The notes beneath the pieces were generated by a model that saw nothing but the letters and a program-made list of their open reading frames with translations, was not told the origin of the DNA and did no database searches. This document shows, piece by piece, positions 1 through 64,000 of a stretch of DNA of 64,000 nucleotides. Numbering within the stretch: position 1 is the first letter of the stretch; every line of letters begins with the position of its first letter. Position numbers and translations under genes: made by a program. This stretch comes from a bacterium (lineage in GTDB: Bacteria > Patescibacteriota > Patescibacteriia > UBA1558 > S5-K13): the NCBI GenBank assembly GCA_029555085.1, contig JAKPTO010000014.1, forward strand, positions 567 through 64,566, written 5' to 3'.

Positions 1-1410
1 GAGTATTTTACGGGCATTTTTCAAACTATGAATTATGGCCAAATTTAGGGTCTTATTTCCTATTTTTATACTTGCTTCTCTAAACCCCGAATTACCGCGT
101 AAAACTTTAAAATCTATAGCAGAATATTCTTTACCAGTTAAGAAATAATGAGCTGTTCTTATAGCTGATTCCATCACGCCCCCAGATGAAGCAAAAATTG
201 CTCCTCCGCCAGAGCCAGGTCCCATGGGGTTATCAAATTGCATTTTTTTCTCAAGTTTTAAATCAATATTGAAACTTTTTATAAGTTTTGCGCATTCTCT
301 TGTTGTAATTACAAAATCAACATCACGAATTCCTCCAACTGACATTTCTTCTCTGCATGACTCATATTTTTTTGCTGTACATGGCATGATACTAACCACA
401 ATAATATCGCGTGGATTAATTTTTGTTTTTTGAGCATAATAAGTTTTTATCAGAGCTCCAAACATTTGATGTGGAGATTTGCAACTTGATAGATGATTTA
501 AATATTCTGGATAAAATGTTTCTATAAAATTTATCCAAGCAGGACAACATGATGTAATAAGTGGTAGGTCTTTATTTTTCCTTATTCTTTCAATTAATTC
601 TGAGGCTTCTTCCATTATTGTTAGATCAGCTCCGAAGTTTGTATCAAAAACTTTTTTAAATCCAACTTTTTTTAGCGCGCTTACCATTTGACCTGTAACT
701 GAAATCCCCGCTTCTAATCCGAATTCTTCGCCAAGAGCGACTCTAATTGACGGAGCGGTTTGGGCTATTATGTGTTTTTTGGGATCTTTTAATAATTTTT
801 TTATTTCTTTATAAGATTCTTTTTCTCTTATTGCGTTTGTTGGACAAACTAGTGAACACTGACCACAACCAACGCAATTTGTATCGATTAATTTTTTGCC
901 TAATGATTTTGTAACAACTGTTGCATTGGCTCTTCCTTTGTAGCAAATTGCGTTTACTGTTTGAATGTCTCGGCATTTTTGAATACATCTTCCACATAAA
1001 ACACAATTTTTAAAATCCATTACAATATCATGAGATGAATCATCAAGTTCTTGAGATGCGTGTGGTTTAAATTTAAGTTCATCAATATCTGGCATGTTTG
1101 ATAATTTTAACCATTTCCTAAATTCTTCCTCATCTTCAAAATTACAACCCACAAGTTGCGCATTTATTTTTCTTTGTTTTATAATTCTTTCATTAGTTGT
1201 TTGAATTATCATTCCATCAGAAATATCATTATTACAACTCGTCATTAATTTTCCATTTACTTCAACTACACAGACCCCACATTTTCCATCTGAGCGTAAA
1301 TCAGGATGATAACAAAGAGTAGGAATTTTGATTCCATTTTTTGTAGCTAATTCAAGTATTGTACATTTTTTATTAACTTTTATTTTTTTACCGTCTATTG
1401 TAACTAACAT
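1..1410 (-). CDS. hydA: [FeFe]-hydrogenase catalytic subunit HydA, N-terminal ~470 aa (gene continues beyond window start)
   Basis: Not in ORF track (no stop in window); manual translation of minus strand from ATG at 1410: N-terminal 2Fe-2S ferredoxin-like Cys cluster, two 4Fe-4S ferredoxin motifs (CxxCxxCxxxCP), then H-cluster motifs L1 TSCCPAW and L2 MPCTAKKYE; L3 motif expected just beyond coordinate 1. Start is 2 nt from hydB stop. Confidence 0.8.
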   Translation of the reverse strand, partial: MLVTIDGKKIKVNKKCTILELATKNGIKIPTLCYHPDLRSDGKCGVCVVEVNGKLMTSCNNDISDGMIIQTTNERIIKQRKINAQLVGCNFEDEEEFRKWLKLSNMPDIDELKFKPHASQELDDSSHDIVMDFKNCVLCGRCIQKCRDIQTVNAICYKGRANATVVTKSLGKKLIDTNCVGCGQCSLVCPTNAIREKESYKEIKKLLKDPKKHIIAQTAPSIRVALGEEFGLEAGISVTGQMVSALKKVGFKKVFDTNFGADLTIMEEASELIERIRKNKDLPLITSCCPAWINFIETFYPEYLNHLSSCKSPHQMFGALIKTYYAQKTKINPRDIIVVSIMPCTAKKYESCREEMSVGGIRDVDFVITTRECAKLIKSFNIDLKLEKKMQFDNPMGPGSGGGAIFASSGGVMESAIRTAHYFLTGKEYSAIDFKVLRGNSGFREASIKIGNKTLNLAIIHSLKNARKIL

Positions 1411-1411
1411 T

Positions 1412-2491
1412 TTATTCTATTAATTTATCAAACTCATTTTTAAAATATTTTATTGCTGATTTCAATGCTATTGTTGAACTTTTTCCAAGTCCGCATTGAG
1501 AACCATTTGGGACAAAGTCAATTAGGTCTTGTATTATTTGAAATTCTTCTTTGGTCCATTTGCGTTTTAATATAACTTGAAATAATTGTAATAATCTGAA
1601 ATTTCCTTCTCTGCATGGGAGACATTTTCCACAATTTTCCTCATTAAAAAATTGTATTATTGAGCGACATATATCTGGAACACTTTTTTCATTATTAAAA
1701 AACATGATTCCTGTTTGAAAGAAGTTTCCCGTTTTTTCCATTTCTTTATATGAAAGAATTAAATCTTGTTGAAATGGTATGCATCCTCCAGAAGCGCCAA
1801 AAAAAATTGCATAAGGATCAATGGCTCCAACTTTTTCTGCTAAATATTTTAGTGTAATACCTTGGCGTTCTTCATAAACACCCGGACTTTGCACATCGCC
1901 TGAAACAGAAAAAAGCGTTAATTCGTTATCAAAATCATCTTCAAAAATAAGAGGAATTCTTGCAAGTGTTTCTATGTTATTTACACAGGTTTTTTCATCG
2001 TATAAACCACGCTCTGATGGATATGGAGGTTTGTGTCTTGTTTCTGCGCGTTTACCTTCTATGCTGTTTAAAATTGCAGTTTCTTCTCCGCATATATATG
2101 ATCCAGCGCCGATTACAATTGTTATTTTGTATTTAGATTTTTCTTTTATTATTTTTTCTAATTTTTCTTTATATTTTTTAAACTCCTCTCGTAAATAAAA
2201 AAAACATTGTTTAGTAGAAAGCGCATACATTGCAATGTTAATTCCCTCTATTACAATTTCAGGATTATTATCTAAAACAAATTTATCCTTAAATCTTCCC
2301 GGCTCACTTTCATCAGCATTGCAAATTAAATATTTTGCAGGACGAGACATTTTCCATTTTAGTCCTGTAGGAAAATTAGCGCCACCTCTTCCCATGAGTC
2401 CAGATTTTTCTACTTTTTTTATAAGCGCTTCTGGGCTTAATTTTTTTGCAACTTTGAAATTTTCAAAATTTGTTTTTCTTTTTATTTGCAT
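1412..2491 (-). CDS. hydB: NADH-binding flavoprotein subunit of bifurcating hydrogenase (NuoF/HoxF/HydB-like)
   Basis: 359 aa; GAGSYICGEETAILNSIEGKR...RHKPPYP motif typical of the NuoF 51-kDa family; C-terminal CxxCxxC-P 4Fe-4S site. Confidence 0.85.
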   Translation of the reverse strand: MQIKRKTNFENFKVAKKLSPEALIKKVEKSGLMGRGGANFPTGLKWKMSRPAKYLICNADESEPGRFKDKFVLDNNPEIVIEGINIAMYALSTKQCFFYLREEFKKYKEKLEKIIKEKSKYKITIVIGAGSYICGEETAILNSIEGKRAETRHKPPYPSERGLYDEKTCVNNIETLARIPLIFEDDFDNELTLFSVSGDVQSPGVYEERQGITLKYLAEKVGAIDPYAIFFGASGGCIPFQQDLILSYKEMEKTGNFFQTGIMFFNNEKSVPDICRSIIQFFNEENCGKCLPCREGNFRLLQLFQVILKRKWTKEEFQIIQDLIDFVPNGSQCGLGKSSTIALKSAIKYFKNEFDKLIE

Positions 2492-2523
2492 TGTTTTAGT
2501 AATTAACTGTTAATAACTGAATT

Positions 2524-2958
2524 TTATATTAGTTTCTGATCTTTGAATATTTGTTTTAATTTTTCCTCATTTAAATTTGTAAATAATTCATCGTTTATAG
2601 TCATTACCGGACCTTTATCGCACTCACCTAAACACTGACAAGATTCAATTATGAATTTTTTATTGTAGGTTCCAATTTTTGTATTAAGTAGTTTTTCCGC
2701 AAGTTTTATTAAATTTTCTCCGCCCTTTGAGTGGCATATTGGACTATCACAAATTTTTATGACTTTTTCGCTGGTTGTCCATAAATTAAATTTTTCATAA
2801 GAAGAAATAGTTTCAAATATTTCAGCTGGAGATAGTTGAAATTGTTTTGATGCCTCTAATATATCAGACTCAGATATGAATCCGTTTTTGTTTTGAATTT
2901 TTTGTAGATATTCTAATAAAAACTTCATAAAATTAATTTTATAACTATATTTTAACAC
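2524..2958 (-). CDS. hydC: thioredoxin-like [2Fe-2S] ferredoxin subunit (NuoE/HydC-like)
   Basis: 144 aa; CHSKGG...CQCLGECDKGPVMTIN 2Fe-2S ligand pattern of the NuoE family; directly upstream of hydB on the same strand. Confidence 0.8.
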   Translation of the reverse strand: MLKYSYKINFMKFLLEYLQKIQNKNGFISESDILEASKQFQLSPAEIFETISSYEKFNLWTTSEKVIKICDSPICHSKGGENLIKLAEKLLNTKIGTYNKKFIIESCQCLGECDKGPVMTINDELFTNLNEEKLKQIFKDQKLI

Positions 2959-3074
2959 AAAGACCTTTTATATAAAAGATTTTATTTTTATATGTTTTTG
3001 TGTGTATAAGTAACCATTGACTAATTTATAATTTTATTGTAAGATTGTTTAACACAAAAAAAGTGGAGGAAAAA

Positions 3075-3665
3075 ATGAATATTATTGAAAATTGGATCAA
3101 ATGTTGGAGGTTGTTCTTTCATGGCATCAAAAATGCAAAGGCGAAGCGTTTCTTCTATGAGCGCGAGACCTATGGGGAAGAGATTTTCAAGCTCGAGAGT
3201 CAGCTTGAGAAACTCGAAGAATCCAAAGACGTAGAGATTCCCAAGGACTCATTCCTTATGCTTCCTGTTCCTGCGGAAGTTTTGTTTTGTAATGTGTCCC
3301 CTGTAACGCGAGTGTCCTTTCGTATGGAGGATGATAGTGTCAGGGAAAGAATAATGGGAGTTTCTCATAGATATGATAAACCCTATATTATTAAAAAATC
3401 TGAAATTGGGCAAATTGCCAATGCTCTTGAGATAGGAGCTATGATGAAATTCGGATTTTTTAGAAACAATTTCCAAGAATTTCTCCTGGCAAATCCAGTT
3501 TCAGCGTTTTTGTCGTCCATGAATCCGGGAATAGGATTTCAAAATCCGTTTCTGGCAAAAGACATGATTGAATCCCCGAATATAAGGGTTAAATCAAGAA
3601 TATTCTTGAACGACGAGAATGTGGGGAATAAAACAATAGTTTTCATTAACTCGCAAGAGTTATAA
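3075..3665 (+). CDS. hypothetical protein (compositionally atypical, GC-rich 5' half)
   Basis: ORF track 3045..3665; GGAGGA Shine-Dalgarno at 3063-3068 favours the internal Met at 3075; followed by a strong intrinsic terminator; no recognisable domain. Confidence 0.5.
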   Translation: MNIIENWIKCWRLFFHGIKNAKAKRFFYERETYGEEIFKLESQLEKLEESKDVEIPKDSFLMLPVPAEVLFCNVSPVTRVSFRMEDDSVRERIMGVSHRYDKPYIIKKSEIGQIANALEIGAMMKFGFFRNNFQEFLLANPVSAFLSSMNPGIGFQNPFLAKDMIESPNIRVKSRIFLNDENVGNKTIVFINSQEL

Positions 3666-3687
3666 AAGCCATAAATTATTAAAACTA

Positions 3688-3725
3688 AAGCGATGACTTC
3701 GGTCATCGCTTTATTCTTTTTATTT
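3688..3725 (+). terminator. rho-independent terminator
   Basis: aagcgatgac-ttcg-gtcatcgctt perfect hairpin followed by T-rich run. Confidence 0.7.
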
Positions 3726-3780
3726 GATATGTGTGGATATAAAAATTATTCTGATTTTATTTTAATTAATTTCAAATATT

Positions 3781-4410
3781 TTAAATTTTTTCTTCTTTCT
3801 TTTTCTTTCTTTTTTTATAAAAAATTAGAGCAATTATTAAAACAAAAACAATTATTGAAATAATTGATAATTCTTTATAATATTTTTTGAAAATAGCTTG
3901 ATTTGCGCCAAAAAAATATCCCAACAATGCAAGAATTATATTCCAAATTAAAGAACCAAGTGTTGTAAAGAGCATAAAACTCCAGATATTCATTTTTGCA
4001 AGTCCGGCAGGGATGGAAATTAATTGTCTTATTTCAAAAATTAACCTCCCAATAAAAGTTGCTAATTTATCATATTTTAGGAAATAATCCTCTGCTTTTT
4101 TTATTTTGTGTTCGTTTAAAAGTAATAATTTTGCAACTTTTGTGTTTACTAGTTTGTATACTATTGTTCGCCCAAGCGTTAATGCTAAAAAATAATTTAC
4201 TAAAGCTCCGAGTAAACTACCAATTGTCCCACATAGTATAACTAAATAAATATTTAATTGTCCTTGTTGCGCTAAATAAGCTGCCGGAGGAATAACAATT
4301 TCAGATGGAAATGGAATAAAAGAACTCTCAATTGTCATAAGAGCTATAATACTTGGATAATTTAATTTTCCAAAAATAGAAAGGAAAAAATTTGTGATTG
4401 AATGAAGCAT
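3781..4410 (-). CDS. DedA/VTT-family membrane protein
   Basis: 209 aa, multi-TM; ESSFIPFPSEIVIPPAAYLA core typical of the DedA family. Confidence 0.7.
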   Translation of the reverse strand: MLHSITNFFLSIFGKLNYPSIIALMTIESSFIPFPSEIVIPPAAYLAQQGQLNIYLVILCGTIGSLLGALVNYFLALTLGRTIVYKLVNTKVAKLLLLNEHKIKKAEDYFLKYDKLATFIGRLIFEIRQLISIPAGLAKMNIWSFMLFTTLGSLIWNIILALLGYFFGANQAIFKKYYKELSIISIIVFVLIIALIFYKKRKKKKEEKI

Positions 4411-4706
4411 AATAATTTAAAATGAATCCTCTATATTATACAATATTAATCGTAAAACAGAAAATTTTAATTGTTATTGTTTTTTATTTTTTTATTTAAT
4501 TATTTTTATTCATTATGAAATTGGACATGATTTAAATTATATCATTTTTGGTAGAAAATAAAAAAGCCAATTGTAAAGTAAGTTTAGCTTTTTAACATCC
4601 GCCTTTTTGTAATTTATTTTAATTATTTAATGTTTGACTTTTTGAATTTTTCTGAAGATAGCCAAAAAATATGAAAGCTGTCCACAGTTTACTGCGGGTG
4701 ATTTTT

Positions 4707-7409
4707 TTATTTTTTAAGATATTTTTTATTATAATGAATAGCCTTATTGATGGCATTTATTAAATCTTGTGGTTTTGCACTACCCTTAAATAGATAGTCA
4801 CTTGCTCCTAGATTTTTTGCTTTGACCCTATCTTGTTCTGTATTTAAATTACTAAACATTATAACTGGAATATTTTTTAATAATTTTTCCTTTTTAATTT
4901 TTTCTAGAAAGGTGTATCCCTGCTCAGCTACAACATTTATCATTCCGTCTTTCTCTTTTTTTCTTATAATAATATCCAAAATAACCACATCTATGTTTTT
5001 TGTTTTTAACATATCCTCTGCTTCGCTTAAATCATGTGTTGAATAAAAATTGTATCCATGTTTTTCGAAATAAATTTTGTATAGATCAACAATACTTTGC
5101 TCATCTTCAATGAATAAAATTGAACAATTATTTATTTTTGTATTTTTTATAACTGGCTTTGTATTGCTTACTGATTTTTGATTTGTTGATTTCAAATTTG
5201 ATATTTGCAATGCAAAACTGAATGTTGCTCCCTCGCCTATTTTAGAATCTTCTAATTTTAATTCTCCCCCACTATCTTCTACAATATTTTTTGCTATATA
5301 AAGTCCCAATCCAGAACCATCTGGATGAATTGATGAAGCGGTGGATCCTCTTGAAAATTTACTAAATAATTTTTCCCTATCTTCTTCAGATACTCCACAA
5401 CCAGTATCAGAGACCAAAATTTTTAAAAATTTTTTGCCATTTTTATTGATTTTTTCAAATCCAATATTTATTGATCCTTTTTCAGTATAGAAAACTGCAT
5501 TATCTAATAAATTTGAAATAACATGAGTAATTTTTTTCTGATCACATAACACTTTTGGTATTTTAAAACTTGGTTTAGTAAGGTTTATTTTTAAATTTCT
5601 AGTTTTGACTAATTTTAAATTTTTCTTTTCTTTTATCATGTCATTGATTATCTTCTCAATATTTGTTTCAATTAATGCCATTTCGATTTTCTGTCCCTCG
5701 AGTTCAAAAGCATCCCAAAAATCAGATATAGTATTACTCATTCTTTCTAATCCAATCGATGCTATTTCCAATCCCCTATTAACTTCTAACGATTTATCCT
5801 CTATCATAGAAAATGCATTTTTCATTATAGAAAGGGGTGTATTTAATTGATGATTTACAGTACGTAAAAAATCACTTTTCATATTTAAAAGTTCTTCTAA
5901 GTGTCTGTTCTTTTCTTTTATGTCTTTTGTTTGTTCTTCTACTTTGTATTTCAACTCCCTGTTAAATTTATCGAGTTCTCTTTTTTTGTCATTTATCTCA
6001 TCATATAATCTTGCATTTTCTATTGCTATAGATGCTTGAGAACCTAAAGCGCTTAAAAGTTCTAAGTCCTCTTTTGTATATGCGTCCTTTGATAATTTAG
6101 CGCCCAAAACAACAATACCTATTAAATTATTATTACTAATAAGCGGTAAGCACAAAGAGGCCTCGATGTGTTCCATGTATCTTTTTAAATCAGAGAATCC
6201 TTTGGAATCTTTTTTTGTCTTTGCATTTCTAGATAACAAACTCAATTCATCTAACAAGAGAATGCTTTTTGTTTTTTGTAAGTATTGAGTAAGAAAATTA
6301 TCTTGTACTAAACTAATACCATTTTGTTCATTAAAACCAATTGTTTTTGCTATTTGATAATGAATTGGTTTTGAATTTATATTAACAAGGAGAACGCCCG
6401 CTCTATCTAAATTCATTGCAGGTTTTATAGTGTCCACGATAAGAGAAATTATTTTATCTAAATCATTGTATTTATTTAATTCTTGGCTTAAAAATATTAA
6501 AGAATTGTGGTAATTTGTTAAATTTTTGAAAAAATATTTATCAGAAACATTTTTTAATAAAGTTCTAAGCCATGAAAATATTGTTACAAATCCTATCGCT
6601 AGAAATATACCAGCTATATACGAAGTATTATTAAAAATTCCACCAAAGGATTTTAAATAAATCCATGCTATTAAATAAAAAAGTCCATATACAAAAATAG
6701 AAACTAATAAATGTATAAATATTTTTTTAATAATAATTCTAATGTCCATCAATCTATATCTTGTAATTGCGTACCCTGTGAAACCTATAAAAAATAACGC
6801 CATTGATGGACCTATTGAACTTGCTCTACTATATCCTAGGGTTGGTAAAATCAAATTTAATAAAATTCCTAGAATTAGCGATATTAAAAAACCAATAAAA
6901 AGATATTTAATTTGGTATCTTTCAATTCCTGAGCTTTTTTTATAATTCTTAATAGTATTTACAAAAGACCAGCTAATATATACTGCAAGCAATATTGCCA
7001 TTGCCCAATAAAGAGGTCCTGGAGTAAATTCAGTTCCCCATGGTTCTATTTTAATATCAAGTACATTTAACTTCGTTGGAGATAAAATTATAATTAATAA
7101 ACTGGGTATAAAAGCAAAAAAGAGTTTTAACTTTGAAATTTTTTTATCCGACGGAAATACAATAGAAAACCATAGTAAAAAAAATGGTATTAGCGCTGGA
7201 CCAACGATAGACATTTTTGTCCAAAATAAAGCTAGATTATAATTTTTAGATAAATCTGCCATTAAAACAGATAATGTCCAGAATACTACTAAAAAAGACA
7301 AAATAGAAAGTATTCTATTTTGTCTACTTCTGAAATTTTGAAAAAATACTATTAGCCCCAAAAAACAGGCTAATAGTATTGTGATAATTGGAAGAATCAA
7401 AAAGCTCAT
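4707..7409 (-). CDS. hybrid sensor histidine kinase (multi-TM N-term, GAF, HisKA, HATPase_c, C-terminal REC)
   Basis: 900 aa; ~7 N-terminal TM helices; H-box region SDFLRTVNHQLNTPL; ATP-lid DTGCGVS...GSGLGLYIAKNIV; C-terminal receiver with ILFIEDE...DVVILDIII. Confidence 0.8.
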   Translation of the reverse strand: MSFLILPIITILLACFLGLIVFFQNFRSRQNRILSILSFLVVFWTLSVLMADLSKNYNLALFWTKMSIVGPALIPFFLLWFSIVFPSDKKISKLKLFFAFIPSLLIIILSPTKLNVLDIKIEPWGTEFTPGPLYWAMAILLAVYISWSFVNTIKNYKKSSGIERYQIKYLFIGFLISLILGILLNLILPTLGYSRASSIGPSMALFFIGFTGYAITRYRLMDIRIIIKKIFIHLLVSIFVYGLFYLIAWIYLKSFGGIFNNTSYIAGIFLAIGFVTIFSWLRTLLKNVSDKYFFKNLTNYHNSLIFLSQELNKYNDLDKIISLIVDTIKPAMNLDRAGVLLVNINSKPIHYQIAKTIGFNEQNGISLVQDNFLTQYLQKTKSILLLDELSLLSRNAKTKKDSKGFSDLKRYMEHIEASLCLPLISNNNLIGIVVLGAKLSKDAYTKEDLELLSALGSQASIAIENARLYDEINDKKRELDKFNRELKYKVEEQTKDIKEKNRHLEELLNMKSDFLRTVNHQLNTPLSIMKNAFSMIEDKSLEVNRGLEIASIGLERMSNTISDFWDAFELEGQKIEMALIETNIEKIINDMIKEKKNLKLVKTRNLKINLTKPSFKIPKVLCDQKKITHVISNLLDNAVFYTEKGSINIGFEKINKNGKKFLKILVSDTGCGVSEEDREKLFSKFSRGSTASSIHPDGSGLGLYIAKNIVEDSGGELKLEDSKIGEGATFSFALQISNLKSTNQKSVSNTKPVIKNTKINNCSILFIEDEQSIVDLYKIYFEKHGYNFYSTHDLSEAEDMLKTKNIDVVILDIIIRKKEKDGMINVVAEQGYTFLEKIKKEKLLKNIPVIMFSNLNTEQDRVKAKNLGASDYLFKGSAKPQDLINAINKAIHYNKKYLKK

Positions 7410-7418
7410 TTTTTAAAA

Positions 7419-7817
7419 TTACTTTTTAGCCGGATGAACATATTTTTCTCCTCTTAAAAAATGTTTTTCTTCTATTTCTTTTGGTTTAAAAATCTTGACT
7501 GTAAATTTTCTTACTATATCTGGATTATATTTTTTGCAACTATATATATCTATAGATGCAAATTTCTGTGGAGTTAATGTATGAATTGAGAATCCGGATT
7601 CTACAATTGGAATCCATCCTGATATACCAGCTTTATCTGGATATTTAATTGGATCTGTATAAACAATAAATGGTTGAGATTGTTTGTGTACTTTTATTAA
7701 ATCTGCTAAATCATTTAGATATTTATAGCAAATATCCATACTATCAAGGGCTTTAGGATCGCATCCGTAGAGATCTAAAACCATATGATATCCAAAAATT
7801 TTTCTAGGGTTTTTCAT
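7419..7817 (-). CDS. speH: pyruvoyl-dependent S-adenosylmethionine decarboxylase-like proenzyme (SpeH/SpeD class 1 family)
   Basis: 132 aa; VLDLYGC and ESGFSIHTLTP self-processing (Glu-Ser) motif resembling AdoMetDC proenzymes. Confidence 0.55.
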   Translation of the reverse strand: MKNPRKIFGYHMVLDLYGCDPKALDSMDICYKYLNDLADLIKVHKQSQPFIVYTDPIKYPDKAGISGWIPIVESGFSIHTLTPQKFASIDIYSCKKYNPDIVRKFTVKIFKPKEIEEKHFLRGEKYVHPAKK

Positions 7818-7845
7818 TTTGTTTTAAATTGACATAATTATTAAA

Positions 7846-7870
7846 ATATGCTAATAAAATATTAGCATAT
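7846..7870. promoter_or_regulatory. 25-bp perfect palindrome (candidate operator) in the divergent speH / GNAT promoter region
   Basis: atatgctaataaaatattagcatat lies between a TTGACA (7829-7834) and -10-like hexamers, upstream of the AAGGAGGA SD and the ATG at 7902. Confidence 0.4.
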
Positions 7871-7901
7871 TAATTATAGTATAAAATTAAGGAGGAGTAA
7901 A

Positions 7902-8510
7902 ATGACAAAGAAAAAAAATAATCTTCTGTCTAAAATTTATTTGCTTCTTTTTTGGATAAGGAAAGTAAAAAACAATAGGGACAAAGATTTATTCGCTGAT
8001 TTGTGGCAAAAAACTTGGCTTGATCAAGGATATGCCACGGAAACAACTTTAGCAGAATTAATAAAGCATTATCGCAAATATGATGAGTTTGCGGAAGACT
8101 TTATTCTTTATTTTCTTGGTAAACCAATTGGAACCATAAGATTAATTATTGGTAAATTATTGCCAGTTGTTGAAGATTTTGAAGTCGAGAGTCAATATAA
8201 AGATATCGCTAATATGGAAATCACACTAATGACTCTTGATCGTAAATTTCAAAGACATGATCATTTAGCATCTTTACTACTTATGAGAGTTTTTTATAGA
8301 TTTGCAATAAAAAACAAATTCTATGGAGCTGTCATGGCAACAGATGCTAGATTATTTAAACTTTTGAACATCATGGGTTTTCACATGATCAAAATTGGTC
8401 CTGAGAAATTCTATGAAGGTTCAATAACAATTCCGGCTTATATTGATCTTAGAGAGACAGAAAAAAAAGTCTCGAAAAGAAATCCGGATTTGTACAAATT
8501 TTTTTCATAA
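7902..8510 (+). CDS. GNAT-fold acyltransferase-like protein (possibly N-acyl amino acid synthase/autoinducer-synthase-like)
   Basis: 202 aa; strong SD; general similarity to the GNAT/acyl-transferase fold (FEVES...ITLMTLD...LLL...A.K....GF); family assignment tentative. Confidence 0.4.
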   Translation: MTKKKNNLLSKIYLLLFWIRKVKNNRDKDLFADLWQKTWLDQGYATETTLAELIKHYRKYDEFAEDFILYFLGKPIGTIRLIIGKLLPVVEDFEVESQYKDIANMEITLMTLDRKFQRHDHLASLLLMRVFYRFAIKNKFYGAVMATDARLFKLLNIMGFHMIKIGPEKFYEGSITIPAYIDLRETEKKVSKRNPDLYKFFS

Positions 8511-8537
8511 GAGACGAACTAGTTCGTCTCTTTTTAT
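8511..8537 (+). terminator. rho-independent terminator
   Basis: gagacgaact/agttcgtctc perfect palindrome followed by TTTTTAT. Confidence 0.7.
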
Positions 8538-8567
8538 ATACTCGTAAGTTTTAATTTTAAAATAAAA

Positions 8568-8591
8568 AATTGCCACTATTAATAGGCAATT
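8568..8591. repeat. R module: hairpin (aattgcc-N10-ggcaatt) flanked by A- and T-tracts; second copy at 19404-19431
   Basis: ~45 nt (8561-8606) ~85% identical to 19397-19441; looks like a bidirectional terminator; marks one boundary of the GC-rich island. Confidence 0.55.
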
Positions 8592-8831
8592 TTATAGATC
8601 ATCGTGTTAGTACGAAATGGAGGTGTTTGTTGGATAAATTTTAGACCTTTTTTGAAGAAAATTCGGATTTGGAATTTTGAATGCTCTATTCCGTTGCCAC
8701 TCGCTGTTCCGCAAAAAATCATTCTTCGTAATTTTTATTTTATGCACACTCGATGCCATTTAGTGATCGCTTTTTAGATTGCTCTATTATAGGTTATCAT
8801 TTTTCTAAATTCATATTTTTATATAATTTAC

Positions 8832-11800
8832 TTATGCTTGTTTTTGACTATATTCATTATAGAGCACCTGAACCTCTTCCTTAGTTTTTAAACGTGGATC
8901 ATCTATCAATTTAATTTTTTTAGAGCTACCATTCACAGTGCGTTCGTATACAATTGTATGTGTTTTTATTTCTTGACCTTCCACAATCAGTGTGTAGTCA
9001 TTTTCTCGCACCTCAGTCGGAACAAAACCAGTTTTCTCCACAAGTTTTCTTGATGGAAGATTGATTTCAGAAACTCGAACCCGAAGACCTTTAAAATCCG
9101 GGATAGTATTTTTGGCGAAATCAAATATTTTGTTAATTGTTTCTGTTGCTACGCCCCTACCTTGCATTTCCGGAGTCAAGAACATACCACCTATATTGTA
9201 AAATCCAGGATTGTTTGGCAACTCATACAAAGCACTCAGACCTATTATCTCATCTTCTGTGTCGCGAAGTGCCCATTTGTAGTCAACGGTTTTTTCATCT
9301 TGTTTCTTTATGCGTTCTTTGAGAGCAAAATATGGGTAAAAAACATTGGAATTTTTTTCTGCCACACGATCAAGGTGCACGCGTTCAGCACGTGTTGTTT
9401 CAGTATAGTCATTGATACTACCGAAAGTAGTCACCATCTCCCCTGATTTAAATTTTGCTCCATAACCAACTTCATTCATAACTCGCTCAATGAGTTGTGT
9501 TGTTTGCGCGACCCATTCAACAGCATAAGCATTTGTTTTAAGTTGTCCATTCGCATCAAGCAACAAAGTACGGTCATTTTCGTTTGGTTCATTGCCAATT
9601 TTTATAACAGATTCATCTCGAATACCGTGCGTTTCTTCTAAAAAGGCAAGTGCAGTAGATTTATTTATTCCACGCATTACTAAATCTAGTTGCTCGCCTC
9701 TATTAGTTGTAATAACATCAAGTCCAAGCGATTCTGCCAATTGTTGAATTTGAGATATCTCATCTTCCAAACCTACGCGTGATACTTTAATACCTTCATC
9801 ATTTAAATCATAGAACGCGATATTGATTCTACGTTCATTGTTGTGAATATCAGCCAAAATATTTTCTCTGGAAAGCAGTGATTGAAGTCTGGTTATTTTT
9901 ATATCAATTTCTTCAATAGTAAAATTTTGAACTAGTTCACCGTTGTGATAATATGCCGCTCCGGTATCGGCACTAATCTCAAAATTAGCCGGATTCATTC
10001 CATTGGTTTCCAAGATTTCAGCAATAGAATCGTATTGTTTTCCCGAGCTAATCACAACCATAACACCGCGTTCATTAAGACGTTGTAATGATGCTACTGT
10101 TTTTGCGTTTATAAACCCTCCGTCTTCAAGTGTGCCGTTTAGATCCAGTATCACCGCTTTTGGTTTTTCTGTAAAAAATTGTTTGTCTTCTTCTTGTTCT
10201 TGCATTTCATAAGCTATACACAATTTACATAATTCAGAAAAATCATTCGCCAACTCTTGTAAGTTTCTGTTTTCAAGACCGTGAGATAGGTACTTTTTAC
10301 AAATTCGGACGAATTCACTATGAATAGGTTCAGGAATGCCTACATTTTTGTTTTGTATTGCGTCTAATTCTTTTTCAGGATATGGAAGGTTGCGCAATAC
10401 CTCCGTAGAATTAGCGGATTTTACTTGCAGTGGGAACATGCCAGGATTTGTTTTATATATTTTTTGAACTAATACACCTAGAATACGCATCATTTGCTTT
10501 GCTTCATATACTTGCTTGTCGCCCTCGTATAAAGGATCAATAATGCGATACGTCCCATCTTGCTCAACCATCACATTTCGTAAATTGAATTGACCAGCAA
10601 CGACGCCTCTTTCATGCAAGGAAGCAATATCCTTAATAACAGCTGAGATTTCTTTTAAAAACACAACCCATTCTTGTGGCTCTTTCATCTCGGCAACAAT
10701 ATCCTCTGCTTGATGGCCTTTAATAAGTTCCATAATGAGCATATTGCGTTCGCGGTCATATTCATAACATTGCGGAAAACGATTAGCCAAATCGCCGGCT
10801 TGTTGTTGTAATGCTTGAGTGTATTGATATTCTTCATCCAAATATTGCAAACCGATTTTAATAGCAACCTTTTTACCACTTTCCTCATTAATTGCTTCAA
10901 AAACTTTGGATTCCTTTCCTAAGCCAAGCATTTTTGAGAATTGATATTTCTTCCCATCTATAATAAGTCCGCCTTTTTGTTCAAAAATGGACATCCAGAT
11001 AGCTCGTTCTTGTGCAACAAAATCTTTAAATAATTTATCTTTTCGGTTTTCTGGAAAATTTAATCGTTGCCACACCTCCAGTAAACTTTGAAAATCTTTT
11101 GTGATTATTGGATGACCGGATTCGTGTCGCATACCGGTTATTCTACCAGCAATGCCATCGGCAAATTCAGGTAATCCGATCAAGACGCTGACAGTTTCTC
11201 CATTTTCTTTGGTTGCTGACAGAACAAACTGATTAAACATGTGTGAAATAGAGTACTCTGTCCAACGCTCAAACGGAATGGCGCGATATATTGATTCAAT
11301 ATCTGTATACACCTGAGGATTACAATAGTTTTCTACGGTTATTTTATTTTTCATATGTTCAAAAACTGCAATATCAATAACCCCATTTTCGTAATTTTGT
11401 AGTGCTGTATGCAACAGCTCTGTCCCAATAATATATGTCGCGACTTGTTCATCTTCTGGCCGTTTACCAAATACCGTGGTAATATCTAATGCTTCCAATA
11501 ATTTTATTTTTGAAATAAATCTTTTTACATTTTTATCGCACTGCTCTCCGTCTGGTAAGCCAAATTCCATGAGTTGATTGTTTGTAATCATTGACTTTAG
11601 AAACATCTCTCTTTGTTTAAGTAGTTGTTCACCTCTCTCAGTATATTCTATGGTTGCATTACCAAACTCACCGACATTTACTGAATATTCTTTATCCCTA
11701 ATGATTTGGCGATAGAAACTTAAAAGCATTCTAGAAAGCTCAAACTCTATTGATGATGCGTCACGTTCAGGACTGCCATTTATATCAATTAGTTGAATAT

Positions 11801-13919
11801 TGCCTTCTTGATCCATTAAAATATTTCCGAAATGTAGATCACCGTGAGTGAATTCAGGTATAACTGAATCGGAAAAATCACGATCAAGCATAGGAGTTGA
11901 TTTTTTTACCCACTCAAGCAACGTGCTCATATTAACTCGTGTTTCGCCGTTTATTTTTATTAGCTCATGGCGAGCAAATTCTTGTAAATTTTTATCGTCA
12001 ATATTTTGTAAGAACTCAAGACCGCGTTCAATTGAAGAAAGATGATGATCGGAAAAATATCGATCTTCCACATGTTTTTCTCCTTTTGACCACAGTTCTC
12101 GTTTTAAATCCATAAAAAGATTATTAAATTCGTTTTGTGTCACCTCTCTAGTTGGTTTTTTTCCAAAGTATTGGTCATCAAGCGAACCACCTTCAATAAA
12201 GGGTGATACATAATATACTTCATCATCTTTCACATTGCTATCAATCAATTCAGGTATAATGGAAATACCAACTTTCTGCATCTGACAGGTTCGTTGGATT
12301 TGTCGCAACAAATGTTCGTATTGATTTCCATACGGCGCTCTTTTTATGACAAATTTTTTACCTTGCTCGTTTTCCATAATGCTGACTGATGCGCCCATTG
12401 ATGTGCGTTTGTCCAAATTTCCTTCCTCGACCGGTTTTAATTGCTCATAGTAAAAAGGGTAATCATATTCTTCTATATAACGTGGGATGTATACATTATC
12501 TGAATCTCGCATCTGTTTATGTCCAAGAGGAATCCATTTATATCGTTCATTGCCATTTTTATCTCGCTTCAGAGCGCGGGTTGTCAATCGATGATGTGGA
12601 AAATAATCCCAACCGGGAACGAGCTGAAAGTTCATTTTTTTTGAGGTTCCATTTACGGTAATAGGTACAGCAGAAGGATTGAAGTCCAAAATACCCCGTC
12701 CATATTTTCCACCAGCATACTTTATTTCATTAAAGGCGCGATAATAAAATGCCATTCTTTTAATGTATTCTTCTTTGGAGTGTTTAGTATTAAACATATC
12801 TGGAGAAAGTGTTCCACGATAAAACGACATCCAACTTTCAAGACTGCCCAATATATCAATGGATTCTATAAGTTCGTCCAGTTCTGTCGCTTGATTTTTT
12901 TGCAAAGCATCTTCTATTTCCAAATTTTTTCGCTCTTCTTGCTTTTCCTTCATGATTTTCATAAGAATGCTGAACAGTTCCCCGTTTTCTCGCAGAGTAT
13001 CAATTGGGCTTTGATCGTCTTTAATATCTGGTATATTGAATTTAGCAAATTCGGAACGATGAGAAGAGATGTATTTGTTTATCTTGGTGACGGCTGATTC
13101 ATATTGTTGCTGTACGGTATCTTTTTTTTCTCTTAGACGATATTGCCATTTTTTTTCGTCCTGATCTTCAACATTTATCAAACATCGTCTTACTAATTCC
13201 GCCGCGTCAATAATTTTAACCGGATTTTCTCTATTATCCATATCTTCTTTGTTGCGACCGGACTGAGCATATGCCTGCTCATTAAGTTTTTCTAAAATTT
13301 TAAGCGTTTCCTGTGTCTCGTCTTGGTATCTTCCCAATGCACGATATAAATTACCTTCATATCCAATATTAATTTGCAGGCCAGGTGAATAAATCGTTTC
13401 TGCGCCACGTGCGATTTGTTGCAAGTTGGAAAAAGCGAGATAATTTGCCATATCAGGCAAGAGTTGTCTATCAGAAATGTCCGGATTTTTAAATTTTGGA
13501 GAAAATGAAAGGCCAAAAAAAACAATAGGTTGATTTTCTCTTATGGCTTCAACCATCGTGTGTATTATATTGGCGTCGTATTCTGGACTTCTATATGTAC
13601 TGCCAGTTCTTCGTATTTCCCCTGGACGTCCAGATAAATATTCAAGCAGAGCAACAGCTGTTACCTCGGGTGTTTTTTCAAATTCTCGTTTTTCTAAATT
13701 AGTAAGACCCTCAGGAGTATATTTTTCATAATATGATCGTAGAGAATCCTTAATGCGTCTGGAAATCTGTCCAGGAAATATCGTACTTTCGGGAATAAAA
13801 GGAGGTTTGTACTCGGGAGTTGTTGGGTATTCATTAATTTTATGTGATTCGTGGTTTTGCTCGATTATTTTTTGTTCTTGTTCTTTTTGTTGGTAATGTA
13901 AAGCATTTTTTTCTAGCAT
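8832..13919 (-). CDS. giant multidomain protein: PvcA/Dit1 isonitrile-synthase-like domain + APH-like kinase + second kinase-like domain + HAD hydrolase + C-terminal GNAT
   Basis: 1695 aa. aa~120-470: QPIVFFGLSFSPKFKNPD...LLPDMANYLAF...IYSPGLQINIGYEGNLY aligns by eye with PvcA QPIHFILPAFPAKSPNP...LPDMGEQVAL...VYAPGARITICSDGRVF. aa~505-720: THGDLHFGNILMD...LIDINGSPE (APH/choline-kinase Brenner motif). aa~990-1150: LGLGKESKVF...KKVAIKI glycine loop + VAIK but catalytic loop reads VVAGQFNLRN (no HRD Asp). aa~1254-1465: VILDLNGTL...VISSGK...INKST...GNEPNEND (HAD motifs, DxN not DxD). aa~1520-1660: GGMFLTPEMQGRGVATE GNAT motif A. Higher GC than flanks. Confidence 0.6.
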   Translation of the reverse strand: MLEKNALHYQQKEQEQKIIEQNHESHKINEYPTTPEYKPPFIPESTIFPGQISRRIKDSLRSYYEKYTPEGLTNLEKREFEKTPEVTAVALLEYLSGRPGEIRRTGSTYRSPEYDANIIHTMVEAIRENQPIVFFGLSFSPKFKNPDISDRQLLPDMANYLAFSNLQQIARGAETIYSPGLQINIGYEGNLYRALGRYQDETQETLKILEKLNEQAYAQSGRNKEDMDNRENPVKIIDAAELVRRCLINVEDQDEKKWQYRLREKKDTVQQQYESAVTKINKYISSHRSEFAKFNIPDIKDDQSPIDTLRENGELFSILMKIMKEKQEERKNLEIEDALQKNQATELDELIESIDILGSLESWMSFYRGTLSPDMFNTKHSKEEYIKRMAFYYRAFNEIKYAGGKYGRGILDFNPSAVPITVNGTSKKMNFQLVPGWDYFPHHRLTTRALKRDKNGNERYKWIPLGHKQMRDSDNVYIPRYIEEYDYPFYYEQLKPVEEGNLDKRTSMGASVSIMENEQGKKFVIKRAPYGNQYEHLLRQIQRTCQMQKVGISIIPELIDSNVKDDEVYYVSPFIEGGSLDDQYFGKKPTREVTQNEFNNLFMDLKRELWSKGEKHVEDRYFSDHHLSSIERGLEFLQNIDDKNLQEFARHELIKINGETRVNMSTLLEWVKKSTPMLDRDFSDSVIPEFTHGDLHFGNILMDQEGNIQLIDINGSPERDASSIEFELSRMLLSFYRQIIRDKEYSVNVGEFGNATIEYTERGEQLLKQREMFLKSMITNNQLMEFGLPDGEQCDKNVKRFISKIKLLEALDITTVFGKRPEDEQVATYIIGTELLHTALQNYENGVIDIAVFEHMKNKITVENYCNPQVYTDIESIYRAIPFERWTEYSISHMFNQFVLSATKENGETVSVLIGLPEFADGIAGRITGMRHESGHPIITKDFQSLLEVWQRLNFPENRKDKLFKDFVAQERAIWMSIFEQKGGLIIDGKKYQFSKMLGLGKESKVFEAINEESGKKVAIKIGLQYLDEEYQYTQALQQQAGDLANRFPQCYEYDRERNMLIMELIKGHQAEDIVAEMKEPQEWVVFLKEISAVIKDIASLHERGVVAGQFNLRNVMVEQDGTYRIIDPLYEGDKQVYEAKQMMRILGVLVQKIYKTNPGMFPLQVKSANSTEVLRNLPYPEKELDAIQNKNVGIPEPIHSEFVRICKKYLSHGLENRNLQELANDFSELCKLCIAYEMQEQEEDKQFFTEKPKAVILDLNGTLEDGGFINAKTVASLQRLNERGVMVVISSGKQYDSIAEILETNGMNPANFEISADTGAAYYHNGELVQNFTIEEIDIKITRLQSLLSRENILADIHNNERRINIAFYDLNDEGIKVSRVGLEDEISQIQQLAESLGLDVITTNRGEQLDLVMRGINKSTALAFLEETHGIRDESVIKIGNEPNENDRTLLLDANGQLKTNAYAVEWVAQTTQLIERVMNEVGYGAKFKSGEMVTTFGSINDYTETTRAERVHLDRVAEKNSNVFYPYFALKERIKKQDEKTVDYKWALRDTEDEIIGLSALYELPNNPGFYNIGGMFLTPEMQGRGVATETINKIFDFAKNTIPDFKGLRVRVSEINLPSRKLVEKTGFVPTEVRENDYTLIVEGQEIKTHTIVYERTVNGSSKKIKLIDDPRLKTKEEVQVLYNEYSQKQA

Positions 13920-14045
13920 ATGATTTTGTCAATCTTGATTAATATAATTATCACAATATCCATTTTTATTCTTATTGCTTGCTATAACTTATTGAGTTAA
14001 TATTTGTGTTTATATTTTAATAAACGTTTTTTTATCATCATAGCT

Positions 14046-14097
14046 ATATTATTTTTATTTTCTCACAATTCAAACAAAAAGTAAAATAAAAAAATCG
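14046..14097 (-). promoter_or_regulatory. L module: sigma70-like promoter (TTGAAT-N16-TAATAT on minus strand) upstream of the giant gene; near-identical copy at 19359-19405
   Basis: ~50 nt atattattttt(t)attttctcacaattcaaacaaaaagtaaaataaaaa repeated ~5.3 kb apart, each 65-180 nt upstream of a minus-strand start codon (13919 and 19288). Confidence 0.5.
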
Positions 14098-14120
14098 CTC
14101 TCAAAAAAGCGATTATTATT
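14087..14120 (-). terminator. rho-independent terminator for the mod-res-rSAM transcript
   Basis: minus-strand atcgct-tttttgag-agcgat hairpin followed by a T7 run, ~90 nt downstream of the radical-SAM stop. Confidence 0.55.
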
Positions 14121-14205
14121 GATCTGTTTTGAGTGGATTTTAAAATTCAAAGTGAATTATTATTCCTCTTTGCTATTTAGTAATTCCAATGAATGGAGGT
14201 ATTTT

Positions 14206-15198
14206 TTATTTCCTTACAAAAGTATTACAAGTGGAACAAGGAATGTCCACTAGATCTTTATTATTTGAATGAATTAATTTTTTGGAGAAAAAATTTCTTG
14301 AAAGTTTATAATATTTATTATTCCAAATATCTTTCAATTTTTGATTCAATATATTTCCATAAGAAAATCTATCAAAGTCCCCTCCGCAACATGGATACAA
14401 GCTTCCATCTGGTCTTATCATGCATCCTAAATATAACCAAAAACAAGTTCGTTTATATGTTTTTGTTTTAGGGCTATCATTATTATCATCATATCCCAAA
14501 TTTTCTTGTCTATATGTAATTCTGTCTACTTTTATTTCTCTCAAAAATTCATCAATCTGATTTAACTCGTCTTTTATATGATTAAAAGTGACAACCTGAA
14601 CATCTACAATGGGATATTTCTTTTTGTTTTTTATTTTATACTCCATTACATCCCTTAAGCCCTGTTTTACAATTTCTACATCTCCACCTTGTCTATACTG
14701 AGAGTATTTCTCTTGTGAAAAACCATCCAAACATGGTTCTAATACTGTAAGACCTGAGTCAAATAATTTTTTAATATCATCTTTTTTAAATAGATTAAAG
14801 TTTGTACTAATAAGAGTGCTTATGTTATTTTTGTTTGCATAAGATATCATCTCATATATATCTTTGTTTAGAAGTGGTTCGCCCATATCATACAATGATA
14901 CACGAAGCGCGTATTTTTTTATTTTATCAATAATACTTTTAAAATCTTCTAGTGTCATTATTCTTTTTTCTTTTGTATTGGTCTGCCATGACTGACACGA
15001 TGGGCATCTTAAATTGCACGCAGAACATGGATCTATTCTATAAATAAATGGCCTCGAGATACACCTTCCTCGTCTAAATGTCATTTCAAGAAATGAAATA
15101 ATAACATTTATGGCCTTAGTAAATGTCAAAAATGGGAGTAATGAAAAAAAATGTCTTTTAATGAATAAACCTAGCTTATTATAAAATGAAAGCTTCAT
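14206..15198 (-). CDS. radical SAM protein with SPASM/twitch-like Cys-rich C-terminus
   Basis: 330 aa; CNLRCPSC radical-SAM cluster motif (within CSACNLRCPSCQ); C-terminal CFWLYLGC...YPCCGGD...CSTC Cys cluster pattern; N-terminal hydrophobic segment; same strand as and downstream of mod-res. Confidence 0.6.
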   Translation of the reverse strand: MKLSFYNKLGLFIKRHFFSLLPFLTFTKAINVIISFLEMTFRRGRCISRPFIYRIDPCSACNLRCPSCQSWQTNTKEKRIMTLEDFKSIIDKIKKYALRVSLYDMGEPLLNKDIYEMISYANKNNISTLISTNFNLFKKDDIKKLFDSGLTVLEPCLDGFSQEKYSQYRQGGDVEIVKQGLRDVMEYKIKNKKKYPIVDVQVVTFNHIKDELNQIDEFLREIKVDRITYRQENLGYDDNNDSPKTKTYKRTCFWLYLGCMIRPDGSLYPCCGGDFDRFSYGNILNQKLKDIWNNKYYKLSRNFFSKKLIHSNNKDLVDIPCSTCNTFVRK

Positions 15199-15371
15199 AG
15201 AATTACTTGTTAATAAAATTTATTAAAATATTTAATGCTAATTAATATATTAACTTAAAAAAATTTTCAAGTAAAGATGAATCAATAATCTTTTGTATAT
15301 TTGGGACATCCTTGATCCCCAATGATCTGCGTAATTTATAAAAAATCGTTTTTAAAATAATAATTATTTAG

Positions 15372-15533
15372 CTAGTTATTTATGGTGGTGTGCGTTCGAA
15401 AAAATTTGAACTGATTTTGCTCAAAATTTATATGGCTGACGAAAATCCCCTCCCAATCCTCTTCCTTTTTGTCCACCTGCCTAGGCTTCGCTCCTAAAAC
15501 TCTTGGGCAAGATATTTTTTTGGTGTAATTCAT
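15372..15533 (-). CDS. possible small ORF (53 aa) in GC-rich res-rSAM intergenic region
   Basis: manual translation MNYTKKISCPRVLGAKPRQVDKKEEDWEGIFVSHINFEQNQFKFFRTHTTINN; no clear SD; below the ORF-track length cut-off; could equally be a gene remnant. Confidence 0.2.
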   Translation of the reverse strand: MNYTKKISCPRVLGAKPRQVDKKEEDWEGIFVSHINFEQNQFKFFRTHTTINN

Positions 15534-15569
15534 AAAGTTAAATATATCTCTTCATGCACTCGCTAAATT

Positions 15570-17708
15570 TCACATAGTTACCTTCTTACAAAAGTTCACA
15601 AACTCGTCTTTTGATAATAATTTTTCGTTACCTTCCACATACTGAAAAATACGCCATTTATCATCTCGCAAAATCGGTAAATAAAATATCTGATTGGTTA
15701 GTTTAGAAGCTTGTTTATATGCTTTTTTCAATTCTTCCAACTTCGTTTTATAGATATTATTATCAAAACCCCCGACCATATTTGCAGAAATATTTACACT
15801 TTTTACTTCAAAAATATGTATTCTATTAAAGCTGTCTTTCATCACAAAGTCTGGATATGAAGAATGCGGTGCGCCGAGATAATACTCAAACTTTATCGGC
15901 GAGTTTGCCACATAATTTTTACCCCACAGATACACTTGTTTCGTATCTAAAAACTCTGGTTCTGTTTCTCCAAATAAATCAGTTGCTCCGGCTTTTGGAT
16001 TCTTCCTCCCAACTGTTACTCTTTTACCAACTCGTCCATCGCCAACCGCTACATCATCTTTTGCAAGGTCCTTTAAGATACTCGTCCACGCACGCTCCGC
16101 TTCACTATCAAATGCAAACTTCTCTTTGCCGTCATTGCGTTTCCATACCCAGTCGCCAATATCTACATAATTGCCGTTGTCGGTGTAATGTGAAGTCAGA
16201 GCAAAGGAAACTTCTACTTCTTTTCCGTTTTCGTCTTTTACTACTTCCATGCTTTTCTCATAATCATTCACATATTGACTGCTTTCATTTGCTACGGTAT
16301 CAATATTTTCCACAAACTCACGCCATTTTGTATAAGTCGTCGCATAATTTTCGCCCATTTCTCGCACGCTGTTTTCGGCTTTCACAAAATTTCTCCATAA
16401 AGAAAAAATAGAACTCGGAGTAGATACGATTGATTGTTTTTTCAAGAATGTCGTTAGATTAAAACTGGCCTTTTTGGTCAAGGATTTTAACCGTGTTGTC
16501 TTAATTTTGATCTCATTAGTAATAATTTCGCTATCTTGCCACAATTTCACGCCAAAACTTTTTCGCAAGTCTCCGGGAACAATGCCCCAAATCCATGCGG
16601 TCATAGCTAGTCTTTGTGCGTCTTCTGATAATGATTCAAAATCAAGTAGTCGCGGGTTCCGTCTTACTCGCCCCATCACTTGCTCATCCAATTGCTTACT
16701 CTTACTATCCCGTATTTGAAAAAGCATACAGGCGCGTGGAATATCCCACCCCTCAGTAATCACCATTTTGAAAATGATAATATCAATCGTACTTGAATTT
16801 TCTTTTGCATAATCTTTCCACTTGCTCACAGGCAACTTTTTGGCCTTAAAAGTGTCGTTGGTGTCGCATTGCTTCTCGTTATTAACAATTAGCATCCACT
16901 TTAGATCCGTGTGTTCAGCTTTTTCCAGTTCCTTTTTAATCTCGGCAATTTCAGCATCCGCTTTGTCTTTGTTGCTAATCTGGATAATTAGACATGGGTT
17001 TACGCCCAGCATGTTGCGGTAATCTTTTTTTATTTCTTCAAACTTCGTAATCGCATCAGTCACTTTGGCATCAGGGTCGTCAACCAACTCAATATCTTTG
17101 ATCAGTTTCGCATTTACCGCGTCATCGTTTTTAATCTCAACATCAGGGTGTTGTCCACGCGAAAGTTTTGGCGTGGCAGAGAAGTTGTATATTTTGGTAA
17201 AGAATTTTTCTGATAAACTATCCAGATTGTTGGTGGCAATATGGCACTCGTCTTTTATTAAATAGACTTTTTTATCCAAGCCACCTATCAATTCCGTCCC
17301 AGTTACTGTGCGTAAAAATCCTTCCATTGCTCCTTGCATCAGTCGTCCGCCTTTTTTATATAAATCGCGAGGTAAAAGATAAACATTATAGTCGGTTGGC
17401 ACAAACAATCTCTCTTCACCTGCAATTTCGCTACTAATTAAATATGGCTTCAATTCCGGAAAATTTCCTTTTACTGAGTATTGTTGAAACTTCTCATAAT
17501 TTTGTGTGGCGAGATCGCCTTTTGAAAGTGTAGAAACAAGAAAAATCACATTTTTATCAGCTGATAAAATGCGGTTCATCATATCCGCCATCATATAGGT
17601 TTTACCACTTCCTGTTGGCGCTTTGAAAGTTATCTCATCTTGTGCAGAGGTGAGTTCAACAAGAGAAGTGACGGCGTTTTGCTGTAGGTCTATTGCTTCT
17701 TGTTTCAT
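15570..17708 (-). CDS. res: Type III restriction enzyme Res subunit (SF2 helicase + C-terminal PD-(D/E)xK nuclease)
   Basis: 712 aa; Walker A APTGSGKT, DEAH-like LIKDECH, C-terminal PDFVMKD...IFEVKS nuclease motif; start 2 nt after mod stop. Confidence 0.75.
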   Translation of the reverse strand: MKQEAIDLQQNAVTSLVELTSAQDEITFKAPTGSGKTYMMADMMNRILSADKNVIFLVSTLSKGDLATQNYEKFQQYSVKGNFPELKPYLISSEIAGEERLFVPTDYNVYLLPRDLYKKGGRLMQGAMEGFLRTVTGTELIGGLDKKVYLIKDECHIATNNLDSLSEKFFTKIYNFSATPKLSRGQHPDVEIKNDDAVNAKLIKDIELVDDPDAKVTDAITKFEEIKKDYRNMLGVNPCLIIQISNKDKADAEIAEIKKELEKAEHTDLKWMLIVNNEKQCDTNDTFKAKKLPVSKWKDYAKENSSTIDIIIFKMVITEGWDIPRACMLFQIRDSKSKQLDEQVMGRVRRNPRLLDFESLSEDAQRLAMTAWIWGIVPGDLRKSFGVKLWQDSEIITNEIKIKTTRLKSLTKKASFNLTTFLKKQSIVSTPSSIFSLWRNFVKAENSVREMGENYATTYTKWREFVENIDTVANESSQYVNDYEKSMEVVKDENGKEVEVSFALTSHYTDNGNYVDIGDWVWKRNDGKEKFAFDSEAERAWTSILKDLAKDDVAVGDGRVGKRVTVGRKNPKAGATDLFGETEPEFLDTKQVYLWGKNYVANSPIKFEYYLGAPHSSYPDFVMKDSFNRIHIFEVKSVNISANMVGGFDNNIYKTKLEELKKAYKQASKLTNQIFYLPILRDDKWRIFQYVEGNEKLLSKDEFVNFCKKVTM

Positions 17709-17710
17709 AA

Positions 17711-19288
17711 TTATTCGTCTTCAAGAGTTTTTTGTGTATTTTCAAAATTTTCACACACCCATTTTATTTTTTCTTTTACTCCAAGTTTTTCCTGCCCGTA
17801 CAAAGTTTCATCTATTTTTTCAAATGGTTCGTCAGAGTACGGTGCTACAGTGGCAATATCATAAACATCAAGATTGCCGTCGAGTGGTTTATTTTTCTCG
17901 TTCCACTTAAAATCTTTACTTCCGTCATAACATTCACCAGTCATTACTCGTTTGAGACGTTTGCTTGTTACATCATTCACAATTCCGTTTGGTGTGGTGT
18001 CGGTTATCTCATTGGCAGTGGCAAGAATAAACTGTCTTTTTCCACCATCTTCCTTATTAAGTTCCAGTACTGCTTGCCCAGTTGTCCCTGAACCAGCAAA
18101 GAAGTCGAGGATAATTAAATTTCTGTTAACTAAACCAATTAAATATTTGATTAGTGATATAGGTTTTGGGTTATCAAATATATTATTTTCTATTATGCTT
18201 ATCAATTCCTTCCCACCATCTTCATTTGTCCCAACCCCACATTCTTCTTTATTTATTATATTTGACGGTTTTTTCTTTCTTTCTCCCTCTCTTTCATACC
18301 TTATAGAGAATTCATTACTTTTTATATAAAATACTGTGCCATTTTTAACCTCTTTGTCTACTGTCTCTTGAGTCCATTTAAAATTACCTCTCAACTCAAA
18401 GTCCTTATCTGCTTTACCGTTTGCTATATTTATATTAGTTAGAAGTTGAGTTTTCTTTTTATAACCATCTTTAAATTCCCCATTAATCTTAAAAATAACA
18501 GAATCCTTATTAAATTTTATTGTTCGTATTGGGTTTCCACTGTTTAACAATGGCATATCTCCACCTACTATTATACCCGCACTCAAACCCTCGTCTCTTT
18601 TTCCATTTTGATAACATAAGACATATTCATATTTTTTTCTTATATCTTTACCCAAGCTGGGGGGGGTAGCGGTTTTATTCCACATAAAATTTGCTAAGAA
18701 ATTACTCTCCTCGAATACCTCATCAAAAAGCCCCTTTACATACGCTTGATTTTTATCATCAATACTACAAAAGATTACCCCATTATCACTTAAAAGCTGT
18801 CTAGCAAGAACTAGGCGCGGATAAAGCATAGAAAGCAGGTTGTCTCTCGTGATGGCATTGTTGTAATTTGTCTGTGCAAACTCTCCCATAGAGTCCTTGC
18901 CATATGGCGGATCAATATAGATCACATCAATCTTTCCGCGGTATTCAATCAGCAAATTGAGAAGTGCATCATAGTTATCTCCGATGATGAGTTTGTGTGT
19001 TTGTGCGTTCTTGTCTTGTACAAAACTCAATTCATTGTTTTTCTTAAAATACTTTATCGTGTCGGTCATTTTCTCCAGTCGTTTGTCAAAGTGAAAGCCT
19101 GTGCGTTTATATGTTGTTCCAAGCTCGGCGATCATAATCGCTTCATTGATAGTATCTGTATTTGTAATGAGTTTTTTCAAGAGATCAGCATTCGTTTTTT
19201 CTATAATCTTGTCGGCAATACGTTTATCTATCTCGGTTATGAGATCGTCTTTAACTTTTCTTATATTGTTTGTTGTAGTATCTTTCAT
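17711..19288 (-). CDS. mod: Type III R-M Mod DNA methyltransferase (beta-class, N6A/N4C)
   Basis: 525 aa; motif IV IDPPYGKD precedes motif I ILDFFAGSGTTG (beta-class order as in Type III Mod); contains a C8/G8 tract. Confidence 0.8.
   Translation of the reverse strand: MKDTTTNNIRKVKDDLITEIDKRIADKIIEKTNADLLKKLITNTDTINEAIMIAELGTTYKRTGFHFDKRLEKMTDTIKYFKKNNELSFVQDKNAQTHKLIIGDNYDALLNLLIEYRGKIDVIYIDPPYGKDSMGEFAQTNYNNAITRDNLLSMLYPRLVLARQLLSDNGVIFCSIDDKNQAYVKGLFDEVFEESNFLANFMWNKTATPPSLGKDIRKKYEYVLCYQNGKRDEGLSAGIIVGGDMPLLNSGNPIRTIKFNKDSVIFKINGEFKDGYKKKTQLLTNINIANGKADKDFELRGNFKWTQETVDKEVKNGTVFYIKSNEFSIRYEREGERKKKPSNIINKEECGVGTNEDGGKELISIIENNIFDNPKPISLIKYLIGLVNRNLIILDFFAGSGTTGQAVLELNKEDGGKRQFILATANEITDTTPNGIVNDVTSKRLKRVMTGECYDGSKDFKWNEKNKPLDGNLDVYDIATVAPYSDEPFEKIDETLYGQEKLGVKEKIKWVCENFENTQKTLEDE
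18659..18666. repeat. G8 (coding-strand C8) homopolymer inside mod
   Basis: ctgg+gggggg read directly; encodes ...ATPPS...; highly unusual in a ~27% GC background. Confidence 0.8.
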
Positions 19289-19358
19289 AGTTTTATTTCA
19301 TTAAATCATCAGTTTTTATTTCAAAGTTTTTTTGCTATATTTATTATGTTTATTATTA

Positions 19359-19441
19359 CAATATTATTTTTTATTTTCTCACAATTCAAACAAAAAGTAA
19401 AATAAAAATTGCCATTTAATAGACAATTTTATATATCATTG
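19359..19441. repeat. composite L+R module (promoter for mod operon plus hairpin) immediately downstream of tRNA-Ser
   Basis: L part 19359-19405 matches 14046-14097 (TTGAAT-N17-TAATAT on minus strand); R part 19397-19441 matches 8561-8606. Confidence 0.55.
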
Positions 19442-19453
19442 TGATAATTGTTT

Positions 19454-19545
<92 letters not shown>

Positions 19546-19583
19546 AATATCGTATATATGAGTATATTTTTTCGTTAATTTAT

Positions 19584-19658
19584 TGGCTGGGGAGGTAGGG
19601 TTCGAACCTACGCATGTCGGCTTCAAAGGCCGATGCCTTACCACTTGGCTACTCCCCA
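19584..19658 (-). tRNA. tRNA-Gln (anticodon UUG), CCA encoded
   Basis: revcomp TGGGGAGTAGCCAAGTGGTAAGGCATCGGCCTTTGAAGCCGAC...GGTTCGAACCCTACCTCCCCAGCCA; closely resembles canonical bacterial tRNA-Gln. Confidence 0.8.
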
Positions 19659-19739
19659 ATAAAAATAATAGATGTAAAATATTATCTCTTATTATTTAAG
19701 AAATGTCAATATCTGTGTATTTATTTAAATGTTTATTAT

Positions 19740-20201
19740 TTATTTTTTCTTGTCAGTATCTTCAACAACATTCACTAGCAAAAATGTTTCACTTTCTTGT
19801 CCTAATTTTATTGCGACTTTATGCTCGCCCAATGTTTTTATGTTTTGCTTTAATTCTATTTTTGAAGCGTCAATTTGTATTCCGTGTTTTTCTTGTAAGA
19901 TTTTTGACAATTGATCTGCGCTTATTCCACCAAATAAATTACCTTCGTTATTTGCCTTTGCGCTGATTGTAATTTTTAATTTAGAAATTTTATTCAATAA
20001 ATTATCTAATTTTTTTTGCTCGTTTATTTCTTTTTGTTTGTTGTTGCGAATTTTATTCTCTAGTTGTTTTATTTTTCTGTCATCAGCTAGTTCTGCTAAT
20101 TTTTGTGGAAATAAAAAATTCAAAGCATATCCAGGGGAAACTTCTTTTATTTCGTCTTTACGCGCTACATTTTTTACATCTTTTATAAATATTACTTTCA
20201 T
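19740..20201 (-). CDS. rplI: 50S ribosomal protein L9
   Basis: MKVIFIKDVKNVARKDEIKEVSPGYALNFLFPQKLAELA N-terminal L9 signature. Confidence 0.85.
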   Translation of the reverse strand: MKVIFIKDVKNVARKDEIKEVSPGYALNFLFPQKLAELADDRKIKQLENKIRNNKQKEINEQKKLDNLLNKISKLKITISAKANNEGNLFGGISADQLSKILQEKHGIQIDASKIELKQNIKTLGEHKVAIKLGQESETFLLVNVVEDTDKKK

Positions 20202-20212
20202 TTTATTGTATT

Positions 20213-21478
20213 TTATTGTAATAATTCTATTGCTTTATCGAGCTGAGGATCTTTGTTGTTATTATATTCCTCGTCAGATATTTTTATTTCAATATCTGGT
20301 TTGATACCCTCTTGATCTATTGCCCGATCATTTGGCGTTAACCATTTAGCTATTGTTAATTTAATTGAAGATCCGTCAGATAATTTTGTTAGATCTTGAA
20401 CACTGCCTTTACCGAATGTTGTTTCTCCCACAATTGTTGCAAGGCCATAATCCTGTAACGCTCCAGCAACTATTTCTGCTGCAGAGGCAGATCCTTGATT
20501 TACTAAAATAACTGTTTTTTTATCTTTTAATTTTGCTACACCATTTGATGAAAAATTTTGGATTTTTTCTTTGTTTTGTGAAACTTCTTTTACTATTATA
20601 TTGTTTTCTACCCAATAACTACTAACTTTTATTGCTGTTGTTAAAAATCCACCGGGATTATTTCTTAAATCTAGTATTATATATTTTTTATTTATAGCAT
20701 TCTGTACTGCTTTTTCAAATAAGGCTTCTGTATCTTGATTAAAATTAGTTATTTTTATATATGCAATATTTTTATCATTTAGTAATTTATCTGTCTGTGC
20801 GTTTCCAGTGCTTGTTTTAATGCTTTCATAATAAATTTCATCTCTTGTTATTGTTATGTCTTTTTCTTTTTCTTCGCCGTGTTTTATTGTAAGAGTAACA
20901 GTTGTGCCTTTATCTCCTCTTATCATTTGCGCGGCTTGACTTGGCGTCATAAATGATGTGTCAATCTGATCTATTGCTAAAATTTTATCACCAGCTTGTA
21001 AACCAGATTTTTCTGCCGGACTATTAGGTAAGGGCGCTATTATTGTTAATTTTTCATCTTTTATACCTATTTCAGCTCCTATTCCTTCAAATTTACCCTC
21101 TAATTCTTCGTTAAACGCTTTTGTTGTGTCTGGCGGTAAAAATATAGAATAAGGATCATTTAAAGAAGCTACGAGCCCAGATAGAGCTCCATAAAACATT
21201 TGAGAGTCCAAAACGCTAGAATCTATATATTTATCTCTTATCGTGTCCCATGTTTTCCAGAAAAGTTTAAAATCAACATTTTTTGATAAATAATCTGGCG
21301 CTTCTGCTTTTTTGTTTTTTAATTCGCCCTTTTGTTCGCCATGTATAAAATTTGGATTATCTGAATTTGATACGCCAACTAAAAGTCCAAGGAAAAAACT
21401 TATTCCAATAAGTATTGTAGTGAAAATAATTTTTTTTGTTTTTTTCAGGTCTTTATTTTGCAGTATTTCATTTTCCAT
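20213..21478 (-). CDS. ctpA: carboxyl-terminal processing protease (S41 family)
   Basis: N-terminal TM, PDZ-like region, ILVNQGSASAAEIVAGALQDYGLATIVGETTFGKGSVQ S41 core. Confidence 0.8.
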   Translation of the reverse strand: MENEILQNKDLKKTKKIIFTTILIGISFFLGLLVGVSNSDNPNFIHGEQKGELKNKKAEAPDYLSKNVDFKLFWKTWDTIRDKYIDSSVLDSQMFYGALSGLVASLNDPYSIFLPPDTTKAFNEELEGKFEGIGAEIGIKDEKLTIIAPLPNSPAEKSGLQAGDKILAIDQIDTSFMTPSQAAQMIRGDKGTTVTLTIKHGEEKEKDITITRDEIYYESIKTSTGNAQTDKLLNDKNIAYIKITNFNQDTEALFEKAVQNAINKKYIILDLRNNPGGFLTTAIKVSSYWVENNIIVKEVSQNKEKIQNFSSNGVAKLKDKKTVILVNQGSASAAEIVAGALQDYGLATIVGETTFGKGSVQDLTKLSDGSSIKLTIAKWLTPNDRAIDQEGIKPDIEIKISDEEYNNNKDPQLDKAIELLQ

Positions 21479-21482
21479 TGAT

Positions 21483-22739
21483 CTATTCCTCTCTTTTTAT
21501 ATTTGCTCCTAATTTGTTTAGTCTTTTTTCTATGTTTTCATATCCTCTGTCTATTTGTTGAATATTGTCAATGTGAGTTTCTCCTTGAGCAATAAGACCA
21601 GCAATAAGCATTGCAAGACCAGCTCTTATGTCAGGACTTTCCATTTTTTTCGCAGATAATTTCACTGGTCCATTTATTACAACTCTATGTGGGTCGCACA
21701 AAACTAATTTTGCACCCATTCTAGAAAGAAAATCTGTAAAAAATAATCTACTCTCATAAATTGTTTCGTGCATCATACTCATTCCATTTGCCTGTGTTAA
21801 AAGAACAGTATAGCAACTTTGAAGATCTGTCGGAAATCCAGGATATTCATGAGTTGTAATATCTACAGGTTTTAATTTTTTAAAATCTTTTATCTGTATA
21901 TAATTTTTTCCGATTTCTAAATTAACTCCCATTTGATTTAGGATTTTTATAGGAATTTCTAAATGACTTGGATCGCATTTGGTGATTTTAATATTGCTTC
22001 TAGTCGCTATTCCGATACATAAAAAACTCCCAGCTTCAATTCTGTCGGGAATTATTGTAAATTCTGTTGATTTTAATTTTTTAACTCCGTTTATAGTTAT
22101 GCTATGCGTTCCTGCTCCAACTATATTAGCCCCCATTTGATTAAGCATTTCACAAAGAGCAGCTACTTCTGGTTCACATGCTGCATTTTTTATTTCAGTT
22201 TTTCCATGCGATAAGACCGCTGCCATAATTAATGCTTCAGTTCCCGTGTGGCTAATTTTAGGAAATACATATTTACACCCACGCATTCCATTATTTATAA
22301 ATCTATATATTCCATTGTGAATTTCAATTTTTACATTCATGTCCCTTAGAAAATCTAAAAAAAAGTTAATCGGTCTTTTTCCTATTACACAACCGCCTGG
22401 GTGAGGAATTTCTACAATTTTAAATCTGTGAAGAAGCGGAGGAACAAACATAAGAGATGTTCTTATTTTTCTCGCGGTTTCGCTATTGAGTTTTTTGGGA
22501 TTTATGTTTTTTGCTGTAATTGCAATAGAATCTTTGCTTAATTTTTCAATCTTTGCTCCGAGATCTTTTAAAATTTCTATAGATAGATTAATATCAATAA
22601 TATTGGGTAGATTTTTTAGCACAACTCTTTCTTCCGTGAGAAGTGTTGCTGGAATAGCTTTTAACGCATTATTTTTAGCTCCTTTGACATCTATTTGTCC
22701 CTGGAGCTTTGCACCTCCTTGAATAATAAATTTAGGCAT
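21483..22739 (-). CDS. murA: UDP-N-acetylglucosamine 1-carboxyvinyltransferase
   Basis: 418 aa; KLQGQIDVKGAKNNALKAIPATLL N-terminus typical of MurA/EPT family. Confidence 0.8.
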   Translation of the reverse strand: MPKFIIQGGAKLQGQIDVKGAKNNALKAIPATLLTEERVVLKNLPNIIDINLSIEILKDLGAKIEKLSKDSIAITAKNINPKKLNSETARKIRTSLMFVPPLLHRFKIVEIPHPGGCVIGKRPINFFLDFLRDMNVKIEIHNGIYRFINNGMRGCKYVFPKISHTGTEALIMAAVLSHGKTEIKNAACEPEVAALCEMLNQMGANIVGAGTHSITINGVKKLKSTEFTIIPDRIEAGSFLCIGIATRSNIKITKCDPSHLEIPIKILNQMGVNLEIGKNYIQIKDFKKLKPVDITTHEYPGFPTDLQSCYTVLLTQANGMSMMHETIYESRLFFTDFLSRMGAKLVLCDPHRVVINGPVKLSAKKMESPDIRAGLAMLIAGLIAQGETHIDNIQQIDRGYENIEKRLNKLGANIKREE

Positions 22740-22828
22740 ACTATTATATAATTATATTGCTTATAATTGATATTTTACCTGAAAACAACAGCTTATGCAA
22801 ATATTTAATTTTTTAATTTATTAAATCT

Positions 22829-24148
22829 ATGCACATCGCTTTAAGAAAAATTTTAGTTTATATTTCAGTAATAATTTTTATTATTGCTTCTGCTTTTTTT
22901 ATTTTTTTATCATTTGGATATAGATATTCTTTTACAAAAAGGAAATTTGAAAAAACATCTGTTGCATATATTAAATCATATCCAAGGGGCGCAGATGTAT
23001 TTATAAATAAAAAGAAATACAAAACCAAAACTCCGATTCAGATAAATTATCTAAAACCAGATGTTTACAATATTGGTGTTGTAAAAGATAAATATCAAAA
23101 ATGGAGTAAACAGATTTATATAAAGGCCGAAGAAACAGTTTTTTTAGAAGATATTTCTTTGTTTTACTCAGATCCAGAAATTTCTATACTGAAAGATGGA
23201 TATTTTCAGGAAATTTCTATTTCGCCAAATAAAGAAATGATTTTATTTTACGATAATGAAAATAAAAATATCAATATATTTGATATAAAATCTAATAAAT
23301 TTTCCACTATCGAAAAAAATATTTTAGCAATCAATTATTCATTGTGGTCTCCGGATAATCAAAAATTATTACTTGAAGCAAATGATAAATATTTAATATC
23401 TTTTCCGTATTTAAATAAAACAGTTTTGGATTTATCACAATATTTAAATTTTAAAGTAAAAAGTTTCGCTTGGGACAAGTTTAATTCAAATATGCTTTAT
23501 ATAATTGATACATCTGGTAATTTATATGCATTTGATGTTGTGAATAAAAAATTAGAAAATAAAAAATTGAATAATATTCTTGCCGTCAAACCAGAGGGAG
23601 ATAAATTATTTTATATTCAAAAACAAAAAGATCAAACAATATTTACTTATTATAAAAAAAATCAACAAGATGCCGAATTTATAATTGTTCCATATAGCGA
23701 TAATTATGAATTTTTGGAACCATATAGAGATTATTTTTGTCTTTTAGATAAAAATTCATATAGAATGTATCTTATGGATCCAAATCAGAAAGATTATATT
23801 ATAAAGATACTTTACAATGTAGAAGATGTTTCGTGGGATTTATATAATAGAATTTTACTTTTAAAGAACGATTTAGAGATACGGACCTATGATGTAAAAA
23901 CTCAGGAAGAAAAAACAATAAACAGATCAAGTCAAAAAATAGATAATGTATTTTGGCATAGAAATAATAACCATATATTCTATGAATCAAATAATGAATT
24001 GAAGGTCATAGAACTTGATGATAGATGGGGAAGAAATGAATTTTTAATTACAAAAGATATGACATCGCTACATGTTTTAGAAAATAGACGCGGTAATATA
24101 TTGTATTATGTTACTAAAAATGGGTTTATAAAAAATATTATTCAATAG
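22829..24148 (+). CDS. membrane-anchored PEGA-domain protein with predicted beta-propeller-like repeats
   Basis: 439 aa; N-terminal TM; SYPRGADVFINKKKYKTKTPIQI...PDVYNIGV PEGA-like segment; rest low complexity/repetitive. Confidence 0.45.
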   Translation: MHIALRKILVYISVIIFIIASAFFIFLSFGYRYSFTKRKFEKTSVAYIKSYPRGADVFINKKKYKTKTPIQINYLKPDVYNIGVVKDKYQKWSKQIYIKAEETVFLEDISLFYSDPEISILKDGYFQEISISPNKEMILFYDNENKNINIFDIKSNKFSTIEKNILAINYSLWSPDNQKLLLEANDKYLISFPYLNKTVLDLSQYLNFKVKSFAWDKFNSNMLYIIDTSGNLYAFDVVNKKLENKKLNNILAVKPEGDKLFYIQKQKDQTIFTYYKKNQQDAEFIIVPYSDNYEFLEPYRDYFCLLDKNSYRMYLMDPNQKDYIIKILYNVEDVSWDLYNRILLLKNDLEIRTYDVKTQEEKTINRSSQKIDNVFWHRNNNHIFYESNNELKVIELDDRWGRNEFLITKDMTSLHVLENRRGNILYYVTKNGFIKNIIQ

Positions 24149-24180
24149 TTTTGGCGTTTGGATTTGAAAATTTTTAAAAT

Positions 24181-24208
24181 AAAACAACGACCTCGAGGTC
24201 GTTGTTTT
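24181..24208. terminator. bidirectional rho-independent terminator between convergent genes
   Basis: aaaacaacgacc-tcga-ggtcgttgtttt hairpin flanked by A/T tracts. Confidence 0.7.
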
Positions 24209-24225
24209 GAATTTATACAACAATA

Positions 24226-25212
24226 TTAATCTTTCGTATAATAGTTATTTATATCAAATGGAACATCGTCCTCATCTTTTACTATATTTTTAAAAGGGTT
24301 TTCTTTTGTTTCACTTTTAATTTCTTCTGGACTTTTTATTTCTTCTTGTTCGTTATAAATTTTTCTATATTTTGACGAATAATCATTCATTGTTTGATTC
24401 GCGTGTGATTGCATTAGTTTCATTGTTTCTTTTACAACTTTTTCTGTGGTTTCTTTTATTATTACTTCGATATTTTGAGGAATCGATGTTTTGCTTCTTC
24501 TTGCTAATAAATTGTTTGCTTCAAGCCAGGTATCAATTGATTCCCCTCCATCTGCCCACCAACCAGGAATAATATCATATTTCATGGTTCCTTGCTGAAT
24601 ATAAAAATTATTTACATCAGTAATTTCTAATTCGCCACGACCAGATGGTTTTAGATTTTTTATTACATCCCAAACTTGATTATCATATAAATATAGTCCA
24701 GTAACAGCTAAATTGCCAATAAATTGTTTTGGTTTTTCTACAATTTCTATAATTTTGTCTTTTTCTATTCGAGCAACTCCATAATGTTCTGGATGCTCAA
24801 CTTCTTTTAAGAAAATTCTTGCACCAATCGGAGTTTTTTCGAATGTTTCTATTGTTGTTGTTAAATTGTCTTCAAAAATATTGTCCCCTAACACAACAAC
24901 CATTTTATTATCACCAACAAAATCTTTTGTAAGTGATAGCGCCTGAGCAATTCCTCCGGCTTCTTCTTGTATTGCATAAGATAAATTAACTCCAAATTCA
25001 TGACCAGAACCAAGTAATTCTAAAAATCCTCCAGCGTGTCCCCTGCCTGAAACAATCATTATGTCTTTTATGCCCGCATCACGAAGTGTTTCTATTGGAT
25101 AATAAATCATCGGTCTATCGTAAACAGGAAGTAAATGTTTGTTTGTTATTTTTGTAAGTGGATGTAGTCTTGAGCCTGTTCCACCGGCTAATATTACCCC
25201 TTTTAATTTCAT
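24226..25212 (-). CDS. rmlA: glucose-1-phosphate thymidylyltransferase with ~90-aa low-complexity C-terminal extension
   Basis: MKLKGVILAGGTGSRLHPLTKITNKHLLPVYDRPMIYYPIETL typical RmlA N-terminus. Confidence 0.8.
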   Translation of the reverse strand: MKLKGVILAGGTGSRLHPLTKITNKHLLPVYDRPMIYYPIETLRDAGIKDIMIVSGRGHAGGFLELLGSGHEFGVNLSYAIQEEAGGIAQALSLTKDFVGDNKMVVVLGDNIFEDNLTTTIETFEKTPIGARIFLKEVEHPEHYGVARIEKDKIIEIVEKPKQFIGNLAVTGLYLYDNQVWDVIKNLKPSGRGELEITDVNNFYIQQGTMKYDIIPGWWADGGESIDTWLEANNLLARRSKTSIPQNIEVIIKETTEKVVKETMKLMQSHANQTMNDYSSKYRKIYNEQEEIKSPEEIKSETKENPFKNIVKDEDDVPFDINNYYTKD

Positions 25213-25424
25213 ATTATTTTCTCCCCAGCTTTAAACCATTAGATTTTAACTTTTGGTTTTTGGCTTTATATTTATTTTTTTAAGTTTAATATATCTTAGG
25301 TTAATATCTATAAATTTGCAAGCGATTTTTGATATTTTTTATCCACTTGACTTTTTTTTCATTTCTTGTATAATATACAAGTTAGGATAAATAAAATAGA
25401 TATATAATACATAGGAGGATAAAG

Positions 25425-25610
25425 ATGTTTCTTCCCAATTCATCACAGGACGCACCGGATACCAAATGCCCGGTGTGTAATATTGTCTGGAGATTTGGGG
25501 GAACCAAATCCCAGGGAGAATTTTTAGAAATTTGTCCTGCTTGCAAAGAAAAGCAGGACAAAAAAATCCCCCAGGGGAGCTTGCCCCTGGAGGGCACAAA
25601 AAATAATTAG
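25425..25610 (+). CDS. small zinc-ribbon protein (61 aa), compositionally atypical
   Basis: strong SD AGGAGGA 6 nt before ATG; CPVC...CPAC; followed by GGCGC-TTCG-GCGCC-TTTTT terminator; GC much higher than neighbours. Confidence 0.5.
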   Translation: MFLPNSSQDAPDTKCPVCNIVWRFGGTKSQGEFLEICPACKEKQDKKIPQGSLPLEGTKNN

Positions 25611-25628
25611 GCGCTTCGGCGCCTTTTT
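25609..25628. terminator. rho-independent terminator (serves small ORF and convergent rmlD)
   Basis: ggcgc-ttcg-gcgcc + T5. Confidence 0.7.
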
Positions 25629-25636
25629 GCTTTATA

Positions 25637-26476
25637 TTAAGAATCTAAATAATCTTTAAGTGCTTCTTTATAGCTTCGGAGTTTTGGAAATTTTATGTTA
25701 TTTAATATTGCATTGAGTGGTCTTTTTGATTTTGTGGGATATTGAGTATAGCTGATGGGATTTAATTTTGTATTTATATGTTTTATTGAAAAAATTTCTT
25801 TTGCAAAATCAAATGGAGTTATGGGACTCTCATTTACCAAATGATAAACTCCGTGAGGATAATTTTCTTCTATTAATTGTTTTATTGCGAAGCTCAAATC
25901 TTTTGTGTATGTTGGTTTTGAAATTTGATCTGTAATTAAATTTAATTCATCTCTTTCTTTTGCTAATTTTAACATTGTTTCTACAAAATTCATTCCTCTT
26001 TCTTTACCGAGTTGAGGATTTTTTCCATATAACCATGAACTTCTTACTAAATAAAATTTATCTAAATTTTCTTGTAATAATTTTTCACCCAATGCTTTTG
26101 ATTTGCCATAAATATTTATTGGATTTGTGATTGCATTTTCATCATAACCATTTATATTTTCGCCATCAAAAACATATTCTGTACTAATATGTAATAAAAC
26201 ACAAGAGCTGTTTTTACAGGCTCTGGCTAAATTAAGCACTCCATCTGCATTTATTTTGTTTGCTAAATCTTCTTGATCTTCGGCTTTTTCAACATCAATA
26301 TATCCAGCGCAATTTACAATTATTTCTGGTGTGAATTCTTGTAGTGTTGTCTCAATTTGTTCTGGATTTGTAATATCCAGGTCTTCTTTGTCGCTTAGAA
26401 GTAATTCATGATTTTTTAACACCTCAGAAATATCTCTACCTAGCATTCCATTTGCGCCTGTGATTAGTATTTTCAT
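25637..26476 (-). CDS. rmlD: dTDP-4-dehydrorhamnose reductase
   Basis: 279 aa; MKILITGANGMLG Rossmann start; RmlD-like length and motifs. Confidence 0.75.
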   Translation of the reverse strand: MKILITGANGMLGRDISEVLKNHELLLSDKEDLDITNPEQIETTLQEFTPEIIVNCAGYIDVEKAEDQEDLANKINADGVLNLARACKNSSCVLLHISTEYVFDGENINGYDENAITNPINIYGKSKALGEKLLQENLDKFYLVRSSWLYGKNPQLGKERGMNFVETMLKLAKERDELNLITDQISKPTYTKDLSFAIKQLIEENYPHGVYHLVNESPITPFDFAKEIFSIKHINTKLNPISYTQYPTKSKRPLNAILNNIKFPKLRSYKEALKDYLDS

Positions 26477-26477
26477 T

Positions 26478-27998
26478 TTATTTTCTATTTATATATTGTT
26501 TTTCATAATATTCAAGGTATTCGCCAGATTTTATTTCTTTCCACCAATTAATATTTTCTTTGTACCATTTTAAAGTTTCTTTTATTCCATCTTCAAAATT
26601 TATTTTTGGTTCCCAACCTAATTCATTTTTAATTTTTGAAAAGTCAATTGCATAACGTCTATCATGACCTCGTCTATCTGGAACCCGTTCAATCATTTCT
26701 TCGCCTTTATTAAAATAGTTCAAAATCAAATGAGTTATTTCTAGATTTGTTTTTTCACTATCTCCACCAACACAATATGTTTCTCCGATTTTTCCTTCAT
26801 GCAATATTAAATCCACTGCGCTGGAGTGATCATCAACATGAATCCAATCGCGGATATTCAATCCATCACCATAAAGAGGAATTTTTTTGTCTTCAATTAA
26901 GTTAGTTGCGAAAAGTGGAATTAATTTTTCTGGAAATTGATATGGGCCGTAATTATTTGAACAATTTGAAATTGTTATTGGGAGTCCGAATGTGTGAAAA
27001 TAAGCACATACTAGATGATCTGATGCTGCTTTTGAAGAGGAATATGGACTTCTTGGATTATACGCCATTAGTTCATGAAATTTTCCATCAGCTCCAAGTT
27101 CTCCAAATACTTCATCTGTTGATATGTGGTGGAATCTTTTTATGCCTAATTCTTTGGCAATTCTAAGTAATACATTTGTTCCCAGTATGTTTGTTCTTAT
27201 AAAAGTATCTGGATCCATGATTGATCTATCAACATGAGATTCTGCTGCAAAATGAACTACCCAGTCGCAATCTTTCATCGCCTTTTTTACATCTTCTTCG
27301 TTACATATGTCTCCTTTTATAAATGTATAATTAGGATTATCTTGTAATGATTCAAGATTTTTTAAGTTACCAGCATAAGTTAATTTATCCAAATTTACAA
27401 TTTTATAATTTGGATATTTTTTTAACATGTAATAAATAAAATTCGTTCCTATAAATCCTGCCCCACCAGTAATTAATATTTTTCTTTCCTTATTTGTACT
27501 CTGGGATAAATAATTATCTTTTGTTTTTTGTTGATATAGTTCTTCTCTTATCTTCATCCAAATTTTTCCAAGTTCATTTCTTCCTGTTCTGTTTTCTCCC
27601 CAGCCCCAAAAATCATCATACGGAGAATCCTCTATTATTAATTTGTTTTCTGTTTGTAGAAGTTTGTGTAAGACATACGGATTTTGTTCTACTTTGTTTC
27701 TGATGATATCCTCCATTATTGGAATTTTTATATCTTCCCAATTTTTTGGCACTTTGTCTTTATTAGCTTTAGCGATTTTGTAAGCATCATGGGCAGATTT
27801 TGCTTTATGTATTTGTTCAACTAGATCTGGGTCTGTTTCAAAAAAATGAGATGCCTGATAAGCGTGTTCAGATGTTTGCCATGTTCTTCCGCACCACTCA
27901 ACCTGAAAACTAGAAAAATTAGAAAAAACATAGAATTCTCTTTCAAAAAAACCAATTATGTTTCCAGATGTTTCAAGTTTTGAATCTCTAAATTGCAT
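26478..27998 (-). CDS. rmlB: fusion: N-terminal NADAR/YbiA (DUF1768) domain + dTDP-glucose 4,6-dehydratase
   Basis: aa 1-150 FSNFSSFQVEWCGRTWQTSEHAYQASHF and DDFWGWGENRTGRNELGKIWMKIREEL closely match E. coli YbiA; aa 170-506 KILITGGAGFIGTNF...YSSSKAASD RmlB SDR signature. Confidence 0.75.
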   Translation of the reverse strand: MQFRDSKLETSGNIIGFFEREFYVFSNFSSFQVEWCGRTWQTSEHAYQASHFFETDPDLVEQIHKAKSAHDAYKIAKANKDKVPKNWEDIKIPIMEDIIRNKVEQNPYVLHKLLQTENKLIIEDSPYDDFWGWGENRTGRNELGKIWMKIREELYQQKTKDNYLSQSTNKERKILITGGAGFIGTNFIYYMLKKYPNYKIVNLDKLTYAGNLKNLESLQDNPNYTFIKGDICNEEDVKKAMKDCDWVVHFAAESHVDRSIMDPDTFIRTNILGTNVLLRIAKELGIKRFHHISTDEVFGELGADGKFHELMAYNPRSPYSSSKAASDHLVCAYFHTFGLPITISNCSNNYGPYQFPEKLIPLFATNLIEDKKIPLYGDGLNIRDWIHVDDHSSAVDLILHEGKIGETYCVGGDSEKTNLEITHLILNYFNKGEEMIERVPDRRGHDRRYAIDFSKIKNELGWEPKINFEDGIKETLKWYKENINWWKEIKSGEYLEYYEKQYINRK

Positions 27999-28002
27999 AA
28001 GT

Positions 28003-28413
28003 TTAATTTATGTTATTTATAATTGTTTGGTATATTTTTTCTACTTTTTGTTTTTCATTTTCATTTGCGGGCCATAATTTTATTCCATCTCCGTCAAATC
28101 TTTGAAGAACATGAAAATGTGTATGCATTATTTCTTGCCCGGCTAATTTTCCATTGTTAATATTAATATTAAACCCACCTGATTTTAAAATATTTTTAAT
28201 TTTTATGCCAACTTCTTTCGCAATAATAGTCATTTTTGAAAGTATTTCATTGTCAGTTGTCTCAAACATTTCAAAGTGTTTTTTTGGGAGAACTAAAATA
28301 TGCCCAGGTGTTACAGGATTAATATCCAACATTACAAAAATATCATTATCTTCGTAAATTTTATAACTTGGCATTTCCCCTTTTATAATTTTACAAAAAA
28401 TACATTGCTCCAT
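28003..28413 (-). CDS. HIT-family (histidine triad) nucleotide hydrolase/transferase
   Basis: 136 aa; HTHFHVL histidine triad. Confidence 0.8.
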   Translation of the reverse strand: MEQCIFCKIIKGEMPSYKIYEDNDIFVMLDINPVTPGHILVLPKKHFEMFETTDNEILSKMTIIAKEVGIKIKNILKSGGFNININNGKLAGQEIMHTHFHVLQRFDGDGIKLWPANENEKQKVEKIYQTIINNIN

Positions 28414-28516
28414 AGATTTAATTATTTAATGATGATTTTTGAATTTATAATAAGTTATTAAATTGTTTAATGTTCAAATTTATTCAAAGTTTAGTAATTA
28501 AAACTTAAAACCCAAT

Positions 28517-29089
28517 TTATTCCCATTCAGGTTTAAATGTTTTTATAAACCATTTTGTTGCTAATGTTAAAATTACCATTACTATAAAAAATATAAACCA
28601 TTCTTCGATATAGTGTGGATTAAAAAATTTATCATTTATAAATCCCAATATTAAAGATATTGCAACAGCACCCCAATAATCTGTTGGTAGATTTAATAAC
28701 CATTTGCTATGCCAAAAAATATGATCCCCCTTAAAGTCTTTAATTGTGAAATGTGGATTTATTACAAACCACAAATAATCCCAAATTATTACAAATATTA
28801 AAAATATACAAATTATATTTAATTCTTGCGCAATAGTCCATTTAAGATTAAAGAAAAATGGTAGGTGAAATATTAACAAAACAAAAGTGAATATAAACAA
28901 ATGATAACCAGTTAATTCTTTTCCGCCCATTATTTTTTTGTATAGTTTTGAATACCATTTATTTGGATCGGGATGCCAAGTGGGAATATTTTTTGCCCAA
29001 CCATTTTCAGCCTCAATCTGTACTTCCAATGCAGCTAGAATAACAGCCATTATAAAAATATAAATTGCTCTAAAAATTATTGTTCCCAT
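28517..29089 (-). CDS. integral membrane protein, unknown function
   Basis: 190 aa, ~5 hydrophobic helices, Trp-rich. Confidence 0.45.
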   Translation of the reverse strand: MGTIIFRAIYIFIMAVILAALEVQIEAENGWAKNIPTWHPDPNKWYSKLYKKIMGGKELTGYHLFIFTFVLLIFHLPFFFNLKWTIAQELNIICIFLIFVIIWDYLWFVINPHFTIKDFKGDHIFWHSKWLLNLPTDYWGAVAISLILGFINDKFFNPHYIEEWFIFFIVMVILTLATKWFIKTFKPEWE

Positions 29090-29097
29090 ATTTTTTT

Positions 29098-29598
29098 TTA
29101 ATCAATCTTAAATGGTGAATTTTCCATATTTTCCCACCTTACTTCATCAACTTCTTCAATTTTTCCAGGTCCTTTGTACAATTTATCAGGTAGATTAATT
29201 GACCATGCTGGTTTTTCTGATATACATTTATATCCGTGGATAATGCCTGGGGGAACGATTACGCAAGTCGGATTTGTTTCCCCTACTTTAATTTTCATCT
29301 GAATAAATTTTTTATATTCTTCCCCTCCTCTATTATCCCAAAGATAAAGCATAAAATCTCCAGGACCAATAAAAACAAAACAATCTGATTGATGTTTATG
29401 TTCGTGTGGACCACGAGATATTCCCGGATTTGTTACAGAAACATAGCTCATTACTGGTTTGTATATACTGGATTGTGTATCTTCGCTTAATTCCGGAGCA
29501 TAATTTATTTCATCTTCCCTATAAACCTCACAAAGCCAACCACGCGGATCTTCATATTTTTCCAATCTTTTAATTACTAATCCTTTGAATAATTCCAT
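29098..29598 (-). CDS. rmlC: dTDP-4-dehydrorhamnose 3,5-epimerase-like cupin
   Basis: 166 aa; MELFKGLVIKRLEKYEDPRGWLCEVY resembles RmlC N-terminus (D-x-RG-x-F/L). Confidence 0.65.
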   Translation of the reverse strand: MELFKGLVIKRLEKYEDPRGWLCEVYREDEINYAPELSEDTQSSIYKPVMSYVSVTNPGISRGPHEHKHQSDCFVFIGPGDFMLYLWDNRGGEEYKKFIQMKIKVGETNPTCVIVPPGIIHGYKCISEKPAWSINLPDKLYKGPGKIEEVDEVRWENMENSPFKID

Positions 29599-29859
29599 AA
29601 CTTTATTTTTTTATATTATACTCAATGTTTAAGTATATAACTATAATCATTTTAAATCAATTGACAAAATATAAAATATATTATGTAACTTTTTTAATTT
29701 GAGATATTATTGCTGAAAACACGATAACTATCAATAAATATGTGAATAATTTATTTAAATCAACATAATTTGAAACAATGCCCGGTTTTATAAATTCAAG
29801 AATATAAAGTATTACATAAGAAAATATACTAATAAATGTAAAGTCAAGAATTAGAATTT

Positions 29860-31392
29860 TTATTTTATGTGCCATATTGATAAAATTTTGTTTTTTAATT
29901 CTGTATAATTTTTTATAAAATTTTCATAAATAGGATTTATTAATCTTTTATATGCTTGTTTTTTCGTAATTTTTTCATTACTAGTTAATTTTATTGATAT
30001 GTTTTTGATTTTGATTGTTTCGTTACCGAATTTTAAATCAGGAGAAGAAATTATAAACTTTAAATTTCCATTTTCTATTTTTGCATCCTCTAGATCGAAA
30101 TAAATTTTATTTTTTTGCCAATTATCTATTGTTTTTTCAGGTATTTTATATTGAGCAATAAAATATTTTATATCTTGTGATTCGGAATAATTTTTTAAAT
30201 TTGTTATTTCTGGATTAAAATATAATTCTTTTGAGAGAGCAATAATTCCGCGTGTTGAAATTTTTATATCATTTTTTGGCACATAAATTTTTGCCATTTG
30301 AGAACCATTATTGAAATTATACCATTTATGTTGTTCCGAGATGCGCAATTTTTTTCCATTTATAGAAACATCCTGAAGTCCGTTTTTGTGTGCCGTATAA
30401 AATGAAATTGTATTCCCCACAGCATATAATTCAGTTGGTTTTAATTCTAAGTTAAAAAATTTATACGCATATTCTGGATTGTCGCATAGATAAACTCTGT
30501 CTATCATAGAAATTTTACTTTGAGAGGTTTTTATATTTCTTATTATATTGTCGTCATTAGATAAAAATTCTATTCTATATGTCCCTTCTTTTAAATTTGG
30601 AATAAAAATTGATATATAATTTGGGTTTTCATTAGCGCCATCAGTTTTTATGTCATTATCTTCTAACATTTTTGAATAGATTATTTTTTCTGTATTATCA
30701 AAAATTTTGATAAAAACATGATCACTACCTTCGGTTCTGTTTATGTCATAAACTGTAAAAGTAAAATCAAGTGGTTCGTCTTTTATATATGTATAAAATT
30801 TATGTTCACCGCGCAGACAATTTGTTATTTCTATTTGTTTATCTGATTTTTTGTAATCTCTTATGAAAAAATGTTCTCCTATATTAAAATCATGAGCAGC
30901 AATTCCTGGCAATTGATGTAATTGATCATAGAATTCATCAATTGAATTGAAATCTTTATTTTTTTGCCATAATGTATTTTTTTCGTCTGATAGTTTGTCC
31001 CACTTTATATTATCAAATGTAATATTATATAGTGTATGAACTCTGTAGCTCCAACCTTCTTTATTGTCAGCGTATCCTATATATATAGCTTCTTGGTTTC
31101 CGGGATCAAATTCAATTTCTAGTTCAGCGTTATCAAATTTAATGGGGCTTCTAACTGTAAAATAAACAGGCTCATCATTTATTTCATAATAATTGCCGTG
31201 ATTTACAGTTCTATGTTCCGGGAAAATTACCGATATAAATGGATTTTTTTTATTTAAATTAGAGCTAGTATGCAATTTCCCATCCAAAGTTAAATCTTTT
31301 TGTATTAGATTATATAAAACAACAAAAAAAATACCAATCAATACAAGATTAAAAAATATTCTAAAAATTAAAAAAGTTTTTTTATGCTTCAT
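29860..31392 (-). CDS. membrane-anchored hypothetical protein
   Basis: 510 aa; single N-terminal TM; no recognised domain. Confidence 0.4.
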   Translation of the reverse strand: MKHKKTFLIFRIFFNLVLIGIFFVVLYNLIQKDLTLDGKLHTSSNLNKKNPFISVIFPEHRTVNHGNYYEINDEPVYFTVRSPIKFDNAELEIEFDPGNQEAIYIGYADNKEGWSYRVHTLYNITFDNIKWDKLSDEKNTLWQKNKDFNSIDEFYDQLHQLPGIAAHDFNIGEHFFIRDYKKSDKQIEITNCLRGEHKFYTYIKDEPLDFTFTVYDINRTEGSDHVFIKIFDNTEKIIYSKMLEDNDIKTDGANENPNYISIFIPNLKEGTYRIEFLSNDDNIIRNIKTSQSKISMIDRVYLCDNPEYAYKFFNLELKPTELYAVGNTISFYTAHKNGLQDVSINGKKLRISEQHKWYNFNNGSQMAKIYVPKNDIKISTRGIIALSKELYFNPEITNLKNYSESQDIKYFIAQYKIPEKTIDNWQKNKIYFDLEDAKIENGNLKFIISSPDLKFGNETIKIKNISIKLTSNEKITKKQAYKRLINPIYENFIKNYTELKNKILSIWHIK

Positions 31393-32989
31393 TTGTAAAA
31401 TTTATTTTATATAAAAAATATTCCTCTGTTTCAAAAATTGATTCTAATTTTATATTATTATTTTCTTTTGAAATTTCTTTTTTATTGTCAAAATAATACA
31501 TTGGTATTTTTATATCTTTAAAATTTTCTGTATTTTTGTAATTATAAATATTATCCCCATCTAAATAAACAACATTTCTTTCCGGAAATATAAATTTATC
31601 AGATCTATTTGTAAAAATTATAGCATTATTTTCCGTTGTTTTTAAAATATTTTTCTTTAAATTATAAAAATTATGTATATTATTGCTTATATTTTTTTGA
31701 CTATCAATGTCGTTATTATAAACCATCTGTTTAGACATAATAGCAAATATTCCTATTAGAATAGATATTATAATTATTGATAATTTATTTTTCTTCAATT
31801 TATTTATGGCGATAGATATTAAAACAGTGGAAAGAATAAAAAATGGCAATAAATATCTAATATAGGAACTTCCTATTGTTACAGAGCCAATTATTGCATT
31901 ATCAGATATTTGCCAACTTCCATAGTAAACAAAGAGATAAGCGCTTATTATAAACCATATCAGCATAAAGCCCAGGTCTTTTTTCGATAAACTTTTTCTT
32001 TTTATAAATAAAATTAATAGTGATAAAAATAATAATAAACAAAAGATCCAATTTAATTTTAAGAAAAAATTATAAATCACGCTAATTATATTTTTTATTT
32101 TAATTCCAAATGGAAAAATAATATTAAATACTTGTGTAAATATATTTGTATTTTCTGGGTTAACAATTCCACTCTGAACAACATTTTTGTCCAAATTTTC
32201 AGTATATGAAAATTTAAAATAAGAATCATTATAGGTTTTATTAAAATAAAGAACAGGATAAATTGTTATAATTAAAACAATAGCTGAAATTAAAAGTTTG
32301 TAATTAATTTTTACTTTGTAAAAAATTAGAATTAATAAAATACTGACTAAAATCCATAAAAACTCCGAAGTTCTCGTAATGATTGATAATCCAAGAAAAA
32401 ATCCCCAACAAATAAAATATATTATTTTTTTATCTTTTATTGCTGAAATTAAAAAATAATAAGAAATAATTAAAAGTGATATAAAAAGCAAATTATGCAT
32501 TAAAAGTTTCGAAGAAAAATACCAATACGCAGGATTTATTAAAACCAGTATTGAAGATATAATCGCTATTTTTTTATCAAAAATTTTTTTTACAAGAAGG
32601 TATAAAAAAACAACACCAAGTATTGAAAAAAATGGTGTGAGATATTGTATTATCCAAATACCAAAAATTTTTGCAATTGTTCCATAAATTAAAATAAGAC
32701 CTATAAAGCTTATTGGAATTAAATTAAAATTGTTTATAGCTACGCTTCTTGGGTGTATTAATTTTGCAACATTTTTTATTTCAGCTTCGTTATAGTCTAA
32801 TTTTTTTACTATTGAATTGTTTTTAGCAAAATTTTCCGTAAAAAAATAATTAGATGTTTCGTCTGGAGAATTAAATACTTTTATATTGTAATTATTGTGA
32901 ATATTAAAATAATTATAAAGATAGAAAAATAGGCATAATATAAAAATACCTAAAATAAAAACAATAATTTGTTTTTTATCTAAATTCAT
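31382..32989 (-). CDS. GT-C fold glycosyltransferase (ArnT/PMT, GT39/GT83-like)
   Basis: 535 aa; ~10 N-terminal TM helices then soluble C-terminal domain; GTIAKIFGIWIIQYLTPFFSILGVVFLYLLVKKIFDKKIAIISSIL resembles ArnT/PMT_2 family. Confidence 0.5.
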   Translation of the reverse strand: MNLDKKQIIVFILGIFILCLFFYLYNYFNIHNNYNIKVFNSPDETSNYFFTENFAKNNSIVKKLDYNEAEIKNVAKLIHPRSVAINNFNLIPISFIGLILIYGTIAKIFGIWIIQYLTPFFSILGVVFLYLLVKKIFDKKIAIISSILVLINPAYWYFSSKLLMHNLLFISLLIISYYFLISAIKDKKIIYFICWGFFLGLSIITRTSEFLWILVSILLILIFYKVKINYKLLISAIVLIITIYPVLYFNKTYNDSYFKFSYTENLDKNVVQSGIVNPENTNIFTQVFNIIFPFGIKIKNIISVIYNFFLKLNWIFCLLLFLSLLILFIKRKSLSKKDLGFMLIWFIISAYLFVYYGSWQISDNAIIGSVTIGSSYIRYLLPFFILSTVLISIAINKLKKNKLSIIIISILIGIFAIMSKQMVYNNDIDSQKNISNNIHNFYNLKKNILKTTENNAIIFTNRSDKFIFPERNVVYLDGDNIYNYKNTENFKDIKIPMYYFDNKKEISKENNNIKLESIFETEEYFLYKINFTNEA

Positions 32990-33038
32990 TCAAGTTTATT
33001 ATAACATTTTAACAATGCATCAACAAAATGAGCCATGT

Positions 33039-33566
33039 TTATAGTTGATAAACATAAAACCTGTTTTTCCCAAAATTAATAGTATTTTTTAGTTTTATGT
33101 GAGGTAGTGAAAATCTGTAACTTATAATTATTGTTCCGGGTTTGCACTCATTTTGTATTTTTCCACTAAGTTTTTTCATTATATCTGGAATTAAATAGCA
33201 ATATATCATATCAGCATCAGAAAGATCTATTTTTAAAAAATTTTGTTTAATAATTTTTATTTTACTTTTAATTATTAGAAGTCTTATTTTTGCTAATAAA
33301 CATACGAGAAATGAGTATTCTACCCCAATATATTTTGCATCTTTAAATTTTTTTTCTGCCTCGCTTAAAAACCAAGCAAATCCACAACCAAGCTCATAAA
33401 CATTAGAATTTTTTGCTATTGGATTTTGTTCTAATATTTTTTTAATAAAATTTTTATTTGTAGAAATGAGTGGCGCGTATCCACGAAATAAAATATTAAA
33501 AAATTGAATAGTAGAAAATACTATCAAAATAAACAGTATAAGAATTGTAAATATATTTAAAATCAT
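33039..33566 (-). CDS. small class I SAM-dependent methyltransferase
   Basis: 175 aa; N-terminal TM; VYELGCGFAWF motif I-like. Confidence 0.5.
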   Translation of the reverse strand: MILNIFTILILFILIVFSTIQFFNILFRGYAPLISTNKNFIKKILEQNPIAKNSNVYELGCGFAWFLSEAEKKFKDAKYIGVEYSFLVCLLAKIRLLIIKSKIKIIKQNFLKIDLSDADMIYCYLIPDIMKKLSGKIQNECKPGTIIISYRFSLPHIKLKNTINFGKNRFYVYQL

Positions 33567-33746
33567 AAAGTATAAAGTTATAGATTAATATTCTCATTTT
33601 TTTCAAGAAAAGTAAATAATGAGTCAATTAGCTAATATGAATATTTTTTAATTATATTAAAATTCCCAAATTCCAGCTTTGTATTTACCCTATTTGATTT
33701 ATATGCAATTTAAATATAGTAGTTTTTATGATAAAATATTTATATT

Positions 33747-35846
33747 ATGAAAATTAATTGGAAAACATATTATATAAGTTGCGTTATATTGCTTTCGGTT
33801 TTAATTTTAAATTTTTTTTATTTTCAAAATCAAATTTTATCAATTATTACAGGCATTTTGTATTTTTTATTTTTTGGGTTATTTTCCGGACATTTATTTT
33901 TTAGAAAATATAATATATTGTCAAAATTATTGTTTGGAATAATACTTCTTGTGTCATATATTATGATATTTGGAAGTATTTTTTATTATCTTTGGGGAAT
34001 TTATAATATTTCAATAATTATTATATGTGTTGTTGGGCCAATGTTTTTTGGATTTTCTTTAATTAGACACCCACTCAAAATAAATTTAAAAATTCAGAAA
34101 CCAAACTATTTGTTAATTTTTAAAATAATTCTTGCTTGCATATATTTGATTTTATGTTATTTACAATTCAAATATTTATATTCAAAAGGAGTAACTGAAT
34201 CAATTAATACACCCTGGAAGGTTATTTCTAGCAATTTTTTTATTTCATATTGCGCATCAACATTTATTTTATTGTTACTTTTTTATTTTGCTAAAAATAG
34301 AATTTTTGTAGTTTTTGCGAGTATTCATTATTTTTTATCATTTTCCGTAATTATTTTTATTTACAAACTGGGATTTGGTTACGATCCGTTTTTACATCAA
34401 GCTTCAGAAAAGATGATTTTTAATAATGGAGTATTCTTTCCCAAGCCATTTTATTACATAGGACAATATAGTTTAGTTGTTTTTTTATCAAAAATTTTTA
34501 TGATTCCAGTGGGGATCTTTGATAAAATTTTGTTACCAATGCTTTCGGCAATTTTTTTGCCAATAGTTATCTTTCAATCATTAAAAGATAATTTGAATAT
34601 AAAAAGAAAAGTAATTTTATGGTGTGTCTTGATATTTTTAATTATTCCATTTTCAAATTTTACCTACACAACGCCTCAGGCACTTGCTAATCTTCTCACA
34701 GTTGTTTTAATATTTTTATCTATTTCTTATGTAAATCGTAAATTGTTTAGTATAGTGCCGTTATTTTTAATAGCAGTATCAATATGTTTTATACATCCAA
34801 TAAGTGGATTGCCAGCAATTATTTTCGTAGCTTTGCTTTTGATTTTGTACGAATTCAAATTTCACGCATTTATAAAGCTTATTTTAACGATAATTGCATA
34901 TTTTGTTTCTTGCTTGTCTTTGCCTATTGCATTTTGGGTTTATAATAATATAAATAAAATAGATTTTTCAAAAATTGAACAATTTGCCAATAATAATTTA
35001 TTAACTAGTCTTTCTCCACAAAACATATCTTTTATAAGATTTGTAAATATTTTTGATTTTATTTATTTTTATTTTAATAATATAAATTTATTTATTTTAC
35101 TTATTTCATTACTTGGACTTGTTTTTGTTTTATACTATAGACAAATAAAACAATATATAATTTATATTTTAATGTTTTCAATACTCATAATTAATTATTT
35201 ATTGGTCATAAAATATATACAGTTTCCATTCTTATCGGTTTTTTCTACTAGAATATTTGATTTGAGTTTTTATTTTTTATTACCATTTTTTATTTTGGGA
35301 TTTGCTTCTATTTTGAATTCATTACTACAACATAAAAATATATTCAAAGTATTTATTTTTCTCTTTTTTTCTTTTATAATAACGGTTTCTTTTTACTTGA
35401 GCTATCCTAGATCAGATAAATATGGAAATTTTAAAGGATACAGCGTATCAGATACTCATTATAAAATAGTAGATTATATTGAAAATAATTTTCAAAAAAG
35501 CAATTATGTTGTTTTGGCGGATCAAAGCGTTGGCGCCGCAGTTATCAATAGCCATGGATTTAAAAAATATTTTAATGAGGAATTTTATTATTCACTACCA
35601 ACAAATATAAAAGATAATATTTATACAGATTTTATACAAATGACAAAAGAAGAGACGGATAAATTAAAAATAGCTCAAAGCGTTTCTGAAAAAACCGGAG
35701 CCGATGTTGTAATATTTGTTTTGAATAATTACTGGGATTATACTAGTAAATTACTAGAAGAACATAAAAAATTGTCTAATATGTGGGTAGAAGTTGATGT
35801 TGGAAAAGCTTATATATTTGAATATGTGTTGGCTATTAAGAATTAG
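33747..35846 (+). CDS. large polytopic membrane protein (possible GT-C/O-antigen-polymerase-like)
   Basis: 699 aa; >14 predicted TM segments, soluble C-terminal domain; no specific motif recognised. Confidence 0.4.
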   Translation: MKINWKTYYISCVILLSVLILNFFYFQNQILSIITGILYFLFFGLFSGHLFFRKYNILSKLLFGIILLVSYIMIFGSIFYYLWGIYNISIIIICVVGPMFFGFSLIRHPLKINLKIQKPNYLLIFKIILACIYLILCYLQFKYLYSKGVTESINTPWKVISSNFFISYCASTFILLLLFYFAKNRIFVVFASIHYFLSFSVIIFIYKLGFGYDPFLHQASEKMIFNNGVFFPKPFYYIGQYSLVVFLSKIFMIPVGIFDKILLPMLSAIFLPIVIFQSLKDNLNIKRKVILWCVLIFLIIPFSNFTYTTPQALANLLTVVLIFLSISYVNRKLFSIVPLFLIAVSICFIHPISGLPAIIFVALLLILYEFKFHAFIKLILTIIAYFVSCLSLPIAFWVYNNINKIDFSKIEQFANNNLLTSLSPQNISFIRFVNIFDFIYFYFNNINLFILLISLLGLVFVLYYRQIKQYIIYILMFSILIINYLLVIKYIQFPFLSVFSTRIFDLSFYFLLPFFILGFASILNSLLQHKNIFKVFIFLFFSFIITVSFYLSYPRSDKYGNFKGYSVSDTHYKIVDYIENNFQKSNYVVLADQSVGAAVINSHGFKKYFNEEFYYSLPTNIKDNIYTDFIQMTKEETDKLKIAQSVSEKTGADVVIFVLNNYWDYTSKLLEEHKKLSNMWVEVDVGKAYIFEYVLAIKN

Positions 35847-37014
35847 AATTTTTATTAAATTCTAATAATTTGTTTATATAATTTGATATCTGAAACTCTT
35901 TTGCTTTATCTATGCATACTTGTTTCATATTTTCGAGAGAGTTTTTATTTATATATATATATTCAAGTTTATTGCACAAATCGTTTAAATTTCCAGATTG
36001 AAACAAGTATCCATTTTCTTCATTAATTATAATTTCGGGAATTCCTCCTATTCTTGAAGCCAAAGTTGGAATTCCGTTTTTCATTGCTTCGTAAATAACC
36101 ATCGGTGAGTTTTCAAAACAAATTGATGGAACTATTAATAAGTCAGTATTTTTAAATAATTTTTCCTGAGTATTTTTATCGAATTCACCTTCAAAACTAA
36201 CATTGCTCATTGTTTGAGAAATGTTTTTAGTTTTTTCTGATAGAGAGCCTCGACCAGCAATTTTTAAACTAAATTTTTTTAAATCTAATTTTTTAAAAGC
36301 TTTTATTAGTAAATTAATTCCTTTGTGCTCCTCAAGTATTCCCAAATAAAGACAACGCAATTCATTGGATTTAGTTATTTCAATAGGTTTTCCCATGACT
36401 ATTGGATTATTTATGATTTTTGTGTTAGCTAATGGAAAGAATTTTCTTTTTAGGTGAATATTCAATAAAATTTCAGATGGACTTACAATTTTTTTTATAT
36501 TTTTAAATAAATTTTTGGTAAAAATTCTGTAAATTTTATTTTTAAATGAATCAATTTTGGAATTAGGAAGCAAAATCCCGGATGGCTCTATAAGTTGAAC
36601 ATCGTGAATTGTATGTATGTGATTTAATTTTAGTAATTCTATCGCTTTTAATATATTGTAGCCTAGGCCTAGAATATTATGCGTTAAAACCAAATCTGGT
36701 TTTTCTTTTTCTAAAATAGAATAAACAGTATTAAGGGAATATTCGTTGTGAAGTTGATTTATTCTCCATAGAAATCTAGTAAACCACATTTGATTATTAA
36801 TTTCTTGGAATGGAAAATATTTTTCAAAACCAATTCTATATATTTTTATACCATTTAAATCTTCTTCTGTGGTCGTTTTGTATTGCTTGGAACAGCTTAT
36901 AACAATAATTTCATGATTTAGTTTTTTTAATTCATGTATGATTAATTCTACGACAGATTCTGCTCCGCCTCCGCTGTCTGGATAAAAAAGTTGATTAATT
37001 ATACAAATTTTCAT
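35836..37014 (-). CDS. glycosyltransferase family 4
   Basis: 392 aa; C-terminal E-x7-E-like region ...SPMVIYEAMKNGIPTLASRIGGIPEII. Confidence 0.75.
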   Translation of the reverse strand: MKICIINQLFYPDSGGGAESVVELIIHELKKLNHEIIVISCSKQYKTTTEEDLNGIKIYRIGFEKYFPFQEINNQMWFTRFLWRINQLHNEYSLNTVYSILEKEKPDLVLTHNILGLGYNILKAIELLKLNHIHTIHDVQLIEPSGILLPNSKIDSFKNKIYRIFTKNLFKNIKKIVSPSEILLNIHLKRKFFPLANTKIINNPIVMGKPIEITKSNELRCLYLGILEEHKGINLLIKAFKKLDLKKFSLKIAGRGSLSEKTKNISQTMSNVSFEGEFDKNTQEKLFKNTDLLIVPSICFENSPMVIYEAMKNGIPTLASRIGGIPEIIINEENGYLFQSGNLNDLCNKLEYIYINKNSLENMKQVCIDKAKEFQISNYINKLLEFNKNSNS

Positions 37015-38137
37015 AAATTGAGTTTAATTTTTTTGTTAATTTATGCTCATTAAAATTTTCCTCTACTCTATGTCTTGCATTTTTTGAAAATTCTAATAAG
37101 TTACTGCTAAATAATTTTTCTATTTTTTGTTTTAAATCTAAATAATCGCCTGTTGTAAACGAAAATCCAGTTTTTCCATCAATTGGAACTTCTCTTACTC
37201 CGGGTAAATTCGAATAAATTACTGGTTTTCCACTTGCCATTGCCTCAATTTGAACAATTCCAAATGCTTCACTTCTGGTGAGTGATGGAAATACAAAACA
37301 ATCACAAGTAGAATAATATTTTTTTAATATTTGATTTGACGCATTTCCAACAAAGACTATTTTATTTTCAACTTTTAGTTGTTTTGATAGTTTTTCATAA
37401 TATTCTCGCATATCTCCGCTTCCTATAACAAGCAATCTGTAATCATCGTTTAATTCTTTTAGTGCTTTTATTAATATTTCCAAACCCTTAAAATAATGAG
37501 GAGTATCTAATCCCCCAACAAAAAGCAATATTTTTTTATTATGTAAATTGTGTTGGTTAATAATTTCCAAATTTTTTTCCTGTATTTCAAATTCATCTAA
37601 ATTTACACCAAATGGAAAATTAATTATTTTTGATTGAAATTTATTAAACAATTTAGGAGAATAGGATTTAAAATAATCAAATGTGCTTACCAATATTTTA
37701 TTACTATTTTTAAAGATAATTGGAGTTATAATTTTTTCATAAATTTTAAAAATAAATTGCTTTATTCCTTTGGCCTCTGGAATCATATGCCAAAATACAA
37801 CAATTTTTTTCTTCAATATTTTTGCAAATAAAACTACAAACAACGCAGTTCCATAAAACGGAAAATGTAAATGAATAATATCAGAATTTTTTATATATTT
37901 GTAGGTGTTAATATATCCAGCATTTCCAAATTCAAAAACAGGTTTGATCCTTTTTATTTTTACATTATCAATTATTTCCTCCAATTCAGCTTCTAATTTT
38001 TTATATTTAGGAGTTATAACAACTATTTCATAATTAAAAACATTTCCCATTTTTGCCTGAGACATACAGGCGTTTCCAATACCACTTCTGTATGGCGGGA
38101 AGGCGCATGTGATATGAGTAATGTTTAATTTTTGCAT
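36995..38137 (-). CDS. glycosyltransferase family 4
   Basis: 380 aa; ...FPSLTRSEAFGIVQIEAMASGKPVIYSNLPGVREV. Confidence 0.75.
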   Translation of the reverse strand: MQKLNITHITCAFPPYRSGIGNACMSQAKMGNVFNYEIVVITPKYKKLEAELEEIIDNVKIKRIKPVFEFGNAGYINTYKYIKNSDIIHLHFPFYGTALFVVLFAKILKKKIVVFWHMIPEAKGIKQFIFKIYEKIITPIIFKNSNKILVSTFDYFKSYSPKLFNKFQSKIINFPFGVNLDEFEIQEKNLEIINQHNLHNKKILLFVGGLDTPHYFKGLEILIKALKELNDDYRLLVIGSGDMREYYEKLSKQLKVENKIVFVGNASNQILKKYYSTCDCFVFPSLTRSEAFGIVQIEAMASGKPVIYSNLPGVREVPIDGKTGFSFTTGDYLDLKQKIEKLFSSNLLEFSKNARHRVEENFNEHKLTKKLNSIYENLYN

Positions 38138-38158
38138 AAATTCTTCAAGGTGGTTGGA

Positions 38159-38671
38159 TTATTGTTGTTTGAAAGTTTTTACAATGTTATCAAAATTATC
38201 ATAATCATTATTTATCCACAAATAATTATATTTTTCTCCTCTCAATAAATAAGCTATACTTTTTCCATTATCTTTATAAACAGAACCAGATAAATCATTT
38301 ATTGTTAATGATTCCTCTAAATACGAAGCATAGCTTTGGTCGAGAAATTTTTCTGTTTCTTTTGGTAAAAAAGTGAGAGACATTAATTCTTTGTCATCTT
38401 TTTTTATTACATATTTATCCTCAAGTTCTCCTATTTTTCCAGTGCTGGATTTTTCTATTACTTGATCGCTTAATGTTAAAAATTCATAATTTACATTATC
38501 AAAACTAAAATTATAAATAGAATCCATTTCTATTGTATTTTCTGTTATTTGGGGTTTTTGTTCTTCGTTTTTTACGCTAATTTTTGAGTATAAACGCAAG
38601 CCAAATTTTGCAATAAGTGCAAGCACGATTATTGCAAATAAAATTATTAATGTTTTGTTTTTCATTACCAT
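38159..38671 (-). CDS. membrane-anchored hypothetical protein
   Basis: 170 aa, N-terminal TM. Confidence 0.4.
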   Translation of the reverse strand: MVMKNKTLIILFAIIVLALIAKFGLRLYSKISVKNEEQKPQITENTIEMDSIYNFSFDNVNYEFLTLSDQVIEKSSTGKIGELEDKYVIKKDDKELMSLTFLPKETEKFLDQSYASYLEESLTINDLSGSVYKDNGKSIAYLLRGEKYNYLWINNDYDNFDNIVKTFKQQ

Positions 38672-39714
38672 TTTATAATTAATTTAATTAGATTATAATA
38701 AAGTGTCATTATTGGATTTCCTAAATATTTTAAAATTGGATTATTAATTTCTTGAAAATCAATAATTGGAGTAAATTTTTTTATCATATCAATATCTTTA
38801 ACGGTCCTTAGGGATTGGATTTTTTTTCTTGATGTTTTGAGGTATGACCAATTTTTAGCATTTAGGAAATAAAAATAACTTTTTACTTTATATTTTAACC
38901 ATTTATTTTTTAATGAGAATACCAAAAGAGCAAGTTCCATAATTATCATCATTGGAATAAGTAAAATTTTCGTTGCTGTTTTGTAGTATTTGTGAAAAAC
39001 TATCCACCTGTTTCTTTCTGTGTAATACATTCTCTTCCCAGTCCCGCCAAATTTATATTTGTGATAAATTACAGCGTCTGGATTGATCACATTTTTGTAT
39101 CCTAAAATTTGCGTTTTCCATCCCAAATCTAAGTCCTCTAAATCAAAAAACATTTCATTATCGAAAAGACCTACTTTTTCAATTAATTTTACTCTCGTCA
39201 TAACACAAGCACCTGAACAATAATTTACTTCGCTGAATTGAATTTGTCCCGTATCTACTACTCCATTTAGTGTACTATAACCAAATCCTAAATAATTGAT
39301 TTTATTCCCCGCTGTATTGATTTTGTTTGTTTCTGGGTGGAGCATGATTTTTGGTTGCAAGCAAGCTATTTCTGGATGATCCTCCATGGTTTTTGCTAAA
39401 ATATTTAACCAATCAGGCGTTACAATAACATCTTGATTTAACACAAGTATGTAATCGTAATTATTTTCTATTGCCCAATTTGCTCCACAATTATTGCCAC
39501 CTGTGTATCCTAAATTTTCCTTGTTCTCTATAAATTTTGCAAAAGGCATTCTTTCTTTTGCATAATTTAATGATTCATCTGTTGAATTGTTATCAACAAA
39601 AACAAGTTTCCATAAATCAGCTGGATATTTTGTTAATTTCAAGGAGTCAAAAAGATCTGGCATGTATTTCATGCCATTATAATTGGTAACGATTACCGCG
39701 ATTTTTTTGTTCAT
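38665..39714 (-). CDS. glycosyltransferase family 2 with C-terminal TM region
   Basis: 349 aa; IAVIVTNYNGMKYMPDLFDSL...FVDNNSTDES GT2 N-terminus; DxD region. Confidence 0.75.
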   Translation of the reverse strand: MNKKIAVIVTNYNGMKYMPDLFDSLKLTKYPADLWKLVFVDNNSTDESLNYAKERMPFAKFIENKENLGYTGGNNCGANWAIENNYDYILVLNQDVIVTPDWLNILAKTMEDHPEIACLQPKIMLHPETNKINTAGNKINYLGFGYSTLNGVVDTGQIQFSEVNYCSGACVMTRVKLIEKVGLFDNEMFFDLEDLDLGWKTQILGYKNVINPDAVIYHKYKFGGTGKRMYYTERNRWIVFHKYYKTATKILLIPMMIIMELALLVFSLKNKWLKYKVKSYFYFLNAKNWSYLKTSRKKIQSLRTVKDIDMIKKFTPIIDFQEINNPILKYLGNPIMTLYYNLIKLIIKW

Positions 39715-39719
39715 TTTAT

Positions 39720-40073
39720 TTAATTGTTAATATTATTTTCTCTTTTATCTTGTGCGTTATTTATAGCAATTTTTCTGGTAATTTTTGTAATATTCGTGTC
39801 AATTTTTTCAATACGAGAATAGATCCTAAATATTTGATAAAAAATTACTATAATTGATATATAAATTACAAAATCCGCGCCACGACCTATTCCAAATTGA
39901 TTTGCAATTTGAGTGGCTAATTCTGGACGCCAAAAAACAATTCCAACAGCAACCCAAATCAAAAACCAAAACAAAAATCCAGCTCTAGAAATTCTAGATT
40001 TTTTTAATTGCTTTATCAAATTTAAAACTGCAAAAACAAGAAATATTGTTATTATAATTTTTAAAATTGTCAT
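39720..40073 (-). CDS. DUF2304-family small membrane protein (companion of polyprenyl-phosphate GT2)
   Basis: 117 aa; 3 TM; GIGRGADFVIYISIIVIFYQIFRIYSRIEKID matches DUF2304 pattern. Confidence 0.6.
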   Translation of the reverse strand: MTILKIIITIFLVFAVLNLIKQLKKSRISRAGFLFWFLIWVAVGIVFWRPELATQIANQFGIGRGADFVIYISIIVIFYQIFRIYSRIEKIDTNITKITRKIAINNAQDKRENNINN

Positions 40074-40744
40074 CGAAATATTTTTTTAATAATTAAATCT
40101 TTTACTATGGTAATTCCCCCAGAAAAGTTTTGACCGAATCTATTATATATTACAGTCATGGGCACTTCTTTTATTTTTAATTTATATTTAAATGCTTTGT
40201 GTAGTATTTCGCTACAATGAGCTTTTCTATCATGCTCTATTTTAATTTTTTCCGCGGATTCACGCGTCATTGCACGAAACCCCGATTGTGGGTCTGTAGT
40301 TTTTATTCCAAACATTATTTTATTCACAATTCTTGCAAGTGGAAATATTATATTTTTTTTACTCCAAGGAATTTCTGATTGCTTTTCCATAAACCTGGAA
40401 CCAAAAACAATATCATAATCCCCGTTCATTATTGGATTTATTAAATCTTTTATTTCGTTGACTAAAAATTGTCCGTCAGCATCAAAATGAACTATAATAT
40501 CAGCTCCATTTTTGAGCGCATAATCATTTCCGGTCTGTAAACTTGCGCCTTGATCTCTGTTTATAATGTGCTCTAATAATACAACTGGATATTTTTTTAC
40601 AATTTCAGATGTTTTATCAGTAGAACTATCATTAATAACTACAATATTTTCATATTGTGTTGTAAGTTCATCGAGCACTGAAGAAATATTTTTTTCTTCA
40701 TTCCATGCAGGTATTATTATAAATATTTTTTTATTATTTTCCAT
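40070..40744 (-). CDS. polyprenyl-phosphate glycosyltransferase (DPM1-like GT2)
   Basis: 224 aa; IFIIIPAWNEEKNISSVLDEL...VINDSSTDKT. Confidence 0.75.
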   Translation of the reverse strand: MENNKKIFIIIPAWNEEKNISSVLDELTTQYENIVVINDSSTDKTSEIVKKYPVVLLEHIINRDQGASLQTGNDYALKNGADIIVHFDADGQFLVNEIKDLINPIMNGDYDIVFGSRFMEKQSEIPWSKKNIIFPLARIVNKIMFGIKTTDPQSGFRAMTRESAEKIKIEHDRKAHCSEILHKAFKYKLKIKEVPMTVIYNRFGQNFSGGITIVKDLIIKKIFR

Positions 40745-41814
40745 TATATTAAAGATTCTTTAAGGGATTCTTTTATTTTTTGAAATGTTTGTGTGTCTAT
40801 AGGTTTTCTTATGAGAAAATCTTTTTGATCTACTGAAGATTTTTCTGATTCTGTTTCATATCTTGGAGTGTTGTCATCTATCGTTGGTTTAATGATTTTT
40901 GAGTATAAATCATTATTTTCCCCACATTCTTCTTTTTTAAATCCAAGTTTTCCATTTTCTCCATAAACAGATTGCCATCTTATTTGCTCTTCTTCTTTCG
41001 TTTTCAATTCTTGTTCATTATATTTTTTATTCTTAATATCTTCTTTTATTCTTCTCAGATTTGCATTTTCAACTTTCCATTTTATATTAAAATTTGAGCC
41101 AAATAAAGATTGTTTTTGTTCATTAGCTACTATTGTTAATACTTTTTCAAATACTCTATCAATCGCCGTAGAAAATCCGCCTCCTCTTATTTTTGTTATT
41201 ATCTCCCCAGACGCCTCTAGACTGCAATTATCCTCAGATATACTTTTTAGGTCAGAGAATCTGAAACCAATTATTTTATTTGTTAAGTCTTTTGCTATAA
41301 GTACTAATCTTTGCCTTATTTCGCCACCAACACTTTCAAGAGTAAATGGTGTAGTATCAAACCAAGTTAAGGTATCACAAAATACATCTTGACCACTGCT
41401 TGTTTTTTCTGCAAAAGATCCATATGTGCTTACATAACCTTTCTCAACACTAGCCTCCGGCTTTTCAAGATCTTTCAGTAATTGATTTACGTGTTCTATC
41501 CATTGTTTTTTCCCCATTTCCTCCCCCACTTTTTCTAATACTTCCTTTTCAATATTTTGTATTTTTTCGTTTGCAATTTGCAATGCTTTAATTATTTCGT
41601 TATTTGATTCACTTATTGTGCTCTTTACCTCGGAATTACTATCGAACTGTTGTGATAAATTTTTAGCATCTTCTAGTGCATTATTAGTTATTTCCTTAAC
41701 TTCCCCTCTGGTTTCCTCAATTTTTTCTTCATCTGTTTTTTTTACCTCTTTTTCGATTGTTTCTGTTTGTTCAACTGATGATATGTTTTCTTGTTGGTTG
41801 GCGTTTTCCGACAT
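40744..41814 (-). CDS. acidic coiled-coil hypothetical protein
   Basis: 356 aa; Glu/Lys-rich, no recognised domain. Confidence 0.4.
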   Translation of the reverse strand: MSENANQQENISSVEQTETIEKEVKKTDEEKIEETRGEVKEITNNALEDAKNLSQQFDSNSEVKSTISESNNEIIKALQIANEKIQNIEKEVLEKVGEEMGKKQWIEHVNQLLKDLEKPEASVEKGYVSTYGSFAEKTSSGQDVFCDTLTWFDTTPFTLESVGGEIRQRLVLIAKDLTNKIIGFRFSDLKSISEDNCSLEASGEIITKIRGGGFSTAIDRVFEKVLTIVANEQKQSLFGSNFNIKWKVENANLRRIKEDIKNKKYNEQELKTKEEEQIRWQSVYGENGKLGFKKEECGENNDLYSKIIKPTIDDNTPRYETESEKSSVDQKDFLIRKPIDTQTFQKIKESLKESLI

Positions 41815-41972
41815 ATTTTATTTTAAATTATTTCGAATATTTTTAATTTTTTCCTCGTCTTGTTTCTGAATTATTTTATTTATTTTGATGTTACGGTTTT
41901 TTATAATAGCATTTATTGACTGAATAAAATTGTTTTTAATTATTTTTAATTTTTCAGTAATTGATAACATGG

Positions 41973-42887
41973 CTATTTAACATTTTTAAAATATTCAATG
42001 GTTTCTAATATTCCATCATTTAAACTTATTTTTGGAGTCCAGCCAATTTGTTCTTTTATTTTTTTAGAAGATAATTGACTTTTTACAACTTCGCCTTTTA
42101 TTGATGGTTTGTATTCTGGAGTGAGATTTGAGTTTGTTAATTTTCTTATTTTTTCATATAGGTTTATGATTGAAATATCGTTTGATGTTCCAATATTATA
42201 GATTTCATTTTTTGCTTTCTGAGCCAAGATAAGCGCATTCACAACATCTTTAACATATACAAAATCTCTGGATTGGTCACCACCATTAATATAACATTGT
42301 TTATTTTGCAATAAATTGCTTATAAATATCGCAATGACTCCCGCTTCTCCATGTGGATCTTGACGGGGTCCATATATGTTCGCTGGTCTTATTATTACAT
42401 AATTTAACCCATGGACTTTTTGATAAAAATTTAAGTATTTTTCAATTGCGAATTTTGATACAGCATAAGGACTAAGTGGTTTTGCTTCACATTCTTCATT
42501 CGTTGGAAAAAAATCAGCGGCATCATAAATTGCTCCACCAGTTGATGTAAATATTATTTTTTCAATTTTATATTTTACGCAATTGTCTAATAAATTTAAT
42601 GCGCCGAGTATGTTTATATCTGCATCTTCAATTGGGTTTTTTAAAGAATATGGAACACTTTTTTGAGCTGCTATGTGGTATACAATATCAAAGTTATGTT
42701 TATCAAAAATTTTTGATATTTTTTTATTTCTAATATCTGTTTTATAAAATGTTGCGAATTTATTAATAAATTCTTTTTTACCTGTTGATAAATCATCTAT
42801 TATAACAACTTCATGTTTATCATTGATTAATTTATCAACTAAGTGTGAGCCAACAAATCCAGCTCCGCCAGTTACTAATATTTTCAT
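41973..42887 (-). CDS. NAD-dependent sugar nucleotide epimerase/dehydratase (GalE-like SDR)
   Basis: 304 aa; MKILVTGGAGFVGSHLVDKL; YxxxK. Confidence 0.75.
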   Translation of the reverse strand: MKILVTGGAGFVGSHLVDKLINDKHEVVIIDDLSTGKKEFINKFATFYKTDIRNKKISKIFDKHNFDIVYHIAAQKSVPYSLKNPIEDADINILGALNLLDNCVKYKIEKIIFTSTGGAIYDAADFFPTNEECEAKPLSPYAVSKFAIEKYLNFYQKVHGLNYVIIRPANIYGPRQDPHGEAGVIAIFISNLLQNKQCYINGGDQSRDFVYVKDVVNALILAQKAKNEIYNIGTSNDISIINLYEKIRKLTNSNLTPEYKPSIKGEVVKSQLSSKKIKEQIGWTPKISLNDGILETIEYFKNVK

Positions 42888-42901
42888 ATATTTAGCTTTA
42901 G

Positions 42902-44065
42902 CTATTTATTATTTAAATATTGTTTTAATTCATCTACTTTGTCTAATTTTTCCCATGGTAAATTAAGATCGTTTCTTCCGAAATGACCATAAGTCGCAGT
43001 TTGTGCATAAATTGGTTTTAGTAGATCTAGATTTTTTATTATACCACTTGGAGTAAAATCAAAATGTTTTTTGATTATTTCTAAAATTTGTTCTTCCGGA
43101 ATTTTATTTGTTTCAAAACAATTTATCATTATTGAAACTGGTTTTGGATAACCAATAGCATAAGAAACCTCTATTTCTGCTCTATCAGCAAGACCTGCTG
43201 CTACTATATTTTTCACAGCATAACGAGCCATATAAGCTCCGCTTCTATCTTGTTTGTTTGGTCCTTTACCAGAAAAACATCCTCCGCCATGGCGACCCAT
43301 TCCACCATAAGTATCAACTATAATTTTTCTTCCAGTAAGTCCTGTGTCCGCAGCTGGTCCACCTTTTACAAATCTACCGGTTTCATTTACTAAAATTTTG
43401 ATATTGTCATTAAAATAATCACCGAGCACGGGTTTTATAACATGATTTTTTATGTCTTCCCTGAGTTGTTCTAAGGATATTTTTTCATCATGCTGGGCCG
43501 CTATTACAACAGTGTGTACGCTGTTTGGTTTACCATCTACATATTCTATTGTAATTTGTGATTTTCCATCTGGTCTTAAATATTTTAGCGTTCCGTTTTT
43601 TCTTACTTCAGCTAATCTTTGAGTCAATTTGTGTGCCATTGTAATTGGAAGTGGCATGAATTCCTCTGTTTCGTTGCAAGCATAACCAAACACCATGCCC
43701 TGGTCTCCAGCACCCATTTCTTTGTATTGTAGGTGTTCATGTTTTTCGCCCTGAGCAATGTCACTAGATTGTTCATCAATGGTTGTTATAACTGCGCAAC
43801 TCTTACAGTCAATTCCGTAATCAGGATTTGTATATCCAATTTTTTTCAATGTTTCTCTTACAATTTTTGGGATATCAACATAGGTGTTTGTTGTAATTTC
43901 ACCACCAACAATAACAAGACCTGTTGTCGTAAAAACTTCACAGCAACAATGACCATGCATATCTCCTTTTAAAATTTCATCTAAAATTGTGTCACTTATT
44001 TGATCACAGACTTTGTCTGGATGTCCTTCTGTGACTGATTCTGATGTAAATAAATATTTTTTCAT
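42902..44065 (-). CDS. metK: S-adenosylmethionine synthetase
   Basis: 387 aa; [29 protein letters not shown]-like motif. Confidence 0.9.
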
Positions 44066-44076
44066 TGTTTTATTGA

Positions 44077-45153
44077 TTATTTATTATTAAAAGGGCTTAA
44101 TTTTACTTTTTCCCTTTGAAAATGTTCTATTGTTGTTTTTAGTCCATTAACAAGTGGTGTCATCGGCATCCACGATAGAGTTTCTTTCGCCTTGTTAATG
44201 TTTGGAAATAATTTTCTTTGAAAATTTTCAAAATCATCCTGAAAAACAATTTTTGAGTTTGATCCCATAATTTGTATTATTGTTTCTGCAACATGTTTTA
44301 TGTTTATTTCATCCGGGTGACCTAAATTAATTGGTTCAAATACTGGACTATCTATAAGTTTTAATAATCCATCTATTAAATCATCAACATAGCAAAAAGA
44401 ACTGACTGAGTTTTCGTCTCCATTTATTACAATATCTCTATTTTCCATTGCATTATTTATAAAATCAGGAATCATTCTTCCATCTCCCAGAATCATTTTT
44501 GGTCCATATGTAGAAAATATTCTTGCAATGCTTATATCGAGATTAAACTTTTCATGATATGTTTTTACCATCATTTCAGCAAATCTTTTCCCCTCATTAT
44601 ATGGAGCTCTTGGCTCTAAATGGTCTGTTTTCCCATAATATGATTCAATTATAGGTTCTGTTACATCCTCTGCATTTCCATATATAGCAGAAGAAGAGGC
44701 AAATAAAAATTTTGCCTTATATTTTACTGCTAAATCTAGTGCATTTTTCAATGCTATTGAATTTGCATCTATTGTTTCTACTGAAAATTTAGACAAATCT
44801 TTGTAAGAAGTAGGGCAAGCAAGATATATTACATCTTGGATGCCTTGAAATTGTATTCTAAATTTATCTAGTTCTGACATGGATTCTAGATCAATTTTTT
44901 CACTCATATCATGTTTTATAAAAGCAAAATCAGGAAACTGAGTTAATATTTCTATGTTTTCAAATTTTCCAGTTACGAAATTATCAATACATATTACTTT
45001 ATTTTTTTCTAATAAATACTCTATTAAATTTGACCCTATAAATCCGGCTCCGCCTATGACTAATATGTTTTTTTTGTCAAAAATGACTCTCTTTTGATTA
45101 TCCACTTTTGGATTTTTTTTAAATATATTTAGCATATTTTTGTTCCCAATCAA
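44077..45153 (-). CDS. UDP-glucuronate decarboxylase-like NAD-dependent epimerase/dehydratase
   Basis: 358 aa; [14 protein letters not shown]...; similarity to UXS/ArnA-C family. Confidence 0.6.
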
Positions 45154-45169
45154 ATGGGTTTTAAAATTA

Positions 45170-45598
45170 TTAATTTTTATCTAATTTATTTTTTTTAAAC
45201 ACTTTTTGTTTATACATAATAAAATTCCAAATCATTCCAAGTATTGTTCCTAAAATTTTTCCAAGTATATCTGAAATACCAAAATAATGAACACTTACAA
45301 CAAGACATGCTCCAGATATCAATAAAGAGATTATTGTTACGGAAACAAAACTAAGATATTTTTTTATTATGTTTTGATTATCAGATTGAAATGTGAGATT
45401 TTTATTCATTATAAAACTAAACATATTAGCTACAAAGAAAGAAGATATGTGCGCTATTATGTAATATTTTGTAAAAAATTCACAATTTCTTGTTAGAGAT
45501 ATGTATATAAAAAAATCAATAACCGTATTGATGAGGCCAATAATTCCAAATTTTATTATTTGAATAATTAAATTTTTATATTTATTTATTAAATTCAT
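45170..45598 (-). CDS. GtrA-family membrane protein
   Basis: 142 aa, 4 TM; FGIIGLINTVIDFFIY. Confidence 0.65.
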   Translation of the reverse strand: MNLINKYKNLIIQIIKFGIIGLINTVIDFFIYISLTRNCEFFTKYYIIAHISSFFVANMFSFIMNKNLTFQSDNQNIIKKYLSFVSVTIISLLISGACLVVSVHYFGISDILGKILGTILGMIWNFIMYKQKVFKKNKLDKN

Positions 45599-47762
45599 CT
45601 TTTTTTAATAAACCTATATAAGATCCATAGTTTTGATTTTTATTATATGCGAAAAATTCATTTATTAATTTTCCACTTTTTTCGAAAATTTTTATATGTG
45701 CTCCACCACCAATACCAGGGGAAGTTATTATTTCATTTTGATAATCAGAGTCAACATCATAAATTTTTACATATACTTCTTTTTTATACGATGATTGGTA
45801 TGCCATAAAACTATTTATTAGTTCTCTTTTTGAATTATATATTAAAATATATGAAGAACTACCACTTTTAGGAGCAACAGCTATTTGCGCCTCATTTAAA
45901 AAATTATCTGTTTTACAATCAATATTTAATCCACCTCTAAAATTTTTATTACCAGCAAAAAAATTATCTTTTAAGCCGCCATTTTTATCAAAAATTTTAA
46001 TATGTGGTCCACCTCCAATCCCAGGAGCTGTTATTATTTCCATTTGTTTATCATTGTCATAGTCGCATACAGACACAGATAGTCCAAATTTATAATCTTT
46101 GTTATATGCATAGAAACTATTCAATAAAGTTCCTTGAAAATCATATATTTCTAATTTTGGTTCATTTGAATGTCCGATAATTATTTTCTCTCTTTTTGTA
46201 TTATATAAATCCCCTATGGATATTGAAGGTATTGATTTTGATTTTATTGTAAATTTTGCGAGCAATTTAAATTCATTGGAATATGTGTATATTACAGCAT
46301 TTGGCGCGCGAAATGACATTATAATTATTTCTTGTTTTCCATCTCCATCTACATCCCCAGATTCAACTCTGTGATAATTATAATTATTAGATGGAAGAAT
46401 TTTTTCAAGACTTGTTTTCGTTTTTTGATTAAATATTTTTATATTTAATTTATTAGAATAGTTTTGAGTAGTTATTATGGAGATTTCTTTATTAGCCTTA
46501 TGTCTCCGAGCTTCTATTATTGCCTGATTTACATCTAGCAAACCAAAACCAATTTGTTTTCTGTGACTAAAATTTTTAAAGGAAATATTTTTTGCACTGT
46601 CTTTTAATATTTGAATTATTTCCTCATTGGAAAATGTTCTGTCTATTGATTTTATAAGTGCAACTGCTCCAGTTACCATTGGCGCTGCGTATGATGTTCC
46701 ATATTGTGAATTGCCATATTTTTTTGAAAAAGCACTAAGCTGTGGTTGATAAACCTTGGTGCTGTAAATATTTTCTCCTGGTGCTAATATATCTATGCAA
46801 GATTCACCATAATTTGAAAAAGTAGATAATTGATTATCTTTATCCACAGAACCAACTCCAATTACAGTATTTTTCCCTAAGTCATAACATATGGGATATT
46901 TAGGATTTTTTGTTAAATCAGTTCCTGCGCCCATTTCATTTCCAGATGAAGCAACTACTATAACGCCTGCGTTGTAAGCTCTTTCTATAGAATTTCTTAG
47001 TATTTCATCATCATTATCACCTACAAAACTAAGATTAATTATATTTGCGCCGTTTTTTATAGCATAATCAATAGCGCGAGCTACATCATAGGTATTGCCA
47101 TTTCCTTGACTATCTAGTGCGCGAAGCGACATCATTTTTATTTTCCAAGCTACTCCAGTAATGCCCTCTTTATTACCACCAACAGCTCCGATTATTCCAG
47201 CAACTGCAGTTCCGTGATTTACCGCATGTTTATTGTACCCAACACTTAATTTAACACTATTATCAGATTTATTATTAACAAAATCCCATCCATAATAATC
47301 ATCAATATAGCCATTTTGATCATTATCAATTCCGTCATCTGGAATTTCTTTTCCGTTTTTCCAAATATTATCTTTTAAATCTGGGTGATTATAGTCAATT
47401 CCAGTATCAATTACAGCAACAATAACATCGTTTGCATCGGTTACCCAAGTCCAGGCTTGTTCAGCGTTTATTTGCTTTAAATAATCTTGAGAAATATATT
47501 CAGGATCATTTGGGTATGCAGATATATGATAATTATAATTTTGAGAAATTGATTTAATTTTTGGGTTAGATAATATTCTTTGTTTTACATTATCAAAATT
47601 ATCTAGAGAGATGTTTATTTTTCTAATGTCATTGTTTGTGGATTGTATTATAAATTCCCCAGTATTTTTATTCTGTATATCAAAAAAATAGGTAGAAAAT
47701 AAACACACCACTATTACTAAAAACATACCGATTTTGTTTTTGAAAATCAGTTTCATATACAA
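45582..47762 (-). CDS. secreted subtilisin-like serine protease (S8) with C-terminal FG-GAP/VCBS-like repeats
   Basis: 726 aa; catalytic triad contexts AVIDTGID, HGTAVAGIIG, GTSYAAPMVTGAVAL; C-terminal repeated DxDGDG/FG-GAP-like segments. Confidence 0.75.
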   Translation of the reverse strand: MYMKLIFKNKIGMFLVIVVCLFSTYFFDIQNKNTGEFIIQSTNNDIRKINISLDNFDNVKQRILSNPKIKSISQNYNYHISAYPNDPEYISQDYLKQINAEQAWTWVTDANDVIVAVIDTGIDYNHPDLKDNIWKNGKEIPDDGIDNDQNGYIDDYYGWDFVNNKSDNSVKLSVGYNKHAVNHGTAVAGIIGAVGGNKEGITGVAWKIKMMSLRALDSQGNGNTYDVARAIDYAIKNGANIINLSFVGDNDDEILRNSIERAYNAGVIVVASSGNEMGAGTDLTKNPKYPICYDLGKNTVIGVGSVDKDNQLSTFSNYGESCIDILAPGENIYSTKVYQPQLSAFSKKYGNSQYGTSYAAPMVTGAVALIKSIDRTFSNEEIIQILKDSAKNISFKNFSHRKQIGFGLLDVNQAIIEARRHKANKEISIITTQNYSNKLNIKIFNQKTKTSLEKILPSNNYNYHRVESGDVDGDGKQEIIIMSFRAPNAVIYTYSNEFKLLAKFTIKSKSIPSISIGDLYNTKREKIIIGHSNEPKLEIYDFQGTLLNSFYAYNKDYKFGLSVSVCDYDNDKQMEIITAPGIGGGPHIKIFDKNGGLKDNFFAGNKNFRGGLNIDCKTDNFLNEAQIAVAPKSGSSSYILIYNSKRELINSFMAYQSSYKKEVYVKIYDVDSDYQNEIITSPGIGGGAHIKIFEKSGKLINEFFAYNKNQNYGSYIGLLKKDEFNK

Positions 47763-47810
47763 TAAATTATATGCTATTTTTTATAATATAGCAAAGTTTT
47801 AGAGTGTAAA

Positions 47811-49283
47811 TTATGAGATATTATCAGCTTGAGATTTATTTTTTTTTAAGAATATACTCAATATGGTTTGTGTATCTGTTTTATCTAGTATTTTGAGTAA
47901 TAATATTGACAAAATGTATGAAAATATGCCAAAAATAATAGCAACTATAAGGTTTATGGTTTTGTTTGTAAATATAACCACTATATACATAATTCCACAA
48001 GCTAAAAGTATTTTTACAAAGTTTATTATTAATTCTCTGCTTTTATATTCTATTTTTCTAATTGAACTATTAATATTTAATACCAAATATAAAATAGATG
48101 ATAAAACAGAGGCAATAGCAGCTCCATTTTGGGCATAAATAGGAATTAATATAAAGTTTAAAATTATGCTTGTAATCATCATTATGCCGATATTTTTTGT
48201 ATGAATTTTTTGTAAGTTGCAAGCATTTAAAAATGCTCCAGTTGGGAATGTTAAAAATATAAATGGTAAATTGAGTATTAATATTTTTAAAGTTAACACT
48301 GAATCAAGAAAGTCTTTCCCATAAATTTTCAGTATTACCGGATACGCTACTGCAATAATTCCAAAACTAATGGACATACTTATCAGGAGTAAATATTTTA
48401 AACTTTTATTGAAAATACTGTATAATTTTTCTTTTTCATAGTTGTAAAAATGTGTAAAAGCTGGATAGAGAGACGCTGAAAAAGCCATTGGTATAAATTG
48501 AAATGCAAATGTTATTTTATATGCTAATGCATAACAACCAAGAGCTTTTTGTGTGGACATTTTTGAAAGTATGACTGAATCAATATTCCCAGAAATTCTT
48601 GTAAATATGGAAGATATTGCAAAAGGAAAAGCTGCAATTAAAAGTATTTTTATAAATTTTTTATCAAAACTTGCCTTAATCGACAGCTTATATTTAGAAG
48701 AAATAATAAAAGATGAATAAATAAGATTAATAGTACTCGCAAATAGTAAAGCAAAGAGCAAAGTAAATGGATCTTTTGTGGTTTGAAGTATTACATAACC
48801 AATAAATGCAACTATTATTTGAAATGCGACAGAAGAAATGCTTTCATATTTTAAATTATGCTTTCCGCGTAGAATAGCAAAAAACAATGAAGTAAAATTA
48901 TCTAGAATCATTATAAGAGATGAGAGTAAGATCATTTTTATTAGATAGTTTGAGTATCCTAAAATTTTAGAAGTAAATATTATTATAATAAATACAAAAA
49001 CAGAGTTTAGTAGTTTAATTCCCATTGCATTTGAAAGAAGTTTTTGATCTGATTCTTGATTTTTGGCAATTTCTCTATTTATTAAATTTGCAAGTCCAAA
49101 ATCTACAAAAACGGAAAATATTGTTGAAAAAGAAAGTGCAAAAAAATATTGAGCTGTATTTTCTGCACCTAATTGAGTTGCGAGATATGAAAAATATATA
49201 AATGAAATTATTTTTTGTAAAATAAGAGCACCGGTAAAATATCCGGTGTTTTTTACTATTTTATTTGACGGTGATTTATCCAT
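47811..49283 (-). CDS. MOP-superfamily polysaccharide/oligosaccharide flippase (Wzx-like)
   Basis: 490 aa; 12-14 TM; typical Wzx/MATE-like topology. Confidence 0.6.
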   Translation of the reverse strand: MDKSPSNKIVKNTGYFTGALILQKIISFIYFSYLATQLGAENTAQYFFALSFSTIFSVFVDFGLANLINREIAKNQESDQKLLSNAMGIKLLNSVFVFIIIIFTSKILGYSNYLIKMILLSSLIMILDNFTSLFFAILRGKHNLKYESISSVAFQIIVAFIGYVILQTTKDPFTLLFALLFASTINLIYSSFIISSKYKLSIKASFDKKFIKILLIAAFPFAISSIFTRISGNIDSVILSKMSTQKALGCYALAYKITFAFQFIPMAFSASLYPAFTHFYNYEKEKLYSIFNKSLKYLLLISMSISFGIIAVAYPVILKIYGKDFLDSVLTLKILILNLPFIFLTFPTGAFLNACNLQKIHTKNIGIMMITSIILNFILIPIYAQNGAAIASVLSSILYLVLNINSSIRKIEYKSRELIINFVKILLACGIMYIVVIFTNKTINLIVAIIFGIFSYILSILLLKILDKTDTQTILSIFLKKNKSQADNIS

Positions 49284-49368
49284 AGATATTATTTTATACT
49301 AAAAACAGTATAAATAAAAGACCCATCTAATGAAGGATCTTTTATAATTATATCGAATAAGTTTAAAA

Positions 49369-49770
49369 TTAACGTTTTGACCACTGTGGTGCTCTTCTTG
49401 CTTTCTTTAATCCTGGTTTTTTTCTTTCTTTTGAGCGAGGATCTCTTGTTAACAAACCTGCACTTTTCAATGTTTTTTTGTATTCCGGATCAATTTTTAT
49501 TAAAGATCTAGCAATTGCTAATCTTATTGATTCTGCTTGAGATTTTATGCCACCACCACTTGTTTTGATTGTGATTCTATATTTTCCAATGAGGTTTAAT
49601 ACTTTTAATGATTCTAGAGCTAAGTCAACAAGATTTTTATTTTTAAAATACTCATTTAAAGATTTGTCATTAACAGTTATTTCCCCTTTTTCTTGGTATA
49701 ATCTAACACTGCAGGTTGCTTCTTTTCTTCTCCCTATGCCGTATTGATATTGTTCTTTATTTGTTGCCAT
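49369..49770 (-). CDS. rpsI: 30S ribosomal protein S9
   Basis: C-terminus ...RDPRSKERKKPGLKKARRAPQWSKR. Confidence 0.9.
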   Translation of the reverse strand: MATNKEQYQYGIGRRKEATCSVRLYQEKGEITVNDKSLNEYFKNKNLVDLALESLKVLNLIGKYRITIKTSGGGIKSQAESIRLAIARSLIKIDPEYKKTLKSAGLLTRDPRSKERKKPGLKKARRAPQWSKR

Positions 49771-49784
49771 ATTTAATTAAGATA

Positions 49785-50144
49785 TTAATTTTTAAAGTGT
49801 AATCTTTTTATCATTTGATCTCTTAGTTTATTTTTTGGTAGCATTCTATATACTGCTTTTGTCAATACCCAGTCAGCTTTTTGTGGGAAAATATTTTTTA
49901 ATTGAGTAGTTTTTAAATGTCCAATGTATGGAGTTGGTCTTTGGTAAAGTTTTTGTTCTATTTTTTTACCAGATAATTTCATTTTTGAAACATTTAAAAC
50001 ATCAACAGAACCACCCATATCTATATTTGGTTTGTAATCAACTCTTGTTTTACCCATAAGATGCATGGCGATTTGAGTTGCAATTCTTCCCATTATTTTA
50101 TCTGTCGCATCTATTGTTAATTTTTCTCTTTTTATAGAACTCAT
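49785..50144 (-). CDS. rplM: 50S ribosomal protein L13
   Basis: LTIDATDKIMGRIATQIAMHLMGK matches L13 N-terminal signature. Confidence 0.85.
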   Translation of the reverse strand: MSSIKREKLTIDATDKIMGRIATQIAMHLMGKTRVDYKPNIDMGGSVDVLNVSKMKLSGKKIEQKLYQRPTPYIGHLKTTQLKNIFPQKADWVLTKAVYRMLPKNKLRDQMIKRLHFKN

Positions 50145-50149
50145 ATAAT

Positions 50150-50503
50150 TTATTTAGTAAATGTTATATATACCATTTCTGCTCCATCTCCTTTTCTTTC
50201 TCCTGATTTTGTAATTTTTAGATATCCGCCTTTTGTTTCTTTAAATTTTGGACCCCATATTTCAAGTAATTTTTTTACAGCTTTTACTGAGTTTAATTTT
50301 GTTATTAAATATCTTCTGGTTGCTACATCATTTTTAGCTGATTTTGTTATTAGTTTTTCTACATACGGTTTTATAACTTTTGCTTTTGCAGATGTTGTTT
50401 TTACTTTTTCAAATAAAATAACTTGACCAGCTAAATTTTTTATTAATGCTGTTCTTGGTCCTTTTTTTCTGTCTAATATTTTGTTCTTATTCTGATGTCG
50501 CAT
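50150..50503 (-). CDS. rplQ: 50S ribosomal protein L17
   Basis: MRHQNKNKILDRKKGPRTALIKNLAGQVI... matches L17. Confidence 0.85.
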   Translation of the reverse strand: MRHQNKNKILDRKKGPRTALIKNLAGQVILFEKVKTTSAKAKVIKPYVEKLITKSAKNDVATRRYLITKLNSVKAVKKLLEIWGPKFKETKGGYLKITKSGERKGDGAEMVYITFTK

Positions 50504-50570
50504 ATTATTAACTTTTAGTATTTAGTTTTTCAGCTATTAACCACAAAGAGCTGATAACTGATAATTGTCT

Positions 50571-51377
50571 TTATTTTTTAGATTTTTTCTCCTTTTTCTC
50601 TTTTTTTTCTTTCGTTGATTTTTCTTTTTTATCAACTTTTTCTTTTTTTTCTTCTTCTTGTTCTTCTTCTTGTTTTTCATCTTCCTGATTATAATCTTCT
50701 CCAGATAATAATGATAAATGATCAATTAATATTTTGCTAGCATTTTCAAAAGCTTCTCTTGGGGAAATAGTTCCATCTGTTTCAACTTTCATAATTAATT
50801 TCTCATAATTTGTAATTTTTCCTACTCTTACGGCTTCTATATTAAAACTTACATTAACAATTGGAGTAAATAATGAATCAATGCTAATTTCATCTACAGC
50901 TATGTCTTCGTTTGTTTTTTCTTCTACGGTTACATACCCCTTACCACGTTTTACTGTAAATTCTATTTCAATATCCGCATTTTTATCTGTCAAATGACCC
51001 AAAACAAGTTCTGGATTTACAATTTCAGCTTGGGCATTTTTTTCTATATCGCCAGCAGTAATTTTTTTCTCTCCTTTAGCTTTCAATATTAATTGAACAG
51101 GTTCTTCTTGATACATTTTTATTCTAATTTTTTTGATATTTAAAATTAGATCAACTATATCTTCTTTTAAATGTGGTAAAGAAGAAAATTCATGCTTGAC
51201 GCCTTTGATTTTAATTTTTGTTATAGCTGCTCCAGTAAGAGATGATAAAAGTACTCTCCTTAATGGATTTGCAATTGTAATTCCATAACCTGGAAAAAGA
51301 GGCTCTATGGTAATTTGAGTTTGGTTCTTTTTTACCTCTTTATATTCTATGTTGTTTGGTAAGGGAATTTTTTCCAT
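50571..51377 (-). CDS. rpoA: DNA-directed RNA polymerase alpha subunit, NTD only (no alpha-CTD; Glu/Lys-rich tail)
   Basis: 268 aa; ITIEPLFPGYGITIANPLRRVLLSSLTGAAI NTD signature; after ~aa 226 only EDEKQEEEQEEEKKEK... low-complexity tail; only 67 nt to next gene. Confidence 0.8.
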   Translation of the reverse strand: MEKIPLPNNIEYKEVKKNQTQITIEPLFPGYGITIANPLRRVLLSSLTGAAITKIKIKGVKHEFSSLPHLKEDIVDLILNIKKIRIKMYQEEPVQLILKAKGEKKITAGDIEKNAQAEIVNPELVLGHLTDKNADIEIEFTVKRGKGYVTVEEKTNEDIAVDEISIDSLFTPIVNVSFNIEAVRVGKITNYEKLIMKVETDGTISPREAFENASKILIDHLSLLSGEDYNQEDEKQEEEQEEEKKEKVDKKEKSTKEKKEKKEKKSKK

Positions 51378-51404
51378 TTTGATTTTTTGTTAAATTTATA
51401 AAGC

Positions 51405-52037
51405 TTATCTTGAGTAGAACCCAATGATAAGAGATGAATCAATAAAGTTGGCAACATCTTCAACATTTGGCTCTGCGGTTATTTGTGCTGTGAGATTTTT
51501 ATTGTCTAATGCAAGCCAAGTAGGTATGTCTTTTTCATTTTTGATTGCTTCTTTTATTTTTTCCCAATATTTACTTTTTGATTTAGTTTCTTTTACTTTT
51601 ATTTGATCTCCTAATTTTGTTGTGTAGGAGGCTATATTTACTGTGCGTCCATTTATTGTAAATTGAGAATGTGATATTAATTGTCTAGCTGCAATTCTAG
51701 ATGGAGCTAATTTTAATCTATAAATTACATTATCAAATCTTTTTTCAAGCAATGCCAACATTGTTTTACCAGCGTCTTTTTTATTTTTCATTGCTTTTTT
51801 TGCTAAATTATAAAACTGTGCTTCAAGCATTCCATAGATTCTTTTAGCTTTTTGTTTTTCTCTAAGTTGTTTTCCATATGCTGATAGTTTTGTCATGGCT
51901 CTTTTTGGACCATGAACTCCAGGTTTATAATTCTTTTTTATCATTGCACATTTAGCGCTTTTACATCTTTCTCCCTTTAGAAAAAGTTTTGCACCTTCTC
52001 TTCTACATTGTTTACATTTTGAACTGACTTTTCTCAT
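51405..52037 (-). CDS. rpsD: 30S ribosomal protein S4
   Basis: CKQCRREGAKLFLKGERC zinc-ribbon N-terminus of S4. Confidence 0.9.
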   Translation of the reverse strand: MRKVSSKCKQCRREGAKLFLKGERCKSAKCAMIKKNYKPGVHGPKRAMTKLSAYGKQLREKQKAKRIYGMLEAQFYNLAKKAMKNKKDAGKTMLALLEKRFDNVIYRLKLAPSRIAARQLISHSQFTINGRTVNIASYTTKLGDQIKVKETKSKSKYWEKIKEAIKNEKDIPTWLALDNKNLTAQITAEPNVEDVANFIDSSLIIGFYSR

Positions 52038-52062
52038 ATAAAATAAATTTATTTAATTAAAA

Positions 52063-52494
52063 TTAGACCCTTCTTGGTTTTGGTGCACGACAACCATTAT
52101 GTGGTATTGGTGTTACATCCTTTATTGAAATGATATTTAATCCCCCAGAATGTATGCCTCTTATTGAAGCGTCGCGTCCAGCACCGACTCCTTTTACAAA
52201 AACATCAACATCTTCAAGTCCGTAAACCTTAGCTTTTGTTACGGCATCTTTTGCAATTACTTCAGCAGCATAGGGAGTTGCTTTTTTAGGTCCTTTAAAT
52301 CCCATAATTCCAGCTGAACTCCAAGATAAAACATTACCATTATGATCAGTAAGGGTTATTATTGTATTATTATAGGTAGCGCTTATATATGCTCTTCCTC
52401 TTTTTACGCTAATTTTCTTTTTTTTCTTTGATTTTATTGCTTTTTTACCTGCCATATTATTTAATCGATTGTATGTTGCTAGATTAACTTCCAA
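52063..52494 (-). CDS. rpsK: 30S ribosomal protein S11
   Basis: ...GGLNIISIKDVTPIPHNGCRAPKPRRV. Confidence 0.9.
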   Translation of the reverse strand: MEVNLATYNRLNNMAGKKAIKSKKKKKISVKRGRAYISATYNNTIITLTDHNGNVLSWSSAGIMGFKGPKKATPYAAEVIAKDAVTKAKVYGLEDVDVFVKGVGAGRDASIRGIHSGGLNIISIKDVTPIPHNGCRAPKPRRV

Positions 52495-52522
52495 GAGTTA
52501 ATTATTGCAAATTAATTATTGA

Positions 52523-52912
52523 TTAAGTTTTTTGTGCTGCTGGTTTTCTACCTGAACCAGCTGATATACGTTTATTTCCCCTTACTGTGCGTGAATTTGT
52601 TTTTGTTCTTTGACCACGAGTTGGTAAATTTTTTGCATGTCTTGAGCCCCTGTATGATTTTATATCTTTTAATCTTTTGATATTCATAAGAATTTCTCTT
52701 CTTAGATCACCCTCTACTCTTAACTTTTTTTCTATGATAGCTCTTAATTTATTTAAATCTTCTTCTGATAAATCTTTTACTCTTGTGTCTGGATTAATTT
52801 TTGTTTCTTTTAATATTTTATTAGCTGTATTTTTACCTATACCATAAATATAAGTAAGAGATATCTCTATTCTTTTTTCCTGTGGTATATTTACTCCCGC
52901 TATTCTAGCCAT
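52523..52912 (-). CDS. rpsM: 30S ribosomal protein S13
   Basis: [26 protein letters not shown]. Confidence 0.9.
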
Positions 52913-52993
52913 AATGTTAATTTTTAAGTTCGAAGTTTGAAGTGTGAATTTTATAACTTTATACTTTGAACTTTATTCTTAATTGCTTAATTT

Positions 52994-53107
52994 TTAACCT
53001 TGTCTTTGTTTGTGCTTTGGATTTTTACAAATACATCTAAGTCGGCCATTTCTTCTAATCACCTTACAATCCCTACATATTTTTTTTACTGATGGTCTTA
53101 CTTTCAT
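52994..53107 (-). CDS. rpmJ: 50S ribosomal protein L36
   Basis: Not in ORF track (37 aa); manual translation [37 protein letters not shown]. Confidence 0.85.
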
Positions 53108-53270
53108 ATTTTTACATTTCGAACTCAATGAGGTTTAAGTCAATTAGCTCGATATAATTTTTTGTTAATTAAATAACTCTGGATAATTGATTATCTTTTA
53201 TAATATAATACTCAATTATACTAAGTTATTAAGGCTGAAATATTTAGTTTTCAAACCTCATATTTCAGAC

Positions 53271-53519
53271 TTAATATCTATAAGTTATTCTTCCGTGATT
53301 TAAATCATATGGAGTCATTTCTATTTTTACTTTGTCTCCGGGAAGAAGTCTTATTTTAAACATACGCATTTTGCCAGATAAATATGCTATTATTTCATGA
53401 CCATTATCTAACTGCACTTTAAACTGAGTTGCTGGCAACGCCTCTGTGACAACTCCATCTACTTCTATAAATTCTTTATTAATGTTTTTTTCTTTTTTGT
53501 TTTTCATAAATAACCTCAC
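53271..53519 (-). CDS. infA: translation initiation factor IF-1
   Basis: ...[43 protein letters not shown]. Confidence 0.85.
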
Positions 53520-53682
53520 TCAATTATTTAAGTGAGCTATATTAATTTATTCTATTTTTGTTAATTTGTCAAATAAAACAAACAATATAAAAGCTTATAT
53601 TATTTAAGTAAATTATAGCTTTTTTGAAAAATTTGTCAATAGTGATTTATATACATTAATGGCAATTTTTATCTGAAACAAA

Positions 53683-55905
53683 TTATTCTAAAAATCCTTC
53701 TTGAATTTTATCAAGGTTTGCGTTTGTTATCCCAAGGGAAAGTTTGGTGAATAAATCCATTAAATTATCCCATGTTACTTCGTGTTTCATACCTTTTAAA
53801 TCTATATACCATATTCTTCCTTTATCTTCTACTTGTAAAAGTAATTTGCCTTTTAATCTATTTCCTAGGGTTGTATATTTATTCTCTGATATTTGATTTA
53901 AATCTTTATTGGATATTCCTAAGGATAGTTTTTCAAATAAAGGAAGCGCATTAGCAAATGTTACTTCATATCTTTTTGAATCACCTGGATTTACATACCA
54001 TATTCTTCCTTTGTCTTCTACTTGTAATAAAAGTTTTCCCATTAATTTTGTTGCTAGTTTTTTGTCATAAACTTGATTAACTTGATTAACTGGTTTTGTA
54101 ACGGAAATATCTTCATGGTCATAATTTACAATGTTTGGCGTATCTGTTAGTGAAAAGCTTTTTACCATTTCATTAAATTCTTTTTTAGCATTGTTTATTT
54201 TTGTAGTATCATTTTCTTGTAGAGTAAGAGATATATTAATATATGCATTTTGTATTTTTATAAAATAATTTATACTATGGATAATTTTTTTCTTTTCGCT
54301 TGGTTTGTATATTTCTGATTCGAGCATTATAGCATCTTTTATTTCATTGTTTATACTATAATGAGCATTTGAATTTATTATTTTAAATTCAATATCAAGA
54401 TATGTACCCATTTGGTTAGATGTTTGTATCATTTGTTTTATGTTGTCTAAATATTCTTCATTGCTTAGATTTTCTGAATTATCGTTAGTCTTTTCTATTT
54501 TAATGCCAGCGAAAAAATTATCATTTGTTTTATTTAAAATAACAATTGGCGATGTTTTGGAATTTAATATTGCAATTGGTAAGTTATCTTTTGTTTTTAT
54601 GCTAAAAACGGGATCTTGATTTACATATTCGTATATTTCATTAAAAACTATATCAGAATCTCTAGTAATAAGAGAATTTATCATATTATCAATATTTGTT
54701 TTATCTTTATCATTTTTTCCATAATCATAAGATATTTGAATTAATATATTTTGTACTGGAAAAAGATATATGTTTTCCATTTCATTGTGGCTAGCTCCAT
54801 ATCTAGAGATTAATAATTTTTTACCCCATCTGCCATTGATATTAACATCTTCTATTTTATTAAAATTGACAGCTGTTGGAATAGTTATTGTGCTTTTATA
54901 TATTGATATAGCATGATCTACACTTATAAAATAAGGCATTTTTGACATTTCAAGCTCCAAATAACCAGAATCTTCATCATTTTCATTATATACTGATATT
55001 ATGCTTTCTTGTTCAAATGAAAATACCCAACCTTCGGGTTTTGTTATTATTAAATATGGGTTATTTTCGTTTAAGAAAAACGGAGCTGTTTCTAATATAT
55101 TCTGTCTTTTTATAAAATTCTTAGTTTTATTTAGCAAATGATTATCCTGTGGTGGAAGATTTTTGTTTTGATTTATCCACGAATTCAAAGAATTAATATT
55201 GGTAATATAACCCAAACTTCCAACTAAATCAGAATGGGTGCGACTTGTAATTCCTATAATATTGCCATTTTCATCTATTGCTGCTCCACCAGAATTGCCA
55301 AATGAAATTATTGCATCTGTTTTTATCCAATTTTTTCCATATTTTGATTCCTTACCACTTATGATGCCACTTGTTATTGTTATTGTATCCCCACCTATTG
55401 CTGGATATCCTAGGGCTATTACTTTATCATTTATATTTGTTGTATCAGTTGAATTAAGATTTAAATATGGAAAATTTTTTATTATTGGGCTTAAATTATT
55501 TATGATTTCTATTTTTAAAATAGCGACATCTAAATCTTTATTTCTTGCGATAAGTTTTGCGCTATATTTACAATCAGGTTTATTGTTAATTGTTTGAGGT
55601 ATGCACACTTTATAAGATGTTGGTAATTCACTTTCATCAAATTCATCTTCTTCTGTTACTACATGATAGTTTGTAAGTACAAGACCATTTTTATCTATAA
55701 TAATTCCAGAACCAGATCCACTTGTTGTTAAATAATTATCAGTATCCTCATAAAATGTATAAATTTTTACTATTGCTTTAAATGCGTCTTCTCTGGGTAA
55801 TTCGCTTGGGTCTACAATATATTCCTCTGCTTTTGTGAATTGAAAATTTGCCAATGCTAAAAATATAAACATTGGTAGGATAATCAAAATTTTTATTTTT
55901 TTCAT
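53683..55905 (-). CDS. secreted trypsin-like serine protease (S1C/HtrA-like) with C-terminal tandem-repeat domain
   Basis: 740 aa; signal/TM; TNYHVV (His), DLDVAILKI (Asp), GNSGGAAID (Ser); C-terminal two ~55-aa repeats sharing GKLLLQVEDKGRIWY. Confidence 0.7.
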   Translation of the reverse strand: MKKIKILIILPMFIFLALANFQFTKAEEYIVDPSELPREDAFKAIVKIYTFYEDTDNYLTTSGSGSGIIIDKNGLVLTNYHVVTEEDEFDESELPTSYKVCIPQTINNKPDCKYSAKLIARNKDLDVAILKIEIINNLSPIIKNFPYLNLNSTDTTNINDKVIALGYPAIGGDTITITSGIISGKESKYGKNWIKTDAIISFGNSGGAAIDENGNIIGITSRTHSDLVGSLGYITNINSLNSWINQNKNLPPQDNHLLNKTKNFIKRQNILETAPFFLNENNPYLIITKPEGWVFSFEQESIISVYNENDEDSGYLELEMSKMPYFISVDHAISIYKSTITIPTAVNFNKIEDVNINGRWGKKLLISRYGASHNEMENIYLFPVQNILIQISYDYGKNDKDKTNIDNMINSLITRDSDIVFNEIYEYVNQDPVFSIKTKDNLPIAILNSKTSPIVILNKTNDNFFAGIKIEKTNDNSENLSNEEYLDNIKQMIQTSNQMGTYLDIEFKIINSNAHYSINNEIKDAIMLESEIYKPSEKKKIIHSINYFIKIQNAYINISLTLQENDTTKINNAKKEFNEMVKSFSLTDTPNIVNYDHEDISVTKPVNQVNQVYDKKLATKLMGKLLLQVEDKGRIWYVNPGDSKRYEVTFANALPLFEKLSLGISNKDLNQISENKYTTLGNRLKGKLLLQVEDKGRIWYIDLKGMKHEVTWDNLMDLFTKLSLGITNANLDKIQEGFLE

Positions 55906-55914
55906 TTTTTTATT

Positions 55915-56547
55915 TTAATTTTTAAATTGTATAAAATTCTTCTTCGTTAGTTTCTTTAATTTTGTTAGTTTCTTTAATTTTTTATTTATCTTATTGCGTC
56001 GATAATGTAGGAATACTACTAAACCAATGATCACTATATTTATGAATAAAAACCATATACGTAATTTGGTCTTGGTAAATATTAACAATAGAGAAAATGC
56101 GAATATTAACGGATAGAAAATAAGGGTGAGATATATAGTATTCACTAATTTTGCTGCATTGAGACTATATTCTTCTTTTTTTAATTTTTTTTCTTCTGGT
56201 GTAAGAATTTTTGTAGGCTTCATAATGTTTGCTTTATTTTTTTGATTTTTTGATTTGGGAAAAATAAAAATCGAAATCAAGGATAAAATTCCAAACCAAA
56301 TAAGGGCATTTACGATGCCATTTAATAATAAAAAATCTCCGCCTGCTACAACGCCCGCAATGAATGCTAATATCACAATAATCCATTTTATTATATCGAA
56401 TATTCTTTTTTTACTAGACTTTACTTTATCTTCGTCTGGGTGTTTATTATTTTTCTTTTTTTTAGAGATTTTAGTAATTTCTGTACCGCAATAAGAGCAA
56501 AATTTTGCCTCTTTTAATAATTCTTCTCCGCACTTATGACAAAACAT
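55915..56547 (-). CDS. zinc-ribbon-domain membrane protein
   Basis: 210 aa; N-terminal CHKCGEELLKEAKFCSYCG then 4 TM. Confidence 0.5.
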   Translation of the reverse strand: MFCHKCGEELLKEAKFCSYCGTEITKISKKKKNNKHPDEDKVKSSKKRIFDIIKWIIVILAFIAGVVAGGDFLLLNGIVNALIWFGILSLISIFIFPKSKNQKNKANIMKPTKILTPEEKKLKKEEYSLNAAKLVNTIYLTLIFYPLIFAFSLLLIFTKTKLRIWFLFINIVIIGLVVFLHYRRNKINKKLKKLTKLKKLTKKNFIQFKN

Positions 56548-56574
56548 ATATTTGAATAAAATTGTAAGATTGGT

Positions 56575-58353
56575 TTATTCTAAAATCGCTTTTATTCTTC
56601 TTACGCCACTTGAAGCGGATTCTTCTTTTATAATTTTAAAATGTCCCAGTTCAGAAGTATTTTGTACATGTGGTCCACCACAAATTTCTTTGCTAAAATC
56701 TCCAATTGTATAAACATTTACTTGGTCTCCATATTTATTCCCAAAAAGTCCTATTGCCCCACATTTTTTTGCCTCATCAAGTGGTTTCAATTCGCACAAT
56801 ACTGGAATTGATTCTTTTATTTTTTTATTTACTAAATCTTCAATTATTTGTAATTGCTCCGGTGTTAACTTGTCAGGATGCGAAAAATCAAAACGCATTC
56901 TTTCTGTTGTTAAATTTGAACCGCGTTGCTCTACATGATTTCCTAATGTTTCTCGAAGTGCTTGATGTAGTAAATGAGTTGCTGTGTGATATTTGGTTAC
57001 AATTTCACTGTGATCCGCAAGTCCACCTTTGAACATTCCACAAGAAGCAGTTCTTGATAATTCTTTGTGTTTTCCAAATTCAGCATTGAATTCATCCATA
57101 TCAAAAGTTAATCCCCTTTCGTTTATCAAATCAATTGTCATTTCAACTGGAAATCCGTAAGTTGAATAAAGTTTAAAAGCATCAGAACCATTAACAGTAT
57201 TTAATTTATTAAACTCTTTTAATCCATTTTCAAGTGTTTTGGAAAATTTTTTTTCTTCTTCAATTAATTGATTTATTATAAAATTTTTATTTCTCTTGAG
57301 TTCTCCATAAAACTCATCCATAAGTTCAATTATGACTTCAGCAATTTTAAAAGTGAAAACATCTTTTATTCCAATTAATTTAGCATGACGAATCGCGTTT
57401 CTAATTAGTCGTCTTACGACATATCCTTGATTTAAATTTGATGGACAAATTCCCAAATCATCGCCCATTATAAATACAGCGCTTCTTATGTGGTCAGAAA
57501 TTATTCTAATTGATTTTAATTGCTTAAGATCGGGATTTTCAATGTTTGACAATTTTTTAATTTCATTAACGATTGGAACAAATAAATCTGTGTCATAAAC
57601 ATTATCTAAGTTGTTTAATATACAAGTTGCGCGTTCTAGTCCAAACCCAGTATCAATTTGTGGTTTGTCTAACAACTTATAAGTTCCATCTAAATTTTTG
57701 TAATAAAACATGAAAACATCATTCCAAATTTCTATATATTTTCCGCAATTACATCCTGGTTGGCAATTATCGCTACATTTTTCTAATCCAATATCGATAA
57801 ACATTTCCGTATCAGGCCCACATGGTCCACTTGCGCCAACTGGTCCCCAGAAATTATCCTTTTTTCCAAGTGGAAAAATTCTTTGATTTTCTTGCGCCTC
57901 TATTCCAATTGATTTAAAACATTCTTGCCAAATTTTTATTGATTCAGTATCTTTTTCAACATCTTTATCACCTTCAAAAACTGTTATGTATAATTTATTC
58001 GGATCTATTCCAAGCCATTTTTTGTTTGTTAAAAATTCAAAACTATATTCAATGGCTTCTTTTTTGCCATAAAATCCAAGTGGCCAATTTCCGAGCATTT
58101 CAAAAAATGTTAAGTGACTTGAGTCGCCAACTTCTCCAATGTCTCCAGTTCTTACGCATTTTTGACAATTTACAATTGCGCTATTTGCTGGGTGAGGTTC
58201 TCCCATAAGAAACGGAATTAAAGGTTGCATTCCGGCAGTATTAAATAAAGTAGTAGAGTCATTTTCTGGAATTAAAGAAGCGCTTGGTAGTTCCACATGT
58301 CCCCTTTCTTTAAAAAATTCTATATATTTTTTTCTAATTTCAGATGATAACAT
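56575..58353 (-). CDS. alaS: alanine--tRNA ligase, short form (catalytic + tRNA-binding + editing domains, no C-Ala domain)
   Basis: 592 aa; N-terminal LFNTAGMQP AlaRS motif; HTATHLLHQAL and C-terminal GGPHVQNTSELGHFKII...RRIKAI editing-domain motifs; ends there. Confidence 0.8.
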   Translation of the reverse strand: MLSSEIRKKYIEFFKERGHVELPSASLIPENDSTTLFNTAGMQPLIPFLMGEPHPANSAIVNCQKCVRTGDIGEVGDSSHLTFFEMLGNWPLGFYGKKEAIEYSFEFLTNKKWLGIDPNKLYITVFEGDKDVEKDTESIKIWQECFKSIGIEAQENQRIFPLGKKDNFWGPVGASGPCGPDTEMFIDIGLEKCSDNCQPGCNCGKYIEIWNDVFMFYYKNLDGTYKLLDKPQIDTGFGLERATCILNNLDNVYDTDLFVPIVNEIKKLSNIENPDLKQLKSIRIISDHIRSAVFIMGDDLGICPSNLNQGYVVRRLIRNAIRHAKLIGIKDVFTFKIAEVIIELMDEFYGELKRNKNFIINQLIEEEKKFSKTLENGLKEFNKLNTVNGSDAFKLYSTYGFPVEMTIDLINERGLTFDMDEFNAEFGKHKELSRTASCGMFKGGLADHSEIVTKYHTATHLLHQALRETLGNHVEQRGSNLTTERMRFDFSHPDKLTPEQLQIIEDLVNKKIKESIPVLCELKPLDEAKKCGAIGLFGNKYGDQVNVYTIGDFSKEICGGPHVQNTSELGHFKIIKEESASSGVRRIKAILE

Positions 58354-58619
58354 AAGTTTTATGCTATACCAATAATTCCCATAATTCTAATTAGTGATTC
58401 TAATTTTGTTTCGGTAATTAAATAAAATAATTTTGGATAAATTAAATCACTTTTTATTAATTATTTATATTATTTTTATAATTCGCATGTACATATAAGA
58501 ATTGCACTATTAATATTTTATATTTTATAGAATAAAAAGTAAAGAAAAATCCCTTAAAAAAGTAACGGAAAAAGAAGAACCCCCTTGAAGCTATTGCTAT
58601 AAGAGGGTTGTGGTAAGGA

Positions 58620-58949
58620 TTATTTCAGTAGTATTATTTTACGAGTGGGAGTGTATTTCCCACACGTAAGTTTGAACAGGTAGATTCCATTGGAAACCCT
58701 GTTTTTGTTTTTGTCAGTCCAATTCCATATTATTTTGTGATTTCCAGGGCTCATTTTTCCATTTACAAGAGTTACAATGTGTTGACCTTTTATGTTGTAA
58801 ACAGAAATATTAACAAATGCAGTTTCTTGTAAAGAAAAAGAGAGTTTTGTTTGGGAATTGGAATTGGAACTGGAAATAGTCAGAATGCCTTGACCATACG
58901 AAAAAGTAATGATCAAGACAAGTGTTGTAACTATTACTAGCTTTTTCAT
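58620..58949 (-). CDS. signal peptide + T9SS (Por) type C-terminal sorting domain only
   Basis: 109 aa; ...VYNIKGQHIVTLVNGKMSPGNHKIIWNWTDKNKNRVSNGIYLFKLTCGKYTPTRKIILLK; GC-rich relative to genome. Confidence 0.55.
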   Translation of the reverse strand: MKKLVIVTTLVLIITFSYGQGILTISSSNSNSQTKLSFSLQETAFVNISVYNIKGQHIVTLVNGKMSPGNHKIIWNWTDKNKNRVSNGIYLFKLTCGKYTPTRKIILLK

Positions 58950-59113
58950 ATGATCCTCCTTTGCTATAATTAATTATTCCATTTAATTACACTTTTGTCA
59001 ATAATTTAAATAAAAAAAGAGCTCCCTTTTGGCTTATGCCTCGAGGGAGCTTTGGAGGAATCGCTTAGTCCGCCCTTTAGGTGTGACTAGATTAGGCGGA
59101 CTTCAGCAGGAAA

Positions 59114-60994
59114 TTATTTTACTAGCATCACTTTTTTGATGGCAGAGTATTTTCCACTCACCATTTTGAAAAAGTAAATGCCAGTGGCAACGGAATGACC
59201 ATTTTGGTCTATTCCATTCCAGCTTATATTGTGTTCGCCGGAAGATTTGGTTTCGTTAATTAGGGTTTTAATCAACTGTCCCTTGATGTTGTAAACACCA
59301 ATCTCCACATTGCCAGATTTTGGCAGGTTATAAGAGACTGATGTTTGAGTTTTGAAGGGGTTTGGATATGCGTTGCCTAGAGTTGGAGTGATGGCGGGAG
59401 TTATTGAGTCATCATTGTCAACATATTGAGCCAAGCTTCTCGCCTGAACATCAATATGACTCAGACCTTCTGGGATTTGGATTTGTATCCCTTCGCCGGA
59501 ACGATTCATCTGAATTTTTTCAGGTTCAATGGAATGCCTTCGATCACTTGACCAACAGAGGTTTTCTGCTCCGTTCATGAAAATTACAGTGTTCCAGTCT
59601 TCACCATTTGGTAATTTGCCAAAAACACCAATACAATTTCCGCTGGTGTTAACTGTAATTGTATTTCCGGTTTGATTGAATGTCACTTCAGTGATGTTTG
59701 GCCAGGTTCCGTCATACGGTTGACCAATGCCAAGTCCTTGGACAATTGGTTCGTCTGGATGGTTCAAGTATACATTTCCCAGCCATTGATCGAACATGTT
59801 GGGGTAAAAGAAAAGTACTGATGATCGAGATATATTTGGAGCGGAATTATTGTTAAAATTCGTCCCATATAGATTTATATTACCAACATTATATTGTTGG
59901 CACATATCAAGATCATCTTGACTAAAAATACCATCACCACTCACATCTAATTTTATGGCTTGGTATGGGTGATATACACGCTCATATTGAGCACATTTTG
60001 TTATCATTCCAAATAGAGGATTAAAATTCCCTGTTTCAATTGAGGTGTATTCACTTTGGATCTGGTCGGGATCCAGATAAGTGAGGTTAGTTTTAATCAG
60101 TGTTTCGTACAGAAAAACGTCATTTACTCCAATTACATTAGGAGATGTCCATGACATTTGAAATGTACTGTATTCTGGATGCCACGCGTAAGCTAGACCA
60201 GGTAAATAATCAGTAACAAAAAAGTTACCATCTCCTGGATTGATTAGTCCGGGCGCGCCTCCAAAAATAGTTCTGGAATCCATAGTAACAATAGAGTTTG
60301 GAAGTGAATTCGGTAGCGAATTCACACTTAAATAACTCCAGAAACTCTGTCCGGGATAAACCCAGAAGTGATCTTGGTAGTAATTTTGATGAATTTCTAC
60401 TGGATTTACTAATGGAGCCATGGATAGTCTGTGCATTGGTTCCCACTTATTGATAATGTGAAATATATTATCCTGATACGGGCCAATCATATTCGCAAAG
60501 TGGGTTTCTCCAGAATTTTGTCCAGTTATCTGGAAATTTTCAGAACTACACAATCCAAGAGAGAATTTTGCCCCACCATTGGAATTGTCCCAAATATTAC
60601 CCATCACCACAAATGTCTTACTGGTATTTGGTTGAATAATGGTTCCAATATTCTGAAATTTTAAATCCATTATTGAATTATTGCTAGGATTCCATTGTCC
60701 ATCGTTGGTAACCATATAAAACTGAATGTTTGGTTCTGGAGCCGGGAGATTTAGATTCCAGCAAGAAAAATTCACGCATTGCAGAATAATCGGTTCTGTT
60801 TCACCGTTTTCTACGGTGAAGGTTATAAATACCTGATCCTCTGCATTGGTCAAAACAGTGATTGTGTCTTGAGGTGCGCCATTAACCATATTGGTTAAGT
60901 ACACATTCACTGTCGAATTCAGGGAAACCACGACCATCATCATAATGACAGCCAAAATAATTAGATTTTTTTTCATTGTTACCTCCAGTAACAT
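59114..60994 (-). CDS. secreted hypothetical protein with T9SS (Por) type C-terminal sorting domain
   Basis: 626 aa; signal peptide; C-terminus ...YPNPFKTQTSVSYNLPKSGNVEIGVYNIKGQLIKTL...GIYFFKMVSGKYSAIKKVMLVK; ~40% GC. Confidence 0.6.
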   Translation of the reverse strand: MLLEVTMKKNLIILAVIMMMVVVSLNSTVNVYLTNMVNGAPQDTITVLTNAEDQVFITFTVENGETEPIILQCVNFSCWNLNLPAPEPNIQFYMVTNDGQWNPSNNSIMDLKFQNIGTIIQPNTSKTFVVMGNIWDNSNGGAKFSLGLCSSENFQITGQNSGETHFANMIGPYQDNIFHIINKWEPMHRLSMAPLVNPVEIHQNYYQDHFWVYPGQSFWSYLSVNSLPNSLPNSIVTMDSRTIFGGAPGLINPGDGNFFVTDYLPGLAYAWHPEYSTFQMSWTSPNVIGVNDVFLYETLIKTNLTYLDPDQIQSEYTSIETGNFNPLFGMITKCAQYERVYHPYQAIKLDVSGDGIFSQDDLDMCQQYNVGNINLYGTNFNNNSAPNISRSSVLFFYPNMFDQWLGNVYLNHPDEPIVQGLGIGQPYDGTWPNITEVTFNQTGNTITVNTSGNCIGVFGKLPNGEDWNTVIFMNGAENLCWSSDRRHSIEPEKIQMNRSGEGIQIQIPEGLSHIDVQARSLAQYVDNDDSITPAITPTLGNAYPNPFKTQTSVSYNLPKSGNVEIGVYNIKGQLIKTLINETKSSGEHNISWNGIDQNGHSVATGIYFFKMVSGKYSAIKKVMLVK

Positions 60995-61088
60995 TTTTTG
61001 GTTTTATTTGTAAAAGAACAATAGCAAATAATAGCACAATTTATAAAAAAGTCAATACCACGATTAGGTTTATTTTAAGCCAAAATAC

Positions 61089-62006
61089 TTATTTATTTCT
61101 TCTAAAAATAATCAAAAAAATAATTATAGAAAGTATCATAATTCCCATTAGCACGCCAAAAATCCAAGGTTTATCAGCATATGGAAGATGAACATTCATT
61201 CCATAAAAACTTGAAATCATAGTTGGAAGAGTTAAAACAACGGTTATTGTGGTTAGAATTTTCATTGTTTTGTTTAATTTATTCGTAGTAATAACTTCGT
61301 ATGATTTTCTAATATTAACTAAGTTTGATAGACCACTTTTTGCTCGCTCTATTAATTGTTCGTTTAAAAGTTTTATATCATCAATCAATTCTTTGTCATC
61401 TTCATAAAGTTCAATTATTTTTCCCTGTCTCATTGTCTCTAAAATATGACGAAATGGAATTAATGCATTTAAGAATTCATTTAACAAAATTTCAAAGTTT
61501 AAAAAACTATAAACATCTTTATCTTTTAATTTTTCAATATTAAAACTAAAATAATTTATTTTTTTATGAATTGTTGTTAAGAGATTATTATACAAATATT
61601 CAGTTTGATTAATTATTTCTAAAAGTAATTTTGTTCTTTGCGTTGTGAAACATTCGTTTTTCTTTAGTAAATTTTTTATAAAAAGTGGTTCTTCTTGAGA
61701 AACAGAAAGTAAAAAATCCTGACCCATAACTAAAAGTATTGGATTTGTAAATATTTGATCTGTTGATTTTTTTTGTTTTGGAAATCTTGCAAAAATATAA
61801 ATTAACCCCTTTTTTATTTCCATACGAGGAGCTTCATATGGATCCAAAGCATCATTTAAAAGTCCATAATCTAAAGAAAATTTTGATGATAAGAGTTTTA
61901 ATTCCTCTTCTTGCAAATCAAATGCTATAATCGCACTACCAACTCTAAAATCTTTCAATTTTCTAAGTTTCGAACTTTTTAACATTTTTTGGTAGTAATT
62001 TATCAT
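61089..62006 (-). CDS. corA: CorA-family magnesium/cobalt transporter
   Basis: 305 aa; C-terminal two TM with YGMNV (GMN) motif. Confidence 0.8.
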   Translation of the reverse strand: MINYYQKMLKSSKLRKLKDFRVGSAIIAFDLQEEELKLLSSKFSLDYGLLNDALDPYEAPRMEIKKGLIYIFARFPKQKKSTDQIFTNPILLVMGQDFLLSVSQEEPLFIKNLLKKNECFTTQRTKLLLEIINQTEYLYNNLLTTIHKKINYFSFNIEKLKDKDVYSFLNFEILLNEFLNALIPFRHILETMRQGKIIELYEDDKELIDDIKLLNEQLIERAKSGLSNLVNIRKSYEVITTNKLNKTMKILTTITVVLTLPTMISSFYGMNVHLPYADKPWIFGVLMGIMILSIIIFLIIFRRNK

Positions 62007-62016
62007 AGTTTTAATT

Positions 62017-63081
62017 TTAAATTATAATGCCTCCGCCAAGACATTCATCTTTTTTATAGAACACCGCAGATTGTCCAGATGTAATGGCGCGTTGTTTTTC
62101 TTTAAAAATAGCTCTTATATTATTTTTGTGTTTTATAAGTTCACATTGTTGATCAATTTGCCTGTATCTAGTTTTAATATTACATTTTAATGGTAATTTT
62201 GCTTCCTTATGTGTCCATGATAAATCTGTAACTTCACATGATTCATAAAACAATTCTTCACTCCAAGAACCACGAGCTACAATTAACTGATTTTTTTCAA
62301 TATTTTTACTTACAACAAAATATGGTATTCCTCCACCAACGCCAATTCCTTTTCGTTGACCTATTGTATAATAGTAAACACCATCGTGTGTTCCTATTTT
62401 TTTCCCATCCGTTGTAATTATATCACCTTTCTTGGGTTTGATTTGAGTTTTTAAAAATTCAGAGATATTTACTTCCCCAATAAAACAAATTCCTTGTGAA
62501 TCTGGCTTTTCCGCTGTTGGCAATTTAGCGCGTTTAGCAATTTGTCTTATTTCTGATTTATTATATTCACCGATCGGGAAAATAATTTTTGATAATTGTT
62601 TTTGATTTAAAGTATATAGAAAATAACTTTGATCTTTGTTTGAATCTTTTCCTTTTAACAAATGATAAATATTTTTTTCATCTTTTTTTATTCTTGCATA
62701 ATGTCCAGTTGATATAAAATCAGCACCAATACGAGTAACTTTATCTAAAAATAATTTGAATTTTATTTCTTTATTGCACATTATATCTGGATTTGGTGTA
62801 ATTCCTTTTTTATATCCATCAAATAAATAATCAACAACTTTTTCTTTGTATTCTTTTTCAAAGTTGAGTGTGTAAATAGGAATTTTTAAATGATCCGCTG
62901 TTCTAAGTGCATATTCATGATCTTCTTTCCATGGGCATTTGAATTTTCCAATGTCTGTTGACCAATTTTTCATATAATAAGCAACTACATTATATCCTTG
63001 CTCTTTTAATAAAAAAGCAGCGACAGATGAATCAACTCCGCCGCTTAAGCCAATAGCGACATTTATTTTTTTGCTTAACAT
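62017..63081 (-). CDS. mnmA: tRNA-specific 2-thiouridylase
   Basis: VAIGLSGGVDSSVAAFLLKEQGYNVVAYYMKNW PP-loop. Confidence 0.85.
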   Translation of the reverse strand: MLSKKINVAIGLSGGVDSSVAAFLLKEQGYNVVAYYMKNWSTDIGKFKCPWKEDHEYALRTADHLKIPIYTLNFEKEYKEKVVDYLFDGYKKGITPNPDIMCNKEIKFKLFLDKVTRIGADFISTGHYARIKKDEKNIYHLLKGKDSNKDQSYFLYTLNQKQLSKIIFPIGEYNKSEIRQIAKRAKLPTAEKPDSQGICFIGEVNISEFLKTQIKPKKGDIITTDGKKIGTHDGVYYYTIGQRKGIGVGGGIPYFVVSKNIEKNQLIVARGSWSEELFYESCEVTDLSWTHKEAKLPLKCNIKTRYRQIDQQCELIKHKNNIRAIFKEKQRAITSGQSAVFYKKDECLGGGIII

Positions 63082-63084
63082 TAA

Positions 63085-64000
63085 TTATTCAATTTTAAAA
63101 ATTTCTAATCCATTTTTGATTGCATTTAACGCAAGATTCATTCTTTCGTTACTCTGAGCATATAGTGTAAACAACCTCTCACCTTTTTTGACTCTATTTC
63201 CAAATTCTTTATTTAAATAAATTCCAGCTAGTTTGTCATTTGGTGCTCCAAGTGTACGACAAACATCATTTATTGCTTTTTGGTTAACGAGAAATATTTT
63301 TCCATTTCTTTTTGCAGTAATATAATTTTTTACAGCGCCAATTGTAATATCCTCTGAATCAATATTTGCTTTTCCGCCTTGTGCTTTTATAATTTCTTGC
63401 ATTTTTTTCCAAGCCTCGCCACTTTGTAATTGTTTCCATGCTAAACCTTCCCCCTGTCCTTTTTTAGCTTTTTTACAAAGCTCCAACACATGAGCAGACA
63501 TTCTAATTCCTTCACTTTCTAAATCTCCCGGTCTATTTTCTTTTTGTTGTAGTACTCGAAGTACATCACGAGCCTCAAGAGCAGGACCGATTCCTTTTCC
63601 TATTGGATCTCTAACTGGTAATATCACAACATCAATTTTTACCTTAAATTTTTTTGCCAAATATTCAAATTTTTCTTTTATAATTTTTGCATCAGCCAAT
63701 GTTGGAATTTTTGTTGTTTCGCCAACCGGTAAATCAATTACAATATGTGTTGCAGATACTGCAATTTTTTTAGCCATGATTGATATAATGGCTTTATCAT
63801 AACTTTCTAAAGACATTGGGTAATTAATTTTTATAATTCTGTCATCCGCTGGCGCTAAATCAAGTCCACCACCCCACACAAGACACGCATTTGTTTTTTC
63901 TACTATTTGTTTTAATTTTTTCACATCATGATCTACGGGACACAATACCTCCATAGTATCAGCAGTTCCAGCAACTGAAGTAATTGCACGAGAAGATGTT
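63085..64000 (-). CDS. thymidine/AMP phosphorylase family protein, C-terminal part (N-terminus beyond window)
   Basis: frame open to window end: ...SSRAITSVAGTADTMEVL..., KAQGG and C-terminal PYNP_C-like domain (LGAPNDKLAGIYLNKEFGNRVKKGERLFTLYA). Confidence 0.65.
   Translation of the reverse strand, partial: TSSRAITSVAGTADTMEVLCPVDHDVKKLKQIVEKTNACLVWGGGLDLAPADDRIIKINYPMSLESYDKAIISIMAKKIAVSATHIVIDLPVGETTKIPTLADAKIIKEKFEYLAKKFKVKIDVVILPVRDPIGKGIGPALEARDVLRVLQQKENRPGDLESEGIRMSAHVLELCKKAKKGQGEGLAWKQLQSGEAWKKMQEIIKAQGGKANIDSEDITIGAVKNYITAKRNGKIFLVNQKAINDVCRTLGAPNDKLAGIYLNKEFGNRVKKGERLFTLYAQSNERMNLALNAIKNGLEIFKIE

What the first reader, a model, noticed from the sequence alone, without database searches (positions are those of the whole stretch)
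8561..19441. ~11-kb GC-rich genomic island at tRNA-Ser/tRNA-Gln, partitioned by duplicated promoter (L) and hairpin (R) modules
Seen in sequence: an L module of ~50 nt (14046-14097 and 19359-19405, near identical) gives on the minus strand TTGAAT-N16/17-TAATAT. It sits 65-180 nt upstream of two unrelated minus-strand transcription units (the giant fusion gene and mod-res-rSAM). An R module of ~45 nt (8561-8606 and 19397-19441, ~85% identical) forms an A-tract/hairpin/T-tract structure. At 19359-19441 L and R are contiguous and directly abut the 3' end of tRNA-Ser. At 14.05 kb only L is present, and at 8.56 kb only R. Everything between the R copies is higher in GC than the flanks. Inference: two cargo cassettes were inserted or duplicated by recombination at a promoter-terminator site next to a tRNA. 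No integrase or transposase is present, so the island may be a decayed integrative element or was assembled by homologous recombination between module copies. A partial duplicate of the 3' end of the GNAT gene (8470-8500 vs 8650-8680, ~80% identity) also suggests rearrangement at this junction.
Basis: seen in the sequence. Interest (0 to 1): 0.6.

Follow-up and report, generated by a model that had tools for sequence, protein, structure and literature searches.

The report
Mosaic foreign-gene island beside tRNA-Ser
A 10.9-kb block of imported genes (a phase-variable type III restriction system, a radical-SAM enzyme and a very rare 1,695-residue multi-enzyme) sits between tRNA-Ser and its ancestral neighbour, and short duplicated terminator and promoter-like pieces mark its joints; it is a real but fairly ordinary genomic island.

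Summary
The repeats are real. L is 41 nt exact (47/48 nt with one T indel) at 14046-14092 and 19361-19408. R is 45/52 identical at 8558-8609 and 19398-19446, about 13 SD above background. That site also holds a 26-nt scar copy of the tRNA-Ser 3' end.

The island is a mosaic, not uniformly GC-rich. The mod-res block (15513-19311, 36% GC) is 85.5% nt-identical to a 41-47% GC genome, where it follows a tRNA-Ser and a large serine recombinase. The giant gene (8778-13948, 36% GC) is 74-77% identical to genes in three unrelated contexts. The rSAM block between them (27.5% GC) looks native.

Neither foreign block kept upstream DNA of its own (the R-M lost its controller gene), and each now sits behind an identical copy of L. 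All three joints share the terminator T-tract TTTTTATTTTA. No integrase or remnant was found.

The "GNAT 3' duplicate" is chance. The promoter reading of L is plausible but weak (8/12 to consensus) and untested. Verdict: a new member of a known kind, of modest interest.

The parts
19584..19658 (-). tRNA-Gln(UUG), first gene of the tRNA operon. Its TTGACA-N17-GATAAT promoter lies at 19681-19709.
   Evidence: ARAGORN and Rfam. The promoter scores 11/12 and is conserved in L006, L087 and L098.
19455..19544 (-). tRNA-Ser(UGA). The island begins 8 nt past its 3' end.
   Evidence: It differs at one base from the tRNA-Ser of L098.
19398..19446 (-). R1: a 9-bp hairpin plus U-tract, the likely intrinsic terminator of the tRNA operon. 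It is the tRNA-proximal copy of the R direct repeat.
   Evidence: Alignment to R2, score 63 vs background 16.4 +/- 3.4; fold -12.6 kcal/mol, z -3.0.
19361..19408 (-). L1: terminator T-tract plus a promoter-like module (T-rich upstream stretch, TTGAAT, 17-nt spacer, TAATAT). It lies 73 nt upstream of mod and overlaps R1 by 11 nt.
   Evidence: Exact 41-nt repeat; sequence read. Promoter function is inferred only (8/12 to consensus).
15513..19311 (-). Imported type III R-M block: mod 17711-19288 and res 15570-17708, overlapping by 4 nt. Only about the last 20 nt of the controller (HTH) gene survive upstream of mod.
   Evidence: 85.5% nt identity over 3817 nt to L095/L096. PADLOC MTase_III 2.4e-71 and REase_III 1.3e-21. 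GC3 is 0.31-0.37 vs about 0.17 for native genes. Junction alignments.
18652..18659 (-). C8 homopolymer in the mod coding strand, a candidate phase-variation tract.
   Evidence: Homologs read ACTCCTCCA and ACCCCTCCG at the same codons. Contig L003 has 7 C, which splits mod into 215 + 314 aa.
15199..15512 (-). Spacer between res and rSAM, of unknown origin. It has a GC-rich patch at 15440-15512. The 53-aa ORF at 15372-15533 is probably spurious.
   Evidence: No family match. Homology to L095 ends at 15513.
14206..15198 (-). Radical SAM/SPASM protein (330 aa) with native-like composition; specific function unknown.
   Evidence: Pfam Radical_SAM 1.5e-16 and SPASM 3.3e-10. All NCBIfam hits fall far below their cut-offs. 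GC 28.4%, GC3 0.22.
14093..14114 (-). T2: intrinsic terminator after rSAM. It is possibly the ancestral terminator of the tRNA operon.
   Evidence: Terminator scan. It is the best match in the whole window to the hairpin downstream of tRNA-Ser in L098 (score 30 vs next 20, mean 11 +/- 2). The reciprocal search is weaker (30 vs 27).
14046..14092 (-). L2: second copy of the T-tract plus promoter-like module (16-nt spacer), 127 nt upstream of the giant gene.
8778..13948 (-). Imported giant-gene block. The CDS is 8832-13919 (1695 aa): DIT1/PvcA-like isonitrile-synthase domain, APH/ABC1-like kinase, Ser/Thr-kinase domain, Cof-type HAD phosphatase and GNAT.
   Evidence: Pfam and NCBIfam. Only 6 homologs among 5.8 billion proteins. 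74-77% nt identity to L091-L094, limited to the gene plus about 30-50 nt either side, in different contexts. GC3 0.28.
8610..8777 (-). Spacer between the giant-gene block and R2, of unknown origin.
   Evidence: No tRNA remnant, no protein family, and no match to the flanks of giant-gene homologs.
8558..8609 (-). R2: distal copy of the R terminator module and the far edge of the island. Native sequence follows it.
   Evidence: The sequence beyond it (TTAAAATTA..., then the GNAT terminator and GNAT 3' end) matches the L098 intergenic region.
7902..8532 (+). Ancestral neighbour: a convergent FeeM-like GNAT gene (7902-8510) and its terminator (8509-8532).
   Evidence: 85% aa identity to the gene 209 nt from tRNA-Ser in L098. 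Pfam FeeM; terminator scan.

Best explanation
This is a lineage-specific 10.9-kb genomic island in the intergenic gap between tRNA-Ser(UGA) and a convergent GNAT gene. The host is an uncultured low-GC bacterium.

The island was probably assembled in at least two or three insertion events rather than arriving as one element:
- A type III R-M cassette came from a higher-GC donor lineage, where its closest relative lies in a recombinase-bearing island next to a tRNA-Ser.
- A radical-SAM gene block has native-like composition.
- A rare 1,695-residue multi-enzyme gene turns up in different places in different genomes.

The joints fall in the T-tract of intrinsic terminators. All three hairpins (R1, T2, R2) are followed by TTTTTATTTTA. 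After that tract come L (twice) or native sequence (once).

R1 and R2 are duplicated terminator modules that bracket the island. R1 would terminate the tRNA operon and R2 the giant gene. L1 and L2 are identical copies of 'T-tract + T-rich upstream stretch + TTGAAT-N16/17-TAATAT'. They most likely supply transcription to two foreign cassettes that kept none of their own upstream DNA. The R-M in particular lost its controller gene.

Shown: the repeats, the empty site, the foreign origin and boundaries of the two cassettes, and the absence of an integrase.
Inferred: promoter and terminator function, the order of events, and the kind of recombination that made the duplications.
For: - Empty site. 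L098 has rplI, tRNA-Gln, tRNA-Ser, 209 nt, then the GNAT ortholog. Like the window, it has no pyrG between rplI and tRNA-Gln.
- Other relatives (L006, L087-L089) keep synteny on both sides but carry different genes after tRNA-Ser.
- Foreign cargo. mod-res is 85.5% nt-identical over 3817 nt to a 41-47% GC contig. The giant gene is 74-77% nt-identical to genes in three other contexts and is GC-richer than its flanks in all of them.
- Composition. GC3 is 0.28-0.37 in the cargo vs about 0.17 in native genes. Tetranucleotide z is 2.3-4.0 over both blocks and -0.5 to -0.8 over the rSAM block.
- L lies outside both homology blocks and is absent from all relatives.
- Only the last ~20 nt of the C-protein gene remain upstream of mod.
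- This tRNA is used as an attachment site in the clade. L098 has a 26-nt copy of the tRNA-Ser 3' end 57 nt downstream of the gene (score 30; shuffles 14.4 +/- 2.1, max 28 of 2000). L006 has a GIY-YIG insertion with a duplicated tRNA-Ser 5' half.
- The closest R-M relative lies right after a tRNA-Ser(GGA) and a large serine recombinase.
- Sigma-70-type promoters operate in this clade: a conserved TTGACA-N17-GATAAT precedes tRNA-Gln in four species.
- The hairpins fold with z about -3.
Against: - There is no recombinase, and no remnant of one, in or beside the island.
- R does not include tRNA sequence. Its mismatches are scattered rather than flanking an identical core.
- L reaches only 8/12 to the promoter consensus, and the plus strand of L scores 9/12 (TTCTCA-N16-TAAAAT). 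Such matches are at chance level in this region.
- All same-species contigs are about 99.98% identical, so no population variant shows an intermediate or an excision.
- Only 64 kb of this genome could be examined, so L and R could have further copies elsewhere.
- L098 is not clearly closer to the window than the other relatives in protein identity (71-88%), so 'empty' could also mean 'lost'.
- The apparent age difference between L (0-1 differences) and R (7 differences) is not significant (Fisher p = 0.06-0.11).
Confidence: 0.6

Rival explanations
1. Decayed integrative element. One element integrated by site-specific recombination just 3' of tRNA-Ser. R1 and R2 are its attL and attR. The recombinase gene, and the R-M controller gene, were deleted later, and L was duplicated internally afterwards.
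For: - Direct repeats bracket the island exactly, and one abuts the tRNA 3' end.
- The empty site in L098 carries a scar copy of the tRNA-Ser 3' end.
- In L095 the closest mod-res relative follows tRNA-Ser(GGA), a large serine recombinase, a 172-aa ORF and an HTH gene, in the same orientation. The window holds only R1, L1 and 49 nt in their place.
Against: - No recombinase remnant is left.
- R has no long identical core and no tRNA sequence.
- There are three blocks of different composition and different external relatives. The giant gene's relatives are never next to this R-M.
- A terminator (T2) similar to the one at the L098 empty site lies in the middle of the island, not at an edge.
Confidence: 0.25
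2. L and R are members of a dispersed family of short intergenic repeats (REP- or MITE-like, or simply the genome's stock terminator/promoter sequences). Their presence at the island joints is incidental.
For: - Both are short, AT-rich, intergenic and hairpin- or T-tract-containing.
- Only 64 kb of the genome could be searched.
- The metagenome collection gave no match to L, although L lies on a JGI metagenome contig. That contig therefore seems absent from the collection, so the negative scan says nothing.
Against: - There is no third copy of either in the 64-kb window, even at 3 mismatches or by gapped alignment, and none in the orthologous loci of five related species.
- The copies sit exactly at the borders of the blocks that have external homologs.
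Confidence: 0.1
3. Assembly artefact: a chimeric join or a collapsed repeat at L or R.
For: It is a metagenome contig, and short repeats can cause misjoins.
Against: - Contigs from five different samples (JGI and ENA) match the window at 99.98-100% identity over the part each covers, with no rearrangement. Three of them span R1/L1 through L2 into the giant gene, to window 9740. Two end inside mod, not at a repeat. The R2 joint is not covered by any fetched locus.
- The 41-48-nt repeats are shorter than the larger k-mer sizes usually used by metagenome assemblers (my knowledge; the assemblers' settings were not checked).
Confidence: 0.02

Closest known systems
tRNA-associated genomic islands and integrative elements (pathogenicity-island type, P4-like satellites, IMEs)
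   Same: It lies at the 3' flank of a tRNA gene and is bracketed by direct repeats. Its composition deviates from the host. A relative has the site empty, with a scar copy of the tRNA 3' end. The cargo includes a restriction-modification system. In E. coli, 18 of 41 defence hotspots are tRNA loci (PMC10121019).
   Different: It has no integrase or recombinase. The flanking repeat is the terminator downstream of the tRNA rather than part of the tRNA, and its two copies are only 87% identical. The content is a mosaic of at least three blocks, one of which looks native.
Defence islands and integration hotspots (Hochhauser et al. 2023, PMC10121019)
   Same: The site is variably occupied between conserved core genes, differs between related species, and holds an R-M system next to other accessory genes.
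   Different: Only the R-M is a recognised defence system here. The giant protein matches defence models only through its generic kinase domain (PD-T4-6, MAD6; E 1e-10 to 1e-12). In E. coli such islands are nearly always on recognisable mobile elements, and none is recognisable here.
Integron cassette arrays
   Same: Promoterless foreign genes are inserted in series next to a fixed site. Each unit ends in a hairpin-forming element, and expression depends on a promoter that did not come with the cassette.
   Different: There is no IntI integrase and no attI. R and T2 are simple terminator hairpins without the attC architecture. Every unit has its own promoter copy instead of sharing one Pc. This is a resemblance only, not membership.
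Phase-variable type III mod genes ('phasevarions', e.g. H. pylori ModH5, PMC5700931)
   Same: A homopolymeric C/G tract lies inside a type III mod ORF. Its length differs by one base between natural populations, which switches the frame on (525 aa) or off (215 + 314 aa).
   Different: The host is an uncultured environmental bacterium, not a host-adapted pathogen. Only two tract lengths were seen, in assembled contigs. Switching rate and regulatory effects were not tested.
C-protein-controlled restriction-modification operons
   Same: In the closest relatives (L095, L096) a 69-aa HTH gene ends 6 nt before mod, the usual controller arrangement.
   Different: In the window only the last ~20 nt of that gene remain. 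Any control must come from the L module or from phase variation.

Membership tests
tRNA-integrated genomic island (integrase-mediated) | Located at the 3' end or flank of a tRNA gene | tested here: met
   R1 starts 8 nt after tRNA-Ser 19455-19544.
tRNA-integrated genomic island (integrase-mediated) | Absent from the same site in a related genome (empty site) | tested here: met
   In L098, tRNA-Ser is followed after 209 nt by the GNAT ortholog.
tRNA-integrated genomic island (integrase-mediated) | Flanking direct repeats (attL/attR) that include the tRNA 3' segment | tested here: not met
   R1/R2 direct repeats exist but contain no tRNA sequence. No tRNA remnant lies next to R2 (score 14, below the shuffle mean of 16.6; no Rfam hit).
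tRNA-integrated genomic island (integrase-mediated) | Encodes an integrase or recombinase | tested here: not met
   No such domain occurs in any ORF or spacer fragment.
tRNA-integrated genomic island (integrase-mediated) | Composition differs from the host genome | tested here: inconclusive
   Met for 8778-13948 and 15513-19311 (36% GC, GC3 0.28-0.37, tetranucleotide z 2.3-4.0). Not met for 13949-15512 (27.5% GC).
Type III restriction-modification system | Mod subunit with an N6/N4 methyltransferase domain of type III kind | tested here: met
   Pfam N6_N4_Mtase 3.6e-30; PADLOC MTase_III 2.4e-71.
Type III restriction-modification system | Adjacent Res subunit with a helicase-type ATPase, co-oriented downstream of mod | tested here: met
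   ResIII 2.5e-15 and REase_III 1.3e-21. The res start overlaps the mod stop by 4 nt, and the 712-aa length equals that of the closest homologs.
Type III restriction-modification system | Methylation and cleavage activity | not testable with these tools
   This needs methylome data or biochemistry.
Phasevarion (phase-variable mod) | Simple-sequence repeat inside the mod ORF | tested here: met
   The C8 tract at 18652-18659 was created by synonymous changes relative to homologs.
Phasevarion (phase-variable mod) | Tract length varies in natural populations and shifts the frame | tested here: met
   L003 has C7 and a split mod (215 + 314 aa). The other contigs have C8 and an intact 525-aa mod. 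This rests on a single variant contig.
Phasevarion (phase-variable mod) | Switching alters genome-wide methylation and gene expression | not testable with these tools
   No methylome or expression data are available.
Integron | IntI tyrosine recombinase with an adjacent attI and Pc | tested here: not met
   No recombinase lies in or next to the island.
Integron | Cassettes each ending in an attC site | not tested
   R and T2 are 9-bp-stem terminator hairpins. No attC model was available to score them.
Dispersed intergenic repeat (REP/MITE-like) | Many copies scattered through the genome | tested here: inconclusive
   Exactly two copies each occur in 64 kb, and none in relatives' loci.
Sigma-70-type promoter (for L) | -35 and -10 hexamers at 16-18 nt spacing, positioned upstream of a gene | tested here: inconclusive
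   TTGAAT-N16/17-TAATAT matches 8/12, below the scan's 9/12 threshold. Hits of that kind are at chance level here. Position and orientation fit both downstream genes.
Sigma-70-type promoter (for L) | Mapped transcription start | not testable with these tools
   No transcript data are available.

The most novel reading that the evidence does not exclude
R·L next to tRNA-Ser may be a resident 'landing pad': a terminator T-tract fused to an outward-facing promoter. Promoterless foreign cassettes would be captured there repeatedly by recombination in the T-tract, and the promoter module would be copied at each capture. That would amount to an integrase-independent, integron-like expression platform. 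Separately, the 1,695-residue protein (isonitrile-synthase domain, two kinase domains, phosphatase, acetyltransferase), found in only about seven protein clusters worldwide, could be a new single-gene defence or small-molecule system travelling between such sites.
Probability: 0.1. Interest if true: 0.7.

Novelty: new member of a known kind. Interest (0 to 1): 0.33.

Why it matters
It is a cleanly bounded example, from an uncultured low-GC lineage, of how a tRNA-flanking hotspot accumulates foreign genes with no mobility gene left behind. Both imported cassettes were cut down to their coding regions and now sit behind identical copies of one short promoter-like module. If L is a working promoter, this shows how promoterless horizontally acquired genes become expressed. 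It also shows how an R-M system that lost its controller can be re-regulated, here probably together with a newly evolved phase-variation tract. The giant multi-enzyme gene is rare and uncharacterised and may deserve study in its own right. None of this overturns current views of genomic islands.

Tried and rejected
- Decayed tRNA-Ser copy in the spacer next to R2 (8610-8760). A permissive alignment looked suggestive. Under stricter scoring it scored 14, below the shuffle mean of 16.6, and Rfam at E <= 1 found nothing. Rejected.
- 'GNAT 3' end duplicate' (8470-8500 vs 8650-8680). It scored 22 against a background maximum of 35. Rejected as chance.
- The 53-aa ORF at 15372-15533 as a RiPP precursor for the rSAM/SPASM enzyme. 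It has one Cys and no family match, and its first codons lie in the tail of the imported R-M block. Probably spurious.
- Integrase or transposase remnants in the four spacers: none.
- L in public collections: 0 matches in metagenome contigs and in viral contigs. The first result is uninformative, because L lies on a JGI contig that should have matched if held.
- Plasmid relatives of the R-M block or the giant protein: only short or distant matches.
- Within-species empty-site or deletion variants. All 22 contigs read that carry the identical RplI show the same neighbours, and the five loci fetched from them are about 99.98% identical to the window.
- An HK-based metagenome scan for closer relatives found only a 65%-identical paralog-like hit in 36-37% GC contigs with no shared synteny.
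- Look-ups of P0002, P0003 and P0008 gave contigs that end at tRNA-Ser or inside pyrG.
- L younger than R: not significant (p = 0.06-0.11).

Full report
**What the sequence shows**

The window matches metagenome contigs recovered in several samples. It matches L002 (ENA) exactly and L001 (JGI) with two substitutions.

On the minus strand the order is as follows:
- tRNA-Gln (19584-19658) and tRNA-Ser(UGA) (19455-19544)
- R1 (19398-19446) and L1 (19361-19408)
- mod (17711-19288) and res (15570-17708)
- a 370-nt spacer
- a radical-SAM/SPASM gene (14206-15198)
- terminator T2 (14093-14114) and L2 (14046-14092)
- a 1,695-codon gene (8832-13919)
- a 220-nt spacer and R2 (8558-8609)
- the terminator and 3' end of a convergent GNAT gene (7902-8510)

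L is 41 nt exact. No shuffle of the window reached two matches, and there is no third copy at up to 3 mismatches. It is 47/48 nt long with one T-run indel, and similarity stops sharply at both ends.

R aligns over 52 columns with 45 identities. It scores 63, against 16.4 +/- 3.4 for all other chunks of the window. Both R copies fold into a 9-bp hairpin followed by a U-tract on the minus strand, and one stem difference (G-C vs G-U) keeps the pairing.

The reported partial duplicate of the GNAT 3' end is within background.

Contigs from five samples match the window at 99.98-100% identity. Three of them span R1/L1 through L2 into the giant gene. This rules out a misassembly over that stretch.

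**Is it an island?**

Yes. Only a handful of relatives exist in the databases, with RplI 64-75% identical.

One of them is L098 (GCA_028703545.1). Like the window, it lacks pyrG between rplI and tRNA-Gln. It has tRNA-Ser followed after 209 nt by the ortholog of the convergent GNAT gene, with 85% aa identity and a conserved 3' flank.

The other relatives (L006, L087-L089) keep synteny on both sides but hold other genes after tRNA-Ser. Two relatives' contigs end exactly at tRNA-Ser.

The tRNA is evidently a recombination target in this clade:
- L098 has a significant 26-nt copy of the tRNA-Ser 3' end, 57 nt downstream of the gene.
- L006 has a GIY-YIG ORF inserted at the anticodon loop, with the tRNA 5' half duplicated.

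**A mosaic, not one GC-rich block**

Composition splits the island into three parts:
- 8778-13948: 36.0% GC
- 13949-15512: 27.5% GC, indistinguishable from the 28.1% background
- 15513-19311: 36.3% GC

Native genes have GC3 of about 0.17. The giant gene has 0.28, mod 0.31, res 0.37 and rSAM 0.22.

The mod-res block is 85.5% nt-identical over 3,817 nt to contigs L095/L096, from a 41-47% GC organism. In L095 the cassette is preceded by tRNA-Ser(GGA), a large serine recombinase, a 172-aa ORF and a 69-aa HTH controller gene. It is followed by further defence genes and no rSAM. In the window, homology starts inside the last ~20 nt of that HTH gene, so the controller has been lost.

The giant gene has only six homologs among 5.8 billion proteins. 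The three close ones are 74-77% nt-identical, and the identity is confined to the gene plus about 30-50 nt on either side. They lie in three different contexts and are 4-6 GC points above their flanks each time.

No plasmid relatives were found.

**What L and R are**

L belongs to neither imported block. The homology blocks end 50 nt (R-M) and 98 nt (giant gene) from L, and L is absent from every related or cargo-homolog locus.

Read on the minus strand, L consists of:
- the terminator T-tract (TTTTTATTTTA)
- a second T-rich stretch
- TTGAAT
- a 16-nt (L2) or 17-nt (L1) spacer
- TAATAT, where the repeat ends

This is the anatomy of a compact promoter placed directly behind a terminator. It fits two cassettes that kept no upstream DNA of their own. 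The clade does use sigma-70-type promoters: TTGACA-N17-GATAAT before tRNA-Gln is conserved in four species.

The evidence for promoter function is still weak. L matches the consensus at 8/12, its plus strand scores 9/12, and such matches are at chance level in this AT-rich DNA.

All three hairpins (R1, T2, R2) are followed by the same 11-nt T-tract. After it comes L (twice) or native sequence resembling the L098 intergenic region (once). The T2 hairpin is the best match in the whole window to the hairpin downstream of tRNA-Ser in L098 (score 30 vs next 20), although the reciprocal search is less clean (30 vs 27).

One reading is that the ancestral gap was tRNA-Ser, T2, T-tract, GNAT. Material then entered on both sides of T2, with crossovers in the T-tract. 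Joined at the T-tract, the segment L2-giant-spacer-R2 would recreate an R·L junction like R1·L1. This is inference. The order of events and the enzyme involved are not established.

**Mechanism and rivals**

No integrase, transposase or remnant is present. R lacks tRNA sequence and an identical core.

I favour stepwise assembly at a tRNA-flanking hotspot (0.6). A single decayed integrative element is less likely (0.25). Integrase-mediated entry of at least the R-M block is plausible, given the L095 context and the scar in L098.

A dispersed-repeat explanation (0.1) cannot be excluded, because only 64 kb of this genome was accessible and the metagenome scan was uninformative. An assembly artefact is very unlikely (0.02).

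**Side findings**

- mod carries a C8 tract made by synonymous changes relative to its homologs. One population has C7 and a split gene. This is the signature of a phase-variable type III mod (compare PMC5700931).
- The host encodes proteins with T9SS-type sorting domains. This hints at the FCB group. The taxonomic labels on relatives' records disagree with one another.

**Verdict**

The result is a well-delimited, integrase-less, mosaic island at a tRNA hotspot, a new member of a known kind (compare PMC10121019). Its mildly unusual feature is an exactly duplicated terminator-tail/promoter-like module in front of two unrelated foreign cassettes. Interest is about 0.33.

Noticed in passing
window 18652-18659 (mod gene, minus strand): A C8 homopolymer in the type III mod ORF, in a genome with GC3 of about 0.17. 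Homologs read ACTCCTCCA and ACCCCTCCG at the same codons, so synonymous changes built the tract. Contig L003 (JGI 3300036967) has C7, which splits mod into 215 + 314 aa. It is a candidate phase-variable mod.
   Followed up: partly
window 19289-19311 vs L095 9977-10000: Upstream of mod, only the last ~20 nt of the HTH controller (C-protein) gene found in the closest R-M relatives survive. The controller was lost when or after the cassette arrived.
   Followed up: yes
L098 8783-8808: The 'empty' site of the related species holds a diverged 26-nt copy of the tRNA-Ser 3' end, 57 nt downstream of the real tRNA (score 30; shuffles max 28 of 2000). It looks like a scar of an earlier integration or excision.
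   Followed up: partly
L006 11965-12386: In another relative the 5' half of tRNA-Ser is duplicated. An 81-aa GIY-YIG nuclease ORF (Pfam 3.7e-17) lies between the half-copy, which breaks at the anticodon loop, and the intact tRNA-Ser. It looks like a homing-type insertion.
   Followed up: partly
window 19659-19740, compared with L006, L086-L090 and L106: pyrG (CTP synthase, 565 aa) lies between rplI and tRNA-Gln in most relatives. It is absent there in the window and in L098, and it occurs nowhere in the 64-kb window.
   Followed up: partly
window 58620-60994: Two GC-rich genes (GC3 0.32-0.35) form the strongest tetranucleotide outlier in the window (z 4.7). They encode proteins with FlgD-Ig and T9SS C-terminal sorting domains. 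This is another probably foreign segment and a hint that the host belongs to the FCB group.
   Followed up: no
window 3075-3665 (+): A 196-aa ORF with the highest GC3 in the window (0.42) and no Pfam or NCBIfam match. It is only 33% identical to the gene at the same relative position in L006.
   Followed up: no
L093 5628-7985, L094 5833-8172, L105 12973-15189: Homologs of the giant gene in L093, L094 and L105 are followed immediately by a 738-785-aa protein with no Pfam domain. This partner is absent from the window and from L091.
   Followed up: no
L004 and L005 (contig ends at window 18370 and 19176): Two same-species assemblies break inside mod rather than at a repeat. The cause is unknown; it could be local strain heterogeneity or low coverage.
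   Followed up: no

Follow-up and report, generated by a model that had tools for sequence, protein, structure and literature searches.

What is a gene of more than 5 kb, encoding a chain of catalytic domains, doing in a member of the Patescibacteria, bacteria that are believed to be nearly devoid of biosynthetic capacity? We met this gene in a stretch of 64,000 nucleotides from contig JAKPTO010000014.1 of assembly GCA_029555085.1, which we call the window. A preliminary description based on the letters and open reading frames had read it as a fusion of a PvcA/Dit1-type isonitrile-synthase-like domain, two kinase-like domains, a HAD domain and a GNAT acetyltransferase. All five domain calls proved right in Pfam, NCBIfam and PDB comparisons, and a check of the translation found every quoted motif in its place. 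A conserved 5-kb gene devotes about 0.5-1% of such a genome to a five-enzyme fusion, so the protein likely matters for the lifestyle of its carriers.

The 1695-residue protein is real, intact and under constraint. As first described, its reading frame is a single uninterrupted one of 5.1 kb, and the stretch assigned to it was right, with the correction that the gene lies on the minus strand (Table 1). The start codon is credible because homologues open with the same M-x-E-K. An open frame of 1695 codons cannot arise by chance in DNA of 29% GC. The collinear architecture recurs in seven independent assemblies at 41-75% identity, with full-length homologues forming groups at 72-75% and 43-44%, and more distantly in the protein P0010 and in Omnitrophota proteins. 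In the deepest comparison, all six domains (the linker included) show 39-56% identity and 22-38% invariant columns. The family does include casualties, in that the partner gene described below is gone here and truncated in the closest relative, and the Saccharibacteria copy has a frameshift. Here, however, 5085 nt of 36% GC sequence are free of stops and frameshifts, catalytic and signature motifs are all intact, and the domain order is identical in independent assemblies from NCBI, JGI, ENA and Logan, so that both a chimeric assembly and a pseudogene in decay, still open by luck, are already effectively refuted.

The gene had also been placed in a GC-rich island. GC content does deviate, but the deviation is moderate: the gene has 36.4% GC, compared with 28.7 ± 4.0% for the 33 other ORFs, and a GC3 of 27.7%, compared with 19.3 ± 5.4%. 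By eye, the variable leader at the N-terminus is hydrophilic.

Table 1. Features of the 1695-aa gene and its surroundings, in positions of the window.
Feature	Residues	Position	Strand	Remarks
Whole ORF	1-1695	8832..13919	minus	1695 aa + stop; ATG start; uninterrupted
N-terminal leader, variable	1-84	13668..13919	minus	6% invariant columns; 23% identity to distant orthologues
PvcA/IsnA-superfamily domain, predicted new subfamily (N-domain)	85-495	12435..13667	minus	SPKFKN 140-145, PDMAN 155-159, IGYEG 185-189, FPHHR 440-444, YPFYY 487-491 conserved
Helical insertion in PvcA-like domain	~251-358 (~108 aa)	12846..13169	minus	predicted long helices; 18% identity to distant orthologues
Kinase 1	496-860	11340..12434	minus	APH/protein-kinase-like fold; K526, HGDLHFGN 692-699 (window 11823-11846), LIDING 710-715
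Linker ("mid") domain	861-985	10965..11339	minus	invariant W..NFPEN motif; no family match
Kinase 2	986-1250	10170..10964	minus	Bud32/RIO-like protein-kinase fold; AGQFNLRN 1108-1115 (window 10575-10598)
Cof-type HAD	1251-1490	9450..10169	minus	DLNGT 1259-1263 (window 10131-10145); GNEPNEND 1442-1449 (window 9573-9596)
GNAT acetyltransferase	1491-1660	8940..9449	minus	acetyl-CoA motif QGRGVA 1586-1591
41-nt perfect direct repeat, left copy		14052..14092		upstream region of the 1695-aa gene; context, not enzyme
41-nt direct repeat, right copy		19368..19408		adjoins tRNA-Ser/tRNA-Gln

Searches for the same architecture, metagenomes included, found it in CPR and Omnitrophota as well as in metagenomic contigs, either fused or split into operons, so it is not unique to the source genome; one such search gathered 57 family members. 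Two blocks are obligate: the PvcA-superfamily domain together with kinase 1 (block A), and the linker followed by kinase 2 and the HAD (block B). The proteins P0007 and P0070 comprise the N-domain and kinase 1 only, and the next ORF in each case encodes the linker, kinase 2 and HAD; the linker is always encoded with kinase 2 and the HAD in split versions. The tail after the HAD varies: it is the GNAT in CPR and a Dph6-like ATP-dependent amidoligase in Omnitrophota, as seen in protein P0018. The L019 operon likewise has this amidoligase instead of the GNAT, along with a NUDIX gene.

Of seven related CPR loci, six carry a downstream partner gene (~720-785 aa) that is translationally coupled, for instance at L003:5628-7985. 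No copy was found in the window by tblastn; this usual CPR partner has been lost from the source locus, which makes the earlier term "self-contained" doubtful. Pfam and PADLOC gave no match for the partner protein, and the PDB none of significance. In the PDB its profile comes closest to an arylamine N-acetyltransferase (E=0.05, not significant) with catalytic Cys and His aligned, and from this alignment the partner's N-terminus is possibly arylamine-acetyltransferase-like. A 1276-aa gene upstream in L019 was considered as the equivalent of the CPR partner and set aside, as the two are unrelated by BLASTP. Some genes encode the N-domain by itself, and two of these, P0013 and P0014, have a HAD_2 hydrolase gene before them, an adjacency seen in two of four stand-alone loci only; a metagenome scan for stand-alone relatives returned two loci, neither with a HAD neighbour.

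In block B, kinase 2 matches Pfam Pkinase (PF00069) over residues 992-1128 (48 bits, cut-off 31.7) and has as its best PDB matches 9x4g, a Bud32-like kinase, and Rio2 (1tqi). Its Gly loop (LGLGKESK, 998-1005), beta3 Lys (Lys1021 of VAIK, 1018-1021), catalytic-loop Asn1115 and metal-binding Asp1128 (the DFG equivalent) are kept, and the nearest parallels are the Bud32/RIO atypical kinases and ATP-binding pseudokinases such as JAK JH2, HER3 and MLKL. Unlike in the Bud32/RIO kinases, the catalytic Asp is replaced by Gln1110, the HGD of 9x4g and Rio2 aligning with AGQ. The preliminary description had thus correctly seen AGQFNLRN in place of HRD beside an intact Gly loop and VAIK lysine, and had suggested a pseudokinase or atypical kinase. 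The catalytic Asp is indeed lacking, so kinase 2 cannot be a conventional protein kinase, but degeneracy is not borne out, as the motif GQFNL[RK]N is invariant across phyla. An invariant Gln in a fixed motif points to a specialised site rather than drift.

The HAD that follows has a comparable peculiarity. Pfam Hydrolase_3 (PF08282) covers residues 1256-1453 with 43 bits (cut-off 20.9), and Pfam and NCBIfam place the domain in the same subfamily as the Cof-type HAD-IIB sugar phosphatases YbiV (1rlm), SupH (2hf2) and 3niw, although the score against the subfamily model TIGR00099 (45.8 bits) lies under its cut-off of 137 bits. These sugar phosphatases are also the closest PDB matches, and their DLDGT aligns with DLNGT here: the nucleophile Asp1259 is kept and invariant, and the general acid/base at D+2 is Asn in every family member examined. 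Motif II retains its Ser, motif III its Lys and motif IV its terminal ND. Compared with the GDxxND of 3niw and 1rlm, motif IV of the CPR version has Asn for the first Asp and a two-residue insertion (GNEPxxND). Both departures, DxN and GNEPNEND, had been picked out before. To our knowledge, no DxN HAD phosphatase has been characterised. Because they are invariant from CPR to Omnitrophota, we regard GQFNL[RK]N and the HAD DxN as family signatures and not as decay.

At the other end of the protein, sequence comparisons place the N-domain in the PvcA/IsnA superfamily, as a separate new branch. Pfam DIT1_PvcA (PF05141) matches residues 152-281 at 30.7 bits, above the gathering cut-off of 26.4, with the match confined to profile positions 30-168 of 273. 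The alignment to PvcA made by eye was reproduced over residues 125-200 by phmmer against PDB 3e59. Solved PvcA and PIsnA structures are top in both sequence and structure matching, and the fold is theirs. A separate subfamily of stand-alone proteins of ~340-370 aa matches the N-domain over its full length (E=1e-68), and because this subfamily bridges the gap, the homology to the superfamily extends over the full length. With IsnA, PvcA and PIsnA (PDB 3e59, 9dh4, 9dhm) the domain therefore has demonstrable homology and the motifs PI-F, F-x-P/S-K-x-x-N, PDMA, Y-PG-x-I-x-(D/E)G and a C-terminal P-x-H in common. It differs from them in having the helical insert, which is poorly conserved and missing from the stand-alone relatives and P0010, in having no oxygenase partner, and in being fused to four further catalytic domains. 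A survey of ICS architectures across the tree of life found three: monodomain, ICS-dioxygenase (IsnAB, XanB) and ICS-NRPS (CrmA) (PMC5974471). In the two multidomain types the isocyanide-synthase-fold domain is N-terminal, as here, but their fused partners are a TauD dioxygenase or NRPS modules rather than kinase folds, a HAD and a GNAT (PMC5974471). The remark that the architecture was undescribed agrees with this survey, and our literature search found no paper linking isonitrile enzymes with CPR.

Kinase 1 is a predicted active kinase, with a catalytic set (K526, H692-G-D694-LHFG-N699, D712) that is complete and invariant. Sequence matches place it at the superfamily level and in no specific kinase family. 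Pfam APH (PF01636) gives 18.9 bits over residues 521-712, under its cut-off of 23.2; Pfam ABC1 gives 23.0 bits over the catalytic loop (cut-off 22.9); the NCBIfam APH(3') model matches residues 509-713 at E=1.9e-4 with 21 bits against a cut-off of 205; and the NCBIfam Kdo kinase model matches at E=3e-7. A profile search of the PDB gave catalytic-loop matches only, with E at least 0.04, and an AF2 model of kinase 1 plus the linker from a seven-sequence alignment (pLDDT 45.6) was too poor for a fold search.

For the GNAT, Pfam Acetyltransf_3 and Acetyltransf_1 (PF13302 and PF00583) match residues 1537-1633 at 46.9 and 34.8 bits, above cut-off, and in its Pfam and PDB matches and its acetyl-CoA motif the domain resembles the SpeG and RimJ/RimL type GNATs. 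The best PDB match is the spermidine N-acetyltransferase SpeG; its E-value is 1.4e-4, so the acceptor cannot be inferred from it. In contrast to SpeG, the GNAT here is a replaceable module of a fusion family.

Taking these domains together, we consider the likeliest reading to be a multi-step enzyme whose substrates are an amino-acid-like amine and a sugar phosphate. That the protein is an accessory multi-enzyme, whose single chain catalyses several steps of one small-molecule pathway, we put at a probability of roughly 45%. The HAD is nearest to sugar phosphatases and the GNAT to SpeG, which gives the protein a small-molecule flavour; against such a pathway, kinase 2 is nearest to protein kinases and atypical kinases, and the mobile-looking setting suits a conflict system equally well. 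For the canonical family, PMC7949033 describes a chemistry that uses the amine N and a carbon of ribulose-5-phosphate. By analogy with IsnA and PvcA, the N-domain would, in a first step, couple a primary amine with a phosphorylated keto-pentose at its carbonyl carbon; it may or may not carry on to an isonitrile, as the three motif residues described below are altered. Kinase 1 would then use ATP to phosphorylate a hydroxyl of this amine-pentose intermediate or of the sugar that feeds the first step. The pair of kinase 2 and HAD may treat the phosphoryl group in an unusual way, with kinase 2 as the nucleotide-binding partner and by way of either an aspartyl-phosphate that is long-lived or a substrate that offers a good leaving group (an acyl-phosphate or pyrophosphate); ordinary sugar-phosphate hydrolysis appears less likely. 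Finally, the tail would neutralise a remaining charged group, by N-acetylation of an amine here and by amidation of a carboxylate in Omnitrophota, and this alternation points to an amino-acid-like substrate. The order of these reactions is one that we infer throughout.

A bolder form of this proposal is that the ultra-small bacteria that depend on hosts (CPR and Omnitrophota) possess a biosynthetic machine not recognised before, in which the N-domain makes an amine-pentose metabolite, possibly an isonitrile or N-formyl compound, and the Gln-kinase fold and DxN HAD form a new phosphoryl-handling pair, for example with the kinase fold charging the HAD with a long-lived aspartyl-phosphate. The resulting compound would play a part in how the bacterium and its host cell interact. 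We regard this more specific proposal as unlikely. With its altered motifs, the new branch of the isonitrile-synthase fold is informative about the chemistry open to that fold, and the family offers a kinase fold with a fixed GQFNLRN loop and a HAD with a fixed DxN for testing.

The genomic surroundings brought up a different explanation. The 1695-aa gene and its relatives lie in variable, mobile-looking regions, adjoined by restriction-modification, toxin-antitoxin and transposase genes. In the window, the two copies of the 41-nt repeat bracket a radical-SAM gene and Type III restriction-modification genes. We considered the radical-SAM/SPASM gene (14206-15198) as a partner oxidoreductase and rejected it: it lies inside this repeat-bounded cassette, a terminator-like hairpin separates it from the 1695-aa gene, and it is missing from all related loci. 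Two other neighbours were rejected as pathway partners: neither the FeeM-like ORF at 7902-8510, whose FeeM match is under cut-off, nor the AdoMet decarboxylase at 7419-7817 is conserved beside any homologue.

Such a setting would suit a conflict system, either anti-phage or an episymbiont-host factor, that acts on macromolecules, with kinase folds that sense or modify proteins, a GNAT that acetylates a protein or a tRNA-linked amine, and the partner as effector. The gene sits in a GC-deviant region beside the Type III cassette and tRNA genes; among the neighbours of relatives are Csx3/PIN/HD genes, HepT-MNT toxin-antitoxin genes and transposases; some loci have the partner gene and others lack it; and the family occurs in the host-dependent ultra-small lineages of CPR and Omnitrophota. 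Kinase 2 also matches the PADLOC defence kinases PD-T4-6 and Mad6 at E=1e-12 to 1e-10. However, these matches reflect generic protein-kinase likeness, covering the kinase 2 N-lobe up to the DFG-equivalent Asp (residues ~990-1128), and PADLOC-DB gave no defence-model match for the other domains or the partner proteins. A kinase fold that has lost its catalytic Asp fits poorly with protein phosphorylation of the conventional kind, none of the typical effector domains, such as a nuclease, a pore or an NADase, is present, and the HAD, GNAT and PvcA-like domains are nearest to small-molecule enzymes. A conflict role is thus doubtful.

The reading closest to the preliminary description takes the N-domain for a bona fide Tyr/Trp isonitrile synthase, with kinase, HAD and GNAT domains that tailor or detoxify an isonitrile amino acid without an oxygenase. 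The DIT1_PvcA match, the PvcA and PIsnA structures as best sequence and fold matches, and the superfamily-wide Lys, Asp, acidic-Gly and His positions that are kept all favour it, and NCBI has named a fragment of the Omnitrophota relative an "L-tyrosine/L-tryptophan isonitrile synthase family protein". However, the NCBIfam PvcA equivalog for L-tyrosine isonitrile synthase (NF045653) scores 18.8 bits against a cut-off of 600, and in profile-profile comparison the likeness to canonical isonitrile synthases (E=1.5e-13) spans 99 columns only, in the N-terminal half. Three motifs are changed, PDMAE to PDMAN, (S/C)DG to YEG and RLSxH to ITVN, the His position of the last varying within the subfamily, and the canonical TP(W/Y)H is also altered, with His in place of Trp. 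Among the canonical residues, FPxK retains its K and PDMA its D, and the Gly and the final His are likewise retained. The PvcA/Dit1 assignment thus holds for the superfamily and the fold but not for PvcA/IsnA in the narrow sense, and with three motif positions different, isonitrile formation is unproven. The claim that no Fe/2OG oxygenase or P450 partner is encoded nearby was confirmed for the source neighbourhood and extends to every related locus, as no IsnB/PvcB-type oxygenase or P450 was found in about ten loci examined. One stand-alone relative, P0026, sits among NAD salvage genes (nadD-nadE-pncB) rather than in a secondary-metabolite cluster. Overall, we find a true isonitrile synthase distinctly unlikely. 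As a separate matter, P0026, the NUDIX gene and PP-loop amidoligase of L019 and an ADP-ribosylglycohydrolase in L006 hint at a NAD or ADP-ribose theme that is too thin to serve as anything but a lead.

A resistance enzyme had been suggested as well, and we considered one against a xenobiotic or antibiotic. AAC(6')-Ie/APH(2'')-Ia is a bifunctional enzyme that unites a GNAT with an APH-fold kinase, and by this model an amine compound would be phosphorylated and acetylated, with the partner adding a third modification. Like that enzyme, our protein has a GNAT and an APH-like kinase with an intact active site on one chain, and the mobile context and the arylamine N-acetyltransferase as the partner's best PDB match would fit. 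In contrast to it, the domain order is different, there are three extra domains, and the APH likeness is at the superfamily level and weak (E=1e-3 to 2e-4). Resistance is highly unlikely to be the function, as it leaves unexplained the PvcA-like domain and kinase 2, which are the best conserved, and an amidoligase takes the place of the GNAT in Omnitrophota. For the small-molecule pathway that we prefer, the natural fused, split and tail-swapped (GNAT or amidoligase) versions are ready-made constructs for its dissection.

The gene is a single open frame with an ATG start, and because stop codons are common at the 29% GC of the window, a chance origin of a 1695-codon frame is ruled out. Pfam family models assign five domains in the order given by the preliminary description, and NCBIfam, used as a second set, is concordant (APH(3') and Kdo kinase, Bud32/RIO/LanKC-type kinases, Cof-type HAD, RimI). 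The uninterrupted 5.1-kb frame and every quoted motif are where that description placed them, and its by-eye PvcA alignment is recovered by phmmer against PDB 3e59 (residues 125-200); what it observed is confirmed, and its interpretation is partly supported.

Coordinates of domains, genes and other features (window positions unless a residue range or another locus is named)
Feature	Position	Strand	Remark
Fusion gene	8832-13919	-	1695 codons
DIT1_PvcA	residues 152-281		Pfam 30.7 bits, cut-off 26.4
APH/ABC1	residues 521-736		Pfam, weak matches
Pkinase	residues 992-1128		Pfam 48 bits
Hydrolase_3	residues 1256-1453		Pfam 43 bits
Acetyltransf_3/Acetyltransf_1	residues 1537-1633		Pfam
41-nt direct repeat	14052-14092, 19368-19408		perfect
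Radical-SAM/SPASM gene	14206-15198		inside repeat segment
Type III restriction gene	15570-17708		inside repeat segment
Type III modification gene	17711-19288		inside repeat segment
tRNA-Ser	19455-19544		directly adjoins repeat segment
tRNA-Gln	19584-19658		beyond tRNA-Ser
Hybrid histidine kinase, 900 aa	4707-7409	-	7TM-GAF-HisKA-HATPase-receiver
S-adenosylmethionine decarboxylase	7419-7817	-	immediately upstream of histidine kinase
202-aa ORF	7902-8510	+	convergent with fusion gene
Hairpin terminator	8509-8532		strong; after 202-aa ORF
506-aa ORF	26478-27998	-	NADAR fusion
626-aa ORF	59114-60994	-	FlgD_ig, Por_Secre_tail
Partner remnant, 144 aa	L004:6415-6849		beside closest relative
P0026	L017:8001-9047, L018:5578-6624		stand-alone N-domain relative

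Every domain belongs to a known superfamily, and three features are of interest: a new subfamily of the isonitrile-synthase fold, a kinase loop in which Gln consistently replaces Asp, and a HAD whose DxN motif is fixed. In kinase 1 the catalytic set is complete (K526, HGDLHFGN, LIDING) and invariant among all relatives; the domain matches APH(3') weakly, in the N-lobe and catalytic loop, and no family stood out in a PDB search. Kinase 2 aligns best with the Bud32-like kinase 9x4g (E=7e-6) and Rio2, whose HGD lies opposite its AGQ, so that Gln1110 takes the position of the catalytic Asp; it still has the Gly loop, Lys1021, Asn1115 and Asp1128. The HAD is nearest to Cof-type sugar phosphatases but has DLNGT in place of DLDGT and GNEPNEND in place of GDxxND. 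The GNAT is nearest to SpeG (E=1.4e-4), with its acetyl-CoA motif intact. GQFNL[RK]N and D-x-N-(G/N)-T are common to the CPR proteins, the fusions P0010 and P0018 (the latter from Omnitrophota) and the split operon versions, and the odd motifs are therefore not decay.

The family is found both as a fusion and as separate genes. At locus L014, an 846-aa protein of N-domain and kinase 1 is followed by an overlapping ORF of linker, kinase 2 and HAD (38% identity to the window protein). The L019-L021 operon encodes a 1276-aa protein without assigned function, N-domain plus kinase 1 (863 aa), linker plus kinase 2 plus HAD (649 aa), DUF4116 plus a Dph6-like PP-loop amidoligase (522 aa), and NUDIX, while Candidatus Omnitrophota has these parts on one chain, of 2322 aa where complete and up to 3598 aa or more in partial records. 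The core therefore consists of two blocks, PvcA-like domain with kinase 1 and linker with kinase 2 and HAD, and the tail is exchangeable: GNAT in CPR and P0010, amidoligase in the Omnitrophota type. P0010, from a metagenomic contig, is a full fusion without the helical insert of the N-domain; its additional C-terminal ~340 residues (~1440-1783) contain GHCMGG, which resembles an alpha/beta-hydrolase nucleophile elbow carrying Cys.

A partner gene (719-785 aa) overlaps the stop codon of the fusion gene, or starts within 17 nt of it, in 6/7 related CPR loci. The partner proteins share 32-90% pairwise identity and have no significant Pfam, PADLOC or PDB family match. Their invariant Cys117, His158 and Asp177 suggest an arylamine-N-acetyltransferase-like triad, as does the best PDB profile match, 4dmo, where the catalytic Cys and His are aligned; with E=0.05 for that match, the triad is a lead rather than a finding. 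Next to P0001, the window protein's closest relative, only an N-terminal remnant is left (tblastn match limited to about the first 88 partner residues, 64% identity), a snapshot of a loss that is complete in the window, where no trace of the partner was found. The fusion had been called self-contained; for the CPR system this condition is thus not ancestral.

The gene had also been placed in a GC-rich island; its GC is indeed elevated (36.4% vs 28.7 +/- 4.0%; GC3 27.7 vs 19.3 +/- 5.4%), yet moderately. The 5.3-kb segment bracketed by the 41-nt repeat resembles an independent insertion, placed between the tRNA genes and the region upstream of the fusion gene, and the repeat resembles a duplicated target or attachment sequence. 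Since the radical-SAM gene lies within this insertion, we assign it to the cassette rather than the fusion gene. Relatives have transposases, toxin-antitoxin genes and Csx3/PIN/HD genes as neighbours, and we regard the gene as an accessory, probably mobile trait.

We give a probability of roughly 45% to the fusion being an enzyme of a small-molecule pathway. Canonical isocyanide synthases join the amine nitrogen of Tyr/Trp to a carbon of ribulose-5-phosphate (PMC7949033). By analogy, the N-domain would catalyse a condensation between a primary amine and a phosphorylated keto-sugar, and kinase 1, never separated from it in the family, would phosphorylate the intermediate or the sugar feeding it. 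Kinase 2 keeps ATP-binding residues without the catalytic base and the HAD its nucleophile without the general acid; because of this, and because the two are always co-encoded, they suggest an unusual phosphoryl-handling pair, which might form a long-lived aspartyl-phosphate or act on a substrate whose leaving group is good. The GNAT would acetylate an amine and the Dph6-like tail amidate a carboxylate, either of which would neutralise a charge on an amino-acid-like molecule. For two stand-alone relatives, the gene directly upstream encodes a HAD_2 hydrolase, which gives modest support to a phosphorylated substrate. The stand-alone P0026 lies between nadD-nadE and pncB (NAD salvage), L019 has NUDIX and PP-loop amidoligase genes and L006 an ADP-ribosylglycohydrolase gene, which hints at a tie of the N-domain subfamily to ribose-phosphate or NAD; a Spo0A gene near P0026 suggests Firmicute origin. 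A conflict or defence system directed at a macromolecule would fit both a mobile setting and kinase 2 having a protein-kinase-like fold, but we consider it unlikely.

In the PDB, a profile of seven N-domains matched PIsnA (9dh4/9dhm, E=1e-5) and PvcA (3e59, E=7e-4). When 1.84 billion representatives were searched exhaustively by HMM, the N-domain fell into its own subfamily. Closest to it, with E-values of 1e-30 to 1e-87, were whole fusions (P0010, 1783 aa; P0018, 2455 aa), N-domain plus kinase 1 proteins (P0007, P0017) and stand-alone proteins (~340-373 aa); canonical synthases were reached just near E=1e-5. In profile-profile comparison, the N-domain matches the stand-alone subfamily (E=1e-68, 312 columns, insert skipped) and canonical synthases (E=1.5e-13, 99 columns), and the stand-alone subfamily matches canonical synthases across both halves (E=3.5e-19, 261 columns); by this chain the entire N-domain is homologous to the PvcA fold. 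The alignments show K142 (F-x-P-K), D156 (PDMA), E188-G189 (acidic residue plus Gly) and H443 (last His of TPWH) as retained, whereas four positions differ from canonical synthases: PDMAE is PDMAN, (S/C)DG is YEG, Asn replaces the His of RLSxH (a position that varies inside the subfamily) and His replaces the Trp of TPWH. These residues neither support nor exclude isonitrile formation, and a true isonitrile synthase seems to us quite improbable. A resistance enzyme, also proposed in the preliminary description, is very unlikely. The architecture had been thought undescribed, and the combination is neither among the three architectures in a survey of these synthases across the tree of life (PMC5974471) nor found in searchable literature; database names of homologues ('GNAT family N-acetyltransferase', 'HAD family hydrolase/RIO-like kinase', 'diphthine-ammonia ligase') miss it.

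A search of 5.8 billion proteins found six collinear full-length homologues, three at 72-75% and three at 43-44% identity, and scanning genomes brought a seventh copy, in Candidatus Saccharibacteria (41%). With these seven coming from independent NCBI, JGI, ENA and Logan assemblies, the chimera raised as a concern is not borne out, and we dismiss an artefact. The Saccharibacteria copy, from yak duodenum, has a frameshift at ~4513 of its locus L012, within kinase 1 near residue 770, which breaks it into 791-aa and 843-aa ORFs and reflects either misassembly or a pseudogene. At the deepest comparison all domains are similarly constrained, at 39-56% identity; conservation is highest in the PvcA-like domain and in kinase 2 (37-38% invariant columns), and the N-terminal leader, helical insert and C-terminal tail are variable. 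The alanyl-tRNA synthetase in the window is 82-86% identical to proteins labelled 'Patescibacteria group bacterium' at NCBI; the host is thus a CPR bacterium, in agreement with the minimal genome described.

The convergent 202-aa ORF matches FeeM N-acyl amino acid synthase below threshold (23.3 bits, cut-off 27) and lies beside no homologue of the fusion gene. The decarboxylase, a polyamine gene, is ~1 kb from the SpeG-like GNAT, a pairing not conserved in other loci. The 506-aa ORF fuses NADAR to a GDP-mannose-dehydratase/epimerase-type sugar-nucleotide dehydratase. The 626-aa ORF, with a T9SS-type C-terminal sorting domain, is possibly another acquired gene because its GC is clearly elevated (38.3%; GC3 35.2%) for a Patescibacteria genome.

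What the first reader, a model, noticed from the sequence alone, without database searches (positions are those of the whole stretch)
14206..19288. Type III R-M (mod-res) co-oriented with a radical SAM/SPASM-like gene in one terminator-bounded cassette
Seen in sequence: the mod stop and res start are 2 nt apart. A 370-nt gap containing a GC-rich patch follows, then a 330-aa radical SAM protein (CNLRCPSC plus a C-terminal Cys-rich auxiliary-cluster-like region). An intrinsic terminator appears only after the rSAM gene. All three genes are driven from the L-module promoter upstream of mod. From established knowledge, Type III systems normally consist of mod and res only. Radical SAM enzymes in defence contexts are known as prokaryotic viperins or 7-deazaguanine (Dpd/QueE) DNA modification. 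This protein fits neither closely: it is longer than QueE and has SPASM-like cysteines. Inference: the rSAM may be a co-transcribed accessory of the R-M system, making an additional nucleic-acid modification or nucleotide-derived antiviral molecule. Alternatively it may be an unrelated peptide-maturase gene whose precursor has been lost.
Basis: partly seen in the sequence, partly recalled or inferred. Interest (0 to 1): 0.7.

Follow-up and report, generated by a model that had tools for sequence, protein, structure and literature searches.

The report
Mobile restriction system beside unrelated radical-SAM gene
A horizontally acquired, phase-variable Type III restriction-modification gene pair sits next to a sugar-enzyme-like radical SAM gene in a small-genome (probably CPR) bacterium, and the evidence points to chance adjacency in a tRNA-side variable region, not a three-gene defence system.

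Summary
Every sequence observation was reproduced. These are mod (525 aa), a 2-nt spacer, res (712 aa), a 371-nt gap with a GC-rich patch, a 330-aa radical SAM protein (CNLRCPSC), and one terminator-like hairpin after it.

The proposed functional link is not supported.
- **The R-M pair moves alone.** DNA homology to the same mod-res pair in another genome (85.5% over 3.8 kb) runs from window 19311 to 15513. It stops 57 nt after the res stop, before the GC patch and the rSAM. Res has more than 100 homologues at 75-91% identity across CPR lineages. Four other contexts carry mod-res and none has the rSAM.
- **The rSAM occurs without R-M.** Its family is conserved at 42-87% identity across phyla. 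No mod or res homologue turned up in any of about 58 rSAM-homologue loci, including 19 loci of its own family. The only recurrent neighbours there are glycosyltransferases and Wzy polymerases.
- **Composition differs.** mod and res have atypical GC3 (z = 2.4 and 3.5); the rSAM is host-like (z = 0.7).
- **The rSAM resembles BtrN.** Its four invariant C-terminal cysteines align with BtrN's auxiliary-cluster cysteines. It is neither a viperin nor QueE.

New observations: a perfect 41-nt direct repeat brackets mod-res-rSAM beside tRNA-Ser, and a poly-C tract in mod varies (C7/C8/C9) between assemblies. Ordinary overall; low to moderate interest.

The parts
19455..19658 (-). tRNA-Gln(ttg) 19584-19658 and tRNA-Ser(tga) 19455-19544, directly upstream of the inserted block. 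A strong promoter-like site (19709-19681) precedes them.
   Evidence: ARAGORN; Rfam tRNA 71 and 57 bits; promoter scan
19368..19408 (.). Copy A of the perfect 41-nt direct repeat, between tRNA-Ser and mod
   Evidence: 100% identical to 14052-14092, with about 8 further nt matching after a 1-nt indel. Logan contigs L007-L009 begin inside this copy and L008/L009 end at copy B; that pattern fits repeat-induced assembly breaks.
19289..19311 (-). Left edge of the mobile R-M module. The module's DNA homology begins 23 nt upstream of the mod ATG and keeps only the last ~18 nt of the HTH (controller-like) gene that precedes mod in two of the other genomes (L071/L072 and L073).
   Evidence: blastn to L071; sequence comparison; HTH_3/HTH_31 genes upstream of mod in L071, L072 and L073
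17711..19288 (-). mod: Type III beta-class DNA methyltransferase. DPPY is at residue 126 and FAGSG at 397, with the variable target-recognition region between them (DNA 18120-18699 is not conserved with L073/L074).
   Evidence: Pfam N6_N4_Mtase 3.6e-30; PADLOC MTase_III 2.4e-71; motifs; homology gap
18659..18666 (-). Poly-C tract (C8 on the coding strand, codons T-P-P at residues 208-210). Its length varies between assemblies and shifts the mod frame.
   Evidence: C7 in L078 and L009, C9 in L007, C8 in the window and in L076 and L077, with mod split into about 215 + 314 aa in the variants. It is the only G/C run of 7 or more in the 64 kb. The L071 orthologue has ACT CCT CCA at the same codons.
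15570..17708 (-). res: compact Type III restriction subunit. Helicase motifs are GSGKT (33), DECH (153) and QVMGR (343). A C-terminal PD(619)...EVK(634) motif is nuclease-like.
   Evidence: Pfam ResIII 2.5e-15; PADLOC REase_III 1.3e-21; motifs; more than 100 homologues at 75-91% identity
15513..19311 (-). Extent of the horizontally mobile mod-res module, as defined by DNA homology
   Evidence: 85.5% identity over 3817 nt to L071/L072. Contigs L004 and L006 from independent assemblies start at 15515. GC3 z = 2.4 for mod and 3.5 for res against 45 other ORFs.
15199..15512 (-). Non-coding stretch upstream of the rSAM, outside the R-M module. It contains the unexplained GC-rich patch (about 15450-15512) and an AT-rich stretch with a weak promoter-like TTGAAA-N17-TATTAA about 45 nt before the ATG.
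   Evidence: no Rfam match; no homologue in the fetched loci; fold z = -0.42; promoter-like site by eye, below the scan's criteria
14206..15198 (-). Radical SAM enzyme with a BtrN-like twitch/partial-SPASM domain and a conserved two-helix N-terminus. It belongs to an uncharacterised, sporadically distributed family.
   Evidence: host-like composition (GC3 z = 0.7)
14093..14114 (-). Intrinsic-terminator-like hairpin after the rSAM. Its T-run is the start of repeat copy B.
14052..14092 (.). Copy B of the 41-nt direct repeat, upstream of the 1695-aa gene
8832..13919 (-). Neighbouring 1695-aa multidomain protein (DIT1/PvcA-like, APH-like kinase, Ser/Thr kinase, HAD-IIB, GNAT). It lies outside the 41-nt repeat but inside an older 31-nt, 87% repeat (8579-8609 / 19416-19446).
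   Evidence: GC3 z = 1.8

Best explanation
The block holds two unrelated things placed side by side in a variable region downstream of tRNA-Ser. Shown and inferred steps are marked.

**1. Window 15513-19311: a self-contained, horizontally mobile Type III R-M module**
- Mod methylates its target sequence. Res, in complex with Mod, translocates on and cuts unmethylated DNA. This is inferred from family membership.
- Shown: the same module circulates among CPR/Patescibacteria genomes, sometimes on elements that carry a serine recombinase.
- Shown: this copy has lost the small HTH controller-like gene.
- Shown: it has gained a C8 tract in mod whose length differs between assemblies. Inferred: this switches the whole system ON and OFF, because Res depends on Mod.

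**2. Window 14206-15198: a resident-looking radical SAM enzyme**
- Shown: it has one auxiliary [4Fe-4S] site of the BtrN (twitch) type.
- Shown: its family turns up repeatedly in cell-surface glycan gene clusters.
- Inferred, with moderate confidence: it performs a radical oxidation or rearrangement on a sugar or sugar-like small molecule for envelope glycan synthesis.

**Relationship between the two**
The gene order mod-res-rSAM reflects insertion history, not shared function. Read-through transcription from res into the rSAM may still occur, because no terminator separates them. A perfect 41-nt direct repeat brackets all three genes. The last rearrangement here therefore duplicated that site, most simply by integration of a circular piece at a short identical site. 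The pieces may have arrived together physically.
For: **From the R-M side**
- DNA homology to L071/L072 ends at 15513, which is 57 nt past the res stop.
- Independent assemblies break at 15515.
- Res has more than 100 homologues at 75-91% identity, including Pacebacteria, Uhrbacteria and Saccharibacteria MAGs.
- In L071, L073, L074 and L082, mod-res is followed by unrelated genes and never by an rSAM. The genes downstream in L071 and L073 are not even homologous to each other.
- Serine recombinases lie beside the module in L071 and L082.

**From the rSAM side**
- The closest orthologues (82-87% aa, Komeilibacteria-type genomes) sit between an M10 peptidase and a 533-aa unknown protein, with no R-M.
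- DNA identity to these orthologues is confined to the ORF plus about 20-35 nt upstream.
- phmmer with the window's mod and res against ORFs of about 58 homologue loci gave no hit.
- Among 119 neighbours of 18 same-family loci, the top Pfam families are GT4/GT1 glycosyltransferases (9), methyltransferases (6) and TPR.
- No PADLOC MTase or REase family recurs in two or more of those neighbours.
- BLAST clustering puts GT4 in 4 loci and Wzy_C in 4 loci. L015 and L017 are plain polysaccharide clusters.
- The window itself has a glycan region at 24-42 kb.

**Composition**
- mod GC3 z = 2.4, res z = 3.5, rSAM z = 0.7.

**rSAM fold**
- A PDB profile search puts BtrN first (6e-20). All four BtrN auxiliary-cluster cysteine positions align with the family's invariant C252, C270, C321 and C324.
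- The AlphaFold2 model has pLDDT 88. Its top structural matches are BlsE, SuiB, BtrN and DesII.

**Phase variation**
-.
Against: - The 41-nt perfect repeat encloses the rSAM together with mod-res. The three genes may therefore have been acquired as one piece.
- No terminator was detected between res and the rSAM, so co-transcription is not excluded.
- Every strain-level contig recovered carries all three genes. No R-M-free 'empty site' was found.
- Only four other R-M contexts could be examined.
- The neighbour tables list only families matching at least two members. A single R-M gene among the 119 neighbours would have been caught only by the phmmer search.
- The glycan association holds in only about 5 of 16 independent family loci.
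- The sugar-substrate inference rests on distant similarity (about 17% identity to BtrN and BlsE; TM-score about 0.6).
Confidence: 0.78

Rival explanations
1. The rSAM is a lineage-specific accessory of this Type III system. It would be co-acquired in the repeat-bounded 5.3-kb cassette and co-transcribed with it, adding a DNA hypermodification or producing an antiviral nucleotide.
For: - The genes are co-oriented, with no terminator until after the rSAM.
- A perfect 41-nt direct repeat encloses exactly mod-res-rSAM.
- All strain contigs keep the three genes together.
Against: - No co-occurrence was found elsewhere from either side.
- The R-M module's homology ends before the rSAM.
- Composition differs between the two.
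- The family is conserved at 55-63% identity in MAGs labelled Brocadia, Planctomycetota and Eisenbacteria, whose loci carry no such R-M, and at 46-48% in cyanobacteria.
- The closest solved relatives are small-molecule or peptide enzymes, not nucleic-acid enzymes.
Confidence: 0.07
2. The rSAM is a RiPP (peptide) maturase whose precursor gene has been lost or is too small to notice.
For: - There is a SPASM Pfam hit.
- SuiB, CteB, SkfB and anSME appear among the structural and profile matches.
- NCBIfam gives weak hits to sactipeptide and mycofactocin maturases.
Against: - No RRE/PqqD domain was detected. The N-terminus is only two conserved helices.
- Only four invariant auxiliary cysteines are present, enough for one cluster, whereas SPASM maturases have two.
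- All NCBIfam hits fall far below their cut-offs and cover only the core.
- There is no recurrent small ORF, transporter or peptidase partner. Instead the recurrent neighbours are glycosyltransferases.
Confidence: 0.05
3. The rSAM works with the adjacent 1695-aa multidomain enzyme (isonitrile-synthase-like, kinases, HAD, GNAT) and the FeeM-like acyltransferase, as a small-molecule biosynthetic island.
For: - They are adjacent and co-oriented, and all lie in the same variable region inside the older 31-nt repeat.
- Contigs L004-L006 carry the rSAM, the giant gene and the FeeM-like gene together.
Against: - A terminator and the 41-nt repeat separate the rSAM from the giant gene.
- phmmer with the giant protein found no real homologue near any rSAM-family locus, only one weak hit (1.1e-8) to a 171-aa ORF in distant locus L049.
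- Composition differs.
Confidence: 0.06
4. The rSAM is a stand-alone viperin-like or QueE/Dpd-like defence enzyme that merely shares a defence island with the R-M system.
For: - PADLOC pVip models hit at 3.7e-10.
- Viperin structures appear in the fold search at about 2e-9.
- The region also holds an R-M system and a kinase domain resembling PD-T4-6.
Against: - The pVip hit covers only profile positions 8-131 of 257, which is the generic core.
- Viperins rank below BlsE, SuiB, BtrN, DesII and anSME and lack a twitch domain.
- The QueE model scores 33.7 bits against a 260-bit cut-off.
- No dpd or queC/D genes lie nearby.
- High cross-phylum conservation and glycan-cluster contexts are atypical for defence genes.
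Confidence: 0.03

Closest known systems
Type III restriction-modification systems (EcoP15I/EcoP1I type), including phase-variable mod genes ('phasevarions') of Haemophilus, Neisseria and Helicobacter
   Same: - mod lies directly upstream of res, with a 2-nt spacer.
- Mod has the beta-class motif order DPPY - variable TRD - FxGxG.
- Res has SF2 helicase motifs and a C-terminal PD...ExK motif.
- The TRD is the non-conserved part between relatives.
- A homopolymer tract in mod changes length between populations. This is how phase-variable Type III mod genes work (established knowledge).
   Different: - Res is compact: 712 aa against about 970 aa for EcoP15I Res (the EcoP15I length is from memory).
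- The host appears to be a CPR/Patescibacteria bacterium. A literature search surfaced no paper joining 'phasevarion' with CPR terms among its top hits.
- The usual upstream HTH gene of this module has been lost.
- Activity and target sequence are untested.
BtrN (2-deoxy-scyllo-inosamine dehydrogenase, butirosin pathway), the founding 'twitch' radical SAM enzyme
   Same: - It is the best PDB hit to the family profile (6e-20), in two segments: the core and the twitch domain.
- Cysteines at all four BtrN auxiliary-cluster positions align with the family's invariant C252, C270, C321 and C324. A shared GNI...IWN motif is also present.
- One auxiliary cluster is expected, not two.
   Different: - Sequence identity is only about 17%, and TM-score is 0.53-0.69.
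- This family has an extra conserved two-helix N-terminus and is about 80 aa longer.
- No butirosin or aminoglycoside genes lie nearby. The neighbours are glycosyltransferases and Wzy polymerases.
- The substrate is unknown.
BlsE and DesII (radical SAM enzymes acting on nucleotide-linked sugars)
   Same: - BlsE is the top Foldseek match (3e-13) and DesII scores 1e-11.
- Both appear in the profile search.
- A weak NCBIfam BlsE hit exists (2.7e-9).
- A sugar-nucleotide substrate fits the glycan-cluster contexts.
   Different: - Identity is low (14-17%).
- The NCBIfam BlsE score is 36.9 bits against a 400-bit cut-off.
- There are no blasticidin or desosamine pathway genes.
Prokaryotic viperins (pVips) and QueE/Dpd 7-deazaguanine systems
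   Same: They share the radical SAM core (CxxxCxxC) and can occur in defence islands.
   Different: - Only the core matches: pVip profile positions 8-131 of 257, and QueE at 33.7 bits against a 260-bit cut-off.
- This protein has a twitch domain that viperin and QueE lack.
- No dpd or que genes lie nearby.

Membership tests
Type III restriction-modification system | Mod is a beta-class N6-adenine/N4-cytosine methyltransferase with motif IV (DPPY) before the TRD and motif I (FxGxG) after it | tested here: met
   DPPY at residue 126 and FAGSG at 397; Pfam N6_N4_Mtase 106 bits against a 26.7-bit cut-off; PADLOC MTase_III 2.4e-71
Type III restriction-modification system | Res has SF2 helicase/ATPase motifs plus a C-terminal PD-(D/E)xK nuclease motif | tested here: met
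   GSGKT 33, DECH 153, QVMGR 343, PD 619 ... EVK 634; Pfam ResIII 57 bits against 22.5; PADLOC REase_III 1.3e-21. The nuclease motif was identified by pattern only.
Type III restriction-modification system | mod lies immediately upstream of res, co-oriented in one operon, and the pair is conserved as a unit | tested here: met
   2-nt spacer; the same pair appears in L071-L075 and L082
Type III restriction-modification system | ATP-dependent cleavage of DNA with unmethylated, inversely oriented sites; hemimethylation by Mod | not testable with these tools
   Requires enzymology or a methylome
Phase-variable Type III mod (phasevarion) | A simple repeat inside the mod ORF whose length varies within the population and shifts the reading frame | tested here: met
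   C8 in the window; C7 (L078, L009) and C9 (L007) in independent assemblies, each splitting mod. It is the only G/C run of 7 or more in 64 kb.
Phase-variable Type III mod (phasevarion) | ON/OFF switching changes global methylation and gene expression | not testable with these tools
   Needs a methylome and transcriptome of ON and OFF populations
Radical SAM superfamily | CxxxCxxC motif and a partial TIM-barrel core | tested here: met
   C61/C65/C68 are invariant in 28 sequences; Pfam 61 bits against 29.5; AlphaFold2 model pLDDT 88 with alternating strand/helix core
SPASM subfamily (two auxiliary clusters) | Full seven-cysteine motif CX9-15GX4C ... CX2CX5CX3C ... C | tested here: not met
   Only C252-X12-G265-X4-C270 and C321-X2-C324 are invariant, and there is no CX5CX3C. 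The Pfam SPASM domain model still scores above its cut-off.
Twitch (BtrN-like) radical SAM enzymes | A truncated SPASM domain with four cysteines ligating a single auxiliary [4Fe-4S] cluster | tested here: met
   All four align with cysteines in BtrN's twitch domain. That these are the cluster ligands in BtrN is from memory of the BtrN structure paper.
Twitch (BtrN-like) radical SAM enzymes | BtrN's own reaction (DOIA dehydrogenation) and butirosin gene context | tested here: not met
   No aminoglycoside genes appear in any of the 19 family loci. The reaction itself is not testable here.
Prokaryotic viperin (pVip) | Full-length match including the C-terminal nucleotide-binding extension, with no auxiliary cluster | tested here: not met
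   The PADLOC pVip hit covers profile positions 8-131 of 257 only. The protein carries a twitch domain, and viperin structures rank below sugar and peptide rSAMs.
QueE / Dpd 7-deazaguanine DNA modification | A score above the QueE model cut-off, with dpdA-C or queC/D neighbours | tested here: not met
   TIGR03963 scores 33.7 bits against a 260-bit cut-off. No such neighbours are in the window.
RiPP radical SAM/SPASM maturase | An N-terminal RRE (PqqD-like) domain and an adjacent precursor peptide gene | tested here: not met
   No PqqD/RRE Pfam hit at E<=0.01. The N-terminus is two helices. No recurrent small-ORF, peptidase or transporter partner was found.
   0 of about 58 rSAM-homologue loci and 0 of 4 other mod-res contexts

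The most novel reading that the evidence does not exclude
The 5.3-kb segment bounded by the perfect 41-nt repeats (mod-res-rSAM) is a unit that was acquired, and can be lost, as one piece. In this lineage the BtrN-like rSAM would have been recruited to the Type III system, for example by being read through from res. It would then add a radical-chemistry DNA or nucleotide modification that broadens or protects restriction.
Probability: 0.05. Interest if true: 0.75.

Novelty: new member of a known kind. Interest (0 to 1): 0.25.

Why it matters
The main value is negative. This case shows how co-orientation plus a shared terminator can suggest an operon when the genes have separate histories. Homology breakpoints and neighbourhood surveys from both sides resolved it.

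Three smaller points could interest specialists:
- A highly conserved compact Type III R-M module is spreading among CPR/Patescibacteria. Here it carries a length-variable poly-C tract. If this is a true phasevarion, it would extend epigenetic phase variation to ultra-small episymbiotic bacteria.
- An uncharacterised, cross-phylum BtrN-like twitch radical SAM family is linked to surface-glycan loci. It is a tractable target for enzymology.
- The tRNA-Ser flank shows nested direct repeats (41 nt at 100%, 31 nt at 87%), suggesting stepwise accretion of foreign genes without a resident integrase.

Tried and rejected
- **Search for an R-M-free 'empty site'.** Two metagenome scans, one for the 41-nt repeat core and one for the GC patch, returned nothing. 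They did not even return the JGI contigs known to hold these sequences, so the collection evidently lacks them. A look-up with the L9 protein returned only R-M-bearing strains.
- **Res variant P0121.** It proved to be a low-coverage (1.7x), error-ridden contig and was uninformative.
- **The 250-aa rSAM calls in L076 and L078.** I suspected pseudogenisation. The DNA is identical to the window, so it is only a different start-codon call. Rejected.
- **The GC-rich patch.** It gave no Rfam hit at E<=1, no stable structure, and no homologue by blastn or tblastx in any fetched locus. A 15-nt match inside the Komeilibacteria M10 peptidase gene has E = 0.3. The patch remains unexplained.
- **Phage carriage.** There was no blastn match for the R-M module in GenBank phages, and only one weak partial rSAM hit. 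One IMG/VR contig carries the module, but it looks like an integrative element with a serine recombinase and an rve transposase.
- **Literature.** Searches for rSAM with Type III R-M, for twitch rSAMs in polysaccharide loci, and for phasevarions in CPR found nothing directly relevant.
- **Logan contigs spanning exactly repeat to repeat (L008, L009).** I considered them as evidence for a circular excised form. I rejected this because a 41-nt repeat longer than the assembler's k-mer (Logan uses k = 31, from memory) produces the same pattern.

Full report
**1. What is in the sequence**

All relevant genes are on the minus strand. In transcription order they are:
- ribosomal protein L9 (19740-20201; Pfam L9 N and C domains)
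- tRNA-Gln (19584-19658) and tRNA-Ser (19455-19544)
- mod (17711-19288, 525 aa)
- res (15570-17708, 712 aa)
- a 371-nt non-coding gap
- a radical SAM gene (14206-15198, 330 aa)
- a terminator-like hairpin (14114-14093)
- a 1695-aa multidomain gene (8832-13919)

- The mod stop and the res start are separated by 2 nt (TAA-TT-ATG).
- The gap is 371 nt and contains a 43-52% GC patch at about 15450-15512, in a 29% GC genome.
- The rSAM carries CNLRCPSC at residues 61-68 and a Cys-rich C-terminus.
- The only minus-strand terminator-like site between mod and the next gene follows the rSAM. The gap RNA has no unusual structure (z = -0.42).

The claim of a single promoter cannot be assessed. The promoter scan finds no more sites than shuffled sequence does (59 against 54).

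**2. Identity of the parts**

*mod and res.* They form a bona fide Type III pair.
- Mod scores 106 bits against Pfam N6_N4_Mtase and 2.4e-71 against PADLOC MTase_III.
- Mod has the beta-class motif order: DPPY (126), then the TRD, then FAGSG (397).
- Res matches Pfam ResIII and PADLOC REase_III (1.3e-21).
- Res has GSGKT, DECH and QVMGR helicase motifs and a C-terminal PD...EVK motif.

*The rSAM.*
- It passes the Pfam Radical_SAM and SPASM cut-offs.
- Every NCBIfam hit is far below its cut-off and restricted to the core.
- In an alignment of 28 family members, only four C-terminal cysteines are invariant: C252, C270, C321 and C324.
- A profile search of the PDB puts BtrN first (6e-20). The printed alignment places those four cysteines on the four cysteines of BtrN's twitch domain.
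- An AlphaFold2 model (pLDDT 88, pTM 0.89) matches BlsE, SuiB, BtrN, DesII and anSME best. Viperins and MoaA rank lower.

It is therefore a twitch-type enzyme, expected to carry one auxiliary cluster. A conserved two-helix N-terminal extension is also present. It is not a viperin, not QueE, and not an RRE-bearing peptide maturase.

**3. Is the rSAM tied to the R-M system? Evidence from the R-M side**

- Res has more than 100 cluster representatives at 75-91% identity. Some are named from Pacebacteria, Uhrbacteria and Saccharibacteria MAGs.
- I examined four other contexts. L071/L072, L073 and L074/L075 came from encoding-contig look-ups. L082 came from IMG/VR.
- All four have mod directly followed by res. 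Two have a small HTH gene in front.
- The downstream genes differ in each context and are never a radical SAM gene. The roughly 250-aa genes after res in L071 and L073 are not homologous to each other.
- Serine recombinases flank the module in L071 and L082.

At the DNA level, the window aligns with L071 at 85.5% identity over 3817 nt, from window 19311 to 15513. The first 60 nt of the 'gap' belong to this module at 94.8% identity. The rest of the gap, the GC patch and the rSAM do not.

Two independent assemblies (L004 from MEGAHIT, L006 from JGI) begin at exactly 15515. This is what assembly graphs do at the edge of a sequence shared between genomes.

The left edge retains only the last ~18 nt of the HTH gene. 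This copy has therefore lost its controller-like gene.

**4. Evidence from the rSAM side**

- The family is sporadic but strongly conserved. Identity is 82-87% in Komeilibacteria-type genomes and 55-63% in MAGs labelled Buchananbacteria, Brocadia, Planctomycetota, Eisenbacteria and 'Gammaproteobacteria'. It is 46-48% in cyanobacteria.
- In the three closest relatives the gene sits between an M10 peptidase and a 533-aa unknown protein, upstream of UvrD, with no R-M genes. DNA identity of 83-86% is confined to the ORF and about 20-35 nt upstream.
- phmmer with the window's mod, res and giant protein against all ORFs of about 58 rSAM-homologue loci (up to +/-10 kb where the contig allows) gave no mod or res hit. 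For the giant protein it gave one weak hit (1.1e-8) to a 171-aa ORF in distant locus L049.
- I scanned 119 neighbour proteins from 18 family loci.
  - The commonest Pfam families were GT4/GT1 glycosyltransferases (9 proteins), class-I methyltransferases (6) and TPR.
  - With PADLOC, no methyltransferase or restriction family recurred.
  - BLAST clustering found GT4 enzymes in 4 loci and Wzy-type polymerases in 4 loci.
- Loci L015 and L017 are typical polysaccharide clusters, with epimerases, flippases, PMT_2, a pyruvyl transferase and Wzy.
- The window itself carries an envelope-glycan region at 24-42 kb, with RmlA-D-like genes, PMT_2, two GT4 and two GT2.

**5. Composition**

Against 45 other ORFs of the window (GC3 0.185 +/- 0.051):

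| Gene | GC3 z-score |
|---|---|
| res | 3.5 |
| mod | 2.4 |
| 1695-aa gene | 1.8 |
| rSAM | 0.7 |

The rSAM's overall GC z-score is 0.0. mod and res look foreign and the rSAM looks resident. Alternatively, the rSAM came from an equally AT-rich donor.

**6. The direct repeats**

A perfect 41-nt repeat (19368-19408 and 14052-14092) brackets mod-res-rSAM-terminator.
- It has only these two copies in the window, and none were expected by chance.
- After a 1-nt indel, about 8 more bases match.
- An older 31-nt repeat at 87% identity (19416-19446 and 8579-8609) brackets this block plus the 1695-aa gene.

The nested arrangement next to tRNA-Ser suggests stepwise accretion of foreign DNA at one site. 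The inner event would be the more recent. This is inference.

Physically, the three genes lie in one repeat-bounded segment and may have arrived together. That shows common carriage, not common function, and it must be weighed against sections 3-5.

I found no integrase in the segment and no empty-site variant.

**7. Phase variation (not part of the original finding)**

- mod contains a C8 tract (plus-strand G8 at 18659-18666; codons Thr-Pro-Pro). It is the only G/C run of 7 or more in 64 kb.
- Otherwise near-identical contigs carry C7 (L078, L009) or C9 (L007), each splitting mod into about 215 + 314 aa. The window, L076 and L077 carry C8.
- The orthologue in L071 encodes the same peptide with ACT CCT CCA.

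This is the classic slipped-strand switch of Type III mod genes. Because Res needs Mod, the whole system should switch off with it. That dependence is established knowledge for Type III systems and is untested here.

**8. Most likely mechanism**

The mod-res pair acts as an ordinary, phase-variable Type III restriction barrier, acquired horizontally.

The rSAM most likely uses a 5'-deoxyadenosyl radical, assisted by one auxiliary cluster, to oxidise or rearrange a sugar or sugar-like substrate for cell-surface glycan synthesis.
- The enzyme class is well supported.
- The substrate class is inferred from distant homology (BtrN, BlsE, DesII) and from a neighbourhood signal seen in about 5 of 16 independent loci.
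- I give the sugar hypothesis roughly 45%, and the broader statement 'not an R-M component' about 80-85%.

Read-through from res may still contribute to rSAM expression.

**9. Verdict**

The proposed functional coupling is not supported by the available comparative evidence.

The locus holds a new member of known kinds: a Type III R-M system and a twitch radical SAM enzyme. Side interest comes from the CPR phasevarion candidate, the uncharacterised rSAM family, and the repeat-bounded accretion site.

Interest is 0.25. The residual novel reading is a lineage-specific rSAM accessory of a Type III system. I give it about 5% probability, and it would be of high interest if true.

Noticed in passing
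window 18659-18666 (within mod, minus strand): A poly-C tract in mod is C8 here but C7 or C9 in other assemblies of the same organism, each frameshifting mod. It is a candidate phase-variable Type III system (phasevarion) in a CPR-like bacterium. The L071 orthologue lacks the tract at the same codons.
   Followed up: yes
window 14052-14092 and 19368-19408; also 8579-8609 and 19416-19446: A perfect 41-nt direct repeat encloses mod-res-rSAM. An older 31-nt, 87% repeat encloses that block plus the 1695-aa gene, all next to tRNA-Ser. This looks like stepwise island accretion with no integrase present.
   Followed up: partly
window 8832-13919 (minus strand): A single 1695-aa protein combines a DIT1/PvcA (isonitrile-synthase-like) region, an APH-like kinase, a Ser/Thr kinase (resembling PADLOC PD-T4-6 and mad6 kinases), a HAD-IIB phosphatase and a GNAT acetyltransferase. 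Its composition is atypical (GC3 z = 1.8). Its function is unknown, and it sits beside a FeeM-like N-acyl amino acid synthase gene (7902-8510, plus strand).
   Followed up: partly
window 15450-15512: A GC-rich patch (43-52% GC) lies immediately outside the R-M module boundary. It has no Rfam match, no stable fold, no coding potential, and no homologue in any fetched locus or metagenome scan. It is unexplained and may be a scar of an earlier neighbour or of the insertion event.
   Followed up: partly
window 19289-19311 versus L071 5388-5411: This copy of the R-M module retains only the last ~18 nt of the small HTH (controller-like) gene that precedes mod in L071, L072 and L073. Its regulation must therefore differ here.
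   Followed up: partly
window 24226-41814: A large envelope-glycan region holds RmlA-like NTP transferase, epimerases/reductases, dTDP-sugar isomerase, a PMT_2 glycosyltransferase, two GT4 and two GT2 enzymes. It is the kind of context in which rSAM orthologues are found elsewhere.
   Followed up: partly
L082 (IMG/VR contig) 1-13332; L071 3070-4575: Homologous mod-res modules sit next to large serine recombinases. In L082 they also sit next to an AAA ATPase + S8 subtilase pair and an rve transposase. These are candidate vehicles for spread of the module among CPR genomes.
   Followed up: partly
L010, L019, L069 versus the window: The rSAM is 82-87% identical to Komeilibacteria-type orthologues, whereas the few other comparable proteins in those loci are only 31-45% identical to window proteins. 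This points to recent horizontal transfer or unusually strong constraint on the rSAM.
   Followed up: partly
window 7823 (junction between the FeeM-like gene and the AdoMet decarboxylase gene): Contigs L003-L005 stop matching the window about 50-200 nt before their ends, all at window position 7823. This suggests another strain-variable junction at the far end of the island.
   Followed up: no

Follow-up and report, generated by a model that had tools for sequence, protein, structure and literature searches.

The window analysed here, meaning the whole 64-kb stretch of DNA, has a GC content of 29.2%, and not the ~27% that had first been given for it. On its reverse strand lie two adjoining genes, mod (17711..19288) and, downstream of it, res (15570..17708). 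The 525-aa product of mod is identified as a Type III beta-class N6-adenine DNA methyltransferase by matches in Pfam (PF01555, N6_N4_Mtase, 3.6e-30), in PADLOC (MTase_III, best 2.4e-71) and among the solved structures of the PDB, where Mbo45V Mod of Mycoplasma bovis comes first (2e-53), followed by Mod 6k0w (4e-35) and EcoP15I Mod (4.5e-25). Motif IV, DPPY (aa 126-129; 18902..18913, reverse strand), is N-terminal, then comes the TRD, then the AdoMet-binding motif I, FAGSG (aa 397-401; 18086..18100, reverse strand). This is the beta-class succession of motifs, as usually found in Type III Mod proteins. A conservation profile showed that Mod is conserved at aa 1-200 and aa 400-525, with a variable central TRD (~aa 200-380): identity among relatives is 30-40% within aa 200-380, against 80-97% at both ends. 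In the same relatives, identity is 85-90% for Res, against just 57-72% for Mod. This divergence is the pattern of allelic TRD variation known for Type III mod genes.

The 712-aa product of res corresponds to a Type III restriction subunit, on the basis of its matches to PF04851 (ResIII, 2.5e-15, aa 7-181) and to PADLOC REase_III (1.3e-21), and of its SF2 helicase motifs (GSGKT at aa 33, DECH at aa 153). Its C-terminus carries a PD...EVK nuclease-like motif at aa 619-636, PDFVMKDSFNRIHIFEVK, of which residues D619, E633 and K635 are invariant in 11 orthologues. Neither the single sequence nor a profile built from 11 sequences matched a solved Res in the PDB. The Pfam, PADLOC and PDB matches confirm a Type III Mod/Res pair, and bear out the first-pass annotation, which had recognised a Type III mod gene from the letters of the window. 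The TAA stop codon of mod is separated by 2 nt from the ATG of res, on the same strand, and the mod-res order is kept in all orthologous loci. The ribosome-binding site (RBS) of res at this junction is weak, and given this and the 2-nt spacing, res is probably translationally coupled to mod.

The two genes, together with a radical-SAM gene (rSAM), form a 5.3-kb cassette bracketed by two copies of a 48-nt direct repeat and adjoining tRNA genes. Copy 1 (47/48 nt; 19361..19408, reverse strand), recognised by a secondary BLAST match and in the sequence itself, is placed upstream of mod. It contains a promoter-like TTGAAT-N17-TAATAT, and is likely to be the mod-res promoter region. Copy 2 (14046..14092, reverse strand) closes the cassette, beyond the radical-SAM gene and a hairpin resembling a terminator (14093-14114). 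GC is 34-38% in mod and res, compared to 29% in the window, which, with the flanking repeats and the proximity of tRNA genes, suggests that the cassette was acquired recently. One contig (L017) shows a cassette circle or tandem junction, in which 14242->14093 is followed by the repeat and then by 19360->. The direct repeats and this junction make a second layer of variability possible at the locus.

The neighbouring genes, rplI, a C-terminal processing protease gene, murA and alaS, belong to the chromosomal housekeeping set. Two size differences seen among the assemblies were considered and discarded as not tract-like: the radical-SAM gene is reported as 250 or 330 aa owing to the choice of start made by gene callers on identical DNA, and a murA of 393 aa in one assembly (L004) is due to a single SNP. 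The short AlaS shares 82-86% identity with proteins filed under "Patescibacteria group bacterium", the exact Mod protein has been deposited as "MAG TPA ... [bacterium]", and JGI, ENA and Logan metagenome assemblies are the source of the contigs bearing it. The DNA belongs to an uncultured Patescibacteria (CPR) bacterium of anaerobic-digester-type metagenomes. The sample accessions gave no match in a literature search.

A run of eight C within mod

A direct read of the forward strand at 18659-18666 gives GGGGGGGG, in the context ...CCCAAGCTGGGGGGGGTAGCGG..., that is a G8 run corresponding to C8 on the coding, reverse strand of mod. The tract occupies nucleotides 623-630 of the gene and falls in codons 208-210, ACC CCC CCC (Thr208 Pro209 Pro210), with the coding-strand context ...FMWNKTATPPSLGKD... 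and the peptide ...NKTATPPSLGK... within ORF 17711-19288(-). The G8 run that had been reported inside mod is therefore where it was said to be. On the protein, it is located at the 5' edge of the variable region.

How unusual such a run is depends on the scale considered. Run statistics showed that it is the sole G/C run longer than 5 across the 64-kb window, the runners-up being two G5 and thirteen C5. Per 64 kb, an iid model predicts 0.03 G/C runs of at least 8, and a first-order Markov model 0.17, so the tract is unusual, yet not astronomically so at whole-genome scale: extrapolated from these window models, ~0.4-2.6 such runs are expected by chance in a ~1-Mb genome of the same composition. 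In the long ORFs of the window, CCC represents 8% of the proline codons, and the tract uses it twice; with the window codon usage, the probability of ACC CCC CCC, given Thr-Pro-Pro, is ~8e-4.

The first-pass annotation had advised comparing orthologous mod genes, and this comparison separates the peptide from the tract. The nearest Mod orthologues (88% and 85% identity) encode an identical TATPPSLGK, with ACT GCC ACT CCT CCA AGC as the DNA of the former and ACT GCC ACC CCT CCG AGC as that of the latter. The peptide is therefore kept at 85-88% identity and the tract is not. Moreover, in none of the ~25 further relatives collected in genome and metagenome scans does mod contain a G/C run reaching 6 bases. 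The scan of genome contigs yielded no conspecific, its best match being 72% identical (a Saccharibacteria MAG), and the tract was absent in 9 full-length relatives. In the protein-based scan of metagenome contigs, no relative exceeded 85% identity, and mod had no G/C tract of at least 6 in any of them. Conservation of the tract across the family, which we had considered, was rejected on this ground. Since these ~25 relatives have no G/C tract, it is lineage-specific, and arose recently, in an AT-rich genome, through synonymous changes that each introduced a C. For the same reason, there is no long-term conservation that would speak for selection acting on it.

These observations leave room for a neutral explanation, in which a tract formed by chance through synonymous changes is a mutational hotspot in a cassette that is being lost, any C7 or C9 allele being a dead-end pseudogene. 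A tract restricted to one lineage, in a cassette that looks recently acquired, and of a kind of which ~0.4-2.6 per Mb are expected by chance, is what this explanation predicts. It is also favoured by the fate of mod in another lineage, where a pair of loci (L035 and L037) has verified homopolymer frameshifts at ordinary poly-A tracts, without any special tract. On the other side, the tract required C at three synonymous sites against a strong codon bias (the 8e-4 given above), and it is found in exactly the gene class known for such switches. The assemblies described below weigh further on this question.

The consequences of a change in tract length were simulated for C5 to C12. Lengths of 8 +/- 3n keep the frame, and all others reach a stop within 5 codons. 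With C7, the -1 frame meets a TAA at 18640..18642 (reverse strand), 5 codons past the tract, and the product has 215 aa, ending with ...TPPAWVKI. With C9, the +1 frame meets a TAA at 18648..18650 (reverse strand), 3 codons past the tract, and the product has 213 aa, ending with ...TPPQLG. These lengths agree with the truncation at ~210 aa from the N-terminus announced by the first-pass annotation. Its statement that the cut would fall before motif IV was wrong, because DPPY (aa 126-129) is upstream of the tract: the C7 and C9 stubs keep motif IV, and lose the TRD and motif I. As pure speculation, the C7 allele contains a slippery heptamer, C_CCC_CCA, at which a -1 ribosomal slip would restore the wild-type sequence, so that this OFF form may leak.

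Tract lengths in public assemblies

Length heterogeneity at the tract, which the first-pass annotation had proposed to look for in reads, was looked for in public assemblies, where C7, C8 and C9 were all found at exactly 18659-18666, with no other indel. The exact 525-aa Mod, corresponding to C8, is present on at least 22 contigs (45 index blocks list the exact protein). A search with the N-terminal fragment yielded exactly two truncated products at 100% identity: the 215-aa product of C7 (P0121) on 5 contigs, and the 213-aa product of C9 (P0122) on 15 contigs. The ON state (C8) is thus the commonest among public contigs, and C9 contigs outnumber C7 contigs. The N-terminal-fragment search gave no 100%-identical product for any other tract length (C5, C6, C10 or C11), and proteins of 524 or 526 aa are missing from the Mod cluster. 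The C-terminal part of a split mod was also recovered: a 314-aa protein (P0020), in which the last 60% of Mod is reproduced without a difference, gave the first sign of an OFF form and pointed to a JGI contig of 72 kb with C7, in which mod is split into 215 and 314 aa. Many other N-terminal Mod matches of ~200-250 aa were rejected as frameshifts at the same site, most of them being due to contig ends or to TRD divergence. The metagenome contig collection gave no match to an exact DNA pattern in which a variable gap spans the tract, although this pattern matches the window and all fetched loci; this collection simply lacks the organism.

The DNA of 20 loci was fetched, and the tract read as C8 in six (L001-L006), C7 in four (L007 and L018-L020) and C9 in ten (L008-L017). 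Compared to the window, these loci differ by 0 to 1 SNP plus the tract change across 1 to 13.6 kb, the tract being the lone indel. L005, a low-coverage assembly (1.7x) with 32 scattered 1-nt deletions, was set aside from this comparison; its tract is nevertheless C8. The C9 contigs have no mismatch to the window outside of the tract, over up to 5.5 kb. As a control, nine other homopolymers (A/T runs of 7-8 and C5) in the shared 5.3 kb were examined, among which an A8 at window positions 15144-15151. They were invariant in all 8 to 18 assemblies covering them.

Homopolymers are the classic site of indel errors, and L005, full of 1-nt deletions, illustrates what a poor assembly may contain. It might then be asked whether miscalls during sequencing or assembly produced the apparent C7 and C9. 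Yet even L005 reads C8 at the tract, and the variants are found on 20 contigs from three pipelines (JGI, ENA and Logan), each with zero other indels. Moreover, the nine other homopolymers, A8 included, do not vary in these same contigs, and the tract variants recur within sample series, unlike random errors. We regard an artefact as very improbable indeed.

The distribution of the variants among samples was then considered. All 15 C9 contigs come from runs ERR616-ERR618xxxx (range ERR6160201-ERR6188836), and the C7 contigs from JGI 3300036964, JGI 3300036967 and one SRA run (SRR11812287), three of them belonging to one JGI series. The C9 samples include ERR6170076, ERR6175505, ERR6188836, ERR6175491, ERR6170117, ERR6169986, ERR6162581, ERR6160201, ERR6186093 and ERR6186064, and C8 is represented by, among others, JGI 3300036947, 3300009673, 3300009681 and 3300010345 and by ERZ795027. 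Because C9 clusters in one accession range and C7 in few samples, as few as two mutational events followed by clonal spread could give the whole pattern. The reading that follows is a stable strain polymorphism, made of one old +1 event and one old -1 event, with lineages that dominate particular reactors and no appreciable switching today. Clonal spread would indeed concentrate C9 and C7 in this manner. What fits poorly is the age of the events. Apart from the tract the contigs do not differ (0 mismatches over up to 5.5 kb for C9), so that, measured against the pace of substitution, the tract events are very recent. A single JGI series contains both C8 (3300036947) and C7 (3300036967). Furthermore, a SNP at 22914 (A>G) is found both on L003, where the tract is C8, and on L007, where it is C7, and the C7 deletion is therefore later than this SNP, having arisen on a background that also exists as C8. 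An old, static polymorphism appears quite improbable to us.

The same contigs bear on neutral decay of the cassette. Res is an intact 712-aa protein in every C7 or C9 contig that covers res, and no second inactivating mutation was found in mod or res (3.7 kb) in any OFF contig. All 20 OFF contigs are altered at one site, and in both directions, and ON is still the commonest state. Together with the codon bias and the nature of the gene, this makes decay around a chance hotspot unlikely, in our opinion, in spite of the recent origin of the tract.

A candidate contingency locus and its counterparts

We consider it probable that C8 is a hypermutable contingency locus, acting as a slipped-strand ON/OFF switch of a chromosomal Type III R-M operon. 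The core of the initial proposal, a slippage-prone tract in mod at which a change of +/-1 turns Mod OFF, is supported by the presence of C7, C8 and C9 in otherwise identical assemblies. The switch would work as follows. Slipped-strand mispairing at replication would gain or drop one C. With C8, the 525-aa frame is kept (ON), and with C7 or C9 translation hits a TAA and leaves stubs of 215 or 213 aa (OFF), presumably inactive for want of the TRD and of the AdoMet-binding motif I. Translation of res would probably depend on ribosomes finishing mod. Without Mod, a Type III Res does not recognise DNA and is functionally OFF; as res appears in addition to be coupled to mod, loss of Mod should silence methylation and restriction together, without self-restriction, and the OFF state would be safe for the cell.

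That the change is reversible and occurs at high frequency, that Res drops along with Mod, and that the population benefits from it, are steps that we infer. The population might hedge its bets between defence against phages and the uptake of DNA, or regulate genes through methylation. More tentatively, and with doubt outweighing confidence, this may be the first documented contingency locus of the CPR, in which an ultra-small, probably episymbiotic DNA-scavenger stochastically switches a whole Type III R-M system by means of a lineage-specific C8. A full-text literature search found no paper on phase variation in CPR/Patescibacteria.

In host-adapted pathogens, phase variation of Type III methyltransferases is an established fact, and surveys of sequences predict it for about one sixth of Type III mod genes. 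A Type III mod switched by an SSR is thus of a known kind, and the present one is notable mainly for its CPR/Patescibacteria host and for the presence of all states in public data. With ON and both OFF states visible in public assemblies of one strain, it offers a ready natural system. If the switch is real, metagenome time series could gauge phase variation in an uncultured lineage and link it to the pressure exerted by phages or to DNA uptake. A practical consequence concerns annotation: depending on the sample, mod appears as a single 525-aa protein or in two pieces, and MAG pipelines will misreport a pseudogene.

In REBASE, 17.4% of the Type III mod genes carry SSRs, the G[n] tracts of H. 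pylori and C. upsaliensis among them (PMC5909438). Among the closest counterparts are modH, modJ and modL of H. pylori and modU of C. upsaliensis: as here, a G/C tract lies in the ORF of a Type III mod, and a change of +/-1 truncates Mod. The likeness extends to the variable central TRD between conserved ends, and to small, low-GC genomes (PMC5909438). The hosts differ, being host-adapted pathogens in one case and free-living or episymbiotic digester Patescibacteria in the other. The tracts differ too, with 9 bases or more, across alleles, in H. pylori and C. upsaliensis, as opposed to 8 bases in a single lineage here. Atack et al. (2018) retained 9 bases or more as the criterion for phase-variable mononucleotide tracts (PMC5909438). 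C8 is below it, and the C9 allele reaches it.

The modA, modB and modD genes of Haemophilus influenzae and Neisseria share with our locus the switching of a Type III methyltransferase by SSR slippage, with res downstream. Their repeats are tetra- or pentanucleotides close to the 5' end, and experiments have proven their phasevarions, in contrast to a C8 known here from assemblies; res is inactive in several of them, and intact here. The nearest solved homologue of our Mod, that of Mbo45V from Mycoplasma bovis (E 2e-53), belongs to a biochemically proven Type III enzyme (Mod2Res1) of a tiny genome, with frame-shifting SSRs in mod (PMC3498834). In Mbo45V, as in MmyCI of M. mycoides, the repeat in mod is a dinucleotide, (AG)n, rather than a homopolymer. 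The Mbo45V Res is a protein of 94.7 kDa, to be compared with 712 aa here, and its locus has three mod genes instead of one.

For the tract itself, parallels are found in the polyG loci of C. jejuni, cj1139 (G8) and cj0031 (a Type IIG R-M gene, G9), which are likewise intragenic tracts in a genome of ~30% GC (PMC3401435). They concern a glycosyltransferase and a Type IIG enzyme with measured rates, and not a Type III mod known from assemblies. In this 30%-GC species, the G8 of cj1139 switches at a high rate, mainly by insertion (PMC3401435), and the fact that C9 is the commoner OFF form in our data agrees with such an insertion bias.

A repeat-flanked segment carrying mod and res

The mod (window 17711-19288, minus strand) and res (15570-17708, minus strand) genes lie, together with a radical SAM gene, in a 5.3-kb segment with a 47/48-nt direct repeat at each end (19361-19408 and 14046-14092, both read on the minus strand). 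On that strand the repeat reads TTTTTATTTTACTTTTTGTTTGAATTGTGAGAAAATAAAAA(A)TAATAT, and it contains a promoter-like element, TTGAAT-N16/17-TAATAT. The first copy is found 47 nt downstream of a tRNA-Ser gene (19455-19544), next to which lies a tRNA-Gln gene (19584-19658), and a terminator-like hairpin (14093-14114) stands just before the second. GC content is 34-38% in mod and res, versus 29% for the window. The segment looks like an inserted cassette, whose insertion would have given rise to a second copy of the promoter region that serves the next gene downstream. This gene, directly downstream of repeat copy 2, is a 1695-aa multidomain ORF (8832-13919, minus strand), which combines DIT1/PvcA-like, protein-kinase, HAD-hydrolase and GNAT acetyltransferase domains in an unusual architecture.

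A contig of 1.1 kb from the same strain (L017; Logan ERR6186064_303690, 1-1144), carrying the C9, frameshifted allele of the mod poly-C tract, joins window 14242->14093 directly to 19360->18416 via the repeat, so that the 3′ end of the radical SAM gene and the terminator-like hairpin are brought against the 5′ end of mod. Such a junction is the one expected if the cassette were circularised or tandemly duplicated. Another possible origin is a mis-join of the de Bruijn graph at the 48-nt repeat. The majority of the Logan contigs end within this repeat.

The third gene of the cassette (14206-15198, minus strand) encodes a radical SAM/SPASM protein of 330 aa, for which only generic radical-SAM matches were obtained, among them weak ones to prokaryotic viperin (pVip, 4e-10). 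Gene callers differed in their choice of start codon (250 or 330 aa) on identical DNA. Elsewhere in the window, a 506-aa fusion protein (26478-27998, minus strand) has an N-terminal NADAR/riboflavin-intermediate N-glycosidase-like domain followed by a dTDP-glucose 4,6-dehydratase; its N-terminal domain also matches the NCBIfam 'NADAR family anti-phage protein' model (4e-20).

Tract length and frameshifts in other assemblies

In another assembly of the same strain (L005; ENA ERZ2648087 NODE_3513, coverage 1.7x), res, the radical SAM gene and the large ORF are fragmented: over 9.7 kb there are 9 mismatches, and single-base deletions occur at 32 scattered positions. These lesions look more like errors of an assembly made at low coverage than like a biological signal. 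Despite the deletions scattered elsewhere, the poly-C tract of mod (18659-18666 in the window) has the in-frame C8 length in this assembly.

In another lineage, whose Mod is about 70% identical, mod was out of frame in both genomes sampled (L035 4001-5577 and L037 4001-5577, on contigs of 402 kb and 203 kb). The frameshifts result from 1-nt deletions at two distinct poly-A tracts, 16 nt apart, in the stretch of mod (aa about 203-212) that is homologous to the C8 tract: one genome has A8+A4 and the other A7+A5, while A8+A5 is needed for an in-frame gene. The two loci are otherwise identical over 1577 nt, with an intact res of 719 aa.

Divergence and probable spread of the Type III system

The comparison of window 15570-19288 with its relatives covered the Res and Mod orthologues in L021-L035. 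Across MAGs that carry the labels Saccharibacteria, Roizmanbacteria and Paceibacterota, Res has 85-90% identity; in a MAG of Bacteroidales the figure is 60%. Mod identity at the same orthologous loci is just 57-72%, because the central target-recognition domain (TRD, aa 200-380) is swapped. This suggests that the Type III system is horizontally mobile and has allelic TRDs.

One orthologue at 88% identity (L032 3659-5995) lies on a 310-kb contig. There, mod-res is preceded by a 501-aa serine recombinase gene and a 69-aa HTH_3 (controller-like) gene, the latter absent from the window; on the other side of mod-res come a HARE-HTH/PDDEXK gene and a Type I hsdR-like gene, both downstream. These surroundings are a mobile or defence-island context, unlike those of the window.
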